From: an uncultured bacterium | GTDB taxonomy: Bacteria > Patescibacteriota > Minisyncoccia > UBA6257 > 2-01-FULL-56-20 | Direction of reading: 5' to 3' | Assembly: GCA_963844965.1 (NCBI GenBank) | Contig: CAWJQC010000006.1 | Span: 1-64,000 of the forward strand | DNA length: 64,000 nucleotides | Shown here: piece after piece, positions 1 through 64,000 of the stretch | Layout of the letters: the number at the start of each line of letters is the position of its first letter | How positions within the stretch are numbered: the stretch's first letter is position 1 | Notes under the pieces: model-generated | Told to the model about the DNA's origin: nothing | Databases searched by the model: none | The model's input: the letters and a program-made list of their open reading frames with translations, nothing else | Translations under genes and position numbers: made by a program

Positions 1-172
1 CCAGTTTCTACCACATCAACCCGTTGCTGGCCTGACTCAATGTTTGAGATATGCGACTGAGGGCGGCCGATTTTTTTGGCCGCTTGCACTTGAGTGAGCC
101 CGGCTTCTACGGCGGGCCTTTCGGAGACGCTCCACCATATAGGCATATTCCCTCGTCTGGATCGATTTCATA
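1..172 (-). CDS. XRE-family HTH regulator, partial (runs off the window start); inverted copy of 3201-3419 with an indel
   Basis: Reverse complement of 1-230 matches 3190-3370. The mirrored start codon (cat) is at 170-172. Confidence 0.35.
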
Positions 173-372
173 CCTTTTCACGCTATATCCAAGAAAACTA
201 ATATCCAAATATTGGATATTGTGATATTTTTTGGAAGGGTTGGTCTGGCACAATTTGATGCTTCCCGTGGCGGTTTGTTTTTCTTGTCCTCTGGACTTCC
301 ACCACCGCTCAGTCATCAATACCGTCGGGTTATCCCGAAAGGTCGAAACAGAAGACAAATAAAAAAACATGA

Positions 373-1040
373 GTGCATTTTTTGTATTTTCTGTCATTTG
401 TAGCCCTAGGTGTTGAAATCCGCTGGACCGTGAAACCTGTTGATCCCTCAAGCAGCAGACCCGTGGGAAAGTGCTCCTTTGGTACGGTGGGGCATTCCTT
501 CTTCTCTGTTCTCATCGGCGTGTCTTATCTGTTGTCGCCTAGGGCACCCAGCGTCCGTGGCGAACACTACATCGAAGTTCTTGCTCGAAGAGGGAACAAG
601 CCCCGTCCTGCCGCAGCCGTCCCCAGTCGGAGCCCGGGGTCTCAAATTTTGCAGGTCTGACTGACTCCAGTTGAAGAGACCGAATCCAAAACCACAAGCC
701 CGCGTCTGCGCCGCAACGCAATGACTCACCCTGCTCCAGTCTTGAGGCTCCAACTCCAACTCCCGGCTCTTGTACCTACACCTGTGCAGCCGCAAACCGT
801 CTGATATCTGGGAGTACCCCAAACATAAATCCACGCAGACGTTTACCGTGGGGAGTAGCTGGCAGATGACCTGGAGCTATGACCGCTCGACCTTCGGTAT
901 TTTTCTCGGGGGAATTTCCAGGTGTACATTAACACCGCAAACATGTATTGCCCTCGTTCGACAATACCGGCGTGAACCAGCTCGGCGCGTCCTGGGATCG
1001 GAGACGGACTATTACCACACTGCTGGGAGCTATTATTGAG
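373..1040 (+). pseudogene. Degraded copy of a small secreted Pro-rich protein (mirror of 2322-3006)
   Basis: ORFs 373..660 and 770..1039 share the signal-peptide-like N-terminus (FLSFVALGV) and the C-terminal motifs QTFTVGSSWQMTWSYD / TDYYHT with the right-arm gene, but carry multiple indels. Confidence 0.35.
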
Positions 1041-1302
1041 CGGTGAAATTCAGAGGGGGAGCCTGGCACATTGCAAGGCTAAGGGTTAAGGGAGTCGCGG
1101 CACGATCCAATCCTCAATTGAACGGGATTTTATCTGTTTCTTGCTCCGACTAAAAGAGTTGTGCTTTTGCGGAATGCAATGTATTGGGCCTTACAATTTT
1201 GGTATGCTACCGTCTTAATCGCCGCGCATCTAATCTCTCTCTCTCTCGAACCGGCCGCGCCGGTTCGAGTCCCCTCGAATACCTACTAATCCTTAAGCCA
1301 GA

Positions 1303-1690
1303 AGGAAATTCGTCTTTCAGGTTTCTGAGCAAGCTCTCGTTGTATTACCGTGCGCTGAGCATTCCAGTGTACGAGGCGAATAGCTCTGTTCGGTTGGATT
1401 TGCGTCCAGGGCCCGATATTTCGCCTTGTGTTTGCGGTTCGCAAACAACGACCATGATCGGGAAAGTGAACCCATCCAAAGAAGTCGACGCCGGAAGCGA
1501 AGCTCTCAATAAAAATCTTGTCCGGATGAAGGAAAAGCTTGAGCCGTATATCGCCAAGAAATCCGTCAATGTGCGGCATCATGCTTTCCAGATAGTTTTT
1601 GTCACGGGAAAAGAATTGCAAAATCGTCGGCATATCGAAGATAGTATTGTACCTTCATCCCGCGTTTTATGAATTGGTCGAATTCATTCA
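1303..1690 (-). pseudogene. Reverse transcriptase, 3' portion only (motif C onward), left-arm copy
   Basis: YLRYADDF (YADD motif), LKLFLHPDKIFI, GVDFLGW thumb motifs; a frameshift sits ~1440. There are no RT domains 1-4 upstream; the gene is cut at the palindrome centre. Confidence 0.5.
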
Positions 1691-1695
1691 TATAA

Positions 1696-2122
1696 ATGTT
1701 CACTTCGCAACTTCTTGTGAACATTTATATGAATGAATTCGACCAATTCATAAAACGCGGGATGAAGGTACAATACTATCTTCGATATGCCGACGATTTT
1801 GCAATTCTTTCCCGTGACAAAAACTATCTGGAAAGCATGATGCCGCACATTGACGGATTTCTTGGCGACGGCTCAAGCTTGCCCTTCATCCGGACAAGGT
1901 TTTTATCAAGAGCTTCGCTTCCGGCGTCGACTTCCTTGGATGGGTTCACTTTCCCGATCATCGTGTTTTGCGAACCGCGAGCAAAAAGCGAATGTTTCGG
2001 GGCCTGGACGCAAATCCAACCGAACAGACTATTGCCTCGTACGCTGGAATGCTCACGCACGGTAATGCAACGCGACTTGCTCAGAACCTGAAAGACGAAT
2101 TTCCCTTCTGGTTTAAGGATTA
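1696..2122 (+). pseudogene. Reverse transcriptase, 3' portion only, right-arm copy (DGR-type C-terminal signature)
   Basis: QYYLRYADDFAIL ... (frameshift ~1870) ... LKLALHPDKVFIKSFASGVDFLGWVHFPDH ... IASYAGMLTHGNATRLAQNL, then a stop at 2120-2122. Confidence 0.5.
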
Positions 2123-2137
2123 GTAGGTATTCGAGGA

Positions 2138-2175
2138 CTCGAACCGGCGCGGCCGGTTCGAGAGAGAGAGAGAGT
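2138..2175. other. Perfect 11-bp GC hairpin (ctcgaaccggc/gccggttcgag) followed by (AG)7, immediately 3' of the RT stop; mirrored at ~1190-1272
   Basis: Seen directly in the sequence. Confidence 0.5.
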
Positions 2176-2321
2176 AGAATGCGCGGCGATTGAGAGACGG
2201 TAGCATACCAAAATTGTAAGGCCGATACATTGCATTCCGCAAACACAATACTTTTTGTCAAAGCAAGAACATGAGAAAATCCCCGTTCAATTGGGGATTT
2301 TATCGTGCCGCCGGAACTACA

Positions 2322-3006
2322 CTAACCCTTTACCGTAATGTGCCAGCTGCACTCTGAATTCACCTCGAGATAATAGCTGCCACCCGTGTGGTAATAGTCA
2401 GTATCCGATCCAGACGCGCCGAGCTGGTTCACGCCGGTATTGTCGAACGAGGGCGATCCGTTTGCGGTGTTAATGTACACCTGGAAATTCCCCCGATTCC
2501 CAAAGGTCGAGCAGTCATAGCTCCAGGTCATCTGCCAGCTATTCCCCACGGTAAACGTCTGCGTGGGTCTGCGTCCGCTACCAGAGATATCAAGAACGGT
2601 TTGCGGCTGCACAGGTGTAGGGGCGGGAGCGGGAGTTGGAGTTGGAGTGGACTGGAACAGGCTGCGGCGTTGGTTGCGGCGCAGGCGCGGGCTGTGGTTT
2701 CGGCATCGTCTTTACAACTGGAGTCAGAGAGTCCCGCGAAACCGGCTCAGGGCTCGGGGTTGAGGACGGCTGCGCGGCAGGGGCTTGTACTTCTTGCGCA
2801 GGAGCCGATGTCGTGTTCGCCACGGGCGCTGATGCCGTCGGCGACGACGGATCGACACGCCGATGATAAAGAGAAGAAGGAATGCCCCACCGTACCAAAG
2901 GAGCACTTTCCCACGGGTCTGCTGCTTGAAGGATCCACGGTTTCACGAGTCCCACGATTGCAACGCCTAGGGCTACAAATGACAGGAGTCCGAAAAATGC
3001 ACTCAT
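2322..3006 (-). CDS. Small secreted or anchored protein: signal/TM segment, Pro-rich linker (PKPQPAPAPQPTPQPVPV), ~95-aa C-terminal domain; candidate DGR target
   Basis: ORFs 2590..3120 (start at MSAFFGLLSFVALGV, 3006) and 2322..2612 are joined by a 1-nt frameshift. It lies convergent with the RT fragment. Confidence 0.45.
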
Positions 3007-3200
3007 GTTTTTTATTTGTCTTCTGTTTCGACCTTTCGGGATAGCTTTCTTTCCAACACCATTGATGACGCAGCGGTGGTGGAAGTCCAGAGGGCAAGAA
3101 ACCGCCACGGGAACCATCAAATTATGCCGGACCCACCCTTCCAGAATATCACAATATCCAATATTTGGATATTGGTTTCTTGGATATAGCGTGAAAAGGT

Positions 3201-3419
3201 ATGAAATCGATCCAGACGAGGGAATATGCCTATATGGTGGAGCGTCTCCGAAAGGCCCGCATAGAAGCCGGGCTCACTCAAGTGCAAGCGGCCAAAAAAA
3301 TCGGCCGCCCTCAGTCGCATATCTCAAACATTGAGTCAGGCCAGCAACGGGTTGATGTGGTAGAACTCAAGCGCTTCGCCGCATTGTACGGGAAGAGGCT
3401 GAACTATTTTATAAAGTAA
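3201..3419 (+). CDS. XRE-family HTH transcriptional regulator
   Basis: [25 protein letters not shown] is a classic Cro/C1-type HTH. Confidence 0.75.
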   Translation: MKSIQTREYAYMVERLRKARIEAGLTQVQAAKKIGRPQSHISNIESGQQRVDVVELKRFAALYGKRLNYFIK

Positions 3420-3971
3420 AGTTGTTCCAACCTACGACTCGCTGACGGCTTGGGCGAACATTCCCTTCACTTCTAGCGGTGCAGAATTTGGGCTTACTAA
3501 CCGATAGAGCGGGCGTATCTTATCGTGGAACAACCGCCAGAGCGTATTCGCGTACCATTTCGATCGCGCGTAGTAGTTATACCGTAACAGCGCTCAATGA
3601 TTGTAAGCACCGAGCCTGGGATCAATCTCTTTACCAGCTTCAATCTCATCCTCGAACCAGCTGAGCAGCAGGAAGGTCATGCCTTCGAGCAGATAAAATT
3701 GCTTGCACTGTTCATTAAAGCTAAGGCAAAACTCCGGACCAAAGGCAAAAGGGCACTTTTTGTAGAATTCTCTGTCTATCATTTTAGTGTCATTATTTTT
3801 TACAGGAAATCTCCGCGCGCGAATCGCTCGAAGAAATTTCCGCTTCCTGAGGAATCACCATCTGATGATCGACCGCCGCCATCGAACCCTCCTAGGCGCA
3901 ATCCGCCCCCTCCGGAAGAGTATCCACCGCCCGAACCAAACGATCCGCCGGAACTCTCCCTCCAAGACGGA

Positions 3972-5577
3972 TTACTTTCGTATAAACGCTCCGCCGCGTC
4001 TGAAAGCATGCCATGCAGCCGCTCGCTGTTCATCGGCCCGTCGTCGATGAGCGGCGTGAAGGACGGACGCGAGGAAGGGCCGAGGTCGATCCAGTGGCAT
4101 GACGGGCAGGGTGTCGTCGTCCACATAGCCCTCGATGATCTGCCGCACGGCCGTCGTAAAAGCGTCGACCAGATCGTCGAAGCGCTCCGTCCCGAAGCCC
4201 GTGAGCTGCCGGATGAGTTCTTCCGCCCCGTAGCGCGGGAAGAGGACCTTCCCCGCGTAGAGGAGGTCCGTGCACGACGCGAGGCGCGACCTTTTGTCCG
4301 TCGTCACGTGGATGCCCTTGACCTTGTCGTCGTGGATGCCGTCGCTTTTCAGCTGGTCTACCGCCGCCTGCTGGAACTGGTTGTTTCTATGTCGATCTCG
4401 GTATGGCCGCGCTCTGCGAGCGTGCGGTAGAGTTCCTTCATCCTTGCGATCGTGGCCGGAAAGTCCATCCGGTCGTTTACGATCTGCGGCAGGACGTAGG
4501 CCGTGAATTCTTTGCCGTAGCCGGACACCAGATCGGCACCATCGCCGTTTTGTCGGCGGTCTCTTTTTGCGAAATCGCCAAGTCCGTGCCGATGTGGGTC
4601 GCGCGATAGTGCTCGATCTCCGGCAGCTCGTCGTAGTAGTGAATCATTTCATTGCGCACCACTTAATCTTCGTCTGGCACGATATTAAGAAGGTACTCGC
4701 GCTGCCAGGCGATTTCATTGCCGACCCGCAAGCGTTCCTTGATAACGTCCTTGATGCCCGCGTATTTGCCGGGCCAGAGCACGGTGTCGTTCTCGGCGAT
4801 CAGCGGATACCTCTTGTAGGCACCGGAGCGCTTGCCTTCCTCGATCTCCCGGATGAGCCGCATAAGAAGCGAGTCGTCGTGAAGCAGATTCCAGATCACG
4901 ATGAACCGTGTCGTCTTGTCGCCCAAGGGGAAGATGTTACGCGTTACCCATTCGTAGGTGGCATTCCTTGCCTCCTGGGTACGGACGCTCGCAACATCCT
5001 CACAGTCGTCCAGAATGCAGAGGTCGGGTCGGAACGCGCCGTGTTTGATGCCGCGTACGCTCTGCTCGGCGCTCGCCGCCGTAATCCTCGCGTTGTAGTT
5101 CGGGATCACGAGCGAGAAGGAATTCCAATCGTCCTCCTCGCGGAAGGGGCCGAGGTCGTTCCGCAGGAGCGGGTTGCCGTCCAACTGGTCCTTGATGTTC
5201 CGTAAGTACTGCTTCGCCTGCGCGAGCGTCTTGCCGAAGATGACGACGTGTTTTTTCTTTTGCTTTCCCGTGACCGCCCATATCGGATAGAGCTCCGCGA
5301 AGAGGGTCGTCTTGCCGCTGCCCCTGAAGGCCATGACGATGGCGAGGTCCGACGAATCGCTCTCTATGATCTGGTGCATCTCGTAGTGCATGGGTGCGGG
5401 CGCGTACGACATCCTGTCGGGGAAGTAGCACGGCACGAACCAGCTGAAACTCCGGCCCGTGACGGCGACCCTAAAGTCGCGGTCCGTGAGCATCCGCTCC
5501 AGTATCTTCTTGATCTCATCCGCATTTCCGACTCCGTACGCCGGTACATTACTGTTATTGTTTTGATTTTGTTCCAT
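3972..5577 (-). CDS. Phage terminase large subunit (ATPase + nuclease), split by frameshifts into ORFs 4663..5577, 4477..4662, 3972..4307
   Basis: Walker A AFRGSGKTT, Walker B LCILDDCED, nuclease motifs HIGTDLA and DDLVDAF. Confidence 0.65.
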
Positions 5578-6021
5578 TTTGATTGTTGGTATCCGTTAAT
5601 TTATTTTGACCGTCTTTTTCCTCACCGGAACCGACCGCTTCCGGCGGGGATTTGCCCGCAAGGTAAGGAGCATTGATCAGCGCTCGCTCCACCGCCGCCT
5701 GGAATTCCGCGTTCTCCTCCGGCGTCATAATGTTACGCTTCACGTGGGCAGTAACCTCGACTTTCGTGGCGGTACAGTTCGGATGGTGCTGCCGCAACCA
5801 CAGTTGTACTGCTGGGAAATGTTTTTCCCGTAATTCATCGAGATGAGCTGCGACTTCGACATGTCGGTAAGAACTGCCTCACCTTCGGCGATGGCCTGGT
5901 CGGCCCGCTTCGCAAATTCTTTATCCTTTTCACGCCATTCGTAATAGGTGCTTGATCGGCTTTTGATTGCCGCACGTTCGAGCGCGATTTCGAGGATCGG
6001 CATTTTGCGAAACTCCTCCAA
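5555..6021 (-). CDS. Putative terminase small subunit / phage DNA-binding protein (two overlapping frames)
   Basis: Judged by its position immediately upstream of the terminase large subunit and by its size; no strong motif. Confidence 0.3.
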
Positions 6022-6031
6022 GAGCCGCGCC

Positions 6032-7417
6032 TTATTTTGCGTGATTTCGCCTTGATTGATTTATCCCATTTCCAGCTAGGCATGGATTTTCACGGCTTTT
6101 TGGCCGATCAGCTTTTCTATGCGCCGCTTCGCGACCTCGGCATATATCTCGCTCTTTTCCATCGCATAACACCGTCGACCCAACTTGTGCGCCGCAGCGA
6201 TCGGTGCCACCGCTTCCGCAGAAAGGTTCGACCACGTATCGTCCCTGCGCGTAAGTACCTTGAGGTACTAAATGAACACTTTCACAGGCTTCGTGCCGAA
6301 AATTATCCCTTGCCCGGAGTGCTCTGTCGTCCGCCTTGAATTCAATGAAGTCCGTAGGGCATATCTTCTTGCCCTTCTCATACGCCTCAAATTGGGGCTT
6401 TCCTGGAGGCGGCATAGAGAGCATTCAGATATTCCTGCTGAAATAGCTCCTCGGTTCACGGTGCTATTAAGCGCGACTTTGCCCTTCGTCCCAACGAGTG
6501 CGATGTCGTGTTTGTTAAAGAACTTGTATTTCGCGGAAAATCCCTGGGTACGATCTTGCCCTTCGGAACCTCCACACGATCGTGTCGCGATACCGCCAAT
6601 GTTTTTCCATCGCTGTCCAGATGGTTTGCAAATTCTTCGGGTTCTCAAAGATAATAATTGAGAAGTCCGGTTTCTGAACTTTTGCAATACTCGCCATCCA
6701 GCGGTCGCTCAGTGCTGAATGTTTGTGCCGAGATACCTGTGATTGTGCTTGAGGCCGAACCCTCCGGTCGACTTGCCGCTTTTCTTCTTGCCGCGCAAGT
6801 AATCCAAAATGTACGGCGGATCGGTCAGACACATGTCCGCCTTCTCGCCATCCATGATTAAGCATATCGTCTTCGTTCATGGAATTCCGCATCGGATCCG
6901 CGCGGTTGGATCTGCCAGACCGTTCCTTTCTTGGTTTCTATCTTATTAATTTGCAGCTTCTTTAGCTCTTTCTCGAGGATCGAACACCTCGGGTTGTTCA
7001 TCTACGCCGAAGATTTTGTCCATATCTTCTGATGCAAATCCAGCGTTCTTGAGGATGTCCTCGTTAAAATCCTCTAGCATATTCCAATTCCAATCGCCCT
7101 GATGGATGTTGTCCTTCAAGGCCCACTCTTTCTCCTTGGTCTCGGTGAGCTTTGTAATTATCGTGGGCACGGTCATCATGCCCATCGACTTCGCTGCGCG
7201 AGTACGCATACTGCCAGCGACGACTAGAGCAAGCTTCGCCTGTCCGATTAGAAGCGATTACCGGCGCGCCCGCAGGAATTCGGGGTCGTTCTTGATGCTT
7301 CCGCAAAGCGTTTCGAACCCCATAGATAATTTTGCGTGGATTCCATCGAGGCAAGGTGAGGTCTGCGATTTTTACGTCAGTTGTTATTAAGTTATTGAGT
7401 TTGTTAGATTTTTTCAT
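6032..7417 (-). CDS. DNA methyltransferase (N6/N4 MTase family), fragmented by frameshifts
   Basis: The EPFCGSGGT SAM-binding motif in ORF 6032..6424 and the RYRDTIVW motif in 6515..6892; four overlapping minus-strand ORFs cover the span. Confidence 0.4.
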
Positions 7418-7494
7418 ATTTTGTGAATTATTTTTTTATGTTTACCATCGACCGGGATGGTTTCTGTAAATCGAAAGGTGCCATCCCTGGCACC

Positions 7495-8298
7495 TTAGAT
7501 AACGACTCTTGATTTTGGCAGCGTACACTTTACTGCCCCACTTTGTAACGCGTCGATTCCGTACCCGAAAAGCTTGAGCGCTTCCGCTTTGAGGCGCTTT
7601 TTTATCTGCGCCGCACCGCTCCCCGCGATACCGTAGTCCTCAGCAATGGCTTCCATGGTCGGCCTCTCCGATGCAGATCCGGTAAAACCCTCGCTGATTT
7701 CAATGAGTTCGTTTACAAACGTCAGTTGGTTTCCAATATTTTTAGAAACAGGGGTCGCTTTCAAAACTTCAGCGGGGAAAATGTTCGATTGGACTCTGAG
7801 CAATTCCTCCCTTGCGAAAGCCGTCTCTGCTTCGTCAAGCGGTGCGTATGTGCGAATGCCAACCCACCGGGCCTTTTCTCCAGAATTGACTATTTCGTAT
7901 ATAAAATCCCAATTGGTATTCGGCACCATAAGGTAATCAACGAGAATAATCGCCGATATCCCCATCTGACCATGATAGTAAAGATTAAAGGGCAGCTTGA
8001 ATTTCTTACCGATAGCCATAACACGTTGGTAATACAAATCGGCTTCCGGCGGCGTGAACGGCGGATGATACGACATATTCGTAAACAACGGATGTCCGTT
8101 GGTTTTGAACCATTCGTGAATATTCATATGCCGCTCGAGCCACGTCGCGCCCGGATCTTTTACGGTGCCAAATTCCCTTCTCGCCGCTTCGAGAATCCTG
8201 CGGAATTCTCCGGCAAGACAAAGCAGGCCGAGACGCTTCGCGTTTTCAGCAGCCGTTTTTTTCATCGTTTTCTGCCGAAATGTTTCAATGGTATCCAT
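7495..8298 (-). CDS. Hypothetical protein (267 aa) in the phage-like operon
   Basis: Intact ORF with no recognisable motif. Confidence 0.5.
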   Translation of the reverse strand: MDTIETFRQKTMKKTAAENAKRLGLLCLAGEFRRILEAARREFGTVKDPGATWLERHMNIHEWFKTNGHPLFTNMSYHPPFTPPEADLYYQRVMAIGKKFKLPFNLYYHGQMGISAIILVDYLMVPNTNWDFIYEIVNSGEKARWVGIRTYAPLDEAETAFAREELLRVQSNIFPAEVLKATPVSKNIGNQLTFVNELIEISEGFTGSASERPTMEAIAEDYGIAGSGAAQIKKRLKAEALKLFGYGIDALQSGAVKCTLPKSRVVI

Positions 8299-8301
8299 AA
8301 T

Positions 8302-11300
8302 TTACAGTGCTCTTTCAAAAATCCAGCTTTGCGATCCACGTTTGCCTAATACGATGCGCCCGTCAATAGCACCATCTTTGATTGAATACAACAACCCTGC
8401 ATGGCGCGTCCGCAGACCAAACCAATCCTTGAATTCAAATACGACCGCTAAATGATTCCCGTCCGGCGAGAGTTCCGCGACCTCTACTTTGACCCTATTC
8501 CCAAGAACATCCGATGTCTTACTTTCTATGATATTCCAAGTATCGGACTGATCGGCCTTCCTCCGTACGCCGTTCAAAAGATTATTGAGCGACTCGAGGC
8601 GAACATGTCCGTTCGGTATCGTGTCGGTATATCTGAAATGGATTGGTACGCCCGTAATCTCGCACACTCGGAGATCGTCGGGGTGAGAAGGCGCGCCACT
8701 CCACAGACAAATCCTCGCTTCTTGCGCTGCACAATATTTTCCGTTCATTGACCGTACGGCTTCCTGCTCGAGAATCCGCGCGCCCGAAACGCTGCTCGAA
8801 ACGAAATACCGCTTGAGCGCCTTCGTACCGGACGCAGCCGAGCGCTCGAGTTCCGATGGCAACACTTTTTTCCCGCTTATCTCGCAGCGCTCAAGCAGCC
8901 CCGGCATGACGACCTTCCCCGTTATCTCGCATCGCTCGGCTTCCTCGGGCAGCATCGGCTGCTGCGTTTCGGCGCAGAATACGAATTCCCGTCCGTGGCC
9001 GGTTTTGCCCGAAACCGCCGATCGCAATCCCTGATCCAATCGGTATTTCTTCCCGGAAATTTGGCTGACGGCGAGTTCGGCTTCGAGAGCGTCGCTTCCC
9101 GTGATTTCGCAGACTCGAAGTATTGCGGTTCCGCCCGCTTGCCGCTCACCGCAGAGGTTTTTAAGAGATCCTTCGTCACCATCTTGCCGGTCACTGCCGA
9201 CGGTTCAGCTTCGTCCGAAAGAATATGTTTACCACTGACAGCACAGACGAGGACGTGCTCCGGCAAGGCCATCCGTCCACTCATATCGGATTTCTGAAGG
9301 AGATGACGCAAAGCCTCCGCTCCAGTGATGGCACACTGGCCCAAACAGTTACGTGGGATGACCTGCATCGTCAGAGAACAGCGGCTCATCTCGGGTACCA
9401 TAACGATTTTTTCTTCGGATGGAACGAGGGCAAGGAGGCTTGTATACCCGGCCCCGACTCAAACTGATATGCAACCTCAACGTTCAAGCGTCGGTGTATA
9501 GTTCCTTCCAAGCCGACGACGAGGATTTCGAGGCGCGGCGTGAAGTCATCCTCAATCTTCTTCCGTTTCCGCGGATCACTCCCGGCGGCTTCAAGCTCTT
9601 GCGTCAGTCGGGCGTTATAAAACCGGCAAAACTCCGAAATTCCTTCGTCGGATTTTGCTTTTTCCGAAACGTACGAGGCGTTAATGCCGATAGGTTCAAG
9701 ATTTTCAAGAATATCTGGCAAGCGATTTGTTCCGTTAGGATCAGCTTTGCTCCAGTGCTCGTCGAGTGAAAATGGAATCTCGATAAGACGCTCGTAACTG
9801 TCATGGGTTACCGTCGCGCGGACGCGCACCAATGCGGTGCCCGTAAATGAACGTTGGGCATCGCGAATACGTGAGCGTACGTAGTTTGCGTTGAAGCTTT
9901 TCACCCATTCTTTTGCGATCATCTCTGTTTGCGTGATCACATCAGCATCTCCGTCATCGACACGGTGAAGGCCGTTCCCGGTTATTCGACTGACCAACCG
10001 TCCGAACCGCGACGAGCCCGGCTGGTATGAATCCAAAGACCTTTCCTTCTCGCCCACTCCGACGGCATTGAGCGCGGCGGGAATGAATTGATGCGCTTCC
10101 ATCGAATGGATAACCTCCGGCAGGCGCGGAAATGGAATCTCTCCCGCCCCATCGTCCATTCCGCCAAGCATCGCATCAATATTCTTTTCTTCGCGCTCCA
10201 GTTCGACTTTCGCTTCCGCGATGCTTTTCTCCGCTTTCTTCGTGGCTGTTTCAACATCCTTACCCGCAAGGGAGGCAATCACGAGCTTGCGTATCATTTC
10301 TTCGAAGCCGTCGGCCCCATTCTCTTCTTGTTCACCCATGCCGGACGCTTCGAGCAATGCCTCGATATCACCGATCGCGTGCGAAGCCAATTGCAGCTTT
10401 TCCATGAGTCGCCCCACGATGTATTCTTCGAATGTGCCACGGAGGACGATATTGAAGATGCAGACGTTCGCGTGCTCCGACGCCAATCGCTGGATGCGGC
10501 CGATGCGCTGTTCCACAACCATCGGGTTCCACGGCAGGTCGAAATTCACAAGCACGTTTGCGGCTTGGAGATTGACACCCTCCGCACCAGCTTCAGTGGA
10601 CACGATCACGTGGATTCAGGCGGATTCCTCTTAAGATTGGTTATCGTTTCCTGATTGCGTACGCCCGAATCTCCATTGATGAGCCCGCAGGAGATTCCAC
10701 GCTCGCCGAGGAACGCTTCGATCGTCGTCTGCGTTTCGCGGCGAGTCGTAAACACGACTGCCCGCCAGTCGTCGGGATTCTCGGCTCTTAGTTTGTCAAT
10801 GAGCGTTCCTAGGCCGCGCAGCTTCGCCGTTAATATTATCCGACTCACCACCTCGTGAACATCCGCCGCGAGCGATTCTGGAATCGTTTTGTGCAGGGCC
10901 ATGCCTCTCAGCTGCGCATCAAGCGCATGCGGGCTACTGATGAGCGCTTGGAGGATAGATATCTGCGCGAGGCGATTCAATTTTTGAATGGGTTCGGCAA
11001 TGAGATTGATAAGCTCAAGTTCCTCCGGCGTTGGATCAACGTGGTGCATCTGCACGATGCGTTCCGGGAAGTGGAGGTTGGCATCGGCGCGGCGGATGCG
11101 CGACATATAACCGTACACGATGGAACGGAACTGATCCTGCATCGCAGGATTCAAGCGACGAGCTTCCGTCCGGTTGTCGGCGATGAACGTGCGGGCGAAC
11201 ATGCCCGGAACTCCCGAAAGGGTTCTGATGGCCGCGGGCGACCGTGAGGAGGTCAATGAGGGAATAGATGTCCCAAAGGCGGTTCTGAATCGGAGTCGCC

Positions 11301-11930
11301 GTGAGCATGAGGACGTACTTGAATGTCCGGTCTGCCAATGCTTTTTTGAATCGTTGTGCGACTTGCGGCGCTTGGTCGGTACCGTAGAGATTGCGGAGTT
11401 TATGGGCCTCGTCGAGAACTAGCATATCGAAACCCACGGGAACGAGCGCGTCGAGATATATCCGCGCGGAGTGATACGTCGTGATTACCACCCCACCTTC
11501 TTCCGGCGGCTCAACATCAGCAAGATCCTTACCTGTCGCGATAACCGAGGGAATGCCAAACTTGGTATCAAGTTCTTCTTGCCATTGCGGCATCAGAAGC
11601 TTCGGGCAGACGACGAGGATTTTCGCGATGCGGTGCCGCGCCATAAGCTCGCTCATAACCAGACCGGCACTTATGGTTTTCCCTAAGCCCACATCGTCAG
11701 CGAGGAGCGTGAACAGGGAGCCTGCGGCAGAACGCAATCAGATTTTTCACTTGGTGATGGTACGGCTCGAGCTTGTCCCTCCATTTCGCCTCTGACTTGA
11801 GATCGTCCCGATCCCTGATAAGGATCGGCTCGATAAGATCCCACTCAAGCGCCGCGCGGTACAGTTTGTACGCGTTTGGGTCAGACGTTTTTCGTAAGCT
11901 CTTGCTGTGAAGTTGGGGCTGATTGTCCAT
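8302..11930 (-). CDS. SNF2-family helicase with a long C-terminal repeat region, split into six ORFs by frameshifts
   Basis: Motif I DDVGLGKT, motif II DEAH (LVLDEAHKLRN), helicase C-domain QRIGRIQRLAS. The C-terminal part (8302-9401) carries ~22-aa repeats of the form C(E/A)I(T/S)GK...L. Confidence 0.6.
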
Positions 11931-11937
11931 GGGAAGG

Positions 11938-13419
11938 TTAGTCGGTTATTTGATGTAGCGCTTTCCAAATCGTGTACATCGCGTACGAATCCGTACCGCA
12001 ATATTTTTTCAGCGCTTCGCGCAGCCTTTCGGACTCGGCACCGTTGAGCTCGCCCGAAGCGATTTTCAACCACGTGATCGCCGCCGTCCCGCCCTCACGA
12101 ATATCGAGTTCCTTGTAGCTCAGCTCCGGCGCGAGGACGGGGAGGACATTTTTAATGGAAACCTTACCCCACAAATCTTTATGGACGTAATACTGCTTCG
12201 AAAAAATATCCATGAGATCGTAGATGCGGCTGTTAAAGTCGGTCATGAATCCTTGGAGGTCGGGAATCCTCGCAGCGATGGCTTGATTGATGCTCGACTC
12301 GAATCTTTTATTCCAAACGATGATGGTTCCCTTTGGTCCGATGTACTCTTGGAGCGACGCCGCAAGTGGGCGGCTCGGATCCTCCATGGTGGTACTCAAA
12401 AATTCTTTGTGAATCGGCTCTTCGCCGGGAGCGTTCACGATATGCAGGGAATATTGAAACGGAACGTGGTGATACGGCGAATAGCCGTCGAAGAGCGGTA
12501 TCGCGGACGGATAGGTCTCGTAGTCAATGAAATAAAGTGGGAAGGCCAGTGTTCCCAGCTCTGTCGCGATTTCCGCCTTGCGTGCCGTAGTTCCGGAATT
12601 GAACGCGCGGATCTGCTCCTGCTGGATCTCGCTCAGTCCGATGTGCGTCGGTATCTTGTCCAGCCCGAAAATTCCGGCGTCCACCATCTCTTTCAGCTTT
12701 TTGGGACTATTTCCGATGCGGGCAATGTCATGGACGCCATATTCCGGCACCTGCGGATTCGAATATTTGAAGGTGCTACAGTGCCGCGAGCGACCGCGAT
12801 AAATGCAAATGCAGAAGCCGGGCGGCTCCTTGTCGCTCGACAAATATGCCTTCGCCTCCTCCATCTCTTTTGCCACTACCGACGCGACCTCCTCCACCTT
12901 TACCGTCATGTCGGCGTTGATGAAAAGTTTTTCGAGATCCAACGGCCCAGATCGCACGTATTCGGGATTGAGATGGGTAATGAACGCCTGGTCGATTTTC
13001 AAGCCGCAGCGACGGAGCAATAATACCTGAAACGCGAGGTCGTACAAATGCTCATCCTTCGGCTTCGTTGAAGACTTTATTTCATAGATGATATAGCCGC
13101 CAGTAGCGTTGTTATATTTGAGGACGTCTATCGCAGCCAAGAAGCCATCTTTCTCAAGGACTGGTTGAAAGAGAATGGGCGTCTTCGCGGCGAGAAGTTG
13201 CGCCGTTTTTGCTTGCGCGGCAGCATCCCGGCCCTCGATCAAAATGCCGTCTGGGAAAAGCCCATGGGCGATATCCTCGACTTCGTTGCCGCTTTCCATC
13301 ACGGCTCTATCGAATTCACTCAGCTCGAGGGTGCTATATATGTCCGGCTTGTGAATCCTAATCCACGCGTTCTTCGGACATTCACGCCAGATGATGTAAT
13401 CGGTTTTCGATAGGGCCAT
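11938..13419 (-). CDS. Cas4/RecB-family PD-(D/E)xK nuclease with Fe-S cysteines and a DUF2779-like C-terminal half
   Basis: An N-terminal Cys (WRECPKN) plus the CICIYRGRSRHC cluster, IYEIKSS (the catalytic K region), and a C-terminal FIDYETYPSAIP motif. Confidence 0.55.
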   Translation of the reverse strand: MALSKTDYIIWRECPKNAWIRIHKPDIYSTLELSEFDRAVMESGNEVEDIAHGLFPDGILIEGRDAAAQAKTAQLLAAKTPILFQPVLEKDGFLAAIDVLKYNNATGGYIIYEIKSSTKPKDEHLYDLAFQVLLLRRCGLKIDQAFITHLNPEYVRSGPLDLEKLFINADMTVKVEEVASVVAKEMEEAKAYLSSDKEPPGFCICIYRGRSRHCSTFKYSNPQVPEYGVHDIARIGNSPKKLKEMVDAGIFGLDKIPTHIGLSEIQQEQIRAFNSGTTARKAEIATELGTLAFPLYFIDYETYPSAIPLFDGYSPYHHVPFQYSLHIVNAPGEEPIHKEFLSTTMEDPSRPLAASLQEYIGPKGTIIVWNKRFESSINQAIAARIPDLQGFMTDFNSRIYDLMDIFSKQYYVHKDLWGKVSIKNVLPVLAPELSYKELDIREGGTAAITWLKIASGELNGAESERLREALKKYCGTDSYAMYTIWKALHQITD

Positions 13420-13420
13420 C

Positions 13421-13756
13421 TTATTTTTCGATTTCCCTTACGGCCTTTTCCACCCCTTGCACGTCGAGCATGATGTAATAGGCCCGCTTGCCGCCACGCG
13501 AGATTTCCGTCCGCTTCAAAATACCCGCACTCACCAGCGGCCGTAGGTTGGGAAGCCACTTGATGCTGCTCGTTTCTTGGACTTCCTGCAGCACCCATGC
13601 ACCGGCGAAACCGTGCTCCTTGGTCCGCTTTGCTTCCTTAATGGCTGCCGCCAAAATCGGGAGCCATGTGGGATGATCGCGAAGGAATCGCTGTGTAGCG
13701 ATGTATCCGTTCAGGGGACCAACTTGTTTAGACATGCCGCCATCATATGTCATCAT
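13421..13756 (-). CDS. Small putative winged-helix/DNA-binding protein, first gene of the operon
   Basis: 111-aa ORF whose stop overlaps the nuclease start; an operator-like palindrome lies just upstream. Confidence 0.4.
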   Translation of the reverse strand: MMTYDGGMSKQVGPLNGYIATQRFLRDHPTWLPILAAAIKEAKRTKEHGFAGAWVLQEVQETSSIKWLPNLRPLVSAGILKRTEISRGGKRAYYIMLDVQGVEKAVREIEK

Positions 13757-13788
13757 TCGTCATCATGTCAAATCTCGCAAAAGCATAG

Positions 13789-13833
13789 AAAAAATCCCAT
13801 ATCGGACATGTCCGATATGCCTTGGATTGTCCG
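13789..13833. promoter_or_regulatory. Operator-like site: perfect 20-bp palindrome ATATCGGACATGTCCGATAT plus two extra TGTCCGA half-sites
   Basis: Seen directly; located in the promoter region upstream of 13756. Confidence 0.45.
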
Positions 13834-14154
13834 ATTTGTCCGAAATGGATCTCCGCCTTAAAATTCAAGAGCGACCTCCCGGCTTCGAAAACCGCTTTTC
13901 CAAGAAAGCCCTGAAAGGCTCATCAAAAAGAGGTTCCCGACCGAGGATCACCGCAAATGATTTTGCGTGCTCTTCTGAGCTACGCAAAACCATCTTGTTT
14001 GAGTGGGAGGATTCGAACAGTGGAGGGGGTCGGGGAACTGCTTAGTTCCCCGCGTAGGAGATTATTCAGAACCGAGGGTTCTGAAAAGCGAGCGGAGCGA
14101 GCGCGTTCGAATAGCGAAACGCCTCTCGCCTCCGCAGGAACATACACCCCATTT

Positions 14155-14718
14155 TTATGTAGAGACTTCTTTCTGCGCTCCGGGAGAAGAAAGTATTTTC
14201 TCTAAATTCGGCTTCATAAGCGCGTGCACTGCGATTCCGCAGAGAATTCCGACGAGCGCGCCGCCCAAAATATCAAGCGGCCAGTGAACGCCGACATAAA
14301 TTCGCGCAATGCCGTTTATCGCGGCGAAAGCGAGATACCACCATCCAAGCCTGTGGCTCAAGTAAAACGCCACCACGGCCAAGGAAAAGAAAAAGGCGGC
14401 GTGCCCCGACGGAAAAGAGTAGCCGGATTCGCTCACAAGCGGCGTAAAACTCAGGACGTCAAACGGCCGCGGATAGTGGTAAAAGAATCTCACAACTTCC
14501 GTGATGATGCCGCGCGAGAGAATTACCGCGAGGGCACCCTCCGCGATTATCAAAAAACGCAGTCGCCACTCTCCCCGCCTCCAGGCGTAAAGCAAAAACC
14601 CCAAAACCAAAAAATACGGCAGATACTGCGCGAGGAAAATCCCAACATCATCAAGGACAAAGTTACTCCCCGCGAACTGGTGGATAAATTCAAAAATTTG
14701 CTGATTTAAATTAGCCAT
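14155..14718 (-). CDS. PAP2-family phosphatase (undecaprenyl-diphosphatase-like)
   Basis: SFPSGH and GVHWPLD motifs; multiple TM segments. Confidence 0.8.
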   Translation of the reverse strand: MANLNQQIFEFIHQFAGSNFVLDDVGIFLAQYLPYFLVLGFLLYAWRRGEWRLRFLIIAEGALAVILSRGIITEVVRFFYHYPRPFDVLSFTPLVSESGYSFPSGHAAFFFSLAVVAFYLSHRLGWWYLAFAAINGIARIYVGVHWPLDILGGALVGILCGIAVHALMKPNLEKILSSPGAQKEVST

Positions 14719-14869
14719 GGGCGATTGCGGATTTTTTACACATCACAATCCACGAGTACAATTATAACCGATTTTTCTCTTAGGCGACAAATTCCCGGAA
14801 AAAGAAAAAGGAGGCTTCGGTGAAACCTCCTACGCGAAAACAGTTAGTATGCATTGGTAGAAACTTAGC

Positions 14870-15148
14870 CTAGGGAACGATTCCGATGTCCCACTCGTAT
14901 GTCTCCGGGCCGTCCTCCCCGTCGCGCGCTTTACGCACAAATTCGCGGTACTCCTCGGATTCGCCAAAGACATAAGTGCCCTCTCGCAGAACGATTGGAC
15001 ATCCGAGGAGCGCGCGGACTGCCTGGTCAACAAACCACGCTCTACGACGTTCTTCATAAGTCCCGCCGTATCGCGCAATAAGCTCGAGGGCTTTCTCAGT
15101 CCGAACTCTAAGCTCTTGAACTTCCTTATTTTCGGAGCCGCTCTCCAT
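14870..15148 (-). CDS. Hypothetical small protein
   Basis: ORF only. Confidence 0.4.
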   Translation of the reverse strand: MESGSENKEVQELRVRTEKALELIARYGGTYEERRRAWFVDQAVRALLGCPIVLREGTYVFGESEEYREFVRKARDGEDGPETYEWDIGIVP

Positions 15149-15300
15149 CGGTTTTACCTCCTCGGGCCTTTCGTCTGTCGGTCATTCTGATGCCCAAAAC
15201 AGCTTTCTAAGTTATAGAAAATTTTCTATTAAAAGTCGAGTGTGCGCGCCTAATTCTTAATCTTCCGGCTTTCGCTCAAATCCCAAATACAATTACCGCG

Positions 15301-15504
15301 CTATTTCCGCACATACGGCAGAAGACCCATGAATCTCGCGCGCTTTATCGCTTCGGCGAGTTTCCTCTGATGCTTCGCGCAAACGCCGGTGTGCTTCGGG
15401 TCTATAATCTTCATCTGGCCGGAAATAAAACGCCTCAGGAATTCGGATTCCTTGTAATCAATATACTTTATGTTTTGGGAACAGAAAAAGCACTGCTGCA
15501 GCAT
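15301..15504 (-). CDS. rpsR: 30S ribosomal protein S18
   Basis: KYIDYKESEFLRRFIS...GVCAKHQRKLAEAIKRARFMGLLPY. Confidence 0.85.
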   Translation of the reverse strand: MLQQCFFCSQNIKYIDYKESEFLRRFISGQMKIIDPKHTGVCAKHQRKLAEAIKRARFMGLLPYVRK

Positions 15505-15594
15505 GATGATTAATTGAAAATGTAAAAATCAAAGTTAAAAATGTAAGTTGTCCGCTTCACGAACTCCATAATTTTATATTTTGATTTTTTAATT

Positions 15595-16158
15595 TTATAC
15601 TTTTTTGACCTGCAACGAGTCCAGCTCCACAGCCGTGTCGCGGCCGAAGATCGGCACCATTACCTTGATCCGCCCTTTTTCTTCGTCAATTTCCGAAATC
15701 TTGCCGTCATACTCCTTGAACGGCCCGTCTATTATCTTTACCAAATCCCCCACGCGCAAGTCAACGTTAAATTTGCTCTCCTCTTTGCCGGTGCGCGCGA
15801 GCAGGGCGTCAATTTCATCCTTAGAAAGCGGCGTGGGGTTCGTCGTATCGGTGCCGACAAAGCCTGTCACGCGCGGCGTGTTGCGCACGACATACCATGA
15901 ATCCTCGGAAAGGATCATCTCCACGAGCACGTACCCCGGATAAATCTTTTCTTCAATCGTCTGCCGCTTACCGCCCTTCACTTTTATTTTCTTTTCCTTC
16001 GGGACGACGACGTTGAAAATCTTGTCGCCCATGGCGAGCGACTCCACTCTTTGCTTCAGGTAACGCGCCACCGCTTCCTCATAGCCGGAATAGGTCTGAA
16101 TGGCATACCACTGGCGCAACTTCGGTTTTTCTTTCTCCGCGTTTGGATGGATAATCAT
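15595..16158 (-). CDS. nusG: Transcription antitermination factor NusG
   Basis: NGN domain (WYAIQTYSGYE) and a KOW motif (GDLVKIIDGPFKEYDGKI); canonical position after secE. Confidence 0.85.
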   Translation of the reverse strand: MIIHPNAEKEKPKLRQWYAIQTYSGYEEAVARYLKQRVESLAMGDKIFNVVVPKEKKIKVKGGKRQTIEEKIYPGYVLVEMILSEDSWYVVRNTPRVTGFVGTDTTNPTPLSKDEIDALLARTGKEESKFNVDLRVGDLVKIIDGPFKEYDGKISEIDEEKGRIKVMVPIFGRDTAVELDSLQVKKV

Positions 16159-16162
16159 GGAA

Positions 16163-16351
16163 TTATCTTAAAACAAATGATTTCACGAGGTTCGTAAAAA
16201 TGTAATCAAAAAGCCCCAAAAAAAGCGCGAGCCCCAAAGACAGGCCGATAACGATGGCCGTTAAACGAACGGCTTCATCGCGCGTCGGCCAGTTGACGTG
16301 GCGGAATTCCACGCGCGCCTCCTCAAAAAATTTTTTAATTCTGGCGAACAT
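16163..16351 (-). CDS. secE: Preprotein translocase subunit SecE
   Basis: 62 aa with a single TM segment, immediately upstream of nusG. Confidence 0.7.
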   Translation of the reverse strand: MFARIKKFFEEARVEFRHVNWPTRDEAVRLTAIVIGLSLGLALFLGLFDYIFTNLVKSFVLR

Positions 16352-16386
16352 CTATTTGTACCGAAGTATTTTATATCAAAAATCGT

Positions 16387-18483
16387 TTAGACGTCAAGGT
16401 TCTGCACCGCGGCGGCGTGCGCCTGTATAAATTTCCTGCGCGGCTCCACTTCGTCGCCCATAAGCACACTGAAAAGCTTGTCAGCTTCGGTGGCATCATC
16501 TATCGCAACCTTCCTCAATACTCTGTTCGCCGGATTCATGGTTGTTTCCCAGAGCTGGTCGGGATTCATTTCGCCGAGACCCTTATAGCGCTGGATGCTT
16601 ACTCCGGCAATCTTTTCTCCTTCGCCCGCCGCAGCTTCAGTGGAGGCGGGGCCGCCTTCCATATTGCCTCCCTCGCCGGCTTCGGATTCGGCAATCTCTC
16701 CTTTTGACTCTTCTTTTGACTTTCCTTTTTTGGATTCCGCCTTTTTTGACTGCAGTTCCTTAACTACTTTATCTTTCTCGGTGTCCGAAAAGGCGTAACG
16801 AAACTCTTTGCCGACCTGCACGCGGTAAAGCGGCGGCTGGGCTATATACAAATAGCCGCCCTCTATAATCTTCACGAAGTACCGGTAGAAAAGCGTGAGC
16901 AAAAGCGTCCGGATGTGCGCGCCGTCAACATCGGCGTCGCTCATGAGAATTATCTTGTGATAACGCAGTTTCGCCATGTCAAATTCCTCGGCTATCGCCG
17001 TACCGATGGCCACGACAAGCGCGCGAATTTCGGCGTTGGCGAGCATTTTATCAAGCCGCGCCTTCTCAACGTTTAAAATCTTCCCGCGGAGCGGAAGGAT
17101 TGCCTGCGTCCGGCGGTCGCGTCCGGATTTCGCGCTTCCGCCCGCGCTATCCCCCTCCACGACGAACAATTCCGACTCCGAAGCGTCCCGCGAAGTGCAG
17201 TCGGCCAATTTCCCCGGAAGCGTAAGCCCTTCAAAAGCGCCCTTCCTGAGAACGGTTTCTTTGGCGGCTTTTGCCGCCTGCCGCGCCTTCGCGGTCAAAA
17301 GCACTTTCTGCAGAACATTCCGCGCCTCCTGCGGATGCTTTTCCAAAAATTCCTTGAGTCCCTCGTTCACCACGTTTTCAACCGCAGTCCGCGCGTCGGG
17401 ATTGCCGAGACGCGCCTTCGTCTGCCCCTCAAATTGCGGCTCACGCAACTTCACTGAGACCACGGCCACAAGCCCTTCCCGCGTGTCGTCACTTATCAGA
17501 TTCTCATCTTTTTCCTTCAAATACGCCTCGGACCGCGCGTAGTTATTCAAAGAGCGGGTGAGTGCGGAGCGGAAACCGGTAAGGTGCATACCACCGTCGG
17601 ATGTATAAATATTATTGGCGAAACTCAATTCTTCCGTTTTCACGTCGTCAACGTAAACGAACGCAGCCTCCACTTCCATTTTTTCGTGTTCTTTGTGCAC
17701 ATAAAACATATCCTCCTGCAACGGTTTTTTATTCTGCGCAAGATGTCTCACAAAAGAGAGAAGGCCACCCTCAAAATAAAATCCATGGGCCGTGGGAATT
17801 TTTCCGCGCTTATCCAAAACGTTTATACGCACGCCTTTCGTGAGATAGGCCTGCTGCCGCAGGTGATCCACTATCGTTTTCCAGCCAAAATTGATTTCCT
17901 TGAAAATTTCGGGGTCCGGCGAAAAAATAACTTTCGTGCCGTTATTCTTGCAAGCGCCGATTTTTTTCACCTTCGCTTTGGGTTTCCCGCGCACATATTC
18001 CTGGATATACAGGCCGCCATCGCGGCAAACTTCCACACGCAGCCAATCCGAAAGTGCGTTTACCACCGAAACTCCCACGCCGTGCAAACCGCCGGACACT
18101 TTATACGATTCGCCGCCGAATTTTCCTCCGGCATGAAGCGTGGTCATCACGGTCTCAAGCGCCGACTTTTTTGTCTGCTTGTGAATATCAACTGGAATGC
18201 CGCGGCCGTCGTCCGTCACGGCGACTTTGTTTTCGGGCAGAAGCTCAACCGTGATGTTTTTGGCGAAACCGGCCATCGCCTCGTCAATGGAATTGTCCAC
18301 AACTTCCCAAACCAAATGGTGCAATCCGTCAACTCCCGTCGTGCCGATATACATCCCAGGCCGTTTTCTCACCGGCTCCAATCCTTCAAGAACGTAAATA
18401 TCCTTCGCTTCATACGAAGGCTGTTTTTTGGCTTCCTCTCGGGAAGCCTGTTTTTCCTTTGTTTTACTGGACTTTCTAGGCAT
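16387..18483 (-). CDS. gyrB: DNA gyrase subunit B
   Basis: GHKL ATPase motifs (EVVDNSIDEA, GGLHGVG), Toprim (EGDSAGG), and the C-terminal GyrB tail. Confidence 0.9.
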   Translation of the reverse strand: MPRKSSKTKEKQASREEAKKQPSYEAKDIYVLEGLEPVRKRPGMYIGTTGVDGLHHLVWEVVDNSIDEAMAGFAKNITVELLPENKVAVTDDGRGIPVDIHKQTKKSALETVMTTLHAGGKFGGESYKVSGGLHGVGVSVVNALSDWLRVEVCRDGGLYIQEYVRGKPKAKVKKIGACKNNGTKVIFSPDPEIFKEINFGWKTIVDHLRQQAYLTKGVRINVLDKRGKIPTAHGFYFEGGLLSFVRHLAQNKKPLQEDMFYVHKEHEKMEVEAAFVYVDDVKTEELSFANNIYTSDGGMHLTGFRSALTRSLNNYARSEAYLKEKDENLISDDTREGLVAVVSVKLREPQFEGQTKARLGNPDARTAVENVVNEGLKEFLEKHPQEARNVLQKVLLTAKARQAAKAAKETVLRKGAFEGLTLPGKLADCTSRDASESELFVVEGDSAGGSAKSGRDRRTQAILPLRGKILNVEKARLDKMLANAEIRALVVAIGTAIAEEFDMAKLRYHKIILMSDADVDGAHIRTLLLTLFYRYFVKIIEGGYLYIAQPPLYRVQVGKEFRYAFSDTEKDKVVKELQSKKAESKKGKSKEESKGEIAESEAGEGGNMEGGPASTEAAAGEGEKIAGVSIQRYKGLGEMNPDQLWETTMNPANRVLRKVAIDDATEADKLFSVLMGDEVEPRRKFIQAHAAAVQNLDV

Positions 18484-18568
18484 TAAATATAAAATAGCCG
18501 CACCTCACGGCATCTTAATTTTAGCACAAAACAGAGCGGTTTACCAGTGGAATTTTTGACAAAAAATG

Positions 18569-18603
18569 CCCAAAAACCGCTATTTCGTACAGCGGTTTTT
18601 GGG
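18569..18603. other. Perfect 13-bp stem hairpin (cccaaaaaccgct / agcggtttttggg) in the gyrB upstream region
   Basis: Seen directly. Confidence 0.5.
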
Positions 18604-18755
18604 CGTTGCGGGCAGGATAGGACGATATCCGAACGATTTTGATTCAAGGATCAGGCTGGTAAACCACAAAGTGGGGCCGAATTTTGGCACCCCTTGCTTA
18701 AATTTTTAATCCGATATTTAATTAACTTAGCGGTTTAAATTTTACAGAAACTGAG

Positions 18756-19028
18756 GTGATTATGCCCCACATAGAAATCAAACCCAGGTTAGACGATTTG
18801 GATGATTTAGACCTTGATGAGAATAGCAAAGAACAGATAAAAGCAGCTCGTTTGGAGGCCGCCGATTGCGCTCAAAAGTTGGCTTTACTGTCCGATCATG
18901 CTCTTAACCTTTCTGAAGTCGAGGCTTGTTTAGAAGGATGCCTAACTTCAATCAGGAAGGAAATGAATATTCAGATAATGATCAGAAAAAGCAAAGAAGA
19001 GGAAGGTCGGCTCCCTGCGTCTCCGTAA
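18756..19028 (+). CDS. Hypothetical acidic small protein
   Basis: ORF only. Confidence 0.35.
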   Translation: MIMPHIEIKPRLDDLDDLDLDENSKEQIKAARLEAADCAQKLALLSDHALNLSEVEACLEGCLTSIRKEMNIQIMIRKSKEEEGRLPASP

Positions 19029-19102
19029 CCCGAGCACGAGAAAGGAAATTTGGCTTAAGTCCATAGCTTAAGCCATTTTTTATATAAATTAGATTATTTA
19101 TG

Positions 19103-19120
19103 GTCCTCGGGTAGCGGAGG
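19103..19120. repeat. attL-like direct repeat of the tRNA-Ser 3' end (gcggagggggagggaatc)
   Basis: 17 of 18 nt match 26533-26550. Confidence 0.55.
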
Positions 19121-19277
19121 GGGAGGGAATCTCACACGAACACATGTTTTGCCCCGACCCCCTGACTTTTAAAACCCACGGTTTTTAATATTTTCCTACA
19201 CGGGGCAAAACGGTTCGAATCCCTCGGCTCATAGTTGCAAAAAGAAAACACCTCTTCGGGTGTTCCTTTTTGCAATT

Positions 19278-19365
19278 GCGGTGTCTGCTTGAAAATATCC
19301 GAACCGAACTGAATGGGCTTTTTAACGATAACGGACATAAATAGTTTTTAATCGGAACGGAAAGG
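19278..19365. repeat. IR arm T' (88 bp), perfect inverted copy of 20715-20802
   Basis: Direct comparison. Confidence 0.8.
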
Positions 19366-19397
19366 ACGATTTCAAGTTTTTCTTTGACGGCTTCATT

Positions 19398-20336
19398 TTA
19401 AATTTTTCTATTTTCCGTGTTAGAGCCTGTCGTCAGAAGGTCAGATTCCTTTTCAAATTCTTGCTGATTAATTAAACGCAATAAAAGATGGCGCACTGTG
19501 TAGTTCTTTATTTTGGCTGGATTATTTCCATCCTCAGTTTCAGTTACTACAAATTCATCAAGAGTTATTTTTCTTACCCAACCAGTTTCTAAGTCCATAT
19601 AAATATCTCCTTTGTATTCAGAACCACCCTCTGTTTTAATATATTTATCTTCAGAAGATTTGACAGCCATTTTCAGAGTGCTTTCGCCAGAATCATATCC
19701 AATTATCGCGCAGACAGCTCTATCAACTATGCTTGCTCCCTTAAATTCAAGCGTGACTTCCCCATTGCGAAAAACCGATCCTGGCTTAATAGTTGTGCCA
19801 AGATTAACAGGTGCCTCGCTAAAAGCCGCCGGATGCACAATCTTATCACCTATTAATTTCAATGCATCTATTCCTTTTCCAAAAAGCGGTCTTGAAAAGA
19901 TATCATTCAGAGCGTGAAAATCAATGAAATTATTGTATATTGCATAACAAAATTCAGGAGAAATTTTATTCCCCTTGCTGTCACTTATACCTTCAAATTT
20001 ATCATGCGGAATTCCGAATACAGGGCCTTTATCAAGTACGCCTGACATCCTATTAAATTCATAGTTCCATGATTTGAGTGCAGGAATAGTAACAATATTT
20101 TCAGAATTTAATTGTAAACAAAATTCTTTAATAGTACATTGATCTAATTTTTTCTCTGACAATGTTGCGGGAATGTAGCGGAGTTTTAATGAATATGTTT
20201 CGGTGCCTGTGCGTTTTCCGTCAAACCCCATGTGAATAAACTGGGTTCGCATATGATAATACTGGGTTTCCAGTTTTCGATTAATTGAAAAATCAAATTG
20301 GCATGCGAGATTTTGTAAAAGAGTTTTATTCCCCAT
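19398..20336 (-). CDS. Hypothetical protein (312 aa), the AT-rich cargo of unit A
   Basis: Intact ORF, no motif recognised. Confidence 0.6.
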   Translation of the reverse strand: MGNKTLLQNLACQFDFSINRKLETQYYHMRTQFIHMGFDGKRTGTETYSLKLRYIPATLSEKKLDQCTIKEFCLQLNSENIVTIPALKSWNYEFNRMSGVLDKGPVFGIPHDKFEGISDSKGNKISPEFCYAIYNNFIDFHALNDIFSRPLFGKGIDALKLIGDKIVHPAAFSEAPVNLGTTIKPGSVFRNGEVTLEFKGASIVDRAVCAIIGYDSGESTLKMAVKSSEDKYIKTEGGSEYKGDIYMDLETGWVRKITLDEFVVTETEDGNNPAKIKNYTVRHLLLRLINQQEFEKESDLLTTGSNTENRKI

Positions 20337-20340
20337 ATCT

Positions 20341-20556
20341 TTATTTCATTAAATTATCAATCGTAATGCCAAGTCCGTTGGCAATTTTTACGACAGTCTG
20401 AATAGACGGCTTAGTAATAACATTACTTTCGATTTTAGTAAGCGTTGTGTAGGGAAGGTTGGATTTTCTTGCCAGTTCGTCTTGCGTTAGTTCTTGCTTA
20501 TTCCTAAGCTGTTTTATTTTATCTCCAATCGTTTCCTTGTTGTTTTGACTTTTCAT
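20341..20556 (-). CDS. XRE-family HTH regulator
   Basis: LTQDELARKSNLPYTTLTKIE. Confidence 0.75.
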   Translation of the reverse strand: MKSQNNKETIGDKIKQLRNKQELTQDELARKSNLPYTTLTKIESNVITKPSIQTVVKIANGLGITIDNLMK

Positions 20557-20714
20557 AGTTTCCTAAGTATGATAGTATTAGTATGGGTGCTTATTTGACC
20601 CTTCATAATTATACTAACAAATTTTATGAGATTAGTCCACTCAAAAAATAAAAATCCGCTTTTAGCCTGTATAAAGTACGAGCCGACATTTTTGACGGGT
20701 TCTTTGGCAGTTTG

Positions 20715-20802
20715 CCTTTCCGTTCCGATTAAAAACTATTTATGTCCGTTATCGTTAAAAAGCCCATTCAGTTCGGTTCGGATATTTTCAAGCAGACACC
20801 GC
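20715..20802. repeat. IR arm T
   Basis: Inverted copy of 19278-19365; ends with the core caccgc. Confidence 0.8.
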
Positions 20803-20880
20803 CAGTTAAGAAATGGCTCGCCTTGCAGTCGGGCTCGCCAGCCGTTTTGTGGGGAAATTTCAAGCCGTTTCGCATTAAGA
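20797..20880. repeat. IR arm P (84 bp), perfect inverted copy of 22265-22348 (the 3' end of recombinase 1)
   Basis: Direct comparison. It lies 26 bp upstream of the recombinase 1 start codon. Confidence 0.85.
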
Positions 20881-20906
20881 AAGGCTAAAAGCAGATTTTC
20901 TAAAAT

Positions 20907-22349
20907 ATGAGATATTTTATCTACACAAGGAAATCAACCGAGAGCGAGGACAGACAGATGATGTCGCTGGAATCGCAGCTGAACGAGCTGAAAGAATTTG
21001 CCGTCAAAGAAAAACTTGAAATCGTCGCTTCGCTGAGCGAAGCGCAAACCGCCAAAGAACCAGGGCGAAAGATTTTTGCAGAAATGCTTGATCGGATTTG
21101 CGCAGGAGAGGCCGACGGAGTTTTGGCTTGGCATCCCGACCGATTGGCCCGCAATTCGATAGACGGCGGAAAGATTATATATCTCTTGGACACAGGAAAA
21201 ATCAAAGACCTCAAATTTCCGACGTTCTGGTTCGACAGCACGCCGCAGGGGAAATTTATGCTGAACATGGCCTTTGGACAGAGCAAATACTATGTGGACA
21301 ATTTGAGCGAGAATATTAAACGAGGACATCGAGCAAAACTAAGAAAAGGAATTTGGCCCGGCTTCGCCCCGCTTGGATATCTGAATAATCCAAAAACAAG
21401 GGCTATTGATGTTGATAGCGAAAGAGCACCGATTATTAGGAAAGCGTTTGAACTTTACTCAATCGGCGAATATACCCTGAAAGCCCTTGCCAAAGTTTTG
21501 GAACAAGCGGGACTAAGAAGCCATAAAGGCAATATTCTTGTCGTTGCCTGTGTCCAGCGACTTTTGAAGAATCCGATTTACTACGGCGTATTCTCTTTCA
21601 ACGGTGAAGTATATGACGGAACGCACGAGCCTATTATTTCCAAGAAACTTTTTGATTCTGTTCAACAAGTGATGAGCAATCGAGGAAAGAAGCAACGAAA
21701 ACGAAAACACGACTTTGCTTTTTCAGGATTTATGCGTTGCGGAAAGTGCGACTGCCTTATCACCGCCGAAACGCAGAAGGGACACACCTATTATCGTTGC
21801 ACCAAGAAAAAGCAAACTTGCAATGAAAAGTATTTGCGCGAGGAAGTTCTTGTTGAACAGATGAAATCCGTCATTCAAAAAGTTTCAATTCCCGACGACT
21901 GGGCGGACAATATGCTTGCCGAGATAGACCGAGAGAAAGAAAGCATACAAAACGAGGGCTTTGTTTTTGTCCAAAATCTCAAAACGCAGAAAGTGGAAGT
22001 TGAGCAGAAAATAGATCGCTTGCTCGATATCTACATTGAGGGTAAGGGCATATCGCCCGAAGAATATCAGGACAAGAAAGCGAAATTGCTCAACGAGAAG
22101 GGCGACATCGAGCAAAGAATTAGAGATTTTGGGCAAAAGGGAAATAACCGGCTCGAACTTATCCGAGAAGTGATTTTACAGAGTAGCCAAGCCAAAATTG
22201 TTTTATCGCAGGGCGATAAAAAGCAAATCCGCGAATTTCTCAAAAATGTCGGCTCGAACTTTACTCTTAATGCGAAACGGCTTGAAATTTCCCCACAAAA
22301 CGGCTGGCGAGCCCGACTGCAAGGCGAGCCATTTCTTAACTGGCGGTGA
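20907..22349 (+). CDS. Large serine recombinase 1 (resolvase catalytic domain + recombinase domain + Zn ribbon + coiled coil)
   Basis: YTRKST...R (catalytic Ser region), AWHPDRLARN, CGKCDCLITAETQKGHTYYRC. Confidence 0.85.
   Translation: MRYFIYTRKSTESEDRQMMSLESQLNELKEFAVKEKLEIVASLSEAQTAKEPGRKIFAEMLDRICAGEADGVLAWHPDRLARNSIDGGKIIYLLDTGKIKDLKFPTFWFDSTPQGKFMLNMAFGQSKYYVDNLSENIKRGHRAKLRKGIWPGFAPLGYLNNPKTRAIDVDSERAPIIRKAFELYSIGEYTLKALAKVLEQAGLRSHKGNILVVACVQRLLKNPIYYGVFSFNGEVYDGTHEPIISKKLFDSVQQVMSNRGKKQRKRKHDFAFSGFMRCGKCDCLITAETQKGHTYYRCTKKKQTCNEKYLREEVLVEQMKSVIQKVSIPDDWADNMLAEIDREKESIQNEGFVFVQNLKTQKVEVEQKIDRLLDIYIEGKGISPEEYQDKKAKLLNEKGDIEQRIRDFGQKGNNRLELIREVILQSSQAKIVLSQGDKKQIREFLKNVGSNFTLNAKRLEISPQNGWRARLQGEPFLNWR
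22265..22348. repeat. IR arm P' (inside the recombinase 1 3' end; its stop codon overlaps the core)
   Basis: Inverted copy of 20797-20880. Confidence 0.85.
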
Positions 22350-22572
22350 GATATTAGACTTTGCTCGAACCCACTTCGCACGCGCGGAGCGCGTGGTGGC
22401 TTGAACCGGAAGCGTACGCCCCGATTCCGCTGACAGCGCCTCGACCGCGCTCGCGGACTCGCGCGGGCAAACCCAAAAATTTCCTTGCATTTTCTTTGCG
22501 CGGCTCCTCCCCCCACCCCTCCGCCGCAAGGCGGGAAATGAAGGAAAGGAAATTTTTGGTTTGCGTCGCCAC
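22349..22572. repeat. IR arm Q' (~224 bp), inverted copy of 24631-24860; contains a ~96-nt hairpin with a G-rich loop
   Basis: Direct comparison. The table ORFs inside it (22354..22707, 24595..24849) mirror each other and are probably non-coding. Confidence 0.8.
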
Positions 22573-22781
22573 AAGGAAACTCCACAAAGAGTAACAAAAG
22601 ATTTCATCAAATGAAACCCTTTGCTCCGTATCCTTGTGGCGACCCGAGGCGCAATACAATGCGGTTTGCGCTAGGGCACAATCATATTTGATATGTGCTT
22701 GCCCCACCCGCCCAGTGCGCGCACAACCAGCCCGGCCGTTTTTAGGAGAAATTATAAAACGGCGGGGCTGGCTCCCTTGAA

Positions 22782-23387
22782 TTACTTAAAGCAAGTGAAC
22801 TGAGGCAAGACCACAGATAACGCAACAAATGCCAGTCCTAATATAAAGGTAGCCGTTATGAGATTTGCATTTGAGAAAAGATTCTCACCCAATTCTTTCA
22901 AAATTGTATTTTCGTAGGCATCCGCTTCCTCCATGTCGGGGTTATTCCTCATGTCATGATATTTTTTCTCAAATTCTTCCAATTTCGGCTTGTATTCCTC
23001 TGGGGCAATTTCACCCGTCGAGAATTGTGTGCTGACATAGGAAAAGTCGCCAAGAGTTTTCTGAATGCCCTTCAAGCCCGCCGTATATTTTGCGCCAAAA
23101 ATCAGATTGCGTTTGAAACCAAGGAATGCAACAACAACCGCGATGACAAAAAATATAAATCCTACGCTGGCAAGCATGTCATTTTTTGGAAAGTTGCTTG
23201 CCAACAGCGCTTGAGTTAAACCTGCGAAAATGCCGCAGACCGTGACTATATACTCGTAGTATTTTCTGTGGCTACTCTTAAACCCATCAATTTGCGGGCT
23301 TGTAGTCAGAATAAAACTGTGAATTTTCTCCTTATAGGATTGCGCTTTTTGCTTCAATTTACTTACTTCTTCATCAGTCATAGACAT
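22782..23387 (-). CDS. Membrane protein, hypothetical (cargo of unit B)
   Basis: Four predicted TM segments. Confidence 0.55.
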   Translation of the reverse strand: MSMTDEEVSKLKQKAQSYKEKIHSFILTTSPQIDGFKSSHRKYYEYIVTVCGIFAGLTQALLASNFPKNDMLASVGFIFFVIAVVVAFLGFKRNLIFGAKYTAGLKGIQKTLGDFSYVSTQFSTGEIAPEEYKPKLEEFEKKYHDMRNNPDMEEADAYENTILKELGENLFSNANLITATFILGLAFVALSVVLPQFTCFK

Positions 23388-23389
23388 TT

Positions 23390-24367
23390 TTATTTCAAAA
23401 GATTGTTGATGTTTTGAATAATACCGGCGCTTTCAACCTGCCCGGTCACTACCCAGGTCGGTATGCCAAGAAAACAAACCTTTCCGTTTTCTTTTGCCAA
23501 CGCGAGGCCGCCAGAATTTCCGTGGTCGACTTTCGCAGACACTAAGTAATCACTGATTCCGTAGCTGGCATCATAACCGCTGATAATTCCCGTGGTAACA
23601 CTTTCAGGCGGCGCAAACTGTTCCAGATTTACCGAAGAGGCAGGATAGCCAACTATTGCAACTGATGTGCCAACGGTGGCTTTTTGCGAGCATCTGGTCA
23701 TTGTTCCAACCCTGTAATCCAACTGGTTAACCTCTAAATATTCATCGAGCGGCGCACCATTTTGGTGCGCGATGGTCCGTGCCTTCTCATTTCTACTAAA
23801 AGGGACGATCGCGAAGTCGCGTTCGGCGTTAGGTTTATAGGCATTTGCTAAATCCAAAATATAAGCACCCGAACGATACGACATTCCATTGACTTCGTAC
23901 TTCGGATTCATAAATTTATCGTTCACAAACAAACATGTATCCATTCCACTGACCACATGCCAATTCGTAAGCAGTTGTCCCGTTTTATAAAGTATGGCGG
24001 TGCCGACATACTCATTGTTATCAGTGTCAAAACAGGTAACTACTCCGACTGTATCAAGATAGGGTTGGATGTCGGAGGAAGATAGGTCTTGAGAAATATT
24101 TGCATTAGTTGCTTTCTGGTTGCTCGCTTGATTAGATTTAACTTGTTTCTTCAAATCTTCCACCTCTTGCTTTAGTTGGTCGATTTCCGAAGCAGGCGGT
24201 GTTGTCGTCCCAGAATTAGCGCTATTCGCCGGAGTTTGCGAAGTATTTTCTACCGGATGATTTTTAATCTGTTTCCATCCAAAATATCCCGCGCCGCCCA
24301 AAACCAAAATTCCCGCAATAATTGCGATGAGGAGCGGTATTTGAATAAATCCCTTTGAGTTTTTCAT
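23390..24367 (-). CDS. Trypsin-like (S1) serine protease with an N-terminal TM anchor
   Basis: Catalytic triad context TNWHVV (His), DFAIV (Asp), GNSGG (Ser). Confidence 0.7.
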   Translation of the reverse strand: MKNSKGFIQIPLLIAIIAGILVLGGAGYFGWKQIKNHPVENTSQTPANSANSGTTTPPASEIDQLKQEVEDLKKQVKSNQASNQKATNANISQDLSSSDIQPYLDTVGVVTCFDTDNNEYVGTAILYKTGQLLTNWHVVSGMDTCLFVNDKFMNPKYEVNGMSYRSGAYILDLANAYKPNAERDFAIVPFSRNEKARTIAHQNGAPLDEYLEVNQLDYRVGTMTRCSQKATVGTSVAIVGYPASSVNLEQFAPPESVTTGIISGYDASYGISDYLVSAKVDHGNSGGLALAKENGKVCFLGIPTWVVTGQVESAGIIQNINNLLK

Positions 24368-24371
24368 AAAT

Positions 24372-24575
24372 CTATTTTAGCAGTTTATCAACCGAAACCC
24401 CAAGCGCTTGAGCCAACCTTTCCAACTGTTGAATGGTGATATTTTTCTTCCCGTTTTCGATTGCACTCATATATCCTCTGTCCATATCAAGCGCTCGACA
24501 AATATCGCCTTGTGTCATTTTCTTTTGCGTCCTGATTTTCTTAATGTTTCCGCCAAGGCGTTTACTTATCAACAT
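24372..24575 (-). CDS. XRE-family HTH regulator
   Basis: MTQGDICRALDMDRGYMSAIENG. Confidence 0.7.
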   Translation of the reverse strand: MLISKRLGGNIKKIRTQKKMTQGDICRALDMDRGYMSAIENGKKNITIQQLERLAQALGVSVDKLLK

Positions 24576-24630
24576 TAGTATAGCATAGGAGATATTGCAC
24601 TTTCAAACAATCTTGAACTATAATTCAATA

Positions 24631-24860
24631 GTGGCGACGCAAACCAAAAATTTCCTTTCCTTCATTTCCCGCCTTGCGGCGGAGGGGTGGGGGGAGGAGC
24701 CGCGCAAAGAAAATGCAAGGAAATTTTTGGGTTTGCCCGCGCGAGTCCGCGAGCGCGGTCGAGGCGCTGTCAGCGGAATCGGGGCGTACGCTTCCGGTTC
24801 AAGCCACCACGCGCTCCGCGCGTGCGAAGTGGGTTCGAGCAAAGTCTAATATCTCACCGC
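24631..24860. repeat. IR arm Q
   Basis: Inverted copy of 22349-22572; hairpin 24640-24735 with the loop GGAGGGGTGGGGGGAGG. Confidence 0.8.
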
Positions 24861-24986
24861 AGATAGAAACTTCGCGTTCGGACAGAGCCGCGCCGCTGTG
24901 CGGCGCGGCAGAGTGGGCGGGCAAGAAATGCCGCCGCGAAGCGGCGAATTGGCTCGGCGGGGGGAATCCGAAATGCGGGGATTTGG
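24857..24986. repeat. IR arm S (~130 bp), perfect inverted copy of 26408-26535
   Basis: Direct comparison. It lies 26 bp upstream of the recombinase 2 start. Confidence 0.85.
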
Positions 24987-25011
24987 CTCTTGTTTCAAAT
25001 CCAAGAACTAT

Positions 25012-26420
25012 ATGAATATCAAACCAAAATATTTTCTATACGCGCGTAAGAGCACCGAGGACGATGACAGGCAAATCATGTCCATCGAGGCACAGCTTTT
25101 TGAGTTGCGGGAGATCGCGCGTAAAGAAAATCTTGAAATTCTTGAGGAATTTCAAGAGTCGAAAAGCGCAAAGACACCGGGGCGCGAAATATTTGGCGAG
25201 ATGATGCGCCGCGTAGAAGAAAGCGATGGTGTTGGTATTTTGGCGTGGCATCCCGATCGATTGGCGAGAAATAGTATTGATGGCGGGCGCATCATCTACT
25301 CTGTTGATACGCGCAAGATCGTTTCTTTGCGCTTTCCGACATTTTGGTTTGAACCAACCCCGCAGGGGCTCTTTATGTTGCAAGTGGCGTTCGGGCAATC
25401 TAAATATTATTCGGACAATTTGAGCGAAAATATCAAGCGCGGCATCCGCCAAAAATTGCGTCGGGGCGAGTGGCTCAATCGTGCGCCCTTTGGCTATCAA
25501 AATAACCCGCGAATTCGCAATATCGAGCCGCATCCAGACAAACGCGCGTATTGTGAAATTGGCGTACGAGGAATACGCCAAAGGGTCGCATACGCTGATT
25601 TCGTTGTCGCAATTTTTGGCGGACTTGAATGTGGTTACTTCTCACGGAACGCCACTTGCCAAAGTTTCCATCAAACGACTGCTGACACATCGGGTATATA
25701 TTGGCTTCGTCAAACATGGTGCTGAATGGTTTGATGGAAACTTTGAGCCGATTCTAACTCCCGCATTGTTTGAAGCCGTGCAGAGGGTTGTGGCGGGCAA
25801 GGAGCGGCCGCGCACGCGCAAGGTGAAGCATGATTTTCCACTTGTCGGCCTCTTTCGCTGTGGCGAGTGCGGCGGCATGATTTCCGCGCAGTGGGCAGTC
25901 AATCGTTGGGGTACAAAATATCGCTACTATCGCTGTTCTAAAAAGCACGGCCGTTGCTCGCAACCGTATGTGCACGAAGGCCGAGCTTGCCGACAAGATA
26001 CGGCACGGCTTCAAACAATCTCGCTTTGCGATCGCTATACCGATTGGATGTTGACGAAAGTGAAAGAGTGGGAGCGCGAGGAAGTTGGAGCGTCGCAAAG
26101 CGAGGTTCAAAATCTTTCCGCAAGTATCAAAGCGGACGAGGAGCGCATGGAAAAGCTAGTTTCCGCGTATCTCGATGGCGATGTACCGAAAGCAAATTTA
26201 TCTTGACCAAAAAAGATACGCTCATGCGCTCTCTCGCCGCTTTGCGGGAAAAATTGAAAGATTTTGAACGCGGGAGAAAGAATTGGGTCGAACCCCTGCG
26301 GGAATGGATTTTGGATTTGAAACAAGCCGATTTTTTGTCCCGTTCGAATGATTTGTACCAAATCAAGCAGTTTGTACAAAAAATCGGAACGAACCCTATG
26401 GTTCGTGCCAAATCCCCGCA
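25012..26420 (+). CDS. Large serine recombinase 2 (paralog of 20907-22349), two frameshifts (~25530, ~26190)
   Basis: YARKSTEDDDRQIMSIEAQ, AWHPDRLARNSIDGGRIIY, CGECGGMISAQ...YYRCSKK. The C-terminus IKQFVQKIGTNPMVRAKSPHFGF is homologous to the recombinase 1 C-terminus and lies in arm S'. Confidence 0.7.
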
Positions 26421-26535
26421 TTTCGGATTCCCCCCGCCGAGCCAATTCGCCGCTTCGCGGCGGCATTTCTTGCCCGCCCACTCTGCCGCGCCGCACAGCG
26501 GCGCGGCTCTGTCCGAACGCGAAGTTTCTATCTGC
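26408..26535. repeat. IR arm S' (abuts the tRNA-Ser 3' end)
   Basis: Inverted copy of 24857-24986. Confidence 0.85.
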
Positions 26536-26619
26536 GGAGGGGGAGGGATTCGAACCCTCGATACCTTGCGGCATACACGCTTTCCAAGCGTGCGCACTAG
26601 GCCACTATGCGACCCCTCC
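26535..26619 (-). tRNA. tRNA-Ser (anticodon GGA), type II with a long variable arm
   Basis: Manual fold: acceptor GGAGGGG/CCCCTCC, anticodon stem CACGC/GCGTG with loop TTGGAAA, T-arm GAGGGTTCGAATCCCTC. Confidence 0.8.
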
Positions 26620-26791
26620 TTATCAACCAAAATCTTACAACTTAAATTTTAAATTTTCCAATTTTTAATTTTCAAACCGACACCGCCTGTAATGCCTTAA
26701 TCCTTTCTTTAATCCCTGCCTGCCGGCAGGCAGGGATGCGCCTCTACGTCGCACTAGTGCGCCGAGGAGGCGTAATGCGACCCCTCCGAAA

Positions 26792-27484
26792 CTACTCAAT
26801 TATTGTGCCTCGGAAACTCTCGCCCTTCAAGAGCCGCCCGAAATTTTTCAAATCCTTGCCGTTTATGATTATTGATTTGAGTCCGCGCCGCTCCGAAAGC
26901 CGCGCGGCTATGGGGTCAACCGGCGCGTGCGAGCCGGGAATCCATTTGCCGGGAATTAATTTGCGGTATTCGCGCCAGCCGATTTTTTCATACGGGCGCG
27001 CGTCTTTGTGCAGGGATGGATCTTTGTGATAGACGTGCGCCGGTTTTCCGGCCACGATAAACTCGGGAATCCGCAAATCGGCGGCAATCGCCGCCGCCAC
27101 GAAGTCCGTTGACCATCCCGGACGCCAGCCGGACGCGATCGTTATCGGATATTTTATTTTTTTCATCTTTCCTCTCTTATCAAAAACAACCGGATCGGCA
27201 ATCCTCCGAAAAATCGTGCGCAGAAGATGCGCGTTCAGGCGCGTGGCGTGAATTCCTATCCAATCCTTGTCTTCGTTCGCGAGCGGCGATACATTGTGCG
27301 CGGCATTTTGAAAAACGCGGGCCAATCGCCCGCCGCCGACCACAATTACGAAGCGCTTCCCTCTCTTCAAAAGTTTTTCTATAAACTTCTTGAAATTTTT
27401 TAAATAACCGGTGTCTATGTCGTCCGGATAGATAACCGAACCTCCAAGCGCGACCACCACCGTTTTGCCAAAAGCGTATTTCAT
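26792..27484 (-). CDS. pyrH: Uridylate (UMP) kinase
   Basis: Amino-acid-kinase fold with VVALGGS / IVVGGG motifs. Confidence 0.8.
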   Translation of the reverse strand: MKYAFGKTVVVALGGSVIYPDDIDTGYLKNFKKFIEKLLKRGKRFVIVVGGGRLARVFQNAAHNVSPLANEDKDWIGIHATRLNAHLLRTIFRRIADPVVFDKRGKMKKIKYPITIASGWRPGWSTDFVAAAIAADLRIPEFIVAGKPAHVYHKDPSLHKDARPYEKIGWREYRKLIPGKWIPGSHAPVDPIAARLSERRGLKSIIINGKDLKNFGRLLKGESFRGTIIE

Positions 27485-27488
27485 AAGC

Positions 27489-27863
27489 TTATTTTTTGCC
27501 GGTCCGGCCCTCGTTCCAATCTATCCGTCTCCCCTTTCGCCTCGCTCTTTTTACGGTAAAACCACTAGGATATCTTTTTTCAAGTTTTTTGATATTTTCT
27601 CCCAACACTTCGTCCATGTCCCAGTTAAAATAATTACATATCATGGCGGCGTACCAGAATATATCTCCCAAATTCTCGCGAATGCCGCTCCTCTGATCGT
27701 TCGCGTGACTGAAGGTTTTCTTGATGCAACCGGCGACATCGCCCGCTTCGCCCGCGATTCCCAGTCCCCAAATAAATATTTCTTTTTCTCTGTTCCCAAA
27801 TTTCTTCGCGGTCCTCTTGCAGAGTTTCTGGTATGTTTTTAAGTTGTTCGTTTTTTGGCTCAT
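27489..27863 (-). CDS. MazG-like nucleotide pyrophosphohydrolase
   Basis: GLGIAGEAGDV (the EAGE-type motif). Confidence 0.7.
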   Translation of the reverse strand: MSQKTNNLKTYQKLCKRTAKKFGNREKEIFIWGLGIAGEAGDVAGCIKKTFSHANDQRSGIRENLGDIFWYAAMICNYFNWDMDEVLGENIKKLEKRYPSGFTVKRARRKGRRIDWNEGRTGKK

Positions 27864-27898
27864 GGAATACCGGCTGCCGAAAATAACGGTAATAAAAA

Positions 27899-28802
27899 TT
27901 ACACGGAGATTGCCTGTAGCGCCTTAATCCTGTCTTCAATGGGAGGATGAGTCATAAACAGTTTGTGCCACCAGGAAACCTGGCTGCCCTTGAACGGATT
28001 GTCAATCCACATATGCGCCGTGGAATCCTTCGCAGAGCGCATCGGCGTCTGGTCCGCCTCTATTTTCCTCAAGGCGGAGATAAGGCCTTCCGGATAGCGC
28101 GTGAGCAAAACTCCAGAGGCGTCGGCCAATGCCTCGCGCCGGCGTGAGATAGCGAGCTGGATGAGCATCGTGCCGATGGGAGCGAGGATGGAAAGTATTA
28201 TGGCAAAGATAAAGAATATTTCACCGGCTTCGTCGTTCCTGCCACGCCGCCCGCCCATGCCGCCGAAGAAGAGCGACCTCAGAAAAATGTCGGCAAGAAG
28301 GGAAATTATTCCTGCGAGCACGGCCGCCACCGTGGAAACCAGAATATCGCGGTTGCCGACGTGCGAAAGCTCGTGCGCGAGGACTCCTTCAAGCTCGGTC
28401 TTATTGAGACGCTGGAGCGCGCCGGCTGTTACCGCAACCGCCGCATGCTTCGGAGTCGCGCCCGGTGGCGAAAGCGTTTATCTGCATCTCGGGCGTCACG
28501 TAAATTTTTGGCACAGGCAAACCCGAGGCGATACAAAGATTTTCCACGACGTTGTAGAGCGTCGGATTGTCTTTTTTTTCAATCGGCTGCGCCTTCGCCA
28601 AAGCCAAAGCAATTGAAGCCGAAGAATAATAGCTGATAAGAGAATAAATTATGGTAAAGATTATGGCGAAAACAATAAAACTATAGTCGTTGTAAGCCAT
28701 TGAGAACGCGTAGCCGATGCCCACGACGACGACAAAAAAAACGCCGAACAAAAGCCACGTGCGGTGAACGTTTTGCGATTGGTATTGGTAAAGATTGGCC
28801 AT
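27899..28802 (-). CDS. htpX: HtpX-like M48 zinc metalloprotease (frameshifted into three ORFs)
   Basis: HELSHV is encoded at ~28350-28380, the IYVTPEMQINAFATG N-terminus is in ORF 28401..28802, and the C-terminus is in ORF 27899..28330. Confidence 0.7.
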
Positions 28803-28817
28803 AAAAGAAGAAATGAA

Positions 28818-29081
28818 TTAACGATAAATATCCTTGCGATTTCCGACATCAATCAGATAAACCGCGCCGTCAGGAAGAAATTTGAAGATGGAGCGGTAAT
28901 CTCTGCTTATTCTAAAAGAATAACAACCGGAAAGCTTTCCAGTCAGCGGTTTTGTATGAAGCAGCGGGTGAAATGAATCTGTTGATAAAAGGTCAAGACA
29001 AAATTTAAGCTTCGGCTTTAGTTTGCCCTCCAACCTTTTAGCGGAATTAAGAAAATTATCGCCGAAGATAAGCCGCCGCAT
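28818..29081 (-). CDS. RelE/ParE-family type II toxin
   Basis: YSFRISRDYRSIFKF. Confidence 0.65.
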   Translation of the reverse strand: MRRLIFGDNFLNSAKRLEGKLKPKLKFCLDLLSTDSFHPLLHTKPLTGKLSGCYSFRISRDYRSIFKFLPDGAVYLIDVGNRKDIYR

Positions 29082-29306
29082 CTATCGTGATATTTGGCGC
29101 AAAAAAGTTTTGGGATTATAAGTATAAACCGGTTTTTCTTTCGCCGCTTTCAAAACCTCCTTTACAAATTCTTCTTTGTATTCTCCTTCCGGGTCTTTAA
29201 CGCCATTCAGTAAGATGGGCAATATGAATTCCTGCAGCAATTCCTGTTTAATCTCTTTTTTAAGTTTTTCTAACGTTTTTGTGGACATAGAAAGATAATA
29301 CGCCAA
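29082..29306 (-). CDS. Putative cognate antitoxin
   Basis: Small ORF immediately upstream, abutting the toxin. Confidence 0.35.
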   Translation of the reverse strand: MAYYLSMSTKTLEKLKKEIKQELLQEFILPILLNGVKDPEGEYKEEFVKEVLKAAKEKPVYTYNPKTFLRQISR

Positions 29307-29385
29307 AACAAGCCACGAGTCAATTTCAAATTTTTCTTTGCCTTGCCAGGTGTAGCCTTAGCGAAGCTAGGGCGGCAAATTCTTA

Positions 29386-30063
29386 TTAAATTTTGTCCTT
29401 TTTACCTTGATTGCATTCCCAACACAAAGTTTGTAAATTTTCTATATCACTTTGACCATTCTTTGCGACTGGAGTTTTATGATCAACTTCTAACCGCACT
29501 TTATTATCAACGGAAGGGCTTCTGCCACACTTAACACATCTGTAGTTATCCCTCTTTAGTACGTCCCAGCGGGTTTTCAGAGGTAAAGCGGCCCTCGCCT
29601 GCCTTGAAGCAACATTACCTAATAATTGTTGCTCCGAAATTTCGCCTCTCTTAAAACGAGCGAGTAGAACGCACGCCTTACGTAAACTACCCCATTGCCT
29701 TTGGTAGGGGTTAGTGGAAATCCTGAATCCGTGTTTCGCTATGGAGGGCTGGCCAGGCGGTCTCCCGAGTTCTCGCCAGACAAGTTCTAAATTATCCATG
29801 AGCTCCTGAGGCGAAAATCTACGGGATTTCACTCCAGTTTCAATGCCAATCAATGCGAGCGCTCGGCGCCAGCTCCCGAACCTATTCGAAACGGTCCATG
29901 AATGGCAGACTTTATCTTTCCATCGATCATATTCTCTTGTGGTGAAAGGACGAAGGTTGCGCCTTTGCGCAAAGTCGCGAAGCGAATCGAGGATTTTCTT
30001 ATCAGTGATATGGGTGATCTTCGCATCGAGACGGAATTCAAATTCGTCATTAGACGTAATCAT
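29386..30063 (-). CDS. HNH endonuclease with an N-terminal accessory domain
   Basis: Cys-rich C-terminal region CVKCGR...DHKTPVAKNG...CWECN. Confidence 0.7.
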   Translation of the reverse strand: MITSNDEFEFRLDAKITHITDKKILDSLRDFAQRRNLRPFTTREYDRWKDKVCHSWTVSNRFGSWRRALALIGIETGVKSRRFSPQELMDNLELVWRELGRPPGQPSIAKHGFRISTNPYQRQWGSLRKACVLLARFKRGEISEQQLLGNVASRQARAALPLKTRWDVLKRDNYRCVKCGRSPSVDNKVRLEVDHKTPVAKNGQSDIENLQTLCWECNQGKKDKI

Positions 30064-30174
30064 TTTATTAAATCTTCAATTGAAACGCTCAACGCTTTGG
30101 CGATTTTCGCCATTGCCATCAAGATGGTTTATCAATAACTCCTCTTTTGATTTCTAGGTAAAGAACTCTAGAGG

Positions 30175-30720
30175 TTAGAACTTCACCTGCACCGGCTGCT
30201 TTTCCGCGTCGCTCAAGTCACCGAAAAATTCCATCGGCTTGAAACCGAAAGAGTTGGCTATCAGATTCTTCGGGAAACTTTGGATGGCGATATTGAGGTC
30301 GCGGACACTGCCGTTGTAGAAGCGGCGGGCGGCCTGAATCTTATCTTCGGTATCCGTCAGCCCATCCTGAAGTTTGGCGAAATTCTCGTTCGCCTTCAAT
30401 TGCGGATAGTTCTCGGCGACGGCGAAAAGCGACTTCAAGGCGCCGGAAAGGGCGTCCTCCGCACCAGCTTTTTCCTTGCCCATCGGCGCGCCCATCGCCC
30501 GCGCCCGTGCGGCGGTTACATTTTCAAAAACCTGCTGCTCATGCGTCATATAACCCTTCACGGTCTCAACGAGGTTCGGAATCAAGTCATAACGGCGCTT
30601 CAACTGCACGTCTATGTCCGACCACGCCTCCTGGGTCTGGTTCCTCAAGCGAATCAGCCCGTTGTACGCAAACACAAGCCAAATAACGACTATGACCAAA
30701 ATCACCAGTAACCAAATCAT
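30175..30720 (-). CDS. lemA: LemA-family protein
   Basis: N-terminal TM segment and a conserved LemA core. Confidence 0.8.
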   Translation of the reverse strand: MIWLLVILVIVVIWLVFAYNGLIRLRNQTQEAWSDIDVQLKRRYDLIPNLVETVKGYMTHEQQVFENVTAARARAMGAPMGKEKAGAEDALSGALKSLFAVAENYPQLKANENFAKLQDGLTDTEDKIQAARRFYNGSVRDLNIAIQSFPKNLIANSFGFKPMEFFGDLSDAEKQPVQVKF

Positions 30721-30922
30721 GGATTAATTTGTAATTGTTAATTTATATTATTGCTTTAATTATATAGGTAAAACGAAGCGGGTGCAAACGTTGCTAACTT
30801 GCACCGCCAGTGCCGGCGGAAAACGAACCTGATTCGCGATAACGCTATGCACAGATTAGTTTTCAGTTTTGCAACGGAGTTCGTTTTATTGACCCTTCTC
30901 GGTATCCAAAGGTAAAAGGTCG

Positions 30923-31294
30923 GTGGATGATCTAAATTCAACGCAAAACCAAATGAGACTAGGGATAAAGATTTCCGCTGTTCTGTCGCTGATTTTACCG
31001 TTCGTCGCCTCCGCTCAGCAAAATGTTCCGCCGCCGATGACCGATATATCGGGGTTCGTCGGGCTTATCTGCACCGTGGTTAACTGGCTTTTCACCTTCC
31101 TCATTGTTCTCACGATCCTCTTTATCATCGTCGCGGCGTTCATATACGTTACCGCCGGCGGCGATCCCGAAAAAGTGCGTGGCGCCACGGGTTGGATAAT
31201 TTATGCGGTGGTAGCGATTGTGATCGCAGTCCTCGCTAAAGGTATTCCTTTGATTATCGGCAGCTTCCTTGGCGCTTCGTTCACCGGCTGCTAA
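30923..31294 (+). CDS. VirB2/TrbC-like pilin-family small membrane protein
   Basis: GGDPEKV...IIYAVVAIVIAVLAKG...GASFTGC; paralog of the 59.7-61.7 kb cluster. Confidence 0.55.
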   Translation: MDDLNSTQNQMRLGIKISAVLSLILPFVASAQQNVPPPMTDISGFVGLICTVVNWLFTFLIVLTILFIIVAAFIYVTAGGDPEKVRGATGWIIYAVVAIVIAVLAKGIPLIIGSFLGASFTGC

Positions 31295-31316
31295 AAACTG
31301 CCGCAGCGGCAAAAGC

Positions 31317-31346
31317 AAAAATGGGGCGATTGGCCCCATTTTTTTA
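31317..31346 (+). terminator. Intrinsic terminator (ggggcgattggcccc followed by a T-run)
   Basis: Seen directly. Confidence 0.6.
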
Positions 31347-31383
31347 TTTACCTACACCGGAAATTCGCACCGGCGCACTTAGA

Positions 31384-31956
31384 TTAAATAAGCGCCGACT
31401 GCTGCTTCGCGAATTCAACTTTAATCATCTCACCGGTTTTTTTGTCCGGCACCATAAAAAACCTCTGCTTGCGGTATAAATCGTAAAGCTCCTTGGTTAA
31501 TTTAACGTCGTTCAAACAATACTCCTTAAGCTCTTCCATTTTGCCGTCCCGATAAAGATTGATGGCCTCGGCTCCATGATGTTCCTTCTTCACCCCCAAA
31601 TTCACCTCTGCCAACTTGGACAAGCTTATCCTCTGCCTTGTAGCTAATTCAATTTCTTCCAGCAAGTCCACGCGCTCTTTCTCCCAAATGTTCGGAGTGG
31701 CGGCATTCAGTTTCTGAAAATAGAGATTGAGGACGGGCACGTCGTAGCGGTTCATGCTGAAACCGACAATGCGCCGAGCGGAATTAAAAAGTTCGGACAA
31801 TTTTTCCATCTCCGCTTCTTCAAAACAAAAATATTTGTCGCGAAGGTAAGAATAAACCCCGACAACGGAAATTTTAAGCGCCGCAAAATTGTCCCAGCCA
31901 ACGCCCGGATCGGTGAAAAAATTCTGCGTTTCTATGTCAAAAACCAAAGTGTCCAC
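31384..31956 (-). CDS. DnaQ-like 3'-5' exonuclease
   Basis: VFDIETQ (Exo I) and YCLNDV (Exo III). Confidence 0.65.
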   Translation of the reverse strand: MDTLVFDIETQNFFTDPGVGWDNFAALKISVVGVYSYLRDKYFCFEEAEMEKLSELFNSARRIVGFSMNRYDVPVLNLYFQKLNAATPNIWEKERVDLLEEIELATRQRISLSKLAEVNLGVKKEHHGAEAINLYRDGKMEELKEYCLNDVKLTKELYDLYRKQRFFMVPDKKTGEMIKVEFAKQQSALI

Positions 31957-32027
31957 GTGTAAAAATTTTACAATTTATAATTTCCAATTTTACAAACTCC
32001 ATATTCTGAAAATTGATTGCTCCGCAA

Positions 32028-32531
32028 TCAAACGTGCCTATCCGCCACGTTGGACGCCGCGTAACTTTCGGGCTTCGTCTTCGCTTCAAAATTGTTGGCG
32101 CGGACCATATTCACCACCTCCTGAATCATCACTTTGGTCGGCCCATTTTCGCCAACGTCAACGTGTATCTCAAAACCAAACTTGGGCAGAGGAAACTTAT
32201 TAAGTTCCAGAAGAACGTCCTTCGCGATATCCAGCGAAATCAAAACTTCTTTTATAATCCGGTCACGGAGCGTGTGCAGTTTGTCATGGCTCACCCTGCG
32301 CCAAAAATACCGTCCGCCGTTTCCCACCCGATGCACAACGACCGCGGTGACAAAATCGGCCTTGTTGTTCTCGTAAAGCTCGGAGTCCGTCCCGATCGTA
32401 ACTTTGTAATACCTGCCGGAATCGGCACGCATGAAGTTCACAATTTCCCGCACGACTTCGGCGGCGGTCAGTTTCAAGCCGAGTGAACTATATAAAAATT
32501 CGGGCATCCCATACACTATAAGACCGACCAC
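32028..32531 (-). CDS. YkuK/DUF458-family RNase H-like protein
   Basis: IGTDSE...FVTAVVVH...NGGRYF. Confidence 0.5.
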   Translation of the reverse strand: MVGLIVYGMPEFLYSSLGLKLTAAEVVREIVNFMRADSGRYYKVTIGTDSELYENNKADFVTAVVVHRVGNGGRYFWRRVSHDKLHTLRDRIIKEVLISLDIAKDVLLELNKFPLPKFGFEIHVDVGENGPTKVMIQEVVNMVRANNFEAKTKPESYAASNVADRHV

Positions 32532-33090
32532 TGTTTTTTGTCAATCACCGCGGGCTAAAGCCCGCGGCTTGTGTTCGGCTCCTGTTCCCACTGGTTTCTG
32601 ATATATTCTCTCATCGCTTTTTCGTTTTGACGGCCAACGGTTTCGGCAAAGTAACCATCCTGCCACAAGCTGTCTCCCCAGAGGAATTCTTCCAGCTCGG
32701 GAAATTCTTTTCTGACAGCCCTGGACGTACCGCCTTTGAGATAAAACACCGCTTTGGCAACCGTCAGGGTAGCAGGAATTTGAAGCAATAGATGGACATG
32801 GTCGGGCATTATCTGCGCTTCATGGATGAACCATTTATTCATCTTGGCGGCTTGAAAGAACAATGTCTTGAGTCGCCCGACCATGTCCCCTCGCAGTATC
32901 GAGCGGCGGTACTTTGGGCAGAAAACAACGTGGTACAAACATCGCGTATAGCTGTGGTTGCTTGGCCAGAATCCAGAGGGCATTATCTTCATTATCGCAC
33001 CGGCAGAAACCAGTGGGAACAGGCAAATAAGCCCTCCGCCCCTCGCTTCGCTCGGGGCTACGGGGTCGCCTTATCCTCGGCCTAAAGGCC
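32524..33090. mobile_element. IS200/IS605-family element (tnpA only) with subterminal hairpins
   Basis: Hairpins ccgcgggctaaagcccgcgg (32542-32561) and ggcctaaaggcc (~33075); 20-bp inverted repeats at 32563-32585 and 32999-33020. Confidence 0.5.
32555..32992 (-). CDS. tnpA: IS200-like Y1 (HUH) transposase
   Basis: YHVVFCPKYRR and the HVHLLL (HuH) motif. Confidence 0.85.
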   Translation of the reverse strand: MKIMPSGFWPSNHSYTRCLYHVVFCPKYRRSILRGDMVGRLKTLFFQAAKMNKWFIHEAQIMPDHVHLLLQIPATLTVAKAVFYLKGGTSRAVRKEFPELEEFLWGDSLWQDGYFAETVGRQNEKAMREYIRNQWEQEPNTSRGL

Positions 33091-33299
33091 GGGGCTTGCG
33101 GCGGAGCGGGTCAAACCTCCGCGTCTATACGAGAGCGCAAAACGCACCGCAGCTACCGCTCGCGCAATAGATGCGGCTTCGGTTGAATCATAGCCAATCA
33201 GTAAAACTTTGATTTCAAAAGATGCCCCCGCATAGGCACGGCGGCTAAACAAAAAATGTAGCGCAAGATAAACGGTTCTCTGCGCACAAATCAATATTC

Positions 33300-36200
33300 C
33301 TAATTCTGTACGGTCACCGTCAGATAATCCGACGCCTGGAAATTGCCGGCGGCATCATACGCCATAAGGTAAATAACGTGCGGACTATTGTCCTCTTTTG
33401 TCGTATCCCAGGAGAAACTATAAGGAGGCAACGTCTTGCTGTCTTTGAGCATCGCATCCACATAAAACTCAACTTTGGTAACTCCTACATTATCTGACGC
33501 ATTAGCAGATACTGTAACCACGCCCGACAGCGTGGAATTGTCGGCTGGACTCGTAACCGTTATCGTCGGCGGAATCGTGTCAAGCGGCGGGGGAGAAATA
33601 CTCACGTTGTTGGTCGGCGAAGTCCCGACGTTGCCGGCGGTATCGTAGGCCTTCGCGTAAAACGGATAAGGACCACCGCTCGGAAAGCCAGAGACGTTAA
33701 AGTTGGCGGCATAAGGGGACGAGGAAGCGAAAGAAATCAAAATGCCTTTGATGTAAAACCCCACCTTCGTCACGCCGCCATTCTTCATATAGTCCTCCTG
33801 CACCCAGCCGCTGGGACCGGAATCAAAATTAACATTCCACCACCAGGAAGCGTTGCTGTAAACCGGTCCGCCCACCACCGTCCCCTGCGCTCCGCCCATA
33901 TCCCACGCACTAGCGGTAAATTGAAGAGTATTGCTGTTCACCGTAGAGCCGTCTGCGGGAGAGGTCAGAGTAACCGTCGGCGGTACGGTATCCACGGTAT
34001 ACGTCTGCGTGCCGACGGGAGTTCCCGCAGCGCAGGTAGAAGGAGCTGACGTTACGGCAATGTTGGTAGCGCTGGACGTCAGTATCACCCGCTGGCCTAT
34101 TGTGAATTTTGTGGAAGGCGGCGGTGCAGTCGTCACGATGCTTACCGGCGTTGACGCGGACGAATTATTTCCGGCTGCGTCAAATGCGGAAACAGCATAA
34201 GTGTAACATGCCGAGCCGCTAACACTATTATCCGCATATGACGGGGTTGACGAAACGGTGGCGATAACAGAACCGTTGCGCATTATCTTATATCCAGCCA
34301 CGGCAATATTGTCGCTTGAAGGACTCCAGGTGAGATTGATCCGCGTCAACGAGACGACCTGGGCTACGAGACCGGTCGGCGTCGTGGGCGGAGTTCTGTC
34401 TATGCCGAACGTATTTGTCGTGGACGATGAGTTGTTGAATATATCGGTCGCTACCGCTTTAACGGTATGAATTCCCTCGGCGGTCCCGGAGGTATTCCAC
34501 GAATATGAATAAGGGGGCACTGTGGGGCTGGCGACAAGATTGCCATCAATGTAGATATCCACCTCTGAAACGGCGGTGTTGTCGGTTGCCGTCACGTAAA
34601 CGCTTGCCGTACCTCCCGGAATGAAAGAATTATTCTTCGGCGAGTTAATCACGACCGTCGGCGGAGTTGTATCCGCCGTCGGCAACGGCCCGTAATTGTA
34701 AAAACCGAGATCGTCAAACCAGGCGCTGCCGACGCCATCAGTGTCTTCGTCCGTAACAAGAAGGAAGCGCACGCTTTTCGCAGTCCAGGGAGCGGTAAAG
34801 TGATTGGAAAAATTGGTCCAACCTCCGCTACCCAGTATGCCGCCGACATAATCCACGCGCACTAGATTCCCCTGAGGATAAATCGAACTCATGGATGATA
34901 GAAGGGGGTAATAGGGCGTAGAACTTGAGGACCAAAGCAGGTAAATCCTCGCGCCAGAACCACCGACGCCACTTGCTTTTATCCATCCCGACGCCGTGTA
35001 GGAGGCTCCCGGAATTATATTCGTCACGTCTTGAGATACCATCTGCAGACCGGTACTCAGAACATCAATCTCTTCTGAGTGAGTTCCACCGTGGAAATCG
35101 GATGTCGTAACCGACCTGCCAGGAAAAGCCGAATCAGACCAAGCGGAACCGCCCAACTCAAAACCCGGGTCAATCAAAAGATTTTCGGAAATTCTCTCCA
35201 AGTAATTCTCGGCGACCCAACCTTCCGCTCCGGAGTCAAAACTTACCTCCCACCAGAAATAAGTGTCAGAATATTCTGAGCCGCCGATAACCGTCCCCAC
35301 AGAGCCCTCGGGTTCAACGGCAAGTGACGGCGCGAAAGTTGACGGCAGCGAACGGACATTCACCGAACTCATGGCCATGACGCGGTCGCCTATGGAAAAT
35401 TTGGTGCTCGGCGGAGGATTTTTCACGCCCACGATTACGGGCGGCGATGTGCCAAGATTATTAGAAGCGTCGTGGGCGATAGCGTTTAAAGTATGGCTAG
35501 CATTATTGGTAGCCAGATTCGTATCCCACAAAAACGTGTAGAACAAGCTTTTCACCGGCGAGCTCGTAACTGCCGGGCCGATGGCCGCGCCGTCAGCGAG
35601 AAGATTAATGTCCGCAACCGCGACGTTATCCGTGGCGCTCACGGACACTCTCGCAACGCCAGATACCGTCTGGCCGTTGAGCGGATAGGAAATGCGCGCG
35701 ACTGGCGGAGTTGTATCGGGATTATTGGTAGTCACGACAACGGGCAGGGAAGACGTCCCGTTTCCCGCGCCGTCATAAGCCACGGCAACAAGCGTATGGG
35801 TAGCATTCAATGTGCTTGAAGTATCCCAAACGAAAGAATATGGGAGTTGGGTGTCAGCACCCTTATACGTGCCGTCAACGTACAAGTAAACCCTGGCGAC
35901 GCCGACGTTGTCGGTGGCGTTAACTAAAACATTAAAAGTTCCCGATATGATCTCGCTGCTTGTGGGAGAAACTATGGAAACAACCGGCGGAGTCGTGTCC
36001 GGCGGCGGAACATATTTCTTCAGTGAATCTTCCGGACTCCAGCCGCTCGGGTCGGAATCATATTTTATGAACCACCAACCCTGGCCGTTCACGTAAACCG
36101 GACTGCTTGTTGATATAAAACCCAAAGTTCCCGAGGAATGCGTACCCAGCAGTTGTCCGAAAACCGACGGCCCCGAGCTTATTGTGCTCGACGGAGTGAT

Positions 36201-38153
36201 ATCCGCATAGACATTTGTGGTGGTTGTGGAAACCTGAACCCGGTCGCCGGCATTGAACTTTGAACTGTTGTTGATGTTAACGGTTACTGTCGGCGACGCG
36301 TAAGAATTTCCGGCGGAGTCATAGGCCTTTACGACAATGTCTTCTTTGCCATTAGCGAAGTTGAGCGTACTGATGGAGAACGAATAGGGCGGCGAATAAC
36401 CAACGAAATACACGCTTCCGCCCCAATAAAGCTCGACTCTGCTTATAGAGCCGCCGCCGGAAACTGTGGCTGTAATCGTTATGTCTCCCGAAACGGTCGC
36501 ACCATTAGTCGGCGAGGTGATATTTACGGTCGGTCCTCCGGTTACGGCGTTTGCCAAATAATTTTCTACGCTCCAGCCGGATGGACCGGAATCATAATTC
36601 ACATCCCACCACCAGTAGTTATCATAAAAATAGGAAATGCCGGTAATAGTTCCCTGCGCGCCGCTTGGCTGCGTACCCAATATGGTGCTCGATACCATCG
36701 GCAGAGTATGTATGTTCAAGTTGGCGGTGGTCTTGACGCGGTTACCGGCGGCGAATTTACTTGAAGAGGCGTTGAGCTCGCTCGCGGCAATTTTTATCAA
36801 GTAACCCTCGACGCTCCATCCCGAAACAGCGTCATCGTACGTCACTTGCCACCAATTATACGAGTTGGCATTAATGGGACCGCCGCTTACTATCCCCTGC
36901 GCTCCCGCGCTCTCCGTACCGACAATAGCGGCGGAAAGCGACTGACCAGCCCTGACGTTCAAATTCACCGTCGCTTGCACCTTATCGCCTATGGAAAATT
37001 TATCGGAAATAACAGCCTTGGCTAAACCCGACTCGTAGCACCACCCCGTAACCGCATCATTGAAAGTCACCTTCCACCAAATATAGCCATCGGCGGGCGT
37101 GGGACCACCGCTTATAGTGCCGCGCGCTCCCGCCTTTTCCGTCCCCACAGCCACGCCCACGGTCGTGGGAGTTGACAGAACACTCAAGTCCGAGTTTGTT
37201 TGCACAATGTCGCCCATTGAAAATTTATTGCTCGTGGTCGGCGCGATACTCACAAGATACTCCTCTATACTCCAGCCGCTTGTCGCATTATCGTCATACT
37301 TCACGTGCCACCAGACAAAACTGTCGGAACTCGTCGGGCCGCCGATAATACTGCCGAGAGAATTCGGCGCCTCTACCCAACCAATGGTGGATGAAAGCGA
37401 GGGGTCGGAACGAACATTCAGATTAGTTGTCGTCCGCACGCGGTCGCCCATTGAAAACGCCACGTAGGTACTCGTAGCCGTGACGGATTCCGTAATTTTC
37501 ACCAAATAATCCTCAACGCTCCACCCCGAGATGCCGTCATCATATATCACTTGCCACCAGGCATAGCCATCAGCGGCAACAGGGCCGCCCATAATGTGGC
37601 CGAGCGTCCCCGAAGCCTCAGACGTCACAATCGTGCCGGAAAGCGAAGGCGTTGAGCGCACATTCAAACTCTCCGTTGTTTGCACGCGATCGTTCTTTGA
37701 AAATTTCACGGAAACCGCCATTGTCGTCGCACTGACGGGCTCGGACCAAGCCGAGACATTTCCCGCGGAATCATAAGCGGCAATCACGTACGTGTACGTG
37801 GTGGCGGGCAGAAGACCTGTGTCAGCATACGTCGTTCCGACTATGCCACTTATGGGAGGAGGCGTACTGTCTCTCAGAATCGCGTAACCAGCCACTCCAA
37901 TATTGTCGGTTGCTGCATCCCAGCTGAGGTCAATTTCTGTGGTCGAAGCTTCCACTACCTTGAAATTAGTGGGGGTGGACGGCGGCGTAACATCTCTTGT
38001 GCTTGTGGCTTGCGCGTGCGCCGTGGCAAGAGAACAAAAAAGTGGGAATATGAAAAACAAAACAAAAACTCCGCACGTAAATAGCCGGAGGTTCTTTGCG
38101 CACCGCTTGTACGTCTTTAGAATAACCGCCGAGATAAAGAGAGTACTTGGCAT
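33300..38153 (-). CDS. Giant secreted/surface protein (1617 aa): signal peptide, FN3 and Ig-like domains, ~10 bacterial SH3-like repeats, CBM-like module
   Basis: Repeats of the form KFS.GDRV.TT.NLNVRS.PSLS..I........G.I.GGP......WW.V.YDD...GW..E.YL. Confidence 0.8.
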   Translation of the reverse strand: MPSTLFISAVILKTYKRCAKNLRLFTCGVFVLFFIFPLFCSLATAHAQATSTRDVTPPSTPTNFKVVEASTTEIDLSWDAATDNIGVAGYAILRDSTPPPISGIVGTTYADTGLLPATTYTYVIAAYDSAGNVSAWSEPVSATTMAVSVKFSKNDRVQTTESLNVRSTPSLSGTIVTSEASGTLGHIMGGPVAADGYAWWQVIYDDGISGWSVEDYLVKITESVTATSTYVAFSMGDRVRTTTNLNVRSDPSLSSTIGWVEAPNSLGSIIGGPTSSDSFVWWHVKYDDNATSGWSIEEYLVSIAPTTSNKFSMGDIVQTNSDLSVLSTPTTVGVAVGTEKAGARGTISGGPTPADGYIWWKVTFNDAVTGWCYESGLAKAVISDKFSIGDKVQATVNLNVRAGQSLSAAIVGTESAGAQGIVSGGPINANSYNWWQVTYDDAVSGWSVEGYLIKIAASELNASSSKFAAGNRVKTTANLNIHTLPMVSSTILGTQPSGAQGTITGISYFYDNYWWWDVNYDSGPSGWSVENYLANAVTGGPTVNITSPTNGATVSGDITITATVSGGGSISRVELYWGGSVYFVGYSPPYSFSISTLNFANGKEDIVVKAYDSAGNSYASPTVTVNINNSSKFNAGDRVQVSTTTTNVYADITPSSTISSGPSVFGQLLGTHSSGTLGFISTSSPVYVNGQGWWFIKYDSDPSGWSPEDSLKKYVPPPDTTPPVVSIVSPTSSEIISGTFNVLVNATDNVGVARVYLYVDGTYKGADTQLPYSFVWDTSSTLNATHTLVAVAYDGAGNGTSSLPVVVTTNNPDTTPPVARISYPLNGQTVSGVARVSVSATDNVAVADINLLADGAAIGPAVTSSPVKSLFYTFLWDTNLATNNASHTLNAIAHDASNNLGTSPPVIVGVKNPPPSTKFSIGDRVMAMSSVNVRSLPSTFAPSLAVEPEGSVGTVIGGSEYSDTYFWWEVSFDSGAEGWVAENYLERISENLLIDPGFELGGSAWSDSAFPGRSVTTSDFHGGTHSEEIDVLSTGLQMVSQDVTNIIPGASYTASGWIKASGVGGSGARIYLLWSSSSTPYYPLLSSMSSIYPQGNLVRVDYVGGILGSGGWTNFSNHFTAPWTAKSVRFLLVTDEDTDGVGSAWFDDLGFYNYGPLPTADTTPPTVVINSPKNNSFIPGGTASVYVTATDNTAVSEVDIYIDGNLVASPTVPPYSYSWNTSGTAEGIHTVKAVATDIFNNSSSTTNTFGIDRTPPTTPTGLVAQVVSLTRINLTWSPSSDNIAVAGYKIMRNGSVIATVSSTPSYADNSVSGSACYTYAVSAFDAAGNNSSASTPVSIVTTAPPPSTKFTIGQRVILTSSATNIAVTSAPSTCAAGTPVGTQTYTVDTVPPTVTLTSPADGSTVNSNTLQFTASAWDMGGAQGTVVGGPVYSNASWWWNVNFDSGPSGWVQEDYMKNGGVTKVGFYIKGILISFASSSPYAANFNVSGFPSGGPYPFYAKAYDTAGNVGTSPTNNVSISPPPLDTIPPTITVTSPADNSTLSGVVTVSANASDNVGVTKVEFYVDAMLKDSKTLPPYSFSWDTTKEDNSPHVIYLMAYDAAGNFQASDYLTVTVQN

Positions 38154-38260
38154 GACGGCTTACACACTTATTATAGCAAAATCAACTTGGGCGCCGTTTA
38201 ACAACTGCCGCGCCCGGCTGCGGTATCTAATGACGGAGGTTAAGAATCATATTTTCGCGC

Positions 38261-39745
38261 TCAAACCCAGCCGAGCTTGCCGGTGAGGGTGGCCACGGCG
38301 CCGCGGTTCAGCTTGTCGCCGATTTCGGGAAATTTCTCCAGCTCATCGGCAATAATGTTCTTCACACGGAGAACTTCGGCTTCGTTCCCACCTTCCGCGC
38401 GAACCGTGATATACGGCGACGTATTTGAGGCGCGCACCAATCCCCAACTTTTTTCTCCGACTTGAAAACGGACACCGTCAATCAAGGAGGACTTGAACCT
38501 GCCGCTCAAATCTTTTTGAATCTTGCCGATGATTTCAAATTTTTTCTCGTCGGCGCACGGCAATTTTATCTCCGGCGTGCTCAGGCGCTTGGGTATGCCC
38601 GCGAAGAGAGTGGAAAAGGGCGCACCACTCCGTGACAGGAGTTCAAGCATCTTTCCCGCTCCCCAGAGACCGTCGTCAATTTTAAAATAATCCTCCGTGA
38701 AATAAATATGGCCAGAAGTTTCGCCGCCCAAGATAATATCGTCGTCTTTTCTCAACGTTTCTTTTATCGGCGCGTGCCCCGTGCGGTGCATCAAGGGAAT
38801 GCCGCCATACGAAGGAATCAGCTCCGAAAGAAGTTGCGTACACTTGACGTCGTACAAAATTTTCTTACCGGGATGTCTGCTTAATACATCCTTCGCCAAA
38901 ACAAGAAGTGCTACGTCGCCGGATATAAACTCCCCTTTTTCCGAAATGAAACCGACGCGGTCGCCGTCAGCGTCAAAAGCAATGCCGACATCGGCTTTTT
39001 CCTCTACAACTTTCTTTTGCAAATCAACGAGCGATTCTCTGGCTTCTGGGTCGGGAATATGGTGCGGAAAAGTAGCATCAGGTTCTATGTAAAGGCCGAC
39101 GACGTCGCAGCCCAATGCCCCGAATAGGTCCGGCGCGAAAACTCCGGCGCTGCCATTGCCCGTATCAATCACTACCTTAAACGGCTTTGCGATCTTTATA
39201 TGCTCCAAGAAATACTCGCGGTATGATTTATAGCCGTCAAGCTTTTTAAGTTTTCCTATTTTATCATCCAATAATTTTCCCGACTCAATCATCCCGCGCA
39301 TTTTCTGCAACTCCTCTCCGAAAAGTGGCCAGTTGTCCTTTTTCATCAACTTAAAGCCGTTGAAAAAATAAACGTTGTGGCTGCCGGTCACGTTAACGCC
39401 GCCGTCAAAATGCACATACGCGGTTATAAAATAAACAATAGGAGTAAGCGCCACGCCCAAATCGGTTACATCGCAGCCGGTTTTCCGTACGCCCTCAATG
39501 AACGCTCCCGTAAGCTCGTCAGCAAACGGGCGCAATTCATGCCCGACGACGACATTTTTTCCACCCCCTCTGCGTATGATCGTGCCGTAGGCCTGACCGA
39601 TGGCCCTCGCGGCGTCAAGCGTAAGCGTTACGCCCGGAAACGGTCCGTACCACCTCTCGTATTCTTCCACTATTTTCTTATTAAACTCGCTGCCGGCAAT
39701 TCCGCGGATGTCGTACTCGCGGAAGATTGATTTATTGATTGTCAT
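38261..39745 (-). CDS. Phosphoglucomutase/phosphomannomutase family protein
   Basis: Start at MTINKSIFREYDIRG (39745) and the GGETSGH motif; the table ORF is extended upstream by ~123 codons. Confidence 0.8.
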   Translation of the reverse strand: MTINKSIFREYDIRGIAGSEFNKKIVEEYERWYGPFPGVTLTLDAARAIGQAYGTIIRRGGGKNVVVGHELRPFADELTGAFIEGVRKTGCDVTDLGVALTPIVYFITAYVHFDGGVNVTGSHNVYFFNGFKLMKKDNWPLFGEELQKMRGMIESGKLLDDKIGKLKKLDGYKSYREYFLEHIKIAKPFKVVIDTGNGSAGVFAPDLFGALGCDVVGLYIEPDATFPHHIPDPEARESLVDLQKKVVEEKADVGIAFDADGDRVGFISEKGEFISGDVALLVLAKDVLSRHPGKKILYDVKCTQLLSELIPSYGGIPLMHRTGHAPIKETLRKDDDIILGGETSGHIYFTEDYFKIDDGLWGAGKMLELLSRSGAPFSTLFAGIPKRLSTPEIKLPCADEKKFEIIGKIQKDLSGRFKSSLIDGVRFQVGEKSWGLVRASNTSPYITVRAEGGNEAEVLRVKNIIADELEKFPEIGDKLNRGAVATLTGKLGWV

Positions 39746-39902
39746 GCTTAAATATCTTGTCAAATTCAGTATAACTCCCCCCTTAAATAACAAAAGTGGC
39801 TTTCTTGTGGAGTGTGAAAAAAGTTGTTGCAATTTTATCAGGAATCTGCTTAAGTTAGCGTAGATTTTTCGAGAAGCAATCGGTAATAATCTGGAGGCGA
39901 AA

Positions 39903-40665
39903 ATGCCTAAGCGCAAGTTGCAATTGTTAGTGGATCCAAATAAGTGTCTTGATATATTTGGCGCACTAAACCTCCTCGTCAGTTCACAACCGCTGTCCCT
40001 ACGCGAGCAGGAACTACTTGCAAATCTCATAAAGAATCGCGCCCGAGTACTGGAATCATTGAATCTCTTGGTCAGCCCGATAGTAATGGTACACGTCCTG
40101 CCGGGAGGAATCATGCCCAGAAGGATGACGCCAGGCGCTATTGGTTATGATGTCGGTCTAAGGGCTCTGGTTTCTCCTTGGGACATGGAAGAAGAAACTC
40201 CCCATCTGAGAAAAAAAATTGTTCGGCTTTGATTGCAGAACGTCGGAATACCCGGAAATCATGAAAAGCGTGGCTGAGATAAGAAACGAGAACGACAAAC
40301 CGGAGTTGGTGTACCGACTCCATCCGGGAAAATCGGTGACGGTGGGCGTTGGATTTGTCACCGCAATGCCGTTCCCCATGTTTTACTGGGATACTCCCCG
40401 CAGCGGATTGGCGTCAAAATGGCTCATCACGCTCGGTAATGCTCCGGGGACGGTTGACCCCGATTACCGCGGAGAGGCTGGCGTAATTGTAGTAAATAAC
40501 AGCGATAAAGTTTACGAGCTCAGACACAACATGCGCATCGCCCAAATTATCTTTACTTTCGCGCTGATTCCTAAACTCATACCGGTCGCAAAATACGAAG
40601 TATCTGCCAAAAACCATCCGCGGCGCCGGTGGCTTCGGCTCAACCGGTATGCGATAAAAAATTAA
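39903..40665 (+). CDS. dut: dUTP diphosphatase with a ~50-aa N-terminal extension; frameshift ~40210
   Basis: GAIGYDVGLRA, PRSGLASK, VDPDYRGE, MRIAQ motifs spread across two frames. Confidence 0.65.
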
Positions 40666-40726
40666 GGCGGTCGCCTGAGGCGACCGCTCTTTTGTTTCCA
40701 GTGCCAAATTCTTGACTCCCCTTCCG

Positions 40727-41020
40727 TTATTTTTTCGCCGCCGCCATAAAATCCCTCATCTCCGCGACAAGCTCATCAACTATTCCGTCTCTCATCTCGT
40801 CAAGGTCGGGAATTTTATTTTCCAGAAAAGAATTTATCTTTTCGGCGTCGCCTTCTTCGGTCAGCTTGTCAAACTCCTCCTGGTCTTTTTCGTTCAGCCT
40901 GTCGTAAACACGCAAAACGAGACGCTTCAAAAGCGAGTCCGCAAGTTGCACCATAATCGCATCTTTGTCTTCCTGGGTTAAGTTCTCACCCAGCCCAAGT
41001 TCTTTTATTAAGTCCCTCAT
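40727..41020 (-). CDS. Hypothetical small acidic protein
   Basis: ORF only. Confidence 0.5.
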   Translation of the reverse strand: MRDLIKELGLGENLTQEDKDAIMVQLADSLLKRLVLRVYDRLNEKDQEEFDKLTEEGDAEKINSFLENKIPDLDEMRDGIVDELVAEMRDFMAAAKK

Positions 41021-41073
41021 TGTTATTTTTTTATTATACCATTACCAGTTATGAAGCCACAACAAATAACCCG

Positions 41074-44000
41074 TTACATGGTCGGCATCGGCACGTTCTT
41101 GTCAACAACGTCACCGACAACCTCTCCCACTGCACACTCCTTGGCAACGCTCCACGGCATTCCCGTCCTCTTTACGGTCTCGCGAAGAGCCGCCTCAAAG
41201 ATCCCTTCTTTGTAATTCTGGACGTCTTCAACCCTCGGACCAATTCCATAGCCATAAGGACCTCCCCAGCCGCCGTAAAGACTGCCGCCTATGCCCATTC
41301 GCCCGCCCATAAAACCGCGGTAGAACATGCCCCCGCCGTATCCTGTGCCATATACTTGCGGCTGTCCAAAATCAATGACCGAAGAAGACGACTTGAGGAA
41401 ATTCTTGGCGCTGTGCAAGAAATGATGACCCAATAATTTTCCCACTTTCATATGTTTTATGGCGTCATAATCCTGGAGTGTCATGCCGACCTTATCCGTT
41501 ACTTTAATCTTATCCAAAATCTCTGTCTGGAGATATTCTACGCGCGCCCTGAAGAGCGGCGTGTTCTCAGTATCGTTCAGCATCGCTTCGTACCAATTTT
41601 TAAGCGCGTGGTTGGATGTTTTCTTGACCAACTTGGCCAATCCATCCACGGTTTGGCTCTGTTCAGAGAAACTGGCGTGCGAAAATTCGCCTTCCATGTG
41701 GTTCTGGATATTGGCCTCAAAGTAAGCGAGAGCTTCGCCGCTCAACTTATGCGCCTCGGCGGATTTCATTTGGTTGGCCACATCAACAATGCTTTGAGAT
41801 TTTGAGAAGACACCGTTCAGATAATTGTCTATCGCGGCCCTCTGTGCCGGCGCGATTCCCCTCACTGCTTCTGCAGCCGCTTCGGCATGCAGAACGGGCG
41901 CGGCTTCGGCTCCCGGCGCCGTCATTTCCGTTTGTGGCGCAACCTCGTGGAACTTCGGCAATAACCTCCATAAGTTCCATTCCTCGCCTATACGTATACG
42001 CAACTCCGGCGCACAACTGGATCTTTCGCAAAATTTCCTATAAGATGGGAGCACCAATCCTTAAGCGAGGGGTCTGAAGATCTGACAAGAAAGCGGAGCA
42101 TTCCCTCATACATTTGTTGCTGCTCGGAAAAACTGCCGTGAGTAAACTTGTCTGCGATTTCCTGGATATTCTTATCCTCAAAATATTTCTGGGACGCGCT
42201 GTCCAATGTGTGCGCCGCCTGAAACTTCTCCAGGCTGTTTAAATGGTCATGCCAATCGGTAAATTTACGCGCATACTCAAAATACTGGTCTATTCCCGCC
42301 TTCATATTCGGGGCGTGCGCAATCCGAGCTGCCATTTCGTCGGGAGAAATCGTTCCGACGCCGCTCGCGTGCGCCGCCTCGGCGCCGGTCGGATGCGTCA
42401 CGGGGACTTCCGCTGTCGGATGAGCGCCGACAGCCGCTCCGTGCTCCGCCAATTTTCCGACGATAAGCTGTTTATGACCCGTGGCTTTCAGAAGCCAATC
42501 CGGCACGGGCTTATGCCCCTTCACGAACGCTTTATAAAGATCCTCATTGGTGCCGAAACGCAAATTTTTGGCATAATTGACAACTTCAAAATGTCCGCCT
42601 TGTGCGTCCGGCGTGAAAATAATCTGGTCATGCGCGTGGCTCAGGCCAACTTCGTTTATGGGAACCTTTATGCCGTTTATCTCCACAGTGGAATGCGCCC
42701 AAGCGTGCCTGAACTGTTCCTCATTTAAAGCCCTGCCGACAAACGAATGCGCCGCCTTCCAAATATTTCCTCCTTTCTCAATCGTCGCGACGTTGTGCGA
42801 CTCTTTGGCCACAGCTTCAAGATGCGAAGCTAACTTTGCGCCAGTGGGAATTTCGTGCTTTACGGCTGCGGCTTCCACCGCGAGCTTCGCAGCCGCGCCC
42901 TTATGCACCGCTGCCCCCGCACGCTTTACCCCGCTGTGTTCTTTCTCCCAAGCGGACCTCAGAAAATCGTAAGTGGCGCCCAATCTTTGCTTGAGCTCCA
43001 GCTTGCCAGACAGATAATCAACGGGGTGGATCCCGGTCATATCGGCGACGTTCCTGATAGCCAAGGCGGACGCGCCGGAACCAACCACCAATCCCGCCGC
43101 CCCCGCAAACAACCACCGGCGCTGTTTCAAGCGGCGCTCTTTTTCGCGCAAAGATGCTTCGCTGGATTCAAATTCTTTCAGCATGGCCGCATCCTCGCTT
43201 TTCAAAAACTGCGCCAGTCCTTCGGCAACCTTTCCTTTTTCGATTTTTTCCATAGCCTCGCCAATCTTGGAACCAATTAGGTGCTCGAGCTCCTTGGCGA
43301 TTTTTTGCTCGTGCCCTTTCCGCATGCCCTTCTCCAGGGCTACAGCGAGAGACGCGCCGCTCATCACTCTCAACGCAGCGATGCCTGCCCCACCCGACAA
43401 CGAACCGACCGCGACAGATATCACAACCTTCTTTTTCCAATCTACCTTGCCGTACCAATTCACGAAGTCATAGATCTTTTCTCTATATTTGTGCAGTTTT
43501 TTATTTTCCTCGATCTCCAGTGCCGTCTTCGTGTCGTAAAGCTGCTTGAATTCGCCGACCAGACCGAAGGTGGTAAATTTTTTAATCTCAGCTTCTTTCT
43601 CTTCCGCGGCAAACTCTCCGGCTTTGATTTTCCCATCAGCTTCTTTTTCAAAGAAACTCAATTTGTATTCAAACTCCTGCTTGCGCGCTTCCAAATATTC
43701 TTTTTGCGCCGCTTCCAGTCCTGTTTTCAATTTTTCCGCCTCTGCCCTCTCCTCCGGTTTTTTGCTTCCTTCAAGTTTTTTAATTTTGCGGCTTAGCTCA
43801 GCGTACTTCGCGCGCTCCTCGCCTAGATTTTTCTCTAATGCTTCGTATTTTTTGCGCTCCTCGCGCTCTTCCGGCGTTTCCGGCACTTTTTCTTTTTTGG
43901 CTTTCTCCTTGTCTCCGGCTTTTTCCTTGGCCCGAACTCCTCCCTCGGTCAGAACTGGCTCTTTTTCTGCAACTATTCCTTCTGCCGGTTTGGCCTCCGT

Positions 44001-45014
44001 TTTTTGACCGGCTGGTTGACCACCTTCGGACATGGCAACCTTAAGTCTGGCAATCAAATCCTCTGGCCGTCCTTTTTTTACTTCATCCTCAGTTGCCACT
44101 CCCAAAGTCAACAATACATGTTCCAATTTCTTACTTATAAAAGCTGGCACACCGCCCTTGTCCGTCGCGCTCAAAATTTCTCTCGCAATTTGCTTGGCTC
44201 GTTCAGCTTCTTTATCCTCAACAACCACCTGCTTCTGTTCCTTCTTTACAACGCCAGGCGCCCCTTCCTGCGCAAGCGGAACTTCGCCGGCTTCCGTTTC
44301 CGGTCTAGCTTCGGACCTGCTCGCTAACTTTTCCCTAATTATTGCGTACAATTCGTTTGGTGATTTCCCTTGTAATTCCGTGTCGCGGAATCCATAGGCT
44401 CTGAGAATTTCCTCTGCCCGCCTCGGCTGATACGATAAACCAGTATCTATTTCCGACAAAAGGCGGCGCGCGGCTTCGTCTGCCTGCTCTTCCAATGTTT
44501 TCGCCGGCGGCAGCTCAACGGCATATAACTCAGCCGACGGTTTTTCTCCGATTTCCGTCTCCGCAACCGCTTGTTTGACCTCTGCCGGCGCGGTTTCCAC
44601 GGGTGACTTCAGCGCGGTCAAAGCTTCTTTTGAGAATTGCTCCAGCTCTGCTTCGGAGATGCTCCCCTTCTCCTGGAGTTTAGCGGCCTCCTGCATAATT
44701 TCGTCATCGCGCACGTAATAATCTTCTTCGGAGAATTCCTGCTTTCCGTAAAAAGCTTCTGGAGCTCGTTGCGCTGGGAGCGAAGATCTTAACAATTCTG
44801 ATTTCTTCTCGGCTGGCGTAGGCACCACCTCCTGTGCCCGTTCCGTTTCCGACATCACAACTTTTCCGACGCTTTCCGGCACTGGAGCTTCCGCGGCAGG
44901 TTGTGCCGACTCGGCTCCCAAATCTAAATCAAGAATCTTATCGATTCTCTTGGGTCCTTCGGAGGTCGAGACGGCTTTTTTCTTCGCATGTCCCTCACCA
45001 AAAAGTTTTGCCAC
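41074..45014 (-). CDS. Large (~1300 aa) coiled-coil / charged-repeat protein with a Gly/Tyr-rich tail; probably one gene split by a frameshift near 42000
   Basis: ORFs 41988..45014 and 41074..42057 overlap; EK-rich coiled-coil segments; GYGGGMFYRGFMGG tail. Confidence 0.5.
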
Positions 45015-45765
45015 GGCGGCTCCGCCTTTTTAGCCGCAGCTCCCGTCTTCTCAATTAATCTGGCGCCGCTGCCTTTCGCCCGCCTCGCAAATTCAGCGAT
45101 TTGACTTTGCGTCGCGCCGGCATCCTCAGCCGCTGCCCTAACTTCAGTCGCACCATCTTTTGCTTTTTCTCCTGATCCGGAGTAGCCTCCCTGATTCTCC
45201 TTTCAACATCACTAAGAAACTTTTCCAGTCGGCTTTCTTCCTCCAAGGTTTCGGGAGGGCGGGTGCCGCCCGCCTCGGCGGTCCCCGCTTCGTGCTTTCC
45301 TATATTGACTTTAGGTAGAAGAGGTTTTTCTTTCATTGAATGTTATGCGCCTTTATGCGACGCTTTATATTCTGAAGCTTAAGCTCTTTTATTTCCTCCA
45401 ATATGTCATCAATCTCCTTTTTGTGCTCCTTTTTTAGGGCATCCACTTCCTTTATGAATTCATCAAGTATTTTCTTCAGAGTCGCCAATTTATTATCAGG
45501 CATTGTATGTTAATTATAGCAAATAATAAGGCGAATCTTATGTTTCAATTTATGCTTCAATTATAGCAATTATCCATCAGAATGTCAAGTTCGGCTGGTA
45601 ACACGCGCCAGCCATCTGAAAATCGTTCAAATCATCGCAGATTGTTGTCGTAATTCAATTTTGCCCGCCGAACAAACTCCGCAATGTAAAAACCGCACTT
45701 ATCGGCGGGCGCTAAAGAGAAAATATTTACTTACCGACGGATGTGGAGGTAAAATATAAGTATCA

Positions 45766-47948
45766 ATGGCAAAAAGAAACGGCAAAAAGGAACGTAAAGA
45801 AAAAAACAATAGAAATGACGCGCGGCGCGAACCGCCGCGCGAAGAACGGCTCCATCCCGACACGAAAAAAAGCATCTGGGCGATAACTTTTTTGGGTCTC
45901 GCTGTTATTTTCACCCTGGCCGCCTTCGCTAAAGCGGGACCTTTCGGCGACTTTCTGCACGGAATATTCGCAACGCTTTTCGGAGCCGGCTACTTCATGC
46001 TGCCCCTCGGCCTCACACTCGCCGCGGCCATCCTGCTCCTCACAGAAAGGCAAAGGGTCGTTGGCATTACAACGCTCGGCGCCGCGCTTATAGTTTGCTC
46101 GGCGCTCGGGCTCATAGAACTTGCCTCCGCCGGCAAGGGCGGCTGGCTCGGCCTCGTTTTCGGCTCTCTTAGATTGCCGTTCGGGACAACGGCGGCCGTG
46201 GTATTGAACATCGCGATTCTTGTAATCGGCATCCTCATTACCGTCAATATCCCACTCAAGCTCAGAAGACAGAGGAAAGATCTGGCCGCTGGCGAGGAAG
46301 GGAAAACGCTCGTGGTCACCGGCGAAGAGGCGGATGAACGACAAGAGACAGGCGGCAAAGGACAAGGGACAAGTGGCGAAAAGACAAAGGATGCGGAAAC
46401 CGAAAGAAACGCAAGTAAAGCCGAGATCGTTGAAAACGCCGCGCTCGCCGTGGAACCGAAAAAGGTCAGTCCGCCAAAATTCGCGGACTACATCCCGCCG
46501 CCACTCTCGCTCCTCAAATCCACCGGCGAGAAACCGACGACCGGCGACCTTCTCGCGAACGCCAACGTAATCAAGCGCACGCTTGATTCTTTCGGCATCG
46601 CGGTGGAAATGGGCGAAATAAACGTGGGGCCGGCCGTGACACGCTACACACTGAAACCGGCGGAGGGAATGAAGCTCTCGCGCATTGAGGCGTTGCACAA
46701 TGATCTGGCGCTGGCCTTGGCCGCGCACCCGATAAGAATAGAGGCGCCGATTCCTGGAAAATCTTTGGTTGGGATTGAAGTGCCGAACAAAGCCGCCGCG
46801 CTCGTGCGGCTCGGCAGTTTAATGACCTATCCGGAATTCCAAAAATCCGGTCCCTTGGGCTTCGTCCTCGGCCGCGACGTCTCCGGCAATCCGGTCTTCG
46901 CCGATATAGAAAAGATGCCGCACATGCTCGTCGCCGGCGCGACCGGTTCGGGAAAATCCATTCTGATACATTCGCTTCTTGTATCGCTTTTGTACAAAAA
47001 CTCACCCGCCACGCTTAAACTCATCCTCATAGACCCGAAACGCGTTGAACTTTCGGTTTACGACCATATACCGCATTTAGTGGGTCCCGTAATCATGGAA
47101 AGCAAAAAGGCGCTTGGCGTTTTCCGCTGGGCAATAAACGAAATGGAACGGAGATATGACCTACTTCTCCATGCCGGCAGCCGCGACATCAAAAGCTACA
47201 ACCAAAACGGCGGTAAGGACGAACCGCTCCCCTACCTTCTTATAGTCATAGACGAACTCGCGGATATGATGGCTTCATACGGCCGCGAAGTTGAGGGCTC
47301 AATCGTGCGTTTGGCACAGATGGCGCGGGCGACGGGCTTCATCTCATACTCTCAACGCAAAGGCCGTCGGTTGAAGTTATCACGGGGCTCATCAAGGCGA
47401 ACATCACGTCCCGCGCGGCGCTGCAGGTCGCAAGCCAAGTTGACTCACGGACAATATTGGATATGGGCGGCGCGGAAAAACTTCTGGGCCACGGCGACTT
47501 GCTTTATGTTTCTTCGGAACTTTCAAAACCCAAGAGAATCCAGGGCTCTTACATCACGGAGGAAGAGATAAATAAGGTGGCGGACTTCATACGCGACAAC
47601 AACATCCCGGACATAACCGGAATGACCAGCTTCGCGCCTGCCGCGGATTCGGAGCCAGACGAGAAAGGCGGGGGCGGAATGTTTGATGAATACCTTGAAG
47701 ATGAGGATGACGAACTGTATGATGAGGCGGTTGAAGTCGTGCGCGAGGCGAAAAAAGCATCGGCTTCGCTCCTCCAGCGGCGGCTCAAGGTCGGCTATGC
47801 CCGGGCCGCGCGGCTTCTGGACATTATGGAGGGGCGCGGCATTATCGGGCCGGGCGAAGGCGCGAAACCACGGGATGTTTATTTAGAAAAAATACCTGGA
47901 GGCCATGACGCCACCGGCTACGGAAACGAAGCCGGCGAAGAAGAATGA
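45766..47948 (+). CDS. ftsK: DNA translocase FtsK (frameshift ~47335, G-run)
   Basis: N-terminal TM segments, Walker A GATGSGKS, winged-helix gamma domain SLLQRRLKVGYARAARLLDIMEGRGIIG. Confidence 0.85.
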
Positions 47949-48045
47949 AAGGTGTCACAATGAATCCCGTTAGAAGCCGCGATCGCTAAATGCAATATAT
48001 CAATTTTTATAGAATGGATAATTGTTTCCGTAAGTTAATAAATTC

Positions 48046-48771
48046 TTGTGGGTCGCTGATCGCGAATCTGCTTCTAACGGGATGAACCCCGAAGATAACT
48101 TGGAAAATCTCGATTTTGCGCAATTTTTGCGCGGGCGACTAAAAGAACGTGGATTCAATCTGAAAAAACTTTCGGAAGTTTCCGGTGTCTCCGCAAAGCA
48201 TCTGGAAGCGCTCGCATCCGGCAATTTCCAGCATCTTCCTTCAGCCCCCTACTTCCGCGGATATGTAGCGCGCCTCGGGCAAATTCTGGATTTTGACGGC
48301 GAGTTCTGGTGGAAAAAACTGAGGGAGGCCGAATCGGTAAAGAGTTCGGAAAAAAGCGACGAGCCGTCCGAAAACAGATTCGTGCGCGCGAAGAACAAAA
48401 AAATCGCGGCGTGGATCGCTGCCGCGGCGCTGATGATAATTTTATTTTTCGGATTCGGGCTCGCGAGAATATCCGGCAAGCCAGTCATAAAAATCACAAG
48501 TCCTTCGGGAAATCCGGCAATCGTGGACACCGCTCAAATTGACATCACGGGTACCCTGAAAAACGCGAGCGAACTTTACGTGAACGGCGAACTCGTAAAT
48601 CCGAGCCCGGACGGCTCATGGACCAAAACTGTTCTCTTGGGCGCCGGCGCCAATTCGTTTGAAATCCTCGCCAAAAAATTCCTCGGCGGCGAAACGAAGA
48701 TCGTAGAGCAGATCATTTATGAACCGCCGGCCACAACAACGACTTCAACCGTTGGCTTGAATCTGAGATAG
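48046..48771 (+). CDS. RodZ-like HTH + TM cytoskeleton-associated protein
   Basis: An N-terminal XRE-like HTH, a single TM segment and a beta-rich C-terminus. Confidence 0.55.
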   Translation: MWVADRESASNGMNPEDNLENLDFAQFLRGRLKERGFNLKKLSEVSGVSAKHLEALASGNFQHLPSAPYFRGYVARLGQILDFDGEFWWKKLREAESVKSSEKSDEPSENRFVRAKNKKIAAWIAAAALMIILFFGFGLARISGKPVIKITSPSGNPAIVDTAQIDITGTLKNASELYVNGELVNPSPDGSWTKTVLLGAGANSFEILAKKFLGGETKIVEQIIYEPPATTTTSTVGLNLR

Positions 48772-48796
48772 ACAGCAAATGTGCTAATATAAAATA

Positions 48797-50530
48797 ATGA
48801 AACAGGCGGGGCAACTATTAATATTTTCCATTTTACTACTTTTGGCGGTAGGAAGTTTCGCGCGCGCGCAATCCGCGGACACCATCCCCCCGTCGGTTCC
48901 GACCGGCGTTACCGCGACCGTTCTTCCCGGCTTGCAAGTTCAGGTTTCCTGGACCGCATCAACTGACAATGTCGGCGTCGCCGGGTATTACGTTTACCGG
49001 AACGGCATGCTCATCGGCAGTACCTCAGATCTGACGTTCACCGATAAGGTGCCGTTTCAGGGATTATATTCCTACACCGTTTCCGCTTATGACGCGGCCG
49101 GGAATCTGTCGCCAAACCAATCACTTCCTTCCAGCATCGTAACAGTTGCGAGCGATACGACGCCTCCTTCCGTTCCCGCCAGCCTCGCGGTAACAACGAT
49201 AACCAGTTCATCCATCACCATTTCCTGGGCCGCGTCAACGGATAATGTCGGCGTCGCCGGATATTACGTTTACCGGAACGGCAGCCGGCTCGTCATCTCC
49301 ACATCAAGCGCCCTCACAGCGACAACCTATACCGACTCCGGACTCACTTGGGGCACCACCTACATCTATACCGTCGCCGCTTACGACGCATCGGGAAATA
49401 TTTCCAGTCAGTCAAGTCCGGTCACCGCGACCACAATATCCGACATCTATCCCCCCTCAACCCCGTTCCTTCTCTCAGCCACCACAAAATCGTCCGGCGA
49501 AATTGATATCACCTGGAGTCCTTCAACCGACAATGTCGGTGTGGCGGGATACTATATATACCGAGGCGGAAGTCAGATTGCGGCCGTTTCATCCACCCCA
49601 CTCGCCTACAAAGATACAGGCCTTTCCGCCGGAACCGATTATTCCTATTATATTGCCGCCTACGACGCAGCGGGAAATATTTCTCTGGACAGCAATTCGC
49701 TGGACACGACGACATTTCCTCCGGACACTATACCGCCATCAATGCCGGACGGCTTCACGGCCAAGGCCGTTTCCGCGTCGCAAATTCAGTTGAGCTGGAT
49801 GCCAGCATCGGACAACGTCGGCGTCGCCGGATATCATCTTTATAGAAGCGGCGGCCAACTCCCCAATTCCACCACCACTTTCAGCAGCAACAGCCAAATT
49901 TTAGACACCACATCCACTTCCTACATGGATACCGGCCTCGCTTCCGATACAATATACGTCTACGCGGTAGAGGCCTACGATGCAGCAGGAAATCTTTCGC
50001 CGCAATCCACCGTCACCGCGACGACACTTTCGTCTGGAACGATTGCCCCCACGACTACGTCGCCCGCTGTTACGAGCAATCCCACCGCCGTGAATCCACC
50101 AGCGACAACGGCTCCGACCGTCACGGCCACGGCACCCGCAAATAATGCCGCCGTTTTTACAACAACTTTATATATTGGACTGCGCAGCGATGAAGTGAAA
50201 ACTTTGCAGTCATTTTTAATACAGGAAGGTTATCTCGCGGCGGGAAATGACACGGGATTTTTCGGACAACTGACCCAGAGCGCGGTTCAGAAATTCCAGT
50301 GCGACCAGAACATTGTTTGCTCCGGCGATCCGCAGAGCACCGGCTGGGGATTGGTCGGCGCAAAAACGAGAAGCGCACTGAACGCGCTCTATTCCGCTCC
50401 CACTTCCGCGCAAGCGCCCGCCGCGAGCGGCGGCGCTCCATCAGTGGCACAGCTGCAGGCGCAAATTCAATCGCTTGAAGCGCTATTGCAATCGCTTGAA
50501 GCACAACTCAACAACCAAAACGCGAAATAG
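48797..50530 (+). CDS. Secreted protein with ~5 FN3 domains and a C-terminal peptidoglycan-binding domain
   Basis: Repeated W..S.DNVGVAGY.(V/I)YR motifs; C-terminal LQSFLIQEGYL...GFFGQLTQSAVQKFQ. Confidence 0.75.
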   Translation: MKQAGQLLIFSILLLLAVGSFARAQSADTIPPSVPTGVTATVLPGLQVQVSWTASTDNVGVAGYYVYRNGMLIGSTSDLTFTDKVPFQGLYSYTVSAYDAAGNLSPNQSLPSSIVTVASDTTPPSVPASLAVTTITSSSITISWAASTDNVGVAGYYVYRNGSRLVISTSSALTATTYTDSGLTWGTTYIYTVAAYDASGNISSQSSPVTATTISDIYPPSTPFLLSATTKSSGEIDITWSPSTDNVGVAGYYIYRGGSQIAAVSSTPLAYKDTGLSAGTDYSYYIAAYDAAGNISLDSNSLDTTTFPPDTIPPSMPDGFTAKAVSASQIQLSWMPASDNVGVAGYHLYRSGGQLPNSTTTFSSNSQILDTTSTSYMDTGLASDTIYVYAVEAYDAAGNLSPQSTVTATTLSSGTIAPTTTSPAVTSNPTAVNPPATTAPTVTATAPANNAAVFTTTLYIGLRSDEVKTLQSFLIQEGYLAAGNDTGFFGQLTQSAVQKFQCDQNIVCSGDPQSTGWGLVGAKTRSALNALYSAPTSAQAPAASGGAPSVAQLQAQIQSLEALLQSLEAQLNNQNAK

Positions 50531-50544
50531 CAGGAGTTTCTCGG

Positions 50545-50650
50545 CTCAAACGCAAATTCCCTTGAGATCGGCGCGAAAAAATTCCTCGGCGGCGAAACGA
50601 AAATCATTGAGCAGATTATTTGCGAACCAACGGCGACATCTGCCACACCT
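50545..50650. repeat. ~105-bp direct repeat of the 3' end of 48046-48771 (copy of 48655-48770)
   Basis: Direct comparison, ~85% identity. Confidence 0.6.
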
Positions 50651-50714
50651 TTCGGCCAAAATCCATAACCGCATAATTGTTTGAGAGGGTCGCGGAAGGA
50701 ATGAAAAACTGCCG

Positions 50715-51101
50715 TTACTGCGCGGCAGTTCCTTCTTCGGGGTTTCTGTGTGTCAACTTTTCGCCACACTCTTCGCATTTAAACCAATCGCTACACTTGC
50801 TACCATCCCATTCCAATCCCGGAACTATTATCCCGGAGCGGATTGCCCGCGGGGGGTCGTCGTTGCGTTGGCCAAAATGAACATGGGGTGTTTCTTTTTG
50901 GCACTTGCGGCAAAACAAAACTATAGTCATTTCGGATTTTGGGTCGCCGCCGACCGTCACCGTCTTCGCGTCTATCCTATTCCCGCGGCCTAAGCCACCT
51001 TTCATATATTGGGGCCATTCATCAACTTGCGCAGCAGTGATTTTCGCAAAATTCCAGAAACCTCTCTCTTTTTCATTTTCAAGACTCCTTCTCGTTCCCA
51101 T
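50715..51101 (-). CDS. Hypothetical zinc-ribbon protein
   Basis: CRKC...C.EC pairs. Confidence 0.45.
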   Translation of the reverse strand: MGTRRSLENEKERGFWNFAKITAAQVDEWPQYMKGGLGRGNRIDAKTVTVGGDPKSEMTIVLFCRKCQKETPHVHFGQRNDDPPRAIRSGIIVPGLEWDGSKCSDWFKCEECGEKLTHRNPEEGTAAQ

Positions 51102-51329
51102 TTTGCTACCCCCTTTTCAGACAGATAAATTAACTTCTATTACTGTACACCTATTCAAAGACTTCATCAAGCTGTTGTACGCTGGATTCAAACTCCCACT
51201 TCGTTTGACAACCAAAACCATTGTTGTAAACTCAATACCATATAAATTAAATAAGCTTTTAGGTTTTAGCTGTTAGCTTTTAGGAAAAACCCGAAGGGCA
51301 ACTCAAAGCTAAAAGCTCAATAAATACAC

Positions 51330-52432
51330 ATGGTTCAAGCCGCCGCTCCAAAAAAATCCAAAGAAGGTACGCCGCAAAGTAAAGAAGAAAATCAAAAGCA
51401 GCTAGATAATCTTCTCTCTTCGCTCCAGGAAAAATACGGCGAAGGAGCGATTATGAAATTGGGCGAAGCGCGCAAAGTTGACGTGGCGGTCGTGCCAACC
51501 GGCTCGTTTTCGCTGGATATGGCGCTTGGCGTCGGCGGCTTGCCTCGCGGGAGAATTATTGAAATCTTCGGGCCGGAGATGAGCGGGAAAACCACACTCG
51601 CCTTGAATGTCGTCGCGCAGGCGCAAAAACAAGGCGGTAAAGCGGCTTTCATTGACGCCGAGCATGCCCTGGACCCGGAATATGCCGCTAAGCTCGGCGT
51701 GAAAGTCAATGAACTTTTGATATCGCAACCCGACAACGGCGAAGAAGCGCTGAATATTCTGGAAAGCCTGGTCAGGTCGGAGATGATTTCCGTTGTTGTC
51801 GTGGACTCCGTCGCCGCGCTCACGCCAAAAGCGGAACTTGAAGGAGAGATGGGCGAACAACATGTCGGGCGGCAGGCAAGGATGATGGGCCAAGCCATCA
51901 GAAAGCTGACAGCAATCGCCGCGAAGACGCAAACGATGGTGATTTTTATAAACCAGCTGAGGATGAAAATAGGGATAATGTTCGGCAATCCCGAAACGAC
52001 GCCGGGGGGGATGGCCTTGAAGTTCGCCGCCTCCGTCCGCATTGACGTCCGCCGCATGGCCCAGGTCAAAAAAGGAGAAGAGGTTGTCGGCAACCGCGTC
52101 AAGGCAAAAGTCGTTAAAAACAAAGTCGCGCCGCCGTTCAAGCTCGCGGAGTTTGACATTATGTTCAGCGAAGGAATTTCCTATGAAGCCGATGTGCTGA
52201 ACGCCGGGATAAGATACGGAGTCATCAAAAAATCCGGCGCGAGTTACGGCTTTTCCGCCCAAGGCGGATCCGCCTCTGGCGGAGAGACGATAAAATTGGG
52301 CACGGCTTTGATAATGTCCGCCTGAAGCTGAAAGAGGACAAGAAATTACTGAACGAGATCAAAAAGAAAGTGACGGAGACAGCGAAAACAGGAGTGATAG
52401 CGGCGAAGAGCGAAAAGGGAGAGGAAGAATAA
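51330..52432 (+). CDS. recA: Recombinase RecA (frameshift ~52245-52275; the C-terminal tail is in the +1 frame)
   Basis: Walker [10 protein letters not shown] plus loop L1/L2 regions; the tail [22 protein letters not shown] continues in another frame. Confidence 0.9.
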
Positions 52433-52451
52433 CGCAACCGATAGAAAACAA

Positions 52452-52483
52452 AAAGAGGCGCAAAAGCGCCTCTTTAGTTTTTA
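52452..52483 (+). terminator. Intrinsic terminator (agaggcgc aaaa gcgcctct followed by a T-run)
   Basis: Seen directly. Confidence 0.6.
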
Positions 52484-52517
52484 TATATCCAGTTCATAAA
52501 TTCTGGCGAAATCGGAA

Positions 52518-52784
52518 CTAATGCAAAAAGTGGTACGGGTATGCATCAGTGGCCGACGTCGGTTTCCTAACCGGCCTCGGATAATAATGTCCGAAGTACC
52601 AACCACCGCGATAGCGATATGTACGAACGTGGTCGTCAGGATGCGCACGCTTGAATGCAATCATCGCCGTAACCGCTTCGGTTTGCGTTTTGTATCGTTC
52701 TTTTCCGTCACATGCGTTTCTTCTAAGCCTGCGCTTGCTGGCCACAACCCCCTCCTTCCTTAGAGAATCAACGTACCGCGACAC
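52518..52784 (-). CDS. Hypothetical small basic protein
   Basis: ORF only. Confidence 0.4.
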   Translation of the reverse strand: MSRYVDSLRKEGVVASKRRLRRNACDGKERYKTQTEAVTAMIAFKRAHPDDHVRTYRYRGGWYFGHYYPRPVRKPTSATDAYPYHFLH

Positions 52785-52834
52785 GCTGGCCTTATCCTAA
52801 ACCACTCTTCCAAAATTAGCAACAGGAGCAAATT

Positions 52835-53909
52835 TTAAAGCCGCGCTATCGCCTGCTTCAGCCCGTCAAGCGAAGTGCTCATCATCAAGTATCCCTGATA
52901 CCAGCCGTAGACAAACGTTGCGCCCGGCTGCGAAAACGCAAGCGCTCGGAAAGACGAATTCGCCGCAGTGACATCTTGAAATCCCACAGCCGAAGGGTCG
53001 CCGGGAGAAACCAAAAAGAAATTTTCAATTTTGGTCGTCATTGCTTCAAGTTTCGCCACGTTGTCCTTAAGAAACAGCCAATTTTCCGCCGGCTTCAATT
53101 TCAAAACATACCCAGGCCAAATGCCGTTCGCGTCTTTGTAGGCAAAAACTGTGGCGTCGGGGTTAAAATGCGCGAGAACATACTGTGGGTCAAGAACGGC
53201 GGTATCCGCGGCGGAAAAAATATCGTTCACGTAGGCATCGGTGCCATCGGCTTTCTTCGCGTCAATTTCAAAAAATGTGGACGTGGGGCGGGCTCCGGCA
53301 AAGATACCCGAGAAGCGCTGCGGGAACGTCTGCAGATCCGAAGCGTTCTGCGCGGCGCTACTCAAAGTCAATGTTAGCGTCTGATCAACCGGCTTGCTGA
53401 ACAAAGTGGCGTGCGTGAAACTTGCGCCGACCGGCTGAGGATTGGTATATTGCTGTGTTTGACCTTGCGTCGCAGCCGGAGCCGACGTTCCGGAAACATT
53501 TCCACCGCCAAAGAATATGCTGTAAGCCAAATATATGATGGCCGCGAGAACTATAAGCGCTACAACGGCCACAAAAACAACGGGCCAGAAACATTTTGGG
53601 TCTTACCTCGCTTTCTTTGTTTTCCGGCGCGCGCTCTTTCTTCGCGACTGCCGCGGCTACATCCCCGCCGCCAAGCGCCGCGAATCTTTCCTCAAGCTGG
53701 TTGACCTCTTTGGACGGCTCTTCCTCACTGGCTATCTCGTCATAAGCCGGCAATTTCGGAGCTTTGACGCTTTTAAATTCCGGCCCTCCCCCAGGGCGAG
53801 ACATCGCCTCAAGATCGCTTTGCATCGTCCGCACCTTTACATCCGGCGGCGGAGGCGGAGCCGAAGGAATTTCGGCTATTCCCAAATTTTCGTTTGAAGT
53901 ATCGGCCAT
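52835..53909 (-). CDS. Hypothetical membrane-anchored protein (frameshift ~53570)
   Basis: Two overlapping ORFs; a TM segment VVALIVLAAIIYLAY. Confidence 0.5.
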
Positions 53910-54003
53910 TGCAATTTAATTTTAGCACGAAAGAACCACGCAAAAAAATAGTCGGCTCCCGAGAAGCCGACTAAATCCTCAATCTCCAGAAATAAACAGG
54001 GGG

Positions 54004-54867
54004 TCACGCAGCTATGGGATACTCAATTTCCTTAGGCAGCAACCCGACCAAAGCCAAGTCGGACCTAATCTCCCCGATAATATCATCATCGGGACGGCCG
54101 TCATTTACCACAACGGCTTTCTTCAACAGGGCATCCTCTTGACCGGGGAAAATCCTAATTGACCGATTAAAAATTTTGGCGGCCCAAACTGACGATTTGA
54201 CCTGGTAAATTATTCTTCCGACAGATTCGCCAGCTTCCCTCTTGACGCTCCATTTCAAACTAACATCTTCGCCATAGTGGTCGCTGATATCGATCTTGCC
54301 TTTCTTTGGACGATGCCTGCCGGAACGCACGCACTCCATCCACAAAACACCGGGCAGAAGTTCCTTAATTGAAGCAAGAAGCCGCTCCGCCAAACGATGA
54401 AATCTCTCCTCGTTGCGGTCGCCTTTCTCGTTCGCCTTGCGCAAACGCCTTAATACGCCCTTCTTACGAATACGAACCCTTGGAGTGTGAAGAATGTTCC
54501 GATTAGCAGAATGACCATAAGAACTCGGCCTATCTGGTGGCGGCGGCGCAACGACTTTTTCTGGTTCGGTTTGAGGCGGCGATGGTTCGACTCGCAGAGA
54601 TTCCTTTTTTACATCTGCGTTTGGTTTGACGACCATCACGCCGACCAGAACACCCCTCGCGTTGTATCTGCACTGAACTTTTCCGCTTTGTTCCAATACC
54701 CTGATGATAAACGCAGAGCGCCGTCTGCCGGTATTAATCGGCCAACCAAAATTATCGAGAAGCATATCACTCAGGCACTTGAGCGGATTTTTCAAATATT
54801 CGCCGGCATGCGCACTCAAATAAACTAAAACCGCGGCTCGTTCTTTATCCGGAATCGCATACAGCAC
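54004..54867 (-). CDS. Hypothetical protein
   Basis: ORF only. Confidence 0.5.
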   Translation of the reverse strand: MLYAIPDKERAAVLVYLSAHAGEYLKNPLKCLSDMLLDNFGWPINTGRRRSAFIIRVLEQSGKVQCRYNARGVLVGVMVVKPNADVKKESLRVEPSPPQTEPEKVVAPPPPDRPSSYGHSANRNILHTPRVRIRKKGVLRRLRKANEKGDRNEERFHRLAERLLASIKELLPGVLWMECVRSGRHRPKKGKIDISDHYGEDVSLKWSVKREAGESVGRIIYQVKSSVWAAKIFNRSIRIFPGQEDALLKKAVVVNDGRPDDDIIGEIRSDLALVGLLPKEIEYPIAA

Positions 54868-54960
54868 ACGACACCTCCGAAACTATAAGCTACCGACATC
54901 TTATCATAAACTAACTACTGCGTCAAGCCGGCTGGCTGGGCTAGACCGTGCCGTGCCAAC

Positions 54961-57135
54961 CACTATTGCAATTGTTTTATGGACAGCCCGATTCTGCCGT
55001 CTTCGTCGGCACGTATTATCTTTGCGCGGACGAAATCGCCCACCTTAACTACTTCGGTGACAGTTTTAACATAGCCGTTTTTAAGTTCGGAAACGTGGAT
55101 CATCCCGTCGCGACCGCCGCCCAAATCCACTATCGCGCCGAAATCCAGGGTTTTTATAACCGTTCCCTCAATGATGTCGCCGATCTTATATTCTTTGGTA
55201 AGCGCCGTGATTTCCGCGACCGCCGCGTCCGCCTTCGCGACATCCGGCCCGAGACGAACACGCCGCCGTCTTCCTCCACGTCAATACTCGTAAGCCCGTA
55301 TTTCGCGATCAAACCGTTGATCATCTTGCCGCCGGGACCGATAAGCGCGCCGATCTTCGACGGATCGATCTTAAGCTGGCGGATTATCGGGACGTACTTT
55401 GACAACTGCGGCCGCGGCTTGGCGATAACGGATCATCATGTATTTCAAGAATCTCAAGCCGCGCTTTCTTCGCCTGCTCAAGCGCTCTTTCCAGCATTTC
55501 GTGCGTCAAACCGTCAACTTTCACGTCCATCTGCAAGGCGTTCACGCCGTCTTCCGTACCAGCAGCCTTCAGATCCATGTCACCGTGATGGTCTTCCGGA
55601 CCCTGGATGTCGGTCAAAATCTTATATATATCCTTTCCGCCAAAGGCGGATCCGCCTTTGGCGGACATCATTAGCCCCATTGCCGTGCCCGCCGCCGGTT
55701 TTTTTATCGGCACACCAGCGTCCATAAGCGACAGAATGGAAGCGCAAACGGTCGCCATTGACGACGAACCGTTTGAGGACAAAATTTCGGAAACAACGCG
55801 GATCGTGTATGGAAATTCTTCTTTAGGAGGTATAAGGGGCTCAATTGCTTTACGCGCCAAATTGCCGTGGCCGATCTCTCTCCTGCCCGGACCGCGGAAA
55901 GCGCCGATTTCTCCGACCGAATATGGCGGGAAATTGTAATGCAGCATAAAACGCCGCTTGCCGGTCATTTCCATCGTCTCTATGAACTGCTCCTGCCCCG
56001 GAGGAGCGAGTGTCGTTATCCCCAAAGCATGCGTGTTTCCCCGCATGAATAAGGCCGACCCGTGCGTGCGCGGGAAAAGCCCGACTTCGGCGTTAAGTGC
56101 GCGTACTTCATCAAGCCGCCTGCCGTCGGGACGCTTTTCTTTTTCCAAAATATTCTTGTGGACAAGTTCGTTTATCGCTTCCTCAAATAAATAGTCCGCG
56201 TCCTTGAGGATGTGTTCTTCTCCGCCAAAGGCGAATCCCTGCCCGCCGGCAGGCGTGGCGCCTCTGGCGGAAAAATGCTCTTTGACATGCGCGCGCAATT
56301 CCTCGCGCAGTTTCCCAGTGGCGCCCGAAAATTCAACCTTGGTCTGTCTGTATACCGCTTCCTCAAGTTTGTCCGATAAGAATTTTTTAACCATAACCTT
56401 CAGCGGTTCGTCAAATTCGTGCAATATAAGCCCCTCTTTGGGCTTGCCGATCTCCTTTATTATCTTTTTCTGGAATTCTATCAGCTTGTCGTTCTCTTTC
56501 TGCGCCAGCGCGAACGCCGCGAGTATGTCTTTTTCGCCTGCCTCGTCGCCGCCAAGTTCTATCATGTTTATCCTTCCCAAAGAACCGGCGAGGAAGGCAT
56601 CAAACTTCGGTTTCGTTTCTTTTATTTCCGAATTTGTCGGATTGATGGCGAACCTGTCGCCGAACTGCGCCACGCGGACGCCGGCGACGGGACCTCCCCA
56701 GGGAATGTCGGAAATACCGAGCGCGGTTGAAGCGCCCGCGAGTCCCACGAATTCCGGGTCGTTCTCTTCGTCGTAAGCGAGAACGGTCACGACCACCTGG
56801 ATTTCGCGCCTGATGCGCTGGTCAAAAAGCGGGCGGATCGTTCTGTCAACCGTCCGTCCCGCCAAAATCGCGTCTTCTGACGGCCGTGATTCGCGGCGTA
56901 TGAAACGGCTGCCGATTATTTTTCCGGCGGCGTAAAATCTTTCCTCATAATCCACGCGGAGCGGCATATAATCCGCGTCAATGTCCTCTTTGGACATTAC
57001 AACGGTCGTGAGCACCGCCGTCTCGCCGTACTGTGCCAAAACAGCCGCGTTCGCTTGTTCGGCAATCGGCGAAATTTCAAGCGTCAAAGTTTTACCACCG
57101 ACATCGGTGGTGAATTTTTTGCGTGGTATTGGCAT
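54961..57135 (-). CDS. pnp: Polynucleotide phosphorylase (the KH and S1 domains are in shifted frames)
   Basis: Two RNase PH domains in ORF 55384..57135, a KH domain (IGPGGKMINGL) in ORF 55154..55405, and an S1 domain encoded at 54961-55150. Confidence 0.85.
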
Positions 57136-57150
57136 AATTCAAAAAATTGT

Positions 57151-57714
57151 TTAATTTGATTTTTTTGACTTAAAATAATTACCGATTTTTGATTCGGCAT
57201 CGTCTAGCAACGCCTCGACGGAAGGAAACAGCTCTTCAATCTCTTCACTCTCGTCGGCCACCCACTCTGCCGGTTTTCCATACATTATCTTTGCCTGCAA
57301 ATGTGACATTCCCTCATGTATTGGGTCGAAAAGCGGTGAAAATTTCCAGAAAAACTCCGATGGCGCATCTTTCCACTTATGATAAATTGCATTATATCGT
57401 TGAACTATGGCATCCAATCGTTTCCTGGCGTAGCTTAAGTACTCTTCCTCCGATTTAAGCATCGCTATCTTTCCTTCTAACGAGGGTGTCTGTTTGACAA
57501 CGGGCGGCGCTACCGAAAGTTCATGCGTCAACTCGCCACTCTTGCCACTGATTTTCGCGGTCTCCGCACCTTCTTCCAAGCGCCTTTGCCATTCTTCAAA
57601 CTCCGCACGTTTTTTATCCTTTCTCTGCCTTTCGGCCCCATACTCCTGCTGAACGGCATTCAATTCATTCACGCTCAAATCATTTTCTTTTTTCCCCGCG
57701 CTTTTCCGTTCCAT
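57151..57714 (-). CDS. Hypothetical protein
   Basis: ORF only. Confidence 0.5.
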   Translation of the reverse strand: MERKSAGKKENDLSVNELNAVQQEYGAERQRKDKKRAEFEEWQRRLEEGAETAKISGKSGELTHELSVAPPVVKQTPSLEGKIAMLKSEEEYLSYARKRLDAIVQRYNAIYHKWKDAPSEFFWKFSPLFDPIHEGMSHLQAKIMYGKPAEWVADESEEIEELFPSVEALLDDAESKIGNYFKSKKSN

Positions 57715-57716
57715 GT

Positions 57717-58343
57717 TTAAATCGAAGCTCTCGTGCGCATTATCGCCCGCGGAATTTCCTCTATATTTATGAATTTGTCAGCGGCTTCCTGAAGTTTAGC
57801 AGACGCGCTGCGCTTGAATGCCGCTACTTCAACAAAACGACCCACGCCCCACTTCAGATAATCAATGAGCGGCAAATGATCTCCGTCGCCGGTGACAAGT
57901 ATTATAACATCAAGAAAAGACGACATACGGATGGCGTCAACCGCCATGCCGACATCCCAGTCCGCTTTTTTATAGCCGTCAGCGTAAATCTGAATATCCT
58001 TTAAACGAAGCTCCAAGCCGGCTTTTTCCAGCGCTTCAAAAAATGCCGCCTCGGATGAAAGCGCGTGCTCGCCGTCCGGACGCAAGACAGGCTGGGGTAC
58101 TACGCGGCGCTCCCCCGTAGGCCTGTGGTAAGGCTCAACTCCTTCGCTCTTCACGACATAGGCCAGGGCACGGATAAGCTGGCGGTCGCCCACGAGATAC
58201 TTAATAAGCTCGCTGTAATTTACGCGGCCGTGATAAAGATTCTTCGCGGAGTGGTAAAGATTTTGAACATCAACGAAAATACCGACGCGCTGATTGGAAT
58301 AACTGGGAGTGGACTTCATGCCTTGAGTATAATGCGAAACCAC
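57717..58343 (-). CDS. NYN/LabA-domain (PIN-like) protein
   Basis: GIFVDVQNL ... ILVTGDGD. Confidence 0.65.
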   Translation of the reverse strand: MVSHYTQGMKSTPSYSNQRVGIFVDVQNLYHSAKNLYHGRVNYSELIKYLVGDRQLIRALAYVVKSEGVEPYHRPTGERRVVPQPVLRPDGEHALSSEAAFFEALEKAGLELRLKDIQIYADGYKKADWDVGMAVDAIRMSSFLDVIILVTGDGDHLPLIDYLKWGVGRFVEVAAFKRSASAKLQEAADKFINIEEIPRAIMRTRASI

Positions 58344-58413
58344 GAACTATACATGCGAATTATGCGAAAGGGATTCGCAGCATTCGCATATACATTCGCG
58401 GCATTCGCATTAT
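58332..58413. promoter_or_regulatory. Dyad array of 7-mers: ATGCGAA x3 then TTCGCAT x4
   Basis: Seen directly, between the rpsO 3' end and the start of the NYN gene. Confidence 0.4.
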
Positions 58414-58418
58414 GTTTT

Positions 58419-58684
58419 TTATTTTTTTAAGTCTAATTTTTTAATAAGCTTTTCGTATTCCTTGGGTTGTTTCTTCTTGAGATACGCCAAAAGCCGGCGC
58501 CTGTGACTCACCATCTTTAGAAGCCCGCGCCTTGAGTGGTGGTCCTTCGGATTTTTCTTCAGATGTTTCGCGAGTTCGTCAATCTGGCGGGAGATTACCG
58601 CGATCTGCACCTGTGCGGAGCCGTGTCTTTTTCGTGCGCCCGATGTTCGCTGATTATTTTGGATTTAACACGCTTGGTAAGCAT
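58419..58684 (-). CDS. rpsO: 30S ribosomal protein S15 (frameshift at ~58620, a G-run deletion)
   Basis: [23 protein letters not shown]; the N-terminus [14 protein letters not shown] is in another frame. Confidence 0.8.
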
Positions 58685-58764
58685 TCGGGTATTGCAACTT
58701 CAATCTGTATGTAAATATTATAACCAATTCGTTAAAAATAAACAAAGAAAGTATCGCGCTTATA

Positions 58765-59034
58765 AAAATAGGGAGGGCTCGCGGGCGCTTTAGTGAATTT
58801 GCCATTGCGCGGCGAGCCCTTCGTACATCGATACACACATAAGGGCTGGGGGGGCGGTTCGAATACTAGCCGCCGCCCTGCCCAATCTGCGCGCCTGCTA
58901 ACTCCGCCGAGGCCGCAGATCTACGCGGGGGCTCGGGCCGAGACCGCACCATTATCGGCCATTCTTACGATAATCCCTGGCCGAAAAACAGTCGGCTGCC
59001 GCTGCCCGCCGCAACTTGGATCCGAATCCAAAGA
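58765..59034 (-). ncRNA. Candidate ~270-nt GC-rich structured ncRNA (identity unresolved; weak resemblance to the RNase P RNA CR-II region)
   Basis: A near-consensus promoter sits upstream and a hairpin plus T-run lies at 58765-58830. There is no ORF on this strand. The segment GGGATtATCGTAAG...GGTGCGGT resembles the RNase P motif GGGAUCAGGUAAG..GGUGCGGU. Confidence 0.3.
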
Positions 59035-59041
59035 GCAACTA

Positions 59042-59069
59042 CTTTACCTGCATTATACACGATGGAAAA
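59042..59069 (-). promoter_or_regulatory. Sigma70-like promoter (TTGACA, 16-nt spacer, TATAAT) on the minus strand
   Basis: Revcomp of 59042-59069 reads ttgacaaatattttccatcgtgtataat. Confidence 0.45.
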
Positions 59070-59116
59070 TATTTGTCAAGTGCCAATTTTGTGATAGATG
59101 AAACGCAACTTGTCCC

Positions 59117-59226
59117 CACACCAACGCCATGTGCCGCGGGAGAGATTCGAACTCTCATAGTCTTACGACTGCTGGCTCATACTCGCCCCGTACCGAGCTT
59201 TGCTCCGGTGCGGGGAAGCCAGTGCG
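59117..59226 (-). other. tRNA-like fragment (T-arm GAGAGTTCGAATCTCTC plus a CCGCGGCA 3' end) with an adjacent long hairpin; no complementary 5' acceptor strand found
   Basis: Manual folding attempt failed to close the acceptor stem. Confidence 0.2.
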
Positions 59227-59237
59227 CCACGCACTAA

Positions 59238-59319
59238 ATTTTGCCGGTGCCGAGGGTGGGATTCGGACCCACAACCCTTTCGGGACAGCGTCCTAAGCGC
59301 TGCGCGTATTCCATTTCCG
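59238..59319 (-). tRNA. tRNA-Leu (anticodon TAG), type II
   Basis: Manual fold: acceptor GCCGAGG/CCTCGGC, anticodon stem CAGCG/CGCTG with loop CTTAGGA, variable arm with a CCC-GAAA-GGG hairpin, T-arm GTGGGTCCGAATCCCAC. Confidence 0.7.
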
Positions 59320-59636
59320 CCACCTCGGCAAAATTTAGTGCGGTGTTCCGCCACCGCGACATTTGCGCGGGGATGAACCTGCCTACCAGCAAGCAGGCCC
59401 GCCAACCTGCCCGCACCGCTCCCATCACTGTTTATCTTAAATCCCGCCATCGTTTTATTCAACAACACGGCAGAATTCCGCAACGCCCATAAAAATGCCG
59501 GTGAGATAAAGCTCCATGGGCTTACCTGCGCTTCGCCGAGGCTGCGGCAAGGCGAGCGCCCGTGGTATCTGGAAGCTTTACCCCGCCCCGACCGCGGTCG
59601 GGGCGGGGTATTCAGCGGGGATTTAATATAAAAAAC

Positions 59637-59683
59637 CAAAAGCCCCCTCCGGCGCAAGGCCGAAGGGGGCTTTTTTCTTTTCT
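59637..59683. terminator. Bidirectional intrinsic terminator (gccccctccggcgcaaggccgaagggggc flanked by A/T runs)
   Basis: Seen directly, immediately 3' of the pilin gene at 59707. Confidence 0.6.
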
Positions 59684-59706
59684 GATTTAATCTCTAAATC
59701 AGAAAT

Positions 59707-60048
59707 TTAGCAGCCGGTGAACGAAGCGCCGAGGAAGCTGCCGATGATCAGAGGAACGCCCTTCGCGAGAACGGCGATGACCACGGCGACTACGGCGTAG
59801 ATAAGCGTGCTCGAAGCGCCCTTAACCTTCTCCGGATCGCCAGAGGCAGTCAAATACTTGTAGGCGGCGACGAGTATGAAAACAATCGCCAAAACGACGA
59901 GAAGCGTGAAAAGCCAGTTGACGGCGGTGCAGATAAGCGCGATAAATCCGGTTAAGCTCGTAACGGTCGTCGGCGCTGTCTGTTGGGTCCCGCCACAAAA
60001 GGCAGGGTCAACCCCAAAACCAGCGATTTTATTGACTTCATGTTAAGA
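59707..60048 (-). CDS. VirB2/TrbC-like pilin-family protein (frameshift ~59960; the N-terminal signal peptide is in another frame)
   Basis: C-terminus SGDPEKVKGASSTLIYAVVAVVIAVLAKGVPLIIGSFLGASFTGC; the upstream frame encodes MKSIKSLVLGLTLPFVAG and ICTAVNWLFTLLVVLAIVF. Confidence 0.55.
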
Positions 60049-60131
60049 ATTCGGTATTGACCGGAATAATGTTTTTTTTCGACCTTTCTCCTTATATAAA
60101 AAGCATAGCACAAACCATGCAACACTACAAC

Positions 60132-60518
60132 CTAAGGACATAACGCTACCGCTGCCGAGTTCGCACCAAAGATATTAAGAACAATCAGCGGTACGGATTT
60201 CGCAAGCAATGCCACCACCAAGCCAACCACGGCGTAGGTAAGCATCTTCGTGGCTTCGCTTACTTTGGTCGGGTCGCCGGAAGAGGTCATATACTTATAC
60301 GCCGCGACAAGCACCAAAAGTATGACCAATGCCATGAGAATGTACCACATCCAGAAAGCAACCTCGCAAATCACATTGTCAATAAGCTGATCTGGAGTGC
60401 TATATGTCGGTACGGGAATTACCGATTGTGCGAAAACCTTATTCGCAGAAAGGAGCAGCAACTGGGATAGAAGCAGAACACCATACCGATATTTCACGGC
60501 TGAAAATAAATTTTTCAT
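60132..60518 (-). CDS. VirB2/TrbC-like pilin-family protein
   Basis: SGDPTKVSEATKMLTYAVVGLVVALLAKS. Confidence 0.6.
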   Translation of the reverse strand: MKNLFSAVKYRYGVLLLSQLLLLSANKVFAQSVIPVPTYSTPDQLIDNVICEVAFWMWYILMALVILLVLVAAYKYMTSSGDPTKVSEATKMLTYAVVGLVVALLAKSVPLIVLNIFGANSAAVALCP

Positions 60519-60644
60519 ACAATATTTTTTAACTTTATAACCGGCTGAAACGCTTATTTTCGGCCTTTTACGTTGTCTTTATCATACCACAAACTCCGAG
60601 AATTGCACTGGGGATAAAGGTGCTGCTTAACCTACCGCACCACC

Positions 60645-60992
60645 TCAACAGCCTCCACTGACGCTACTGGCACCGACTATACTGGCGACTATTGACGGGA
60701 CGGACTTCGCGAGAATTGCCACAATGATGCCTGCAGCGGCATAAGCAAGCGTCTTATGCGCCGAACTCACTCTTTCTGCGTTATCGCCGCCGGTAACATA
60801 GAGAAACCCGGCGTAAATTATCATAATCACGGAAAGCGCCATCAGAATGTAAAACATGGCAACGGCGATCGGGCAGAGAATTTTACTGGTAATATCCGAA
60901 ACGCCGCCGCTGAAAGTTATGCCGGAAACGTCGGCATAAGCGCCGCTTACGCCAAAAAGTTTCAGGAAACCGAGAATCAAAACCGGCGACAT
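60645..60992 (-). CDS. VirB2/TrbC-like pilin-family protein
   Basis: GGDNAERVSSAHKTLAYAAAGIIVAILAKS. Confidence 0.6.
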   Translation of the reverse strand: MSPVLILGFLKLFGVSGAYADVSGITFSGGVSDITSKILCPIAVAMFYILMALSVIMIIYAGFLYVTGGDNAERVSSAHKTLAYAAAGIIVAILAKSVPSIVASIVGASSVSGGC

Positions 60993-61092
60993 TATGGTCC
61001 TCGTTTTCGGCGAGTTTCACAATGTAATTAACTATTTTCATAGTCCTTTCCTGCCTATTAATTTTAACACACCGGGCAAGTTATAAAACTAT

Positions 61093-61659
61093 TCACCCCC
61101 CGACCCCGAAAATCGCCTGGATAAGGCTGACCACGCCTTTCGCCGCGAGAACCGCCACAAAACCGATGGCCGCGTAAAGAATCGTGTTCCTGCCGTTCTT
61201 GAACTTTTCCGGATTGCCGCCGGCGGTTATTATCTGGAATCCGCCGTAAAGAACCATAATGGCGACTATGGGAACGGCTATCGTGATCAAAAGGTCAATG
61301 ATCTTATTGGCACAATCCGTGATGGTTGAGCACGCGCCCTGGAGAGGATTGGTAAGCGAGCCGCTGAGAGTCACGTTGCTGCCGGGTGATTGACCACTTG
61401 GCGACTGACCGCTGGGTGATTGACCGCTTGGCGACTGACCGCTGGGTGATTGACCGCCAGGCGTGCTCGCAGTCCATTGGCAAGCACCATTACCACCGAA
61501 AGCGCCAACACACGCACTCTGGGTCGTATAAAGCGTGCAGTTGGCGGACTGACAGTTCGCGCCAGTAGTATCTTGGGTACAAGTACCTCCGCTACACGCA
61601 GCAGTGCATGAAGCGACAGTATAAGAACAGCCACCAGTGCTGCAGTAATATGGCGTCAC
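61093..61659 (-). CDS. VirB2/TrbC-like pilin-family protein with a Cys-rich N-terminal region and a (SPSGQ)5 tandem repeat
   Basis: GGNPEKFKNGRNTILYAAIGFVAVLAAKG; a 15-nt tandem repeat at ~61375-61450. Confidence 0.6.
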   Translation of the reverse strand: MTPYYCSTGGCSYTVASCTAACSGGTCTQDTTGANCQSANCTLYTTQSACVGAFGGNGACQWTASTPGGQSPSGQSPSGQSPSGQSPSGQSPGSNVTLSGSLTNPLQGACSTITDCANKIIDLLITIAVPIVAIMVLYGGFQIITAGGNPEKFKNGRNTILYAAIGFVAVLAAKGVVSLIQAIFGVGG

Positions 61660-62819
61660 GGCGCTACACGTGCCGCCGCTGGTGCCAGCAGGCGATGTTG
61701 TAACACATTCACCGGTAGTAGTATTGCAGTAGGGGGCGTTACTGTATGCAGCGGCGCACTGACTGTTGCTGCTACACCCAACGCATGCATTATTAACGCA
61801 GATGGGCTGGGTCTCGACCGTGCATTTGGTGCTATCAGTGCCACAGCCGCTCGGCGCGGTCGTAACACATTCACCGGTAGTAGTATCGCAGTAGGGAGCA
61901 TTACTATATGCAGCGGCGCACTGACTATTACTGCTACATGCAGAGCATATATTATTGACGCAGATAGGTGCCGTCTCGCTCGTACAAATACACTACTATC
62001 ACCACTGCAACTGGTCGGCGAGGTTGTGACACATTCACCGGTATTAGTATTGCAGTAAGGAGCATTACTATATGCAGCGGCGCACTGACTATTACTGCTA
62101 CACCCAACGCACGTGCCACTAGAGCCACAGATGGGCTGGGTCTCGCTCGTGCATTGACTGCTATCGGTGCAGCTACCGCCGCCGCTGCATTGATTGGTGC
62201 TCGGCAAGCCGGGCGCCAGACAGCCCGAAGAACCATACCAGCCGCATCCCGCACTACAGCAGGTAGGTTGATCAATGCAATTACTGCAACTGGATAAGTT
62301 ACACGAACTGCCGCCGGTGCTCGCATTGCATACTTGCCCGCCGGCGCAACCACTATCGGAGCTGCAGGAGTTGCCAACGCCGCTACTATTGGCGTTATTT
62401 GACAGACAACTGCCAATCTGGGGGGATGCCACCGCGCAAGTGCAACCGACCCCAGTATAACAATTTCCCGCCGGCGAAGCGGAAGCGCAACTGCAAGTAA
62501 CCCCATCAGAATTAGTATTGCATACCTGGCCACCAGCGCAGCCGGAGTCGGTCGTGCAGTTTCCGCCGCCGTTGGATGGGTTGCAAGACACGGAACAATT
62601 ACTATCGGAGTAAGCGTTGGTTCCACAGCCTGCTGGATCTAAACAATTACCGGCCAGACAGTCATCGTTCGTCATGCAACTCGAACCGCAGGCTTCATAG
62701 AACGTACTGGGACAGGCCTGCGCGTGACTTACAGATGGTCGGCCAAAACCGAAAATAAAAGCGGCGATGACCACAAAAGCGAAAATCAGAAGCCGCTTCT
62801 TCATAATTTTATTATACAT
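61656..62819 (-). CDS. Secreted Cys-rich repeat protein (three ~165-nt tandem repeats; frameshifted)
   Basis: Signal peptide; repeated GNCTTDSGCAGGQVCN modules; repeat units start at ~61690, ~61866 and ~62030. Confidence 0.5.
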   Translation of the reverse strand: MYNKIMKKRLLIFAFVVIAAFIFGFGRPSVSHAQACPSTFYEACGSSCMTNDDCLAGNCLDPAGCGTNAYSDSNCSVSCNPSNGGGNCTTDSGCAGGQVCNTNSDGVTCSCASASPAGNCYTGVGCTCAVASPQIGSCLSNNANSSGVGNSCSSDSGCAGGQVCNASTGGSSCNLSSCSNCIDQPTCCSAGCGWYGSSGCLAPGLPSTNQCSGGGSCTDSSQCTSETQPICGSSGTCVGCSSNSQCAAAYSNAPYCNTNTGECVTTSPTSCSGDSSVFVRARRHLSASIIYALHVAVIVSAPLHIVMLPTAILLPVNVLRPRRAAVALIAPNARSRPSPSALIMHALGVAATVSAPLHTVTPPTAILLPVNVLQHRLLAPAAARVAP

Positions 62820-62828
62820 TATTTGGCG

Positions 62829-63347
62829 CTATTCGGGCAGAAACTTAGACCATAGTCCTTGCCAGACAGAGCTTTCGTTAACGAAAGCTGGCACCGTCAG
62901 GGCGACTTTCAATAGGCAGGCCTGCGGCTGCGTAATACCCAGGGCGCTGAGAAAATCAGATTCCGCCCGACTGCGCACTTCGTTGAAAGGATTGTTAAGT
63001 ATAGTGATGAGGAAGCTGCTGTCAGCAGGAAAGTAAAGAATGTGGTAATCTCCGGTGCTTCTGAACAAAACATAATCACCCGCTTCTACTCTCACGGCAT
63101 TTTTATAGGGATTTTTTACTTCCACGCTGCCGTTGGGCGTACCGATGGTAATCGTATCTCCCTCGGGGACGGGGATTGGCGGCGGAGGAGGCGTTGGTGA
63201 CGTGGGCGGGGAAATCGGCGGCAAGCCGCCGGGACCGGTACTTCCGGCAGGAGAGGTCTTGTTCCTGACAACCAAAACGACAACTACTCCGACGACTAGC
63301 ACAAGAAAAATTACCGCTATAATAATTATTCTTCTCGTTTTTAACAT
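62829..63347 (-). CDS. Membrane-anchored Pro-rich hypothetical protein
   Basis: N-terminal TM segment and PPISPPTSPTPPPPPIP. Confidence 0.45.
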   Translation of the reverse strand: MLKTRRIIIIAVIFLVLVVGVVVVLVVRNKTSPAGSTGPGGLPPISPPTSPTPPPPPIPVPEGDTITIGTPNGSVEVKNPYKNAVRVEAGDYVLFRSTGDYHILYFPADSSFLITILNNPFNEVRSRAESDFLSALGITQPQACLLKVALTVPAFVNESSVWQGLWSKFLPE

Positions 63348-64000
63348 GATAACTTATGAGGACTTGGCGGGGTGAAATTGCATGTGCAGTTCACACTCCA
63401 GTTATCCCATGCCCGGGAATTGGCGGCAAGGGGACAAGCAGCGTTAATATTCGGGCTCGATTTTGTGGCGTCGGTGACACACTTTTTATACAGTGATGTA
63501 TTTACAACCTGACAATGGTAAACATGGTTTGTGCTGTCCCACTGAGCTGCGTGGTTAAAGGCGCTGGGACAGCCATCGCCGTTCACGTCATTTACGGTCA
63601 GGTTGATTTGGAACAGTCCCCACGAGAAAACACTGTTATCTTCCGCGCACTTATCCGACGTGCTCGGCGCCGTAGGATCGCCGCCACTTTCCTTGCTGGC
63701 AATGGAGGAAGCGTCATACGGACCATTACCGATACCGCCGAAACACGAACTGTTGAGGTTGTCTTGTGAAGCATCGCCGCTTGTAAGTGGCGCGCAATTT
63801 CCACTTGAATTGTTGCACGGACTGCCCGGATCGCAACTGCCCGGATAGCAATTTGAGGTTCCTCCGGCATTACTTTGACAATCTGCCTGGCTTGAGTAAT
63901 TAGCTACACACATATTTCCGGCGGCTGATACCTGACACAGTTGGTAAGATGTAGAGCCTCCGCTCGCCGTCGGCGCCGCCACCTGTACCGAAACACCAGG
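63341..64000 (-). CDS. Cys-rich protein with a lytic-transglycosylase (SLT)-like motif, partial (N-terminus beyond the window end)
   Basis: ESGGDP...SVFSWGLFQIN. Confidence 0.45.
   Translation of the reverse strand, partial: PGVSVQVAAPTASGGSTSYQLCQVSAAGNMCVANYSSQADCQSNAGGTSNCYPGSCDPGSPCNNSSGNCAPLTSGDASQDNLNSSCFGGIGNGPYDASSIASKESGGDPTAPSTSDKCAEDNSVFSWGLFQINLTVNDVNGDGCPSAFNHAAQWDSTNHVYHCQVVNTSLYKKCVTDATKSSPNINAACPLAANSRAWDNWSVNCTCNFTPPSPHKLSC

Follow-up and report, generated by a model that had tools for sequence, protein, structure and literature searches.

Why does a serine recombinase gene carry, just upstream of its start codon, an exact mirrored copy of its own 3' end? This question is raised by rec1, a gene located in the window that we analyzed, i.e., the whole stretch of 64,000 nucleotides. 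The 84 nt of arm P (20797-20880) are 100% complementary to those of arm P' (22265-22348); 26 nt separate the end of arm P from the ATG of rec1, and codons 453-480 of rec1 (its last 27 codons) are within P', the TGA being at 22347-22349. A perfect inverted repeat of 84 nt cannot be of chance origin. The original prediction had correctly recognized these exact inverted copies, placed P' in the 3' end of rec1, and likened the pattern to the logic of protelomerases and hairpin telomeres. We propose another answer. As read from the sequence, the actual structure is a tRNA-integrating serine-integrase island, with an attL, an attR, and an extra internal inverted copy of attP.

Two tandem islands at the 3' end of tRNA-Ser

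The features of the first island and of its left flank are as follows.

19233..19283, no strand: X, the native flank downstream of tRNA-Ser before the insertions, with a bidirectional terminator hairpin (terminator-like hairpins at 19245-19266 on both strands) and, at 19278-19283, the core GCGGTG; it forms attL, the left junction of island 1
19284..19365, plus: arm A, which is 100% complementary to A' and forms the right half of island 1 attP; its T-loop mimic ATCCGAAC (19297-19304) lies at an attP-type distance of 16 nt from the core
19365..19391, plus: block rc(c), 27 nt, a perfect antisense copy of rec1 codons 32-40 (100% complementary to 21000-21026)
19398..20556, minus: cargo cassette 1, divergent from rec1
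19398..20336, minus: cargo gene for a 312-aa protein with no assigned function
20341..20556, minus: cargo gene for a 71-aa XRE/C-protein-like HTH regulator (Pfam HTH_3; PADLOC 'Control_protein' and HTH hits)
20651..20720, plus: contiguous patchwork of antisense copies of rec1 segments, i.e., rc(U) from the 5'UTR (20651-20675 versus 20875-20899, 84%), rc(N') from codons 445-452, the FLKNVGSNF motif (20672-20695 versus 22240-22263, 96%), and rc(d) from codons 45-51 (20698-20720 versus 21039-21061, 87%)
20715..20796, plus: arm A', which repeats A in inverted orientation; its T-loop mimic is GTTCGGAT (20776-20783) when read towards the core
20797..20880, plus: arm P, which repeats the 3' end of rec1 in inverted orientation
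20907..22349, plus: rec1, large serine recombinase of 480 aa (Resolvase, Recombinase, and Zn_ribbon_recom domains), containing blocks c (21000-21026), d (21039-21061), and N' (22240-22263) and hairpin h (21026-21044)
22265..22348, plus: arm P', left, non-specific half of island 1 attP; its outer end AACTGGCGG is antisense to a tRNA 3' end (CCGCCA) and adjoins island 2 here, not the tRNA

The second island and the tRNA gene follow directly.

22343..22572, plus: arm Q of 230 nt, which is 100% complementary to Q' and forms the right att half of island 2; T-loop motif GCTCGAAC at 22363-22370 (attP-type spacing)
22782..24575, minus: cargo cassette 2, three genes, coding for a putative membrane protein (201 aa), a trypsin-like protease (325 aa), and a C-protein-like HTH regulator (67 aa)
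24631..24987, plus: Q'+S, internal inverted copy
25012..26537, plus: rec2, homologous serine recombinase gene, whose 3' end is arm S' (26407-26537)
26534..26619, minus: tRNA-Ser(GGA), the integration target (ARAGORN, Rfam); its T-loop ATTCGAAC (26548-26555) begins at an attB-type distance of 11 nt from the junction

The repeats abut one another in the order A/A', P/P', Q/Q', S/S', tRNA-Ser, and their stems tile the islands with zero-nt linkers. P/P' is real but only one link of this chain, which the original prediction had under-described. A'+P (20715-20880) is an exact inverted copy of the joined ends P'·A of island 1 (166 nt, 0 mismatches), and Q'+S (24631-24987) an exact inverted copy of the joined ends S'·Q of island 2 (357 nt, with a 4-nt GCGG overlap). 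We showed that the region 19284-26537 consists of two tandem small integrative islands at the 3' end of tRNA-Ser, which overlaps S' by 4 nt; the Rfam search found two tRNAs only. Each island is laid out as attL (flank·A), cargo on the minus strand (a C-protein-like HTH gene and a variable effector), internal inverted A'·P, rec gene, and attR, the latter being P'·tRNA or P'·next island. This layout is kept throughout a very large family of recombinases. Because of it, P' is the recombinase-side half of attP, and arm P is the same half within the internal copy.

The second recombinase gene repeats the pattern, as had been predicted. Indeed, S (24857-24987) and S' (26407-26537) are 131 nt long and 100% complementary, and S' starts at the codon homologous to that at which P' starts (after IGTNPMV and VGSNFT, respectively). 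The sequences of P' and S' are, however, not alignable to each other, and the reading frame of rec2 is interrupted by two frameshifts, one at about 25527-25544 and the other at about 26180. The arms of island 2 are perfect despite the frameshifted gene.

Rec1 possesses an N-terminal resolvase catalytic domain (PF00239, E=2e-20, residues 4-149), in which R8-K9-S10, with the nucleophilic serine, is invariant in 21 homologues. Its C-terminal part contains the Recombinase and zinc-ribbon domains of serine integrases (PF07508, PF13408), with distant matches to the CTD of the A118 integrase (4kis/6dnw). We found 7154 homologues; the exact protein is not on record in the look-up, the identity with any annotated phage or plasmid enzyme is below 31%, and recombinases of the rec1 type are nearly absent from viral contigs. 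The NCBIfam IS607 match reaches 31.8 bits versus a cut-off of 110, and the self-contained, repeat-bounded unit found at many sites that defines an IS, serine-transposase IS607 included, was not observed here; where the flank is long enough, the rec unit has, in the great majority of loci, an A' half-site on one side and a tRNA or another island on the other. Serine integrases perform a conservative exchange at a 2-bp central dinucleotide, are directional for attP x attB, and need an RDF for excision. In the core exchange region, only identity blocks of 3-9 nt are visible here, and no RDF was identified for these islands.

The mirrored arm across homologous loci

We surveyed 160 homologous loci, mostly from Patescibacteria, 95 of them with enough flank for a mirrored copy upstream of the gene to be sought, as had been suggested. 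The result was positive: a mirrored recombinase-flanking arm is present in 84 of these 95 loci (88%). The arm pairs are perfect in 59 cases out of 124, with a median arm identity of 99.3%. The internal copy persists in recombinases whose identity falls to about 50% (32-64% in the case of rec2), and its inner boundary is conserved. Conserved across the family, the arms are part of the recombinase system and co-diverge with the genes, two points on which the original prediction was right. Indeed, between close relatives, the arms are 76% identical versus 82% for the conserved backbone including the gene, and they are identical within an element.

The tRNA adjoins the recombinase 3' arm in 78 loci out of 78, and the left arm in none, 12 tRNA isotypes being represented. 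At the junction, ARAGORN and Rfam call an intact tRNA, as expected for a tRNA-integrating genomic island, which displaces the native flank to its far end; in homologous loci, the tRNA 3' end lies 6-8 nt inside the P'-type arm. The layout of X is also found elsewhere (terminator, core of 3-9 nt, then A), and at 19 loci the junction between X and A consists of the native terminator flank and a 3-9 nt core identical to the P' end. Island arrays occur in at least five other loci. The cargo of the closest relative (L083) is an unrelated cassette, with an HNH gene. No cargo-only island, i.e., an A half-site directly after the tRNA, was seen at the 108 tRNAs of the fetched loci, which is a small sample, and two short contigs of 4.26 kb (L081) and 2.7 kb (L082), checked for circularity, are ordinary integrated copies. 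The internal copy is absent from two loci (L136, L141), and some intact-looking elements have arms that are only 86-94% identical; the copy is thus not strictly essential. Almost all the sampled recombinase genes are intact, and the arms are decayed in some loci with an intact rec. A literature search found no description of this serine-recombinase island family, so that we are apparently dealing with a widespread and undescribed family of small tRNA-end mobile islands.

The analogy with hairpin telomeres is not supported. None of the loci, about 165 in number, has P and P' juxtaposed; on its outer side, P' adjoins a tRNA 3' end or the next island, whereas P adjoins A', and the enzyme is a serine recombinase. 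Moreover, the GTGGA core of the Val-tRNA lineages has no palindromic dinucleotide, so that a serine recombinase could not join P to P' and a unit flanked by these inverted repeats could not be excised.

Other blocks complementary to rec are found near the internal copy. They are 12-28 nt long, strictly Watson-Crick, and they co-vary. Block rc(c) is conserved and co-varies in clade-1 loci, and the order rc(U)-rc(N')-rc(d) is kept, with co-variation, in at least 13 loci. Perfect complementarities between UTR and coding sequence number 159 versus 1.3 expected; in clade 2, they are nested inside P:P', and the upstream region is a collinear, heavily deleted mirror image of rec. We rejected a planar RNA secondary structure of the clade-1 blocks as a simple mRNA fold, the pairing chords all crossing. 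A fold of the circular form, with one long L:L' stem, was also rejected as geometrically impossible, because the contiguous rcN' and rcd would sit at opposite stem ends. RNA-level selection on the arms or patches was discarded, the wobble tests giving no signal: the 99 arm mismatches comprise 26 G·U, 21 A·C, and 52 transversions, with no G·U bias, and no wobble signal was detected in patch mismatches and patch flanks (composition control). Within 40 nt of the core, mismatches between the arms are less frequent by a factor of about two.

Half-sites, the internal copy, and rival explanations

A T-loop-like motif is located left of P in most loci. Outside arm P, its start has a mode of 16 (14-16 in 88/113 loci), and the T-loop start in the tRNA has a mode of 11 (9-11 in 72/77 loci). 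The per-locus offset between the element half and the tRNA half is 5, i.e., the attP/attB shift, in one half-site only; the other half of each site has no such motif. In serine integrases, the zinc-ribbon-domain (ZD) motif occupies attP positions 16-24 and is shifted 5 bp inward in attB (PMC3783163). The spacing of the motif in element and tRNA matches this offset, which leads to a half-site reading of both.

Combining this anatomy with the published serine-integrase rules, we can propose the following steps of integration. The recombinase would read the tRNA T-arm as an attB-type half-site; the T-arm mimic in A, whose distance to the crossover is 5 bp greater, would be read as one of the attP type. 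The exchange would occur within the 3-9 bp common to P' and the tRNA 3' end, and, because it falls inside these bases, the tRNA would be rebuilt. Specificity would be carried by only one half of each site; attR would therefore retain an intact target half, and further islands could stack into arrays.

The internal copy is always found between the divergent HTH gene and rec, and a promoter-like site (20545-20573) would put it in the rec leader. It may be a resident attP-like site, complete and located in the control region from which regulator and rec diverge. Most likely, it would be a predicted recombinase-docking or autoregulatory site, and not a cut-and-joined end, and its identity with the ends may be maintained by copying at the DNA level, through gene conversion or template switching, rather than by RNA pairing or inversion. 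However, docking needs about 50 bp, versus 166-450 bp of perfect identity here, and the copy is dispensable in the two loci that lack it. An operator leaves the short, perfect, co-varying antisense copies of recombinase segments unexplained. Finally, the internal site and attR form an inverted attP-type x attB-type pair, by which, according to the usual rules of serine integrases, the rec cassette should invert, and no inverted isomer was found. Taken as a whole, the explanation by tRNA-end serine-integrase islands, with an internal attP copy as docking or control site, is the one that we favor, tentatively and with a confidence somewhat short of even.

The main rival, which is possible but rather unlikely, is that arms and antisense blocks pair within one island strand (ssDNA or a very long transcript), the modules looping out as hairpins and bringing the tRNA end next to the original flank, or presenting a double-stranded site. 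The co-varying Watson-Crick complementarity of arms and 12-28 nt blocks, the excess of UTR:coding complementarities, and the tiling of the stems all speak for it. Moreover, the clade-1 pairings all seem geometrically compatible with one fold of the integrated strand, which would comprise two stems and two three-way junctions, with rcN'-rcd as a contiguous bridge, and the fixed orientation of the elements poses no problem. On the other hand, the G·U signature is absent on both strands, which argues against RNA, and pairing selection is unable to hold stems of 100-300 bp at 100% identity. Serine recombinases act on duplex sites, in which they cut all four strands, and a folded attP would leave hairpin-capped chromosome ends. 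The islands encode no replication or transfer genes, and we know of no ssDNA stage for them. That the island functions as a folded single strand, all its complementary elements (A:A', P:P', the contiguous rcU-rcN'-rcd patch, rc(c), and the nested UTR patches of other lineages) being compatible with one fold of the integrated strand, we consider improbable. In this functional fold, two long stems would stand side by side from the att junction, their three-way-junction caps bridged together, and the whole island would be looped out, returning the tRNA end beside the native flank. If this were true, the fold could serve the uptake of single-stranded DNA by naturally competent Patescibacteria or, alternatively, a single-strand route like that of the CTX phage or of integrons, but adapted to a serine recombinase; the passage through a folded state would moreover account for the fact that the arms are homogenised in a strictly Watson-Crick manner.

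It is likewise improbable that Rec recombines the internal attP-type site with the attB-type attR to flip its own cassette, the flipped rec being read from the strong tRNA promoter and the observed state being silent and absorbing. Site types and orientation permit such an inversion, with products equal to substrates (rules in PMC3783163), the observed rec is convergent with the tRNA in 78/78 loci, and three fossil derivatives have a flipped cargo (L004, L013, L100). Yet none of these 78 assembled loci is flipped, with the tRNA beside the rec 5' arm, and no contig has a tRNA upstream of rec, while an invertible segment occurs in both orientations; about 25 bp per half-site would be enough, long perfect arms being unneeded, and the antisense blocks stay unexplained. 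Nor do we find the arrangement of a shufflon, each repeat pair having its own sequence and a single arrangement being seen across all loci. Quite improbable is a functionless relic, i.e., an ancestral inverted duplication of rec and att homogenised by host gene conversion. It fits the deleted but collinear mirror of rec upstream in clade 2, the arm decay in some loci despite an intact rec, and the absence of the copy from two loci; against it, the copy is retained in 88% of the testable loci, across divergent recombinases and with a conserved inner boundary, and patches of 12-22 nt co-vary though they are too short for homologous conversion. Repeat-flanked self-contained units, whether those of the original prediction or IS-like, whose arms would be palindrome halves and whose ends circles or hairpins, are very unlikely. 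The chain can formally be written as four insertions, each into a palindrome center, but neither P'·P nor A'·A junctions were found in the loci examined, nor were rec units lacking an adjacent A' or A half-sites directly downstream of a tRNA, and cores such as GTGGA make ligation by a serine recombinase impossible. Because X is the native flank, cargo and rec were inserted as one unit; independent units with palindromic att circles (IS- or telomere-like) were hence rejected, X being native, A' always accompanying rec, and some of the cores being non-palindromic. As for an assembly artefact (fold-back chimera or mis-resolved repeat), perfect inverted repeats can mislead assemblers and many contigs break at the arms, but it is effectively refuted by the recurrence of the same architecture in more than 120 independent assemblies, including a complete genome (L056) and contigs of 0.77 and 1.8 Mb (L015, L036), and by other loci with imperfect arms (80-99%) and conserved boundaries.

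Comparison with known systems and meaning for Patescibacteria

Read as serine-integrase islands with an internal attP copy, these elements resemble several known systems. Phage serine integrases (A118/LI, phiC31, Bxb1, SPbeta SprA) have the same Resolvase, Recombinase, and zinc-ribbon domains, a short identical core, and a distal half-site motif located 5 bp further out in attP than in attB. Unlike them, the islands target the extreme 3' end of many different tRNAs, carry the motif on one half per site, the other half being the gene's own 3' end, and hold a second, inverted attP inside. Targeting and restoring the tRNA 3' end, carrying small cargo or defence cassettes, and forming tandem arrays are shared with tRNA islands, satellites, and tycheposons. 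However, these mostly use tyrosine integrases, while a serine recombinase, an identity of 3-9 bp without a long duplicated tRNA segment, and an internal inverted att copy are found here.

A site in a divergent promoter, with a possible autoregulation, is known from Tn3/gamma-delta res (tnpA-tnpR) and from IS ends lying over the transposase promoter; there, the regulatory site is short and is itself the working site, whereas the islands have an extra inverted copy of 166-450 bp that is identical to their ends. As in Hin, Gin, Pin, and the yeast 2-micron FLP, inverted copies of the site used by the recombinase are found on both sides of its gene or next to it, and an excised island circle would hold two inverted sites separating two unique regions; unlike these systems, the islands show inversion isomers in 0/78 loci, no enhancer/Fis system, and no replication origin. 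With the telRL sites of protelomerases (TelN, TelK, ResT), the likeness is limited to long perfect inverted repeats and a DNA-breaking enzyme: there is no palindromic junction and no tyrosine-recombinase-like telomere resolvase, and the arms adjoin a tRNA and an att half-site. In the fold-back inhibition of IS10/Tn10, the sequence upstream of the transposase gene is complementary to a part of its own mRNA; here, by contrast, the partners are coding segments and the gene 3' end, with no RNA wobble signature. Lastly, small defence-type cassettes within long inverted repeats were reported in 2010 (PMC2853133); these units differ in that they were not associated with a serine recombinase, a tRNA target, or an att-copy logic.

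The one-sided half-site logic suggests a reversibility that would be independent of an RDF, and it would explain array building. Serine integrases are among the main tools for the insertion of large DNA. The present clade is abundant (more than 7000 relatives) and very compact, and it seems to recognize the T-arm, which is universal in tRNAs, together with a few bases at the 3' terminus; its lineages, retargeted to at least 12 tRNA isotypes, offer a natural series for studying and reprogramming site choice. To our knowledge, the mobile elements of Patescibacteria are poorly known, and these islands seem to be commonly used in their reduced genomes to carry small cassettes for defence or addiction. 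The internal mirrored attP, together with the co-varying antisense patches, has no counterpart in known serine-integrase elements, and explaining it could reveal a new mode of control or propagation of mobile islands.

Two tandem islands with mirrored ends

The original prediction held that the 3′ end of recombinase 1 (rec1) forms one arm (P′) of an inverted repeat whose other arm (P) lies upstream of the gene, and that a second recombinase repeats this pattern with its arms S and S′. Both claims were borne out. P and P′ are complementary over their whole 84 nt, P ends 26 nt before the rec1 ATG, and P′ spans the last 27 codons of the gene, whose TGA is at 22347-22349. The second gene (rec2), homologous to rec1, starts at 25012 and has the same arm layout; the start of its S′ arm falls on the codon that corresponds by homology to the P′ start, directly after an (I/V)G(S/T)N motif, and its reading frame carries two frameshifts, at 25527-25544 and about 26180. 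P/P′ is only one link in a chain of abutting inverted repeats, i.e., A/A′, P/P′, Q/Q′, and S/S′, which extends up to a tRNA-Ser(GGA).

Features of the two islands (window positions)
19233-19283: left flank X of island 1, terminator hairpin then core GCGGTG
19284-22348: island 1
19284-19365 and 20715-20796: arms A and A′, inverted repeat
20797-20880 and 22265-22348: arms P and P′, inverted repeat, 84 nt, 100% complementary
20907..22349: rec1 ORF, 480 aa, Resolvase, Recombinase, and Zn_ribbon_recom domains
22343-26537: island 2
22343-22572 and 24631-24860: arms Q and Q′, inverted repeat, 230 nt
24857-24987 and 26407-26537: arms S and S′, 131 nt, 100% complementary
26534-26619, minus strand: tRNA-Ser(GGA), 3′ end overlapping S′ by 4 nt, end of the chain

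When the outer ends are joined as P′+A and S′+Q, their reverse complements are exactly the internal blocks A′+P (166 nt) and Q′+S (357 nt), respectively. The region therefore consists of two tandem islands, each made of a minus-strand cargo cassette (in both, a C-protein-like XRE regulator and an effector), an inverted copy of its own attP (hereafter, the internal copy), and a recombinase gene running into the right junction. The native flank X would be the sequence expected 3′ of the tRNA in the empty site. The element is solidly established as a serine-integrase island that targets tRNA 3′ ends and carries an additional, inverted attP.

Left of island 1, two fragments of the tRNA-Ser 3′ region (19116-19131 and 19212-19225), one an antisense copy (GCGGAGGGGGAGGGAA) and the other a sense T-arm piece (GGTTCGAATCCCTC), enclose a small hairpin and resemble scars left by past integration or excision events. 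Just past the 5′ side of the tRNA-Ser, ATTTTCAAACCGACACCGCCTGT (26668-26690) shares 87% identity with the A′/P junction of island 1 (20784-20806), with no T-loop mimic before it. Elsewhere, positions 1-3365 form a 3.3-kb imperfect palindrome centred near 1710 and devoid of long ORFs. Block by block, its arms show 80-100% complementarity (mostly 93-100%), and it may be either a genuine large inverted repeat or a product of fold-back misassembly. Diverged repeats of tandem or periodic type at 48945-49853, 36546-37559, and 61691-62150 (periods of about 280, 240, and 163 nt) are probably repeat domains of large surface proteins and bear no relation to P/P′.

A family of islands at tRNA 3′ ends

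We found 7154 relatives of rec1 (E<=1e-20), whose identity to rec1 ranges, in the listed and fetched matches, from 85% down to about 50%. Their hosts are mostly Patescibacteria MAGs, but also Brocadia, Nitrospira, Ignavibacteriota, Omnitrophota, and others. Annotated phages and plasmids yielded no relative above 31% identity, 2.9 million viral contigs just two, and NCBIfam only sub-threshold XisF and Ccr matches; our literature search found no description of this recombinase island family. We searched each of 160 loci from genome and metagenome collections for repeats and tRNAs. The mirrored copy is essentially always upstream: 84 of the 95 loci with enough flank carry the recombinase-flanking inverted repeat, with the right arm on the recombinase 3′ end and the left arm 4-265 nt 5′ of the start codon. 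Over the 124 repeat-bearing loci, arms measure 32-167 nt (median 99), with a median identity of 99.3% and 59 perfect pairs. An assembly artefact is excluded, because the arrangement occurs in a complete genome (L056) and in contigs of 0.77 and 1.8 Mb (L015 and L036), and because arms are imperfect elsewhere.

In 78 loci, the right arm adjoins a tRNA of one of 12 isotypes (Ser 38, Gln 18, Asn 7, Ala 5, and eight others), and no tRNA was found next to the left arm in the 160 loci. In loci with sufficient left flank, the cargo lies between the arms of a second repeat pair, which meets P with an overlap of 3-11 nt; the outermost left junction joins a native terminator flank to a 3-9 nt core identical to the P′ end. 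Cargo and recombinase were therefore inserted as one unit. The recombinase unit essentially always has A′ at its left, and P is joined to P′ in no locus examined. Val-type islands share a core, GTGGA, without a palindromic dinucleotide, so that a serine recombinase could invert a repeat-flanked unit, but could neither excise it nor join an arm to its own inverse. The proposed likeness to hairpin telomeres thus failed on both the missing P·P′ junction and this core. A set of four independent IS-like units was rejected as well, given the A′ that accompanies the recombinase unit and the non-palindromic Val-type cores.

At its outer end, P′ reads antisense to the final bases of the target tRNA, with TGGCGG (antisense of CCGCCA) at Ser targets, TGGCTG at Gln, TGGCTCC at Asn, and TGGTGG at Val/Leu; the tRNA 3′ terminus falls 6-8 nt inside the arm. 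Many homologous ORFs extend into "...NWRRGRDSNPR", the antisense of the tRNA T-arm. In nearly every locus, the T-loop sequence of the tRNA recurs beyond the left arm as GTTCGAAT or GTTCGGAT. Counted outward from the arm boundary, this motif starts on the element side at a mode of 16 (14-16 in 88/113 loci) and on the tRNA side at 11 (9-11 in 72/77 loci), a per-locus difference of 5. In serine integrases, the zinc-ribbon-domain (ZD) motif occupies positions 16-24 of the attP half-site and lies 5 bp centreward in attB (PMC3783163), a rule that the observed spacing matches. The motif is present on one half of each site: A (attP, attL), A′ (internal copy), or the tRNA (attB, attR); the motif-free halves consist either of arbitrary flank or of the 3′ end of the recombinase gene itself. 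We infer from this distribution that attR retains an intact target half and that new islands can therefore stack beside the tRNA; stacking is seen in the window, and attP-type spacing beyond P′ was found in five or more other loci. With the motif on one half per site, attL × attR may also resemble attP × attB to the enzyme, which would allow reversibility without a directionality factor.

Concerted arms and antisense patches

In the closest relative of island 1 (L083), the recombinase is 85% identical and the backbone shows 82% nucleotide identity; the cassettes are unrelated and the P′ arms just 76% identical, while the two arms within each island are 100% identical. Thus, the arms evolve in concert. 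Among 99 arm mismatches pooled from 60 loci (26 G·U-type, 21 A·C-type, and 52 transversions), we saw no sign of RNA-pairing selection on either strand; within 40 nt of the core, mismatches occur about half as often. In some islands whose genes are intact, the arms are just 86-94% identical, and L136 and L141, with intact genes too, lack the internal copy. The frameshifted rec2 lies beside perfect 131-nt and 230-nt repeat pairs. Taken together, arm identity is therefore probably maintained through frequent, though not obligatory, copying at the DNA level. As for rec2, either the gene died very recently, or the indels are sequencing errors, or homogenisation occurs without the island's own enzyme.

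Antisense copies of the recombinase gene extend beyond the arms. In the lineage of the window (13 or more loci), a contiguous patchwork just left of A′ copies a 5′UTR segment (U), codons about 445-454 (N′, FLKNIGSNF motif), and codons 46-53 (d), and codons about 32-40 (c) are copied just right of A.

Antisense pairs in island 1
19365-19391 with 21000-21026: block c
20651-20675 with 20875-20899: block U
20672-20695 with 22240-22263: block N′
20698-20720 with 21039-21061: block d

At variable positions, these blocks follow their own recombinase gene. In the gene, c and d lie on either side of a 7-bp hairpin (21026-21044; at the homologous codons 41-46 elsewhere), the stem of which shows synonymous co-variation across loci (GCTTCGC/GCGAAGC, GCCTCGC/GCGAGGC, and GCTTCCT/AGGAAGC); the homologous place in the cargo unit is taken by the long A/A′ arms. 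In the other large lineage, the 5′UTR from P to the ATG is a row of perfect 12-22 nt antisense copies of conserved coding segments (codons about 443-448, 428-433, 119-124, 113-118, and 103-107), collinear and nested inside P:P′. Overall, 109 loci gave 159 UTR:coding antisense matches, whereas shuffled UTRs predicted 1.3. Watson-Crick pairing ends sharply at the patch edges, and no wobble signature was seen after composition control. The recombinase gene thus has an interrupted mirror image, of which P/P′ is the largest block.

Four loci (L004, L013, L100, and L089) are recurrent fossils: their cargo is flipped into the orientation of the recombinase gene, the internal copy is missing, and so are the first ~17-28 recombinase codons, the gene beginning at codon ~18-29. 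This would be the expected product of a deletion between the then-direct c blocks. L113 has mismatched upstream and 3′ arms from different lineages and an apparently interrupted tRNA, and in L120 as much as 610 nt separate the recombinase start from the left arm upstream.

Possible role of the internal copy and putatively exchangeable cargo

With low confidence, we propose that the internal copy might be a resident recombinase-docking or autoregulatory site in a divergent control region, by analogy with res between tnpA and tnpR; a promoter-like site at 20545-20573 would place it in the recombinase leader. This proposal is weakened by how far the perfect identity extends and by the antisense patches, which it leaves unexplained. 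Its main rival is that single-strand pairing is itself the selected property of the repeats. All clade-1 pairings fit one fold of the integrated strand, in which the contiguous rcN′-rcd bridges two stems and two three-way junctions. However, the arms and patches showed no RNA signature, these islands are not known to pass through an ssDNA stage, and serine recombinases, with their four-strand chemistry, suit such pairing poorly. The site logic also permits a self-inversion switch, but no isomers were observed.

The cargo of L081-L083, L013, and the window cassettes always combines a C-protein-like HTH gene with an effector that varies (N6/N4 methyltransferase, HNH nuclease, trypsin-like protease, or unknown). 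The pattern suggests that these are interchangeable cassettes for defence or addiction, bounded at fixed places by the blocks rc(c) and rc(U).

Follow-up and report, generated by a model that had tools for sequence, protein, structure and literature searches.

A candidate orphan small RNA in a hypervariable slot upstream of rpsO in a Patescibacteria genome

Background

A stretch of 64,000 nucleotides from an uncultured bacterium (hereafter the window) carries on its minus strand a predicted non-coding transcript of ~283 nt (58762–59045), which is best filed, on sequence grounds, as an orphan candidate small RNA (sRNA). Its prediction as a promoter-driven, structured, non-coding RNA beside tRNA genes is consistent with everything tested, and the locus is best read as a fast-evolving orphan sRNA in a hypervariable slot. 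The class of loci to which it belongs, a slot that recurs upstream of rpsO in related genomes with hypervariable and partly structure-constrained contents, is more interesting than the window copy alone. Almost nothing is known about the regulatory and structural RNAs of the Candidate Phyla Radiation (CPR), as these organisms are uncultivated and poorly served by the standard RNA models. If expressed, the transcript would add one more unclassified RNA and, more usefully, a recurrent hypervariable RNA slot beside a conserved RNA-metabolism operon, while, if it is silent or functionless, the combination of perfect promoter, GC-rich body and hairpin would prove insufficient to call an RNA gene in such genomes.

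Methods

Known RNA families were searched with Rfam 15 at gathering thresholds in the 64-kb window and in 26 loci, and with relaxed filters (E ≤ 10) in the 1.1 kb between 58400 and 59500. Rfam was also run at E ≤ 5–10 on five analogous units from relatives. Pairing of CR-I (GGAAAGUCC-like) with CR-V (ACAGAA..CCGG-like) served as the criterion for the P4 helix of RNase P RNA. A set of 44 loci with conserved rpsO-NYN synteny was collected, and homologues of the RNA body were sought in it using nhmmer, blastn, tblastx, and Smith-Waterman alignment against dinucleotide shuffles.

Results

Promoter and transcript body

A sigma-70-type promoter is located on the minus strand at 59052–59079 (TTGACA at 59079–59074, a 16-nt spacer, and TATAAT at 59057–59052) and agrees with the consensus at 12 of 12 positions. 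The initial annotation had described a near-consensus TTGACA-16-TATAAT promoter, which is real and stronger than stated there, with the reported coordinates (59069–59042) off by 10 nt. Only two 12/12 sites exist on both strands of the 64-kb window, against 0.01 expected from shuffles, and the second one drives a protein-coding gene. The transcription start is predicted near 59045. Perfect-consensus promoters also stand at the head of the equivalent unit in four related loci (L003, L031, L042, and L043), and six of the ten perfect TTGACA-N16-18-TATAAT sites found in ~300 kb of related loci head a unit upstream of rpsO. In L043, the locus closest in context, the promoter (GCACTTGACAAAT...GTATAAT) is clearly homologous to that of the window, with both the -35 region and GTATAAT kept and the RNA bodies unaligned.

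The predicted transcript has no credible ORF and is GC-rich: the GC content of 58801–59030 is 63%, against a window mean of 50.5%, which places it in the top 1% among 230-nt windows. This bears out the earlier description of a GC-rich (~65%) region without a plausible ORF, and no protein homology was found on either strand. The longest ORFs are one of 102 aa, rich in R, P, and G, which lies on the opposite strand and overlaps the promoter, and another of 57 aa. Neither the 102-aa ORF nor the other local ORFs contain a Pfam domain, and the former has zero relatives among 5.8 billion predicted proteins, i.e., it was not even gene-called in the source record. A hidden coding gene was rejected on these two grounds; a homology-backed gene on the opposite strand, which the initial annotation had named as the finding that would speak against a non-coding RNA, was thus searched for in proteins and Pfam and not found. 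The region also holds no remnant of XerC, the recombinase that fills the equivalent region in relatives.

The sequence of the unit is reliable, as an independent short-read Logan assembly from another sample (L037) is identical to it base for base across the whole RNA unit. This is the only other copy of the RNA body that was found, and the contig encoding a 100% identical S15 belongs to the same strain as the window. Samples SRR18214601 and SRR18214642 include this strain or relatives of it.

Predicted fold and 3' end

The predicted fold (MFE, centroid) divides into four local stem-loop domains (H1–H4), which are followed by a linker left unpaired in the centroid and by a hairpin at the 3' end, all on the minus strand, and the molecule as a whole folds marginally better than shuffles (z = -1.3 to -1.8). 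H1 (59015–59032) is a palindromic hairpin (UUGGAUC / GAUCCAA; -8.6 kcal/mol, z = -1.8) whose likeness to a tRNA T-arm is at chance level. H2 (58925–59012) is a long-range helix (GCGG.GGGC / GCCC..CCGC) around a nested hairpin (-42.5 kcal/mol, z = -2.2); it holds the string at 58977–58943 that had been likened to RNase P CR-II/III, inside which AUUAUCG and CGAUAAU could, by eye, pair with each other. H3 (58884–58921) is a hairpin (AGAUCUGCG...CGCAGAUU; -19.5 kcal/mol, z = -2.5) and, like H2, is modestly more stable than shuffles. H4 (58843–58883), an irregular GC helix (GGGC.GGG.GGCGG / CCGCC.CCC..GCCC) with a 12-nt loop (CUAGUAUUCGAA), has a z of -1.0 and is therefore not distinguishable from shuffled sequence. 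The 23-nt U/G-rich linker that follows (UUAUGUGUGUAUCGAUGUACGAA, 58820–58842) is a possible interaction site. The loop motif AUUCG occurs twice in the window RNA and twice in L043, with no enrichment across units (4 observed vs. 4.5 expected).

The transcript ends in a terminator-like element on the minus strand (58762–58819) made of a stem-loop (58819–58775; -26.2 kcal/mol, z = -3.3), the spacer UCCCUA, and a run of five U (58768–58764), which is thereby set off from the stem by 6 nt. The same order of stem, C-rich spacer, and UUUUU is found in L043 and L003. A scan for consensus terminators did not call the site, owing to the large loop and the offset U-run, and the offset together with the missing call suggests that termination may be leaky. 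The initially proposed hairpin and T-run end (58765–58830) thus stands as far as a strong hairpin and five U are concerned, and is weakened by the 6-nt offset and the uncalled site.

Flanking genes

On the minus strand, the order is pilin-like genes, tRNA-Leu(UAG), a tRNA-like fragment, the promoter, ~283 nt, the hairpin with its U-run, and rpsO. The pilin-like genes end in a terminator of their own (59674–59638, minus strand). The intact tRNA-Leu(UAG) gene (59246–59329, minus strand) was found by both Rfam and ARAGORN, while the fragment (~59231–59130 as a whole), which neither of them called, contains a 3'-half pseudogene of tRNA-Leu(UAG) at 59131–59181 on the same strand (tRNA-Leu profile HMM, E = 3e-9, model positions 34–83). 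The pseudogene starts at the anticodon and reaches the tRNA 3' end, sits close upstream of the promoter, and is closer to the tRNA-Leu of other lineages than to the adjacent intact copy; an analogous tRNA duplication is present in L043. Integrases target tRNA genes, and a fragment starting from the anticodon loop has the look of an integration or excision scar. Such a scar-like fragment and the missing recombinase mark the interval from tRNA-Leu to rpsO as a rearrangement hot spot.

Downstream lies an operon of rpsO, a gene with a NYN domain, a 187-aa ORF, and pnp. Indel errors were seen in the window's rpsO and pnp. A candidate separate rpsO promoter (TTGTTT, 17-nt spacer, TATAAT; 58717–58745, minus strand) was read by eye and was not listed by the promoter scan. 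With 32 nt between its TATAAT and the ATG of rpsO (58684), rpsO in the window would probably not be leaderless and would have a leader of ~30 nt. In relatives, TATAAT stands 6–9 nt before the ATG of rpsO, which suggests leaderless transcripts.

Known RNA families

At gathering thresholds, the Rfam 15 matches in the window were two tRNAs and nothing else, and the relaxed search of 58400–59500 gave no RNase P class, 6S, tmRNA, SRP, T-box, or S15 leader at E ≤ 10; in the 26 loci and the five analogous units only tRNAs and noise were obtained. The covariance scans for RNase P, 6S, tmRNA, and SRP that the initial annotation had proposed thus returned zero matches even at this threshold. Such a lack of a covariance-model match is one half of the other outcome that the annotation had set against its finding, the second half being the lack of a transcript. 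With no gene on the opposite strand and no family match, the finding survives as an unclassified RNA only.

The resemblance of one segment to the RNase P CR-II/III region, noticed in that annotation, holds insofar as a 35-nt string (58977–58943) loosely recalls it, but no covariance model supports RNase P. The window RNA shares with RNase P RNA, including the CPR forms (PMC8172020), its rough size, GC-richness, structure, and proximity to tRNA genes, and differs from it in having no model match at E ≤ 10, no P4 (CR-I/CR-V), and no conservation among close relatives. A CR-I-like (GGUAAAGU-like) stretch at the extreme 5' end has, by eye, no complementary 3' partner, so that the P4 helix cannot be drawn. 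RNase P RNA was rejected for the lack of a model match and of P4 and for the lack of conservation in 12 units of relatives.

The idea of a 6S-like RNA was not borne out either, as there is no Rfam 6S match and the fold has local domains with unpaired ends. The window RNA resembles 6S RNA in being non-coding and in its apparently strong, predicted housekeeping-type promoter, but it has four local domains in place of a long rod with a central bubble, and ~283 nt in place of the usual ~180–200 nt. ARAGORN detected no tmRNA in the window, and the candidate contains neither a tRNA-like domain nor a tag ORF; tmRNA was rejected, ARAGORN and Rfam being both empty. SRP (4.5S) RNA was rejected for want of a covariance-model match, with the domain IV motif included in the criterion, and a tRNA-derived origin because the tRNA-Leu HMM matches nothing inside the candidate at E ≤ 100 and the short repeats are at chance level.

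Relatives of the locus

Judged by its NYN protein and S15, the window belongs to Patescibacteria, among Paceibacteria/Liptonbacteria-like MAGs. An alignment to syntenic regions of related genomes, also proposed initially, was run on the 44 loci and yielded no homologue of the RNA body, all alignments being at chance level. Against the 12 units of relatives with S15 76–90% identical, the similarity of the window RNA was likewise not above chance. The nearest genomes have S15 88–90% identical and NYN ~80% identical, and in the sole closer organism (NYN 91% identical; SRR22387783, SRR22388118) the contigs end 81 nt upstream of the NYN gene. A mobile or phage origin was rejected, since no second copy was present in the window and none in phage records or IMG/VR.

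The same architecture was found in the same place in about 10–13 of ~27 distinct related Paceibacteria loci (L003, L006, L019, L022, L031, L039, L041, L042, and L043; less clearly in L007, L020, and L038). The slot, read on the rpsO strand, comprises a (near-)consensus promoter, a GC-rich stretch of 140–500 nt, a hairpin with a U-run, and an rpsO promoter of the short-leader or leaderless kind. The units of relatives have a GC content of 52–61%, mostly fold better than shuffles (z -2 to -6), and match no Rfam family; their bodies are mutually unalignable, with the exceptions of the homologous pair L019/L039 and the 3' module of L041/L042. Most relatives carry, upstream of rpsO, a XerC-like tyrosine recombinase in divergent orientation, and about half of the relatives have no unit, with rpsO driven directly by a promoter in the same spot. 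Other contents of the slot are a small protein gene (L017) and tandem or simple repeats (L004, L020).

The layout closest to that of the window is found in L043 (GCA_040960625.1), which has tRNA-Leu, a duplicated tRNA 3' end, the promoter, a 337-nt GC-rich body, the hairpin, and rpsO-NYN-193 aa-pnp, and which, like the window, has no recombinase. In a global alignment of the two, the tRNA, the promoter, and rpsO align and nothing else does.

The RNAs of L019 and L039 (354 and 395 nt) are homologous with 66% identity, at 85% identity of NYN, and their conserved blocks alternate with variable hairpins; no ORF was seen conserved between them. In their consensus structure, 14 of 85 pairs are doubly compensated, against 1–2 in slid-partner controls, a count that comes from two sequences and a structure derived from the same two. 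At least in this lineage, some RNAs of the slot thus look to be under structural selection. By-eye likenesses of this RNA to tmRNA, to RNase P CR-I (GAGGAAAGU), and to 16S rRNA ends were dropped, since in the consensus fold these segments are taken up by local helices, and no model supports the likenesses. A covariance model of the L019/L039 core (R1), built from these two sequences, reached L038 weakly (E = 1.1) and matched neither L043 nor the window (cmsearch, E ≤ 10). What the window RNA has in common with this pair is therefore architectural and positional likeness and not demonstrated homology: they share position, strand, promoter, GC-rich structured body, terminator hairpin, and the rpsO promoter that follows, and differ in length (283 nt vs. 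354–395 nt), with no similarity above chance. In position and architecture the window RNA is an analogue of the units of relatives, and it may or may not be an orthologue of the L019/L039 RNA.

Discussion

We tentatively read the stretch as a stand-alone, independently transcribed, lineage-specific structured sRNA gene, with a confidence just short of even. RNA polymerase would start near 59045 and stop near 58764, releasing a stable structured RNA distinct from the mRNA of rpsO, for which a promoter of its own seems to exist. Judging from the genomic context, the slot upstream of rpsO would be filled by equivalent units whose bodies turn over very fast. Most speculatively, the RNA might act in trans, by protein binding or by pairing through its linker, and a tie to the adjacent RNA-metabolism operon (S15, the NYN-domain nuclease-like protein, and PNPase) is conceivable. 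This reading draws on the 12/12 promoter, of which two are found where 0.01 are expected, on the retention of its -35 and -10 elements in L043 where the RNA body is not retained, and on the fact that six of ten perfect promoters head a unit upstream of rpsO. It further draws on the lack of coding potential or protein homology in a region within the top 1% of GC content, on the folding of the 3' hairpin (z = -3.3), of H2 and H3, and of the relatives' units, on the compensated pairs of L019/L039, and on the identical sequence in an independent assembly, while the promoter-like site of rpsO, read by eye here and in relatives, fits a separate transcription unit. Against it count the lack of a homologue of the RNA body, the weak whole-molecule z (-1.3 to -1.8), the offset of the U-run by 6 nt with an uncalled terminator, and the fact that the compensation comes from two sequences and a structure obtained from the same pair. 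Compared with a generic sRNA gene, the locus has the strong promoter, the absence of an ORF, the GC-rich terminal hairpin with a U-run, the intergenic position, and the length of a few hundred nt. It departs from that kind in exceeding typical base-pairing sRNAs in size and GC content, in the U-run set 6 nt off the stem, and in having yielded neither homologues nor a known partner or target.

The stretch could also be a transcribed spacer without function, in which an old rpsO promoter was parted from its gene by a GC-rich, hairpin-rich insertion or replacement cassette and the body is neutral or swapped by recombination; we regard this as possible, while leaning against it. It would account for a body without detectable conservation even where S15 is 88–90% identical, for the unalignable middles of L041 and L042 between near-identical flanks, for the weak folding z of the window copy, and for the roughly half of relatives in which rpsO is driven from the same spot without a unit, as well as for the small protein gene and tandem repeats that take up the slot in L017 and in L004 and L020. 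It fits less well with the perfect promoter that several lineages keep at the start of the unit, with the high GC content of every unit (52–61%), and with the 66% identity and compensatory pairs of the L019/L039 RNAs at 85% NYN identity, a divergence at which unconstrained DNA would probably no longer align, while the single copy in the 64-kb window, with none in phage records or IMG/VR, argues against a proliferating mobile element. A universal RNA (RNase P, 6S, tmRNA, or SRP) so diverged that current models miss it is extremely improbable. The length of the window RNA would be in range for a reduced RNase P RNA, and no recognised gene for RNase P RNA, tmRNA, SRP, or 6S RNA exists in the 64-kb window. 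For CPR RNase P RNAs, scores under the Rfam thresholds and missing helices are indeed known (PMC8172020), but these diverged forms were recovered after lowering the thresholds (PMC8172020), and here nothing matched at E ≤ 10 in 1.1 kb. In addition, P4 is not drawable by eye, a tRNA-like domain and a tag ORF are absent, the fold has no rod with a central bubble, and such an RNA should stay alignable where neighbouring proteins are 80–90% identical, which the window body does not.

That the stretch is instead a cis-acting leader or attenuator of rpsO-NYN-pnp, with regulated read-through of the hairpin and a leader that senses a factor such as S15 or stabilises the mRNA, seems unlikely to us. The unit is without exception directly upstream of rpsO and shares its strand, the offset of the U-run from the stem means that termination may be partial, and rpsO is not leaderless here, with TATAAT 32 nt before the ATG. 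Moreover, the 3' strand of the terminator stem recurs as CGAGCCC at 58935–58929, which by eye could form an alternative helix with GGGCUCG, but a repeated 7-mer could easily arise by chance in GC-rich sequence. S15 leaders are structurally diverse between phyla, and the characterised ones overlap the start codon. The window RNA resembles them in being structured and directly upstream of rpsO on the same strand, but ends ~80 nt short of the start codon, and is parted from rpsO by a terminator-like hairpin and a promoter-like site, in whose place L019 and L039 have a well-formed TTGATT-17-TATAAT. No S15-leader or other cis-regulatory Rfam family matched, even among members of one genus-level clade the unit is variable, and many relatives appear to express rpsO without any such leader. 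This distance, the promoter-like site in between, and the lack of an Rfam match speak against an S15 leader.

The window RNA may be one allele of an undescribed class of strongly transcribed, structured GC-rich RNAs in a fixed slot upstream of rpsO-NYN-pnp in Paceibacteria, whose bodies are swapped or diversified like cassettes while promoter and terminator are kept, although we consider this improbable. A hypervariable RNA locus of this kind could be under diversifying selection, for instance if the RNA is a decoy, or determines specificity, for a protein that binds or degrades RNA, or if it plays a part in phage or host interaction. As an architectural analogy only, type III toxin-antitoxin loci have the same promoter, structured RNA, terminator, and downstream gene, but the window has no tandem antitoxin repeats and no toxin gene specifically linked to its RNA. 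Integron arrays, again as an architectural analogy only, share with the layout of the relatives a strong promoter beside a divergent tyrosine recombinase that reads into variable cassettes, but no attC-like R''/R' core sites were seen, and the recombinase is absent from the window and from L043, where the unit persists. L041 and L042, in which S15 is 100% and NYN 94% identical, have flanks that by eye are near-identical as far as the -35 hexamer, and blastn gives 78% identity for their 3' module; the part that begins directly behind the -35 box, ~230 nt long in one locus and ~120 nt in the second, is unalignable, which looks like an abrupt replacement of part of the body rather than gradual drift.

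Structured RNAs and possible cassette-like variation upstream of rpsO

Among the related loci that share the rpsO–NYN gene order, two carry homologous structured RNAs upstream of rpsO, at 3324-3677 in L019 (354 nt) and at 2493-2887 in L039 (395 nt), which returned no match in Rfam, include 14 doubly compensated base pairs and represent a candidate new RNA family. Among the conserved blocks are one at the 5' end (GACGAUGCUGG) and the further blocks GGGGUGAU...AUCAUCCGCC-hairpin-GGAAAGUGG, and parts of this RNA are common to L038 and possibly to L020 and L041 as well. The slot upstream of rpsO is filled by a simple tandem repeat, (GGGTCAT)x7, in L004 (~1100-1150), and by two GC-rich tandem repeats of ~100 nt each in L020 (3204-3470). 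The comparison of L041 (500-862) with L042 (1266-1733) was made between loci with an identical S15, NYN proteins that are 94% identical, and nearly the same flanks (judged by eye) around the RNA unit, i.e., the promoter, GC-rich structured body and terminator directly upstream of rpsO. Directly after the -35 hexamer begins a part that could not be aligned (~230 nt in one locus and ~120 nt in the other), followed in both by a conserved 3' module, a difference that looks like a cassette-like replacement within the RNA unit.

A conserved 11-nt motif, reading TTTTRCGACAG or its complement, lies in loci L001-L042 between this promoter and the xerC-like gene, a divergently oriented gene for a XerC-like tyrosine recombinase. 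The motif adjoins the start of that gene as well as the -35 box of the promoter on the rpsO side (e.g., ~5280 in L003 and ~3270 in L019), it occurs in either orientation depending on the genome, and it may be an operator. Its one copy in the window (20386-20396) lies at an unrelated site.

tRNA-Leu, a tRNA-Leu pseudogene and the adjacent non-coding stretch

A pseudogene of the 3' half of tRNA-Leu(UAG), extending from the anticodon to the 3' end, was detected on the minus strand of the window (59131-59181, HMM E = 3e-9), with an intact tRNA-Leu directly upstream and an unrelated hairpin in place of its own 5' part. The locus with the layout closest to that of the window, L043 (GCA_040960625.1), has the 3' end of its own tRNA-Leu duplicated in an analogous manner (2429-2552), and this arrangement looks like an integration/excision scar. 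The intact tRNA-Leu of the window is flanked by a perfect 17-nt inverted repeat (CGCACTAAATTTTGCCG at 59326-59342 and CGGCAAAATTTAGTGCG at 59230-59246), absent from L043, that prolongs the acceptor stem to form a long helix (z = -3.9) and could be a processing stem or, alternatively, the mark of a cassette-like insertion.

Between the terminator of the pilin gene and tRNA-Leu lies a GC-rich stretch of ~300 nt (59330-59640, minus strand), which has no credible ORF and is unconserved among the relatives examined. It contains a candidate promoter, TTGAAT-17-TAAGAT, near 59462-59434, and may be a tRNA leader or other non-coding element. Similar copies of a GC-rich palindrome (CCTGCC.GCCGG.AGGCAGG, with GTTC after it) are present in intergenic DNA of different genomes (~5600-5635 in L008, ~5315-5340 in L010 and ~59375-59410 on the minus strand of the window), a recurrence that points to a REP-like repeat family among these Patescibacteria.

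Spacer repeats, reading frames and a second consensus promoter

In the rpsO–NYN spacer of the window (58345-58418, minus strand), NCGAAU repeats are arrayed ahead of inverted copies, AUUCGN, with which they can pair as hairpins, and the array is also present in this spacer in L003, L015, L029, L038, L039, L041 and L042. From one genome to another, the variable base seems to co-vary (GCGAAU/AUUCGC in the window, CCGAAU/AUUCGG in L015 and L038, ACGAAU/AUUCGU in L029 and L041), and the array may serve as a conserved element for cis-regulation or protein binding.

Compared with L037, an independent assembly of the same strain whose rpsO encodes an intact 88-aa S15, the window lacks one G in rpsO (~58622), while in the 3' part of pnp (54868-55383) the KH and S1 domains are split by at least two frameshifts; all of these are probably assembly indel errors and not signs of pseudogenes. 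Besides the promoter of the candidate RNA gene upstream of rpsO, the window has just one more perfect consensus promoter (45560-45588, minus strand), which drives a short, coiled-coil-like ORF with its start near 45503.

Follow-up and report, generated by a model that had tools for sequence, protein, structure and literature searches.

The window examined here is the whole stretch of 64,000 nt from an uncultured Patescibacteria (CPR) bacterium, and all the genes of the cluster described below are located on its minus strand. The cluster is the distal part of one minus-strand operon ending at a strong terminator, and its order is pilin-lysozyme chimera, partner protein W, Cys-rich-ectodomain-pilin chimera, three small pilins and terminator (Table 1). 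The initial annotation had the small pilins followed by the larger genes; since the whole cluster is on the minus strand, the large genes precede the small pilins and not the reverse. W overlaps both of its neighbours, at its start with the stop of the preceding gene and at its stop with the ATG of the following one (TAATG). The same operon order was found with intact genes in two related loci (L003 and L001), orthologous arrays are present in L001, L003, L004, L007, L015 and L019, and the related loci are all Patescibacteria MAGs.

Table 1. Features of the pilin-domain operon and of its solitary paralog, by position in the window
Feature	Position	Strand	Support
Solitary paralog of the last pilin, adjoins mobile-element genes	30923-31294	+	Pfam PF18895, 33 bits
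Intrinsic terminator hairpin, 16 bp with 10 GC pairs, then T-run; operon end	59638-59674	-	
Small pilin, ~111 aa (MKSIKSLVLGLTLPFVAG...FTGC), assembly indel near 59986-59990	59707-60042	-	
Small pilin, 128 aa; signal peptide, Cys before TM1, GDPTKV loop, C-terminal Cys	60132-60518	-	Pfam PF18895, 42 bits
Small pilin, listed ORF of 115 aa from 60992	60645-61041	-	Pfam PF18895, 35 bits
Cys-rich-ectodomain-pilin chimera, a single ~575-aa gene: signal peptide, ectodomain of ~490 aa with 62 Cys, (SPSGQ)5 linker, C-terminal PF18895 hairpin	61093-62819	-	
PF18895 hairpin of the Cys-rich chimera	61120-61326	-	Pfam E 4e-12, 46.5 bits vs 26.6
In-frame 15-nt x 4.9 repeat, (SPSGQ)5 linker from ectodomain to pilin hairpin	61384-61457	-	TRF
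Three tandem ~54-aa Cys-rich units (C..S.C..E..PIC....C..CS.NSQCAAAYSNAPYC.T.TGECV) in the ectodomain	61691-62150	-	
W: N-terminal TM anchor, Pro-rich linker, ~100-aa outside domain with two invariant Cys	62819-63347	-	
Pilin-lysozyme chimera, C-terminal 219 aa (3' part) of 341-aa P0003: Cys-rich linker and lysozyme-fold (SLT_3-like) domain	63341-64000	-	

Five ORFs of the window scored above the gathering cut-off (26.6 bits) of the Pfam T4SS_pilin HMM (PF18895), with E values from 4e-12 to 5e-8. The scores within the cluster were 33.7 bits (59707-59892), 42.0 bits (60132-60518), 35.0 bits (60645-60992) and 46.5 bits (61093-61659), and those outside these four ORFs were 33.3 bits for 30923-31294 and 34.5 bits for P0003. 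As read from an alignment of 13 sequences, the pilins begin with a Sec signal peptide and continue with two hydrophobic helices joined by a short polar loop, and the small pilins of this clade carry one Cys ahead of TM1 and another at the C-terminus. TrbC/VirB2 (PF04956) scored 21.3, 17.9 and 18.3 bits (E 3e-4 to 4e-3), below its cut-off of 27.9, and this relation is resemblance, not membership, while the mycoplasma ICE pilin-like family (NF045849) gave sub-threshold matches of 18 to 31 bits in comparison to a cut-off of 40. The original reading of these genes, as pilin paralogs of the VirB2/TrbC-like type in an episymbiotic (CPR) bacterium with a small genome, was supported by the PF18895 matches, by the origin of the related loci and by arrays in the literature (PMC12102498 and PMC10633639). 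The fifth paralog proposed at 30923 was also confirmed, and it shares 74% nucleotide identity over 262 aligned bases and 68% amino acid identity with the last pilin, while the common GDPEKV core that had been described is exact in only two paralogs.

The gene models had to be corrected in several places. The Cys-rich chimera is split in the assembly by a 1-nt indel at the T-run 61986-61988 (three-frame translation). The frame of 61093-61659 is open back to 61992 (stop-to-stop frame 61096-61992) and joins a 387-aa ORF, and intact orthologues span both halves (P0002, 398 aa; L003, 510 aa), so a separate pilin gene at 61093-61659 was rejected. The four co-oriented pilins of the initial annotation are thus four PF18895 ORFs, one of which is part of a larger gene, and the 15-nt repeat reported for it is present without marking a gene of its own. 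Similarly, the Cys-rich secreted protein has its three tandem repeats but is itself the pilin-domain chimera, the protein with a lytic-transglycosylase motif (ES...GLFQIN) is the C-terminal part of another pilin chimera instead of a separate companion, and the Pro-rich anchored protein is the listed 172-aa, Pro-rich, TM-anchored ORF of W. A frameshift lies near 62880 in W, and the corrected C-terminus reads ...LSGKDYGLSFCPNSAK. A complete 61-aa pilin was rejected as well, this ORF being a fragment of the full gene at 59707-60042, whose intact orthologues are 76% (L003) and 68% (L001) identical. For the 115-aa pilin, the coding sequence probably begins with the ATG at 61041 (MKIVNYIVKLA...) and is frameshifted near 61000; the N-terminus in the other frame agrees with those of the homologues, and a ribosome-binding site (AGGAAAGGA) precedes 61041.

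The repeat in the ectodomain of the Cys-rich chimera has a period of 162 nt and 2.6 copies at 61691-62111 (TRF, score 542, 81% matches), and a repeat search gave three 134-nt copies with spacings of 162 and 164 nt and 72% to 82% identity, the spacing of 164 nt instead of 165 nt marking the indel site. Repeat-length variation, suggested by the initial annotation, was compared between species: in relatives the position of the (SPSGQ)5 linker is taken by poly-Gly (23 residues) or by Gly/Thr- or Pro/Gly-rich tracts, with L035 and L036 carrying a poly-Gly or Gly-rich tract. The hairpin is 60% to 76% identical to that of the orthologues, in comparison to 30% to 36% for the whole protein, which is mostly ectodomain, and this fast-evolving chimera is a candidate for a role in host recognition.

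The SLT-like ORF remains open as far as base 64000 and corresponds to residues 123-341 of P0003, whose N-terminus is a PF18895 domain; the signal peptide and hairpin are lost beyond the window edge. Its C-terminal domain has a lysozyme fold with an invariant Glu, the predicted catalytic residue, in KESGG, together with the motif SWGLFQINLT. Across 41 sequences E45 is invariant and S46 and D57 are nearly so, and the Glu sits at the end of the first long helix (E-S motif), as the lysozyme-like superfamily requires. The window domain scored 18 bits against SLT_3 (PF18896), below the Pfam cut-off of 27, while three of five homologues matched at E <= 0.01 (best 4e-6) and the relative L012 reached 37.3 bits. 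Among 157 classified sequences (150 best representatives and seven earlier hits), 56 have the pilin+SLT architecture and 14 have two to four tandem pilin domains per chain; further chimeras among the relatives join the pilin to a C39-like peptidase or carry an M15-like motif. W is a member of an uncharacterised family, with no sequence relatives in Pfam, NCBIfam or PDB, and it is a conserved partner of the hydrolase gene, located within 100 nt downstream and in the same orientation in 27 of 34 related loci. It also follows hydrolases with unrelated catalytic domains (SLT_3 and the M15-like motif), which argues against a simple active-site inhibitor.

VirB4 (P-loop_TraG, CagE_TrbE_VirB) is located just upstream of the SLT+W module in 8 of 31 genome loci. 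The search for VirB4/VirD4 or type IV pilus ATPases that the initial annotation had proposed was run on the 64-kb window and found none: VirB4 had no match in a six-frame scan with an HMM built from three Pfam-verified relatives, and VirD4 and PilB/PilT were absent from the window as well. The P-loop proteins of the window are only FtsK, RecA and one terminase-like protein (judged from sequence), and its large ORFs belong to other Pfam families or to none. Since VirB4, VirD4, VirB6 and PrgI were found neither in the window nor at the syntenic locus L001, this genome is tied to a T4SS by homology alone. PMC12102498 reports 441 VirB2 arrays of 2-11 genes in Patescibacteria, an array being 2-11 pilin genes in tandem or with one non-pilin gene between, and the region 59707-64000 is of this kind, with five pilin-domain genes (P0003 counted) and W as the sole non-pilin gene.

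It is likely that the region encodes a VirB2-like (PF18895) pilin array of the CPR, T4SS-linked kind. Each protein would be exported by Sec and lose its signal peptide, and the two-helix hairpin would lie in the membrane with its two termini facing out and its short charged loop (GDPEKV-type) facing in. A T4SS driven by VirB4, with its genes elsewhere, would then pull the hairpins out and polymerise a short pilus or conduit where the cell meets its host bacterium, with the small divergent pilins serving as major subunits, either as alternatives or in mixture. As both termini point outward in known VirB2/TraA pili, the fused domains would be exposed at the surface. The lysozyme domain may cut peptidoglycan, either the bacterium's own (the VirB1 role) or the host's, and the fast-evolving Cys-rich domain may be an adhesin or host-recognition module, while W, anchored on the outside and coupled in translation to the hydrolase, would most likely regulate or restrain that enzyme. 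Bulky fusions and tandem hairpins may not fit a helical pilus, which speaks against the pilus model. In the literature cited here, no VirB2-type pilus is reported to have been directly observed in Patescibacteria, and a 2025 review goes no further than a 'potential to elaborate conjugative pili'. A bolder and doubtful extension is that in many Patescibacteria the 'missing VirB1' is a divergent, disulfide-rich SLT_3 lysozyme domain (with M15-like and C39-like peptidases) carried on a VirB2-like pilin, that a dedicated, membrane-tethered W paired with each such gene guards the producer wall, and that the pilus bears its own wall-cutters, with which to breach the host bacterium, and hypervariable adhesins rich in Cys, with which to recognise it.

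Compatible with the pilus model, the pilin-lysozyme chimera and W may form an effector-immunity pair, in which the lysozyme, delivered to the wall of the host bacterium or kept pressed to it, opens that wall and W shields the producer peptidoglycan. We regard this as rather unlikely, for the fold-level pattern of W is unchanged beside the unrelated catalytic domains, which is unusual for a specific immunity protein, and no similarity was detected between W and known lysozyme inhibitors or T6SS immunity proteins.

Somewhat less probable still is a T4SS-independent operon in which the PF18895 hairpin is a mere membrane anchor and the surface enzymes, adhesins and small membrane proteins never polymerise. 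The fusion of the hairpin to many outside domains (lysozyme, C39-like peptidase, M15-like motif and Cys-rich modules), its occurrence in two to four copies in one chain, and the absence of T4SS genes near the array in the window, L001 and L003 would all agree with such an anchor. However, PMC12102498 places a pilin gene near virB4 in 1135 of 1948 assemblies carrying both VirB4 and VirB2-like pilins, and PMC10633639 reports that in S. epibionticum the pilin array in the T4SS cluster is essential, as is the machinery itself, along with the lysozyme/M15 genes flanking virB4. The SLT+W module directly after virB4 in the loci mentioned above also points to a T4SS, and the small pilins without a fused domain have no evident anchor role.

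Decay of the cluster, with real frameshifts in an operon of pseudogenes or phase-variable genes, is very unlikely. Four of the six cluster genes are frameshifted within 4.3 kb (the last pilin, probably the 115-aa pilin, W and the Cys-rich chimera) and the deposited protein P0001 is a frameshifted product, as decay would predict; however, PNPase, with at least two frame changes, and FtsK, which appears split (judged from overlapping ORFs), are broken alike. At least six frameshifts in about 9 kb, housekeeping PNPase included, point to an assembly prone to errors and not to pseudogenes. The three indels that could be placed to the base lie in or beside homopolymers of 3-4 nt, a length insufficient for phase variation, and both sides of each shift are stop-free and conserved relative to orthologues. 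The window also starts with a 3.3-kb near-perfect palindrome that looks like a long-read foldback artefact. Finally, that these small, secreted, hydrophobic proteins are pilins of type IV pili (T4P/T2SS-type), by which CPR bacteria attach to hosts (PMC11623550), is highly improbable, as they have no N_methyl (PF07963) or class III signal-peptide match in Pfam, carry ordinary Sec signals with AxA sites and two TM helices instead of one in the mature protein, and have no PilB/PilT in the window.

VirB2-like pilin arrays in Patescibacteria are known already, described in 2023-2025; what is new here is that two pilins form part of larger fusions, of which one carries a cell-wall-cutting lysozyme domain and the other a large surface domain rich in cysteine. 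Pilin-hydrolase fusions, Cys-rich-pilin fusions and the W partner were not found in the searchable literature. The one Patescibacterium amenable to genetics cannot live as an epibiont without its T4SS and pilin array, and VirB1 is absent from most pilin-bearing genomes according to PMC12102498. The SLT_3-type domain, frequently joined to a pilin hairpin, with W next to it in most of the related loci (27 of 34) and directly behind virB4 in some lineages, is a concrete candidate for the missing VirB1 function. Both the VirB1 and the host-recognition ideas are testable in cultivated Saccharibacteria. For annotation, the case shows how genes of this kind, broken by homopolymer indels in long-read MAGs, come to look like a 'secreted protein plus pilin' pair, which is misleading.

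In comparison to known systems, the Mbov_0395-family mycoplasma ICE pilin-like protein (NF045849) shares an origin in a monoderm, MPF-FATA-type system and gave the top NCBIfam match to each of the seven scanned proteins apart from W, but its relationship to them is distant only. The TrbC/VirB2 pilins (PF04956; T-pilin, RP4 TrbC, F TraA) share the signal peptide, the two-helix hairpin, the short charged loop and termini expected outward, whereas the window proteins score only 18-21 bits in comparison to the required 27.9 and show no evidence of cyclisation, the small pilins of this clade having instead the two Cys noted above. VirB1-type hydrolases (Agrobacterium VirB1; two-domain pIP501 TraG; SEML1_0006/0007 of S. 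epibionticum) are alike in the lysozyme/SLT fold, catalytic-type Glu and genetic tie to a T4SS, the last seen in the 8 of 31 relatives with the domain directly after virB4; the window domain, in contrast, is of a divergent SLT_3-like type (PF18896) with eight Cys, c-type lysozyme being the nearest solved fold, and it is fused to a pilin hairpin and accompanied by W. The closest parallel is with the Patescibacteria VirB2 arrays (Quinonero-Coronel et al. 2025, PMC12102498; SEML1_0014-0019, Wang et al. 2023, PMC10633639). The window array differs from these in not lying beside virB4 and in its two large chimeras, the extracts of both papers describing small pilins only, but it shares with them divergent tandem PF18895 genes, one non-pilin interruption and a CPR host. 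A pilin gene adjoins rpsO (S15) in the window, as it does in Southlakia epibionticum (SEML1_0024/0025; PMC10633639).

The pilin cluster and its tandem repeats, both of which had been proposed in the initial annotation, were borne out: the matches to PF18895 (T4SS_pilin, a two-helix hairpin) in the window had Pfam E-values of 4e-12 to 5e-8, and these values together with the TRF scores of the two repeats (see the table) place the observation well beyond chance, and it is therefore regarded as real. All ORFs in the cluster are on the minus strand. The four cluster pilin frames also matched TrbC/VirB2 (PF04956), with sub-threshold Pfam scores only, while the top NCBIfam match for all pilin domains of the window was NF045849, the Mbov_0395 pilin-like conjugal transfer protein of mycoplasma ICEs, again sub-threshold (E 1e-7 to 2e-3).

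Positions of features in the window
Feature	Position	Strand	Support or remark
PF18895 T4SS_pilin ORF	59707-59892	-	above Pfam gathering score
PF18895 T4SS_pilin ORF	60132-60518	-	above Pfam gathering score
PF18895 T4SS_pilin ORF	60645-60992	-	above Pfam gathering score
PF18895 T4SS_pilin frame	61093-61659	-	above Pfam gathering score
PF18895 paralog	30923-31294	+	above Pfam gathering score
15-nt repeat, 4.9 copies	61384-61457		TRF, score 141
162-nt repeat, 2.6 copies	61691-62111		TRF, score 542
Serine recombinase-like N-termini, two ORFs	20907-22349, 24898-25725		by eye
tRNA-Ser	26534-26619		
IS200-like Y1 transposase	32555-32992		
Surface-type protein, 1617 aa	33300-38153		six Big_7 Ig domains, SH3_3 and fn3
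Surface-type protein, 577 aa	48797-50530		three fn3 domains and a peptidoglycan-binding domain

Although the pilin call was real and correctly sensed, the gene models drawn around it were wrong, because of assembly indels and the window edge: the Cys-rich protein and the 188-aa pilin, annotated separately, belong to one gene, and the SLT-like protein is cut by the window edge. Three-frame translation showed that the 387-aa Cys-rich ORF loses its sensible frame after CSGDSSVF, and that the Cys-rich repeat goes on in a second frame, free of stops, into the 188-aa pilin ORF. The shift was placed at a run of T (61986-61988), where the repeat spacing is 164 nt rather than 165 nt. In the homologue search, P0001 (on a 122,013-nt contig) proved to be the deposited frameshifted product of this gene, while the intact 398-aa homologue P0002 resembles the Cys-rich ORF at its N-terminus and the pilin ORF at its C-terminus, and a closer relative, locus L003, carries an intact orthologue of 510 aa. 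The open frame across the shift and these two intact orthologues therefore identify the two ORFs as a single gene of about 575 aa. In its product, an (SPSGQ)5 linker connects a 490-aa ectodomain holding 62 Cys, preceded by a signal peptide, to a pilin hairpin at the C-terminus. Identity to the orthologues was 30-36% over the whole protein, which is mostly ectodomain, whereas it was 60-76% over the hairpin; judged by these values, evolution of the ectodomain is much faster than that of the hairpin anchor. At the linker position the relatives have unrelated low-complexity tracts, such as poly-Gly in locus L035, and a fast ectodomain with a variable linker would be compatible with a role in host recognition. 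The orthologue in L003 (2369-3901) has two hairpins, and PF18895 hairpins were found two to four times in tandem within other single chains (P0013, P0016 and others).

Similar corrections applied to other genes. The 61-aa pilin fragment joins a signal peptide, MKSIKSLVLGLTLPFVAG, located in another frame, and shows 68-76% identity to intact orthologues; for the 115-aa pilin, a start at 61041 together with one further shift near 61000 is probable. W, the Pro-rich TM-anchored protein encoded beside the hydrolase, has a frameshift near 62880; after correction, its C-terminus (...LSGKDYGLSFCPNSAK) agrees with the family consensus and its stop codon overlaps the ATG of the next gene. Outside the cluster, PNPase (54870-57135) showed at least two frame changes before its KH and S1 domains, and FtsK (45766-47948) was apparently split into overlapping ORFs. 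Three indels were resolved to the base, within or beside homopolymers of 3-4 nt, and the indel rate was about 1 per kb; the assembly is thus error-prone and the ORF-based annotation of the record unreliable. The contig also begins (1-3365) with a near-perfect palindrome of 3.3 kb centred near 1710. Its arms, at about 1-1703 and 1717-3365, show 93-100% complementarity, in blocks interrupted by small indels. It could be a true inverted duplication, but its appearance suggests a foldback or missed-adapter artefact of long reads at the contig end, and we read the frameshifts, the homopolymer indels and the palindrome together as long-read assembly errors rather than gene decay.

The second chimera joins a pilin hairpin to a lysozyme-like domain (resembling SLT_3, PF18896). 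With its 341-aa full-length representative P0003 as query, an exhaustive phmmer search returned 16,075 representatives at E <= 1e-3, and the best 150 of these plus seven earlier matches were classified by architecture: 56 had pilin plus SLT, 14 had two to four tandem hairpins, and 10 had the SLT domain with no hairpin, in some cases at the end of proteins of about 1000 aa. When one genome per species was scanned, 31 loci were found, most of them named as Patescibacteria lineages. An initial genome-contig scan with the window fragment as query and an initial metagenome scan with the whole chimera gave no match, and neither did exact look-ups of W, the 128-aa and 115-aa pilins, P0001 and the full-length P0003 in the contig index. 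In L003, the pilin-lysozyme protein is 74% identical to that of the window, and L003 shares with another related locus, L001, the order Cys-rich-tailed pilin, pilin-hydrolase, W, Cys-rich-pilin and three to four small pilins; the genes after the array in L001, namely rpsO, an NYN-domain gene and PNPase, are the same as in the window. The orthologous gene in L001 has its lysozyme domain replaced by an M15-like one. Such further hairpin fusions to domains of the wall-hydrolase type comprise an M15/LAS-like motif, HxxGxAxD...HxH/D, in L001 (8419-9351) and in L027 (8243-9220), with W next in both, and a Peptidase_C39_2 domain in L024 (8684-9706).

In 27 of 34 loci, our own HMMs found a W homologue no more than 100 nt downstream of the hydrolase gene and in the same orientation. 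W belongs to no Pfam or NCBIfam family, and PDB profile searches with W and with the SLT domain gave chance-level matches only; identity with VirB8 was considered and rejected on the likely strand/helix order in an alignment read by eye. An AF2 model built for full-length P0003 on 5 sequences reached a pLDDT of 51 and was set aside as poor. W faces outward, is translationally coupled and carries a conserved Cys pair; our best guess is that it may regulate the hydrolase or hold it in check. In a distant relative, L002, a DsbA/thioredoxin-like gene (11539-12246) lies directly 3' of the pilin-SLT and W pair, which agrees with a disulfide need of Cys-rich exported proteins.

Scanning the window in six frames with the VirB4 HMM gave no match; FtsK, RecA and one protein judged terminase-like by eye are the window's only P-loop proteins. 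Among the 31 genome loci, 8 have a VirB4 ATPase (P-loop_TraG, CagE_TrbE_VirB) upstream of the SLT-W pair. What the analysis shows is the assignment to families, the lysozyme fold, the conservation of the operon and, in some lineages, the virB4 link. As a mechanism, we propose that the chains would be exported by Sec, that the hairpins would then lie in the membrane, both of their ends on the outer side, and that a T4SS encoded elsewhere would polymerise them. Both pilin termini point outward in the F- and T-pilus structures, and N- or C-terminal fusions would therefore decorate the surface; the lysozyme domain would fit a VirB1 role or an attack on the host wall. The small pilins of the clade comprising the window, L001, L003 and L004 have exactly two Cys, just before TM1 and at the extreme C-terminus, a pair conserved in this clade only and absent from the pilins of L015 and L019. 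Both are predicted to lie outside, and may form a disulfide tying the termini, like the cyclisation in VirB2/TrbC.

Elsewhere in the window, the stretch at about 19000-33000 has lower GC (0.41-0.47) and is possibly an integrated mobile element; the solitary pilin paralog is located within it, as are the two serine recombinase-like ORFs, tRNA-Ser and the IS200-like Y1 transposase of the table. The 1617-aa and 577-aa surface-type proteins are candidates for host contact. Two neighbouring ORFs on the minus strand (41074-45014), 327 and 1008 aa long, had no Pfam match at E <= 0.01.

PF18895 arrays of 2-11 genes have been published for Patescibacteria (PMC12102498), and the array itself is therefore of a known kind. 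In S. epibionticum, according to PMC10633639, the array is essential, lysozyme-like and M15B genes adjoin virB4, and a pilin adjoins rpsO, as in the window cluster. PF18896 was not used in the 2025 survey (PMC12102498), whose conclusion was that VirB1 is missing from most pilin-bearing genomes; no mention of PF18896 was found in the searchable literature. The same survey describes the MPF-FATA class as having no VirB2-like pilins; the sub-threshold NF045849 match hints that this lineage already had a pilin-like subunit. The pilin-hydrolase and Cys-rich-pilin chimeras, and W as a partner, appear to be variants not described before, although the combination of domains can already be seen in precomputed Pfam annotation. 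Together with the SLT_3-W module, the chimeras offer leads that can be tested on the way in which the T4SS of CPR bacteria handles cell walls.
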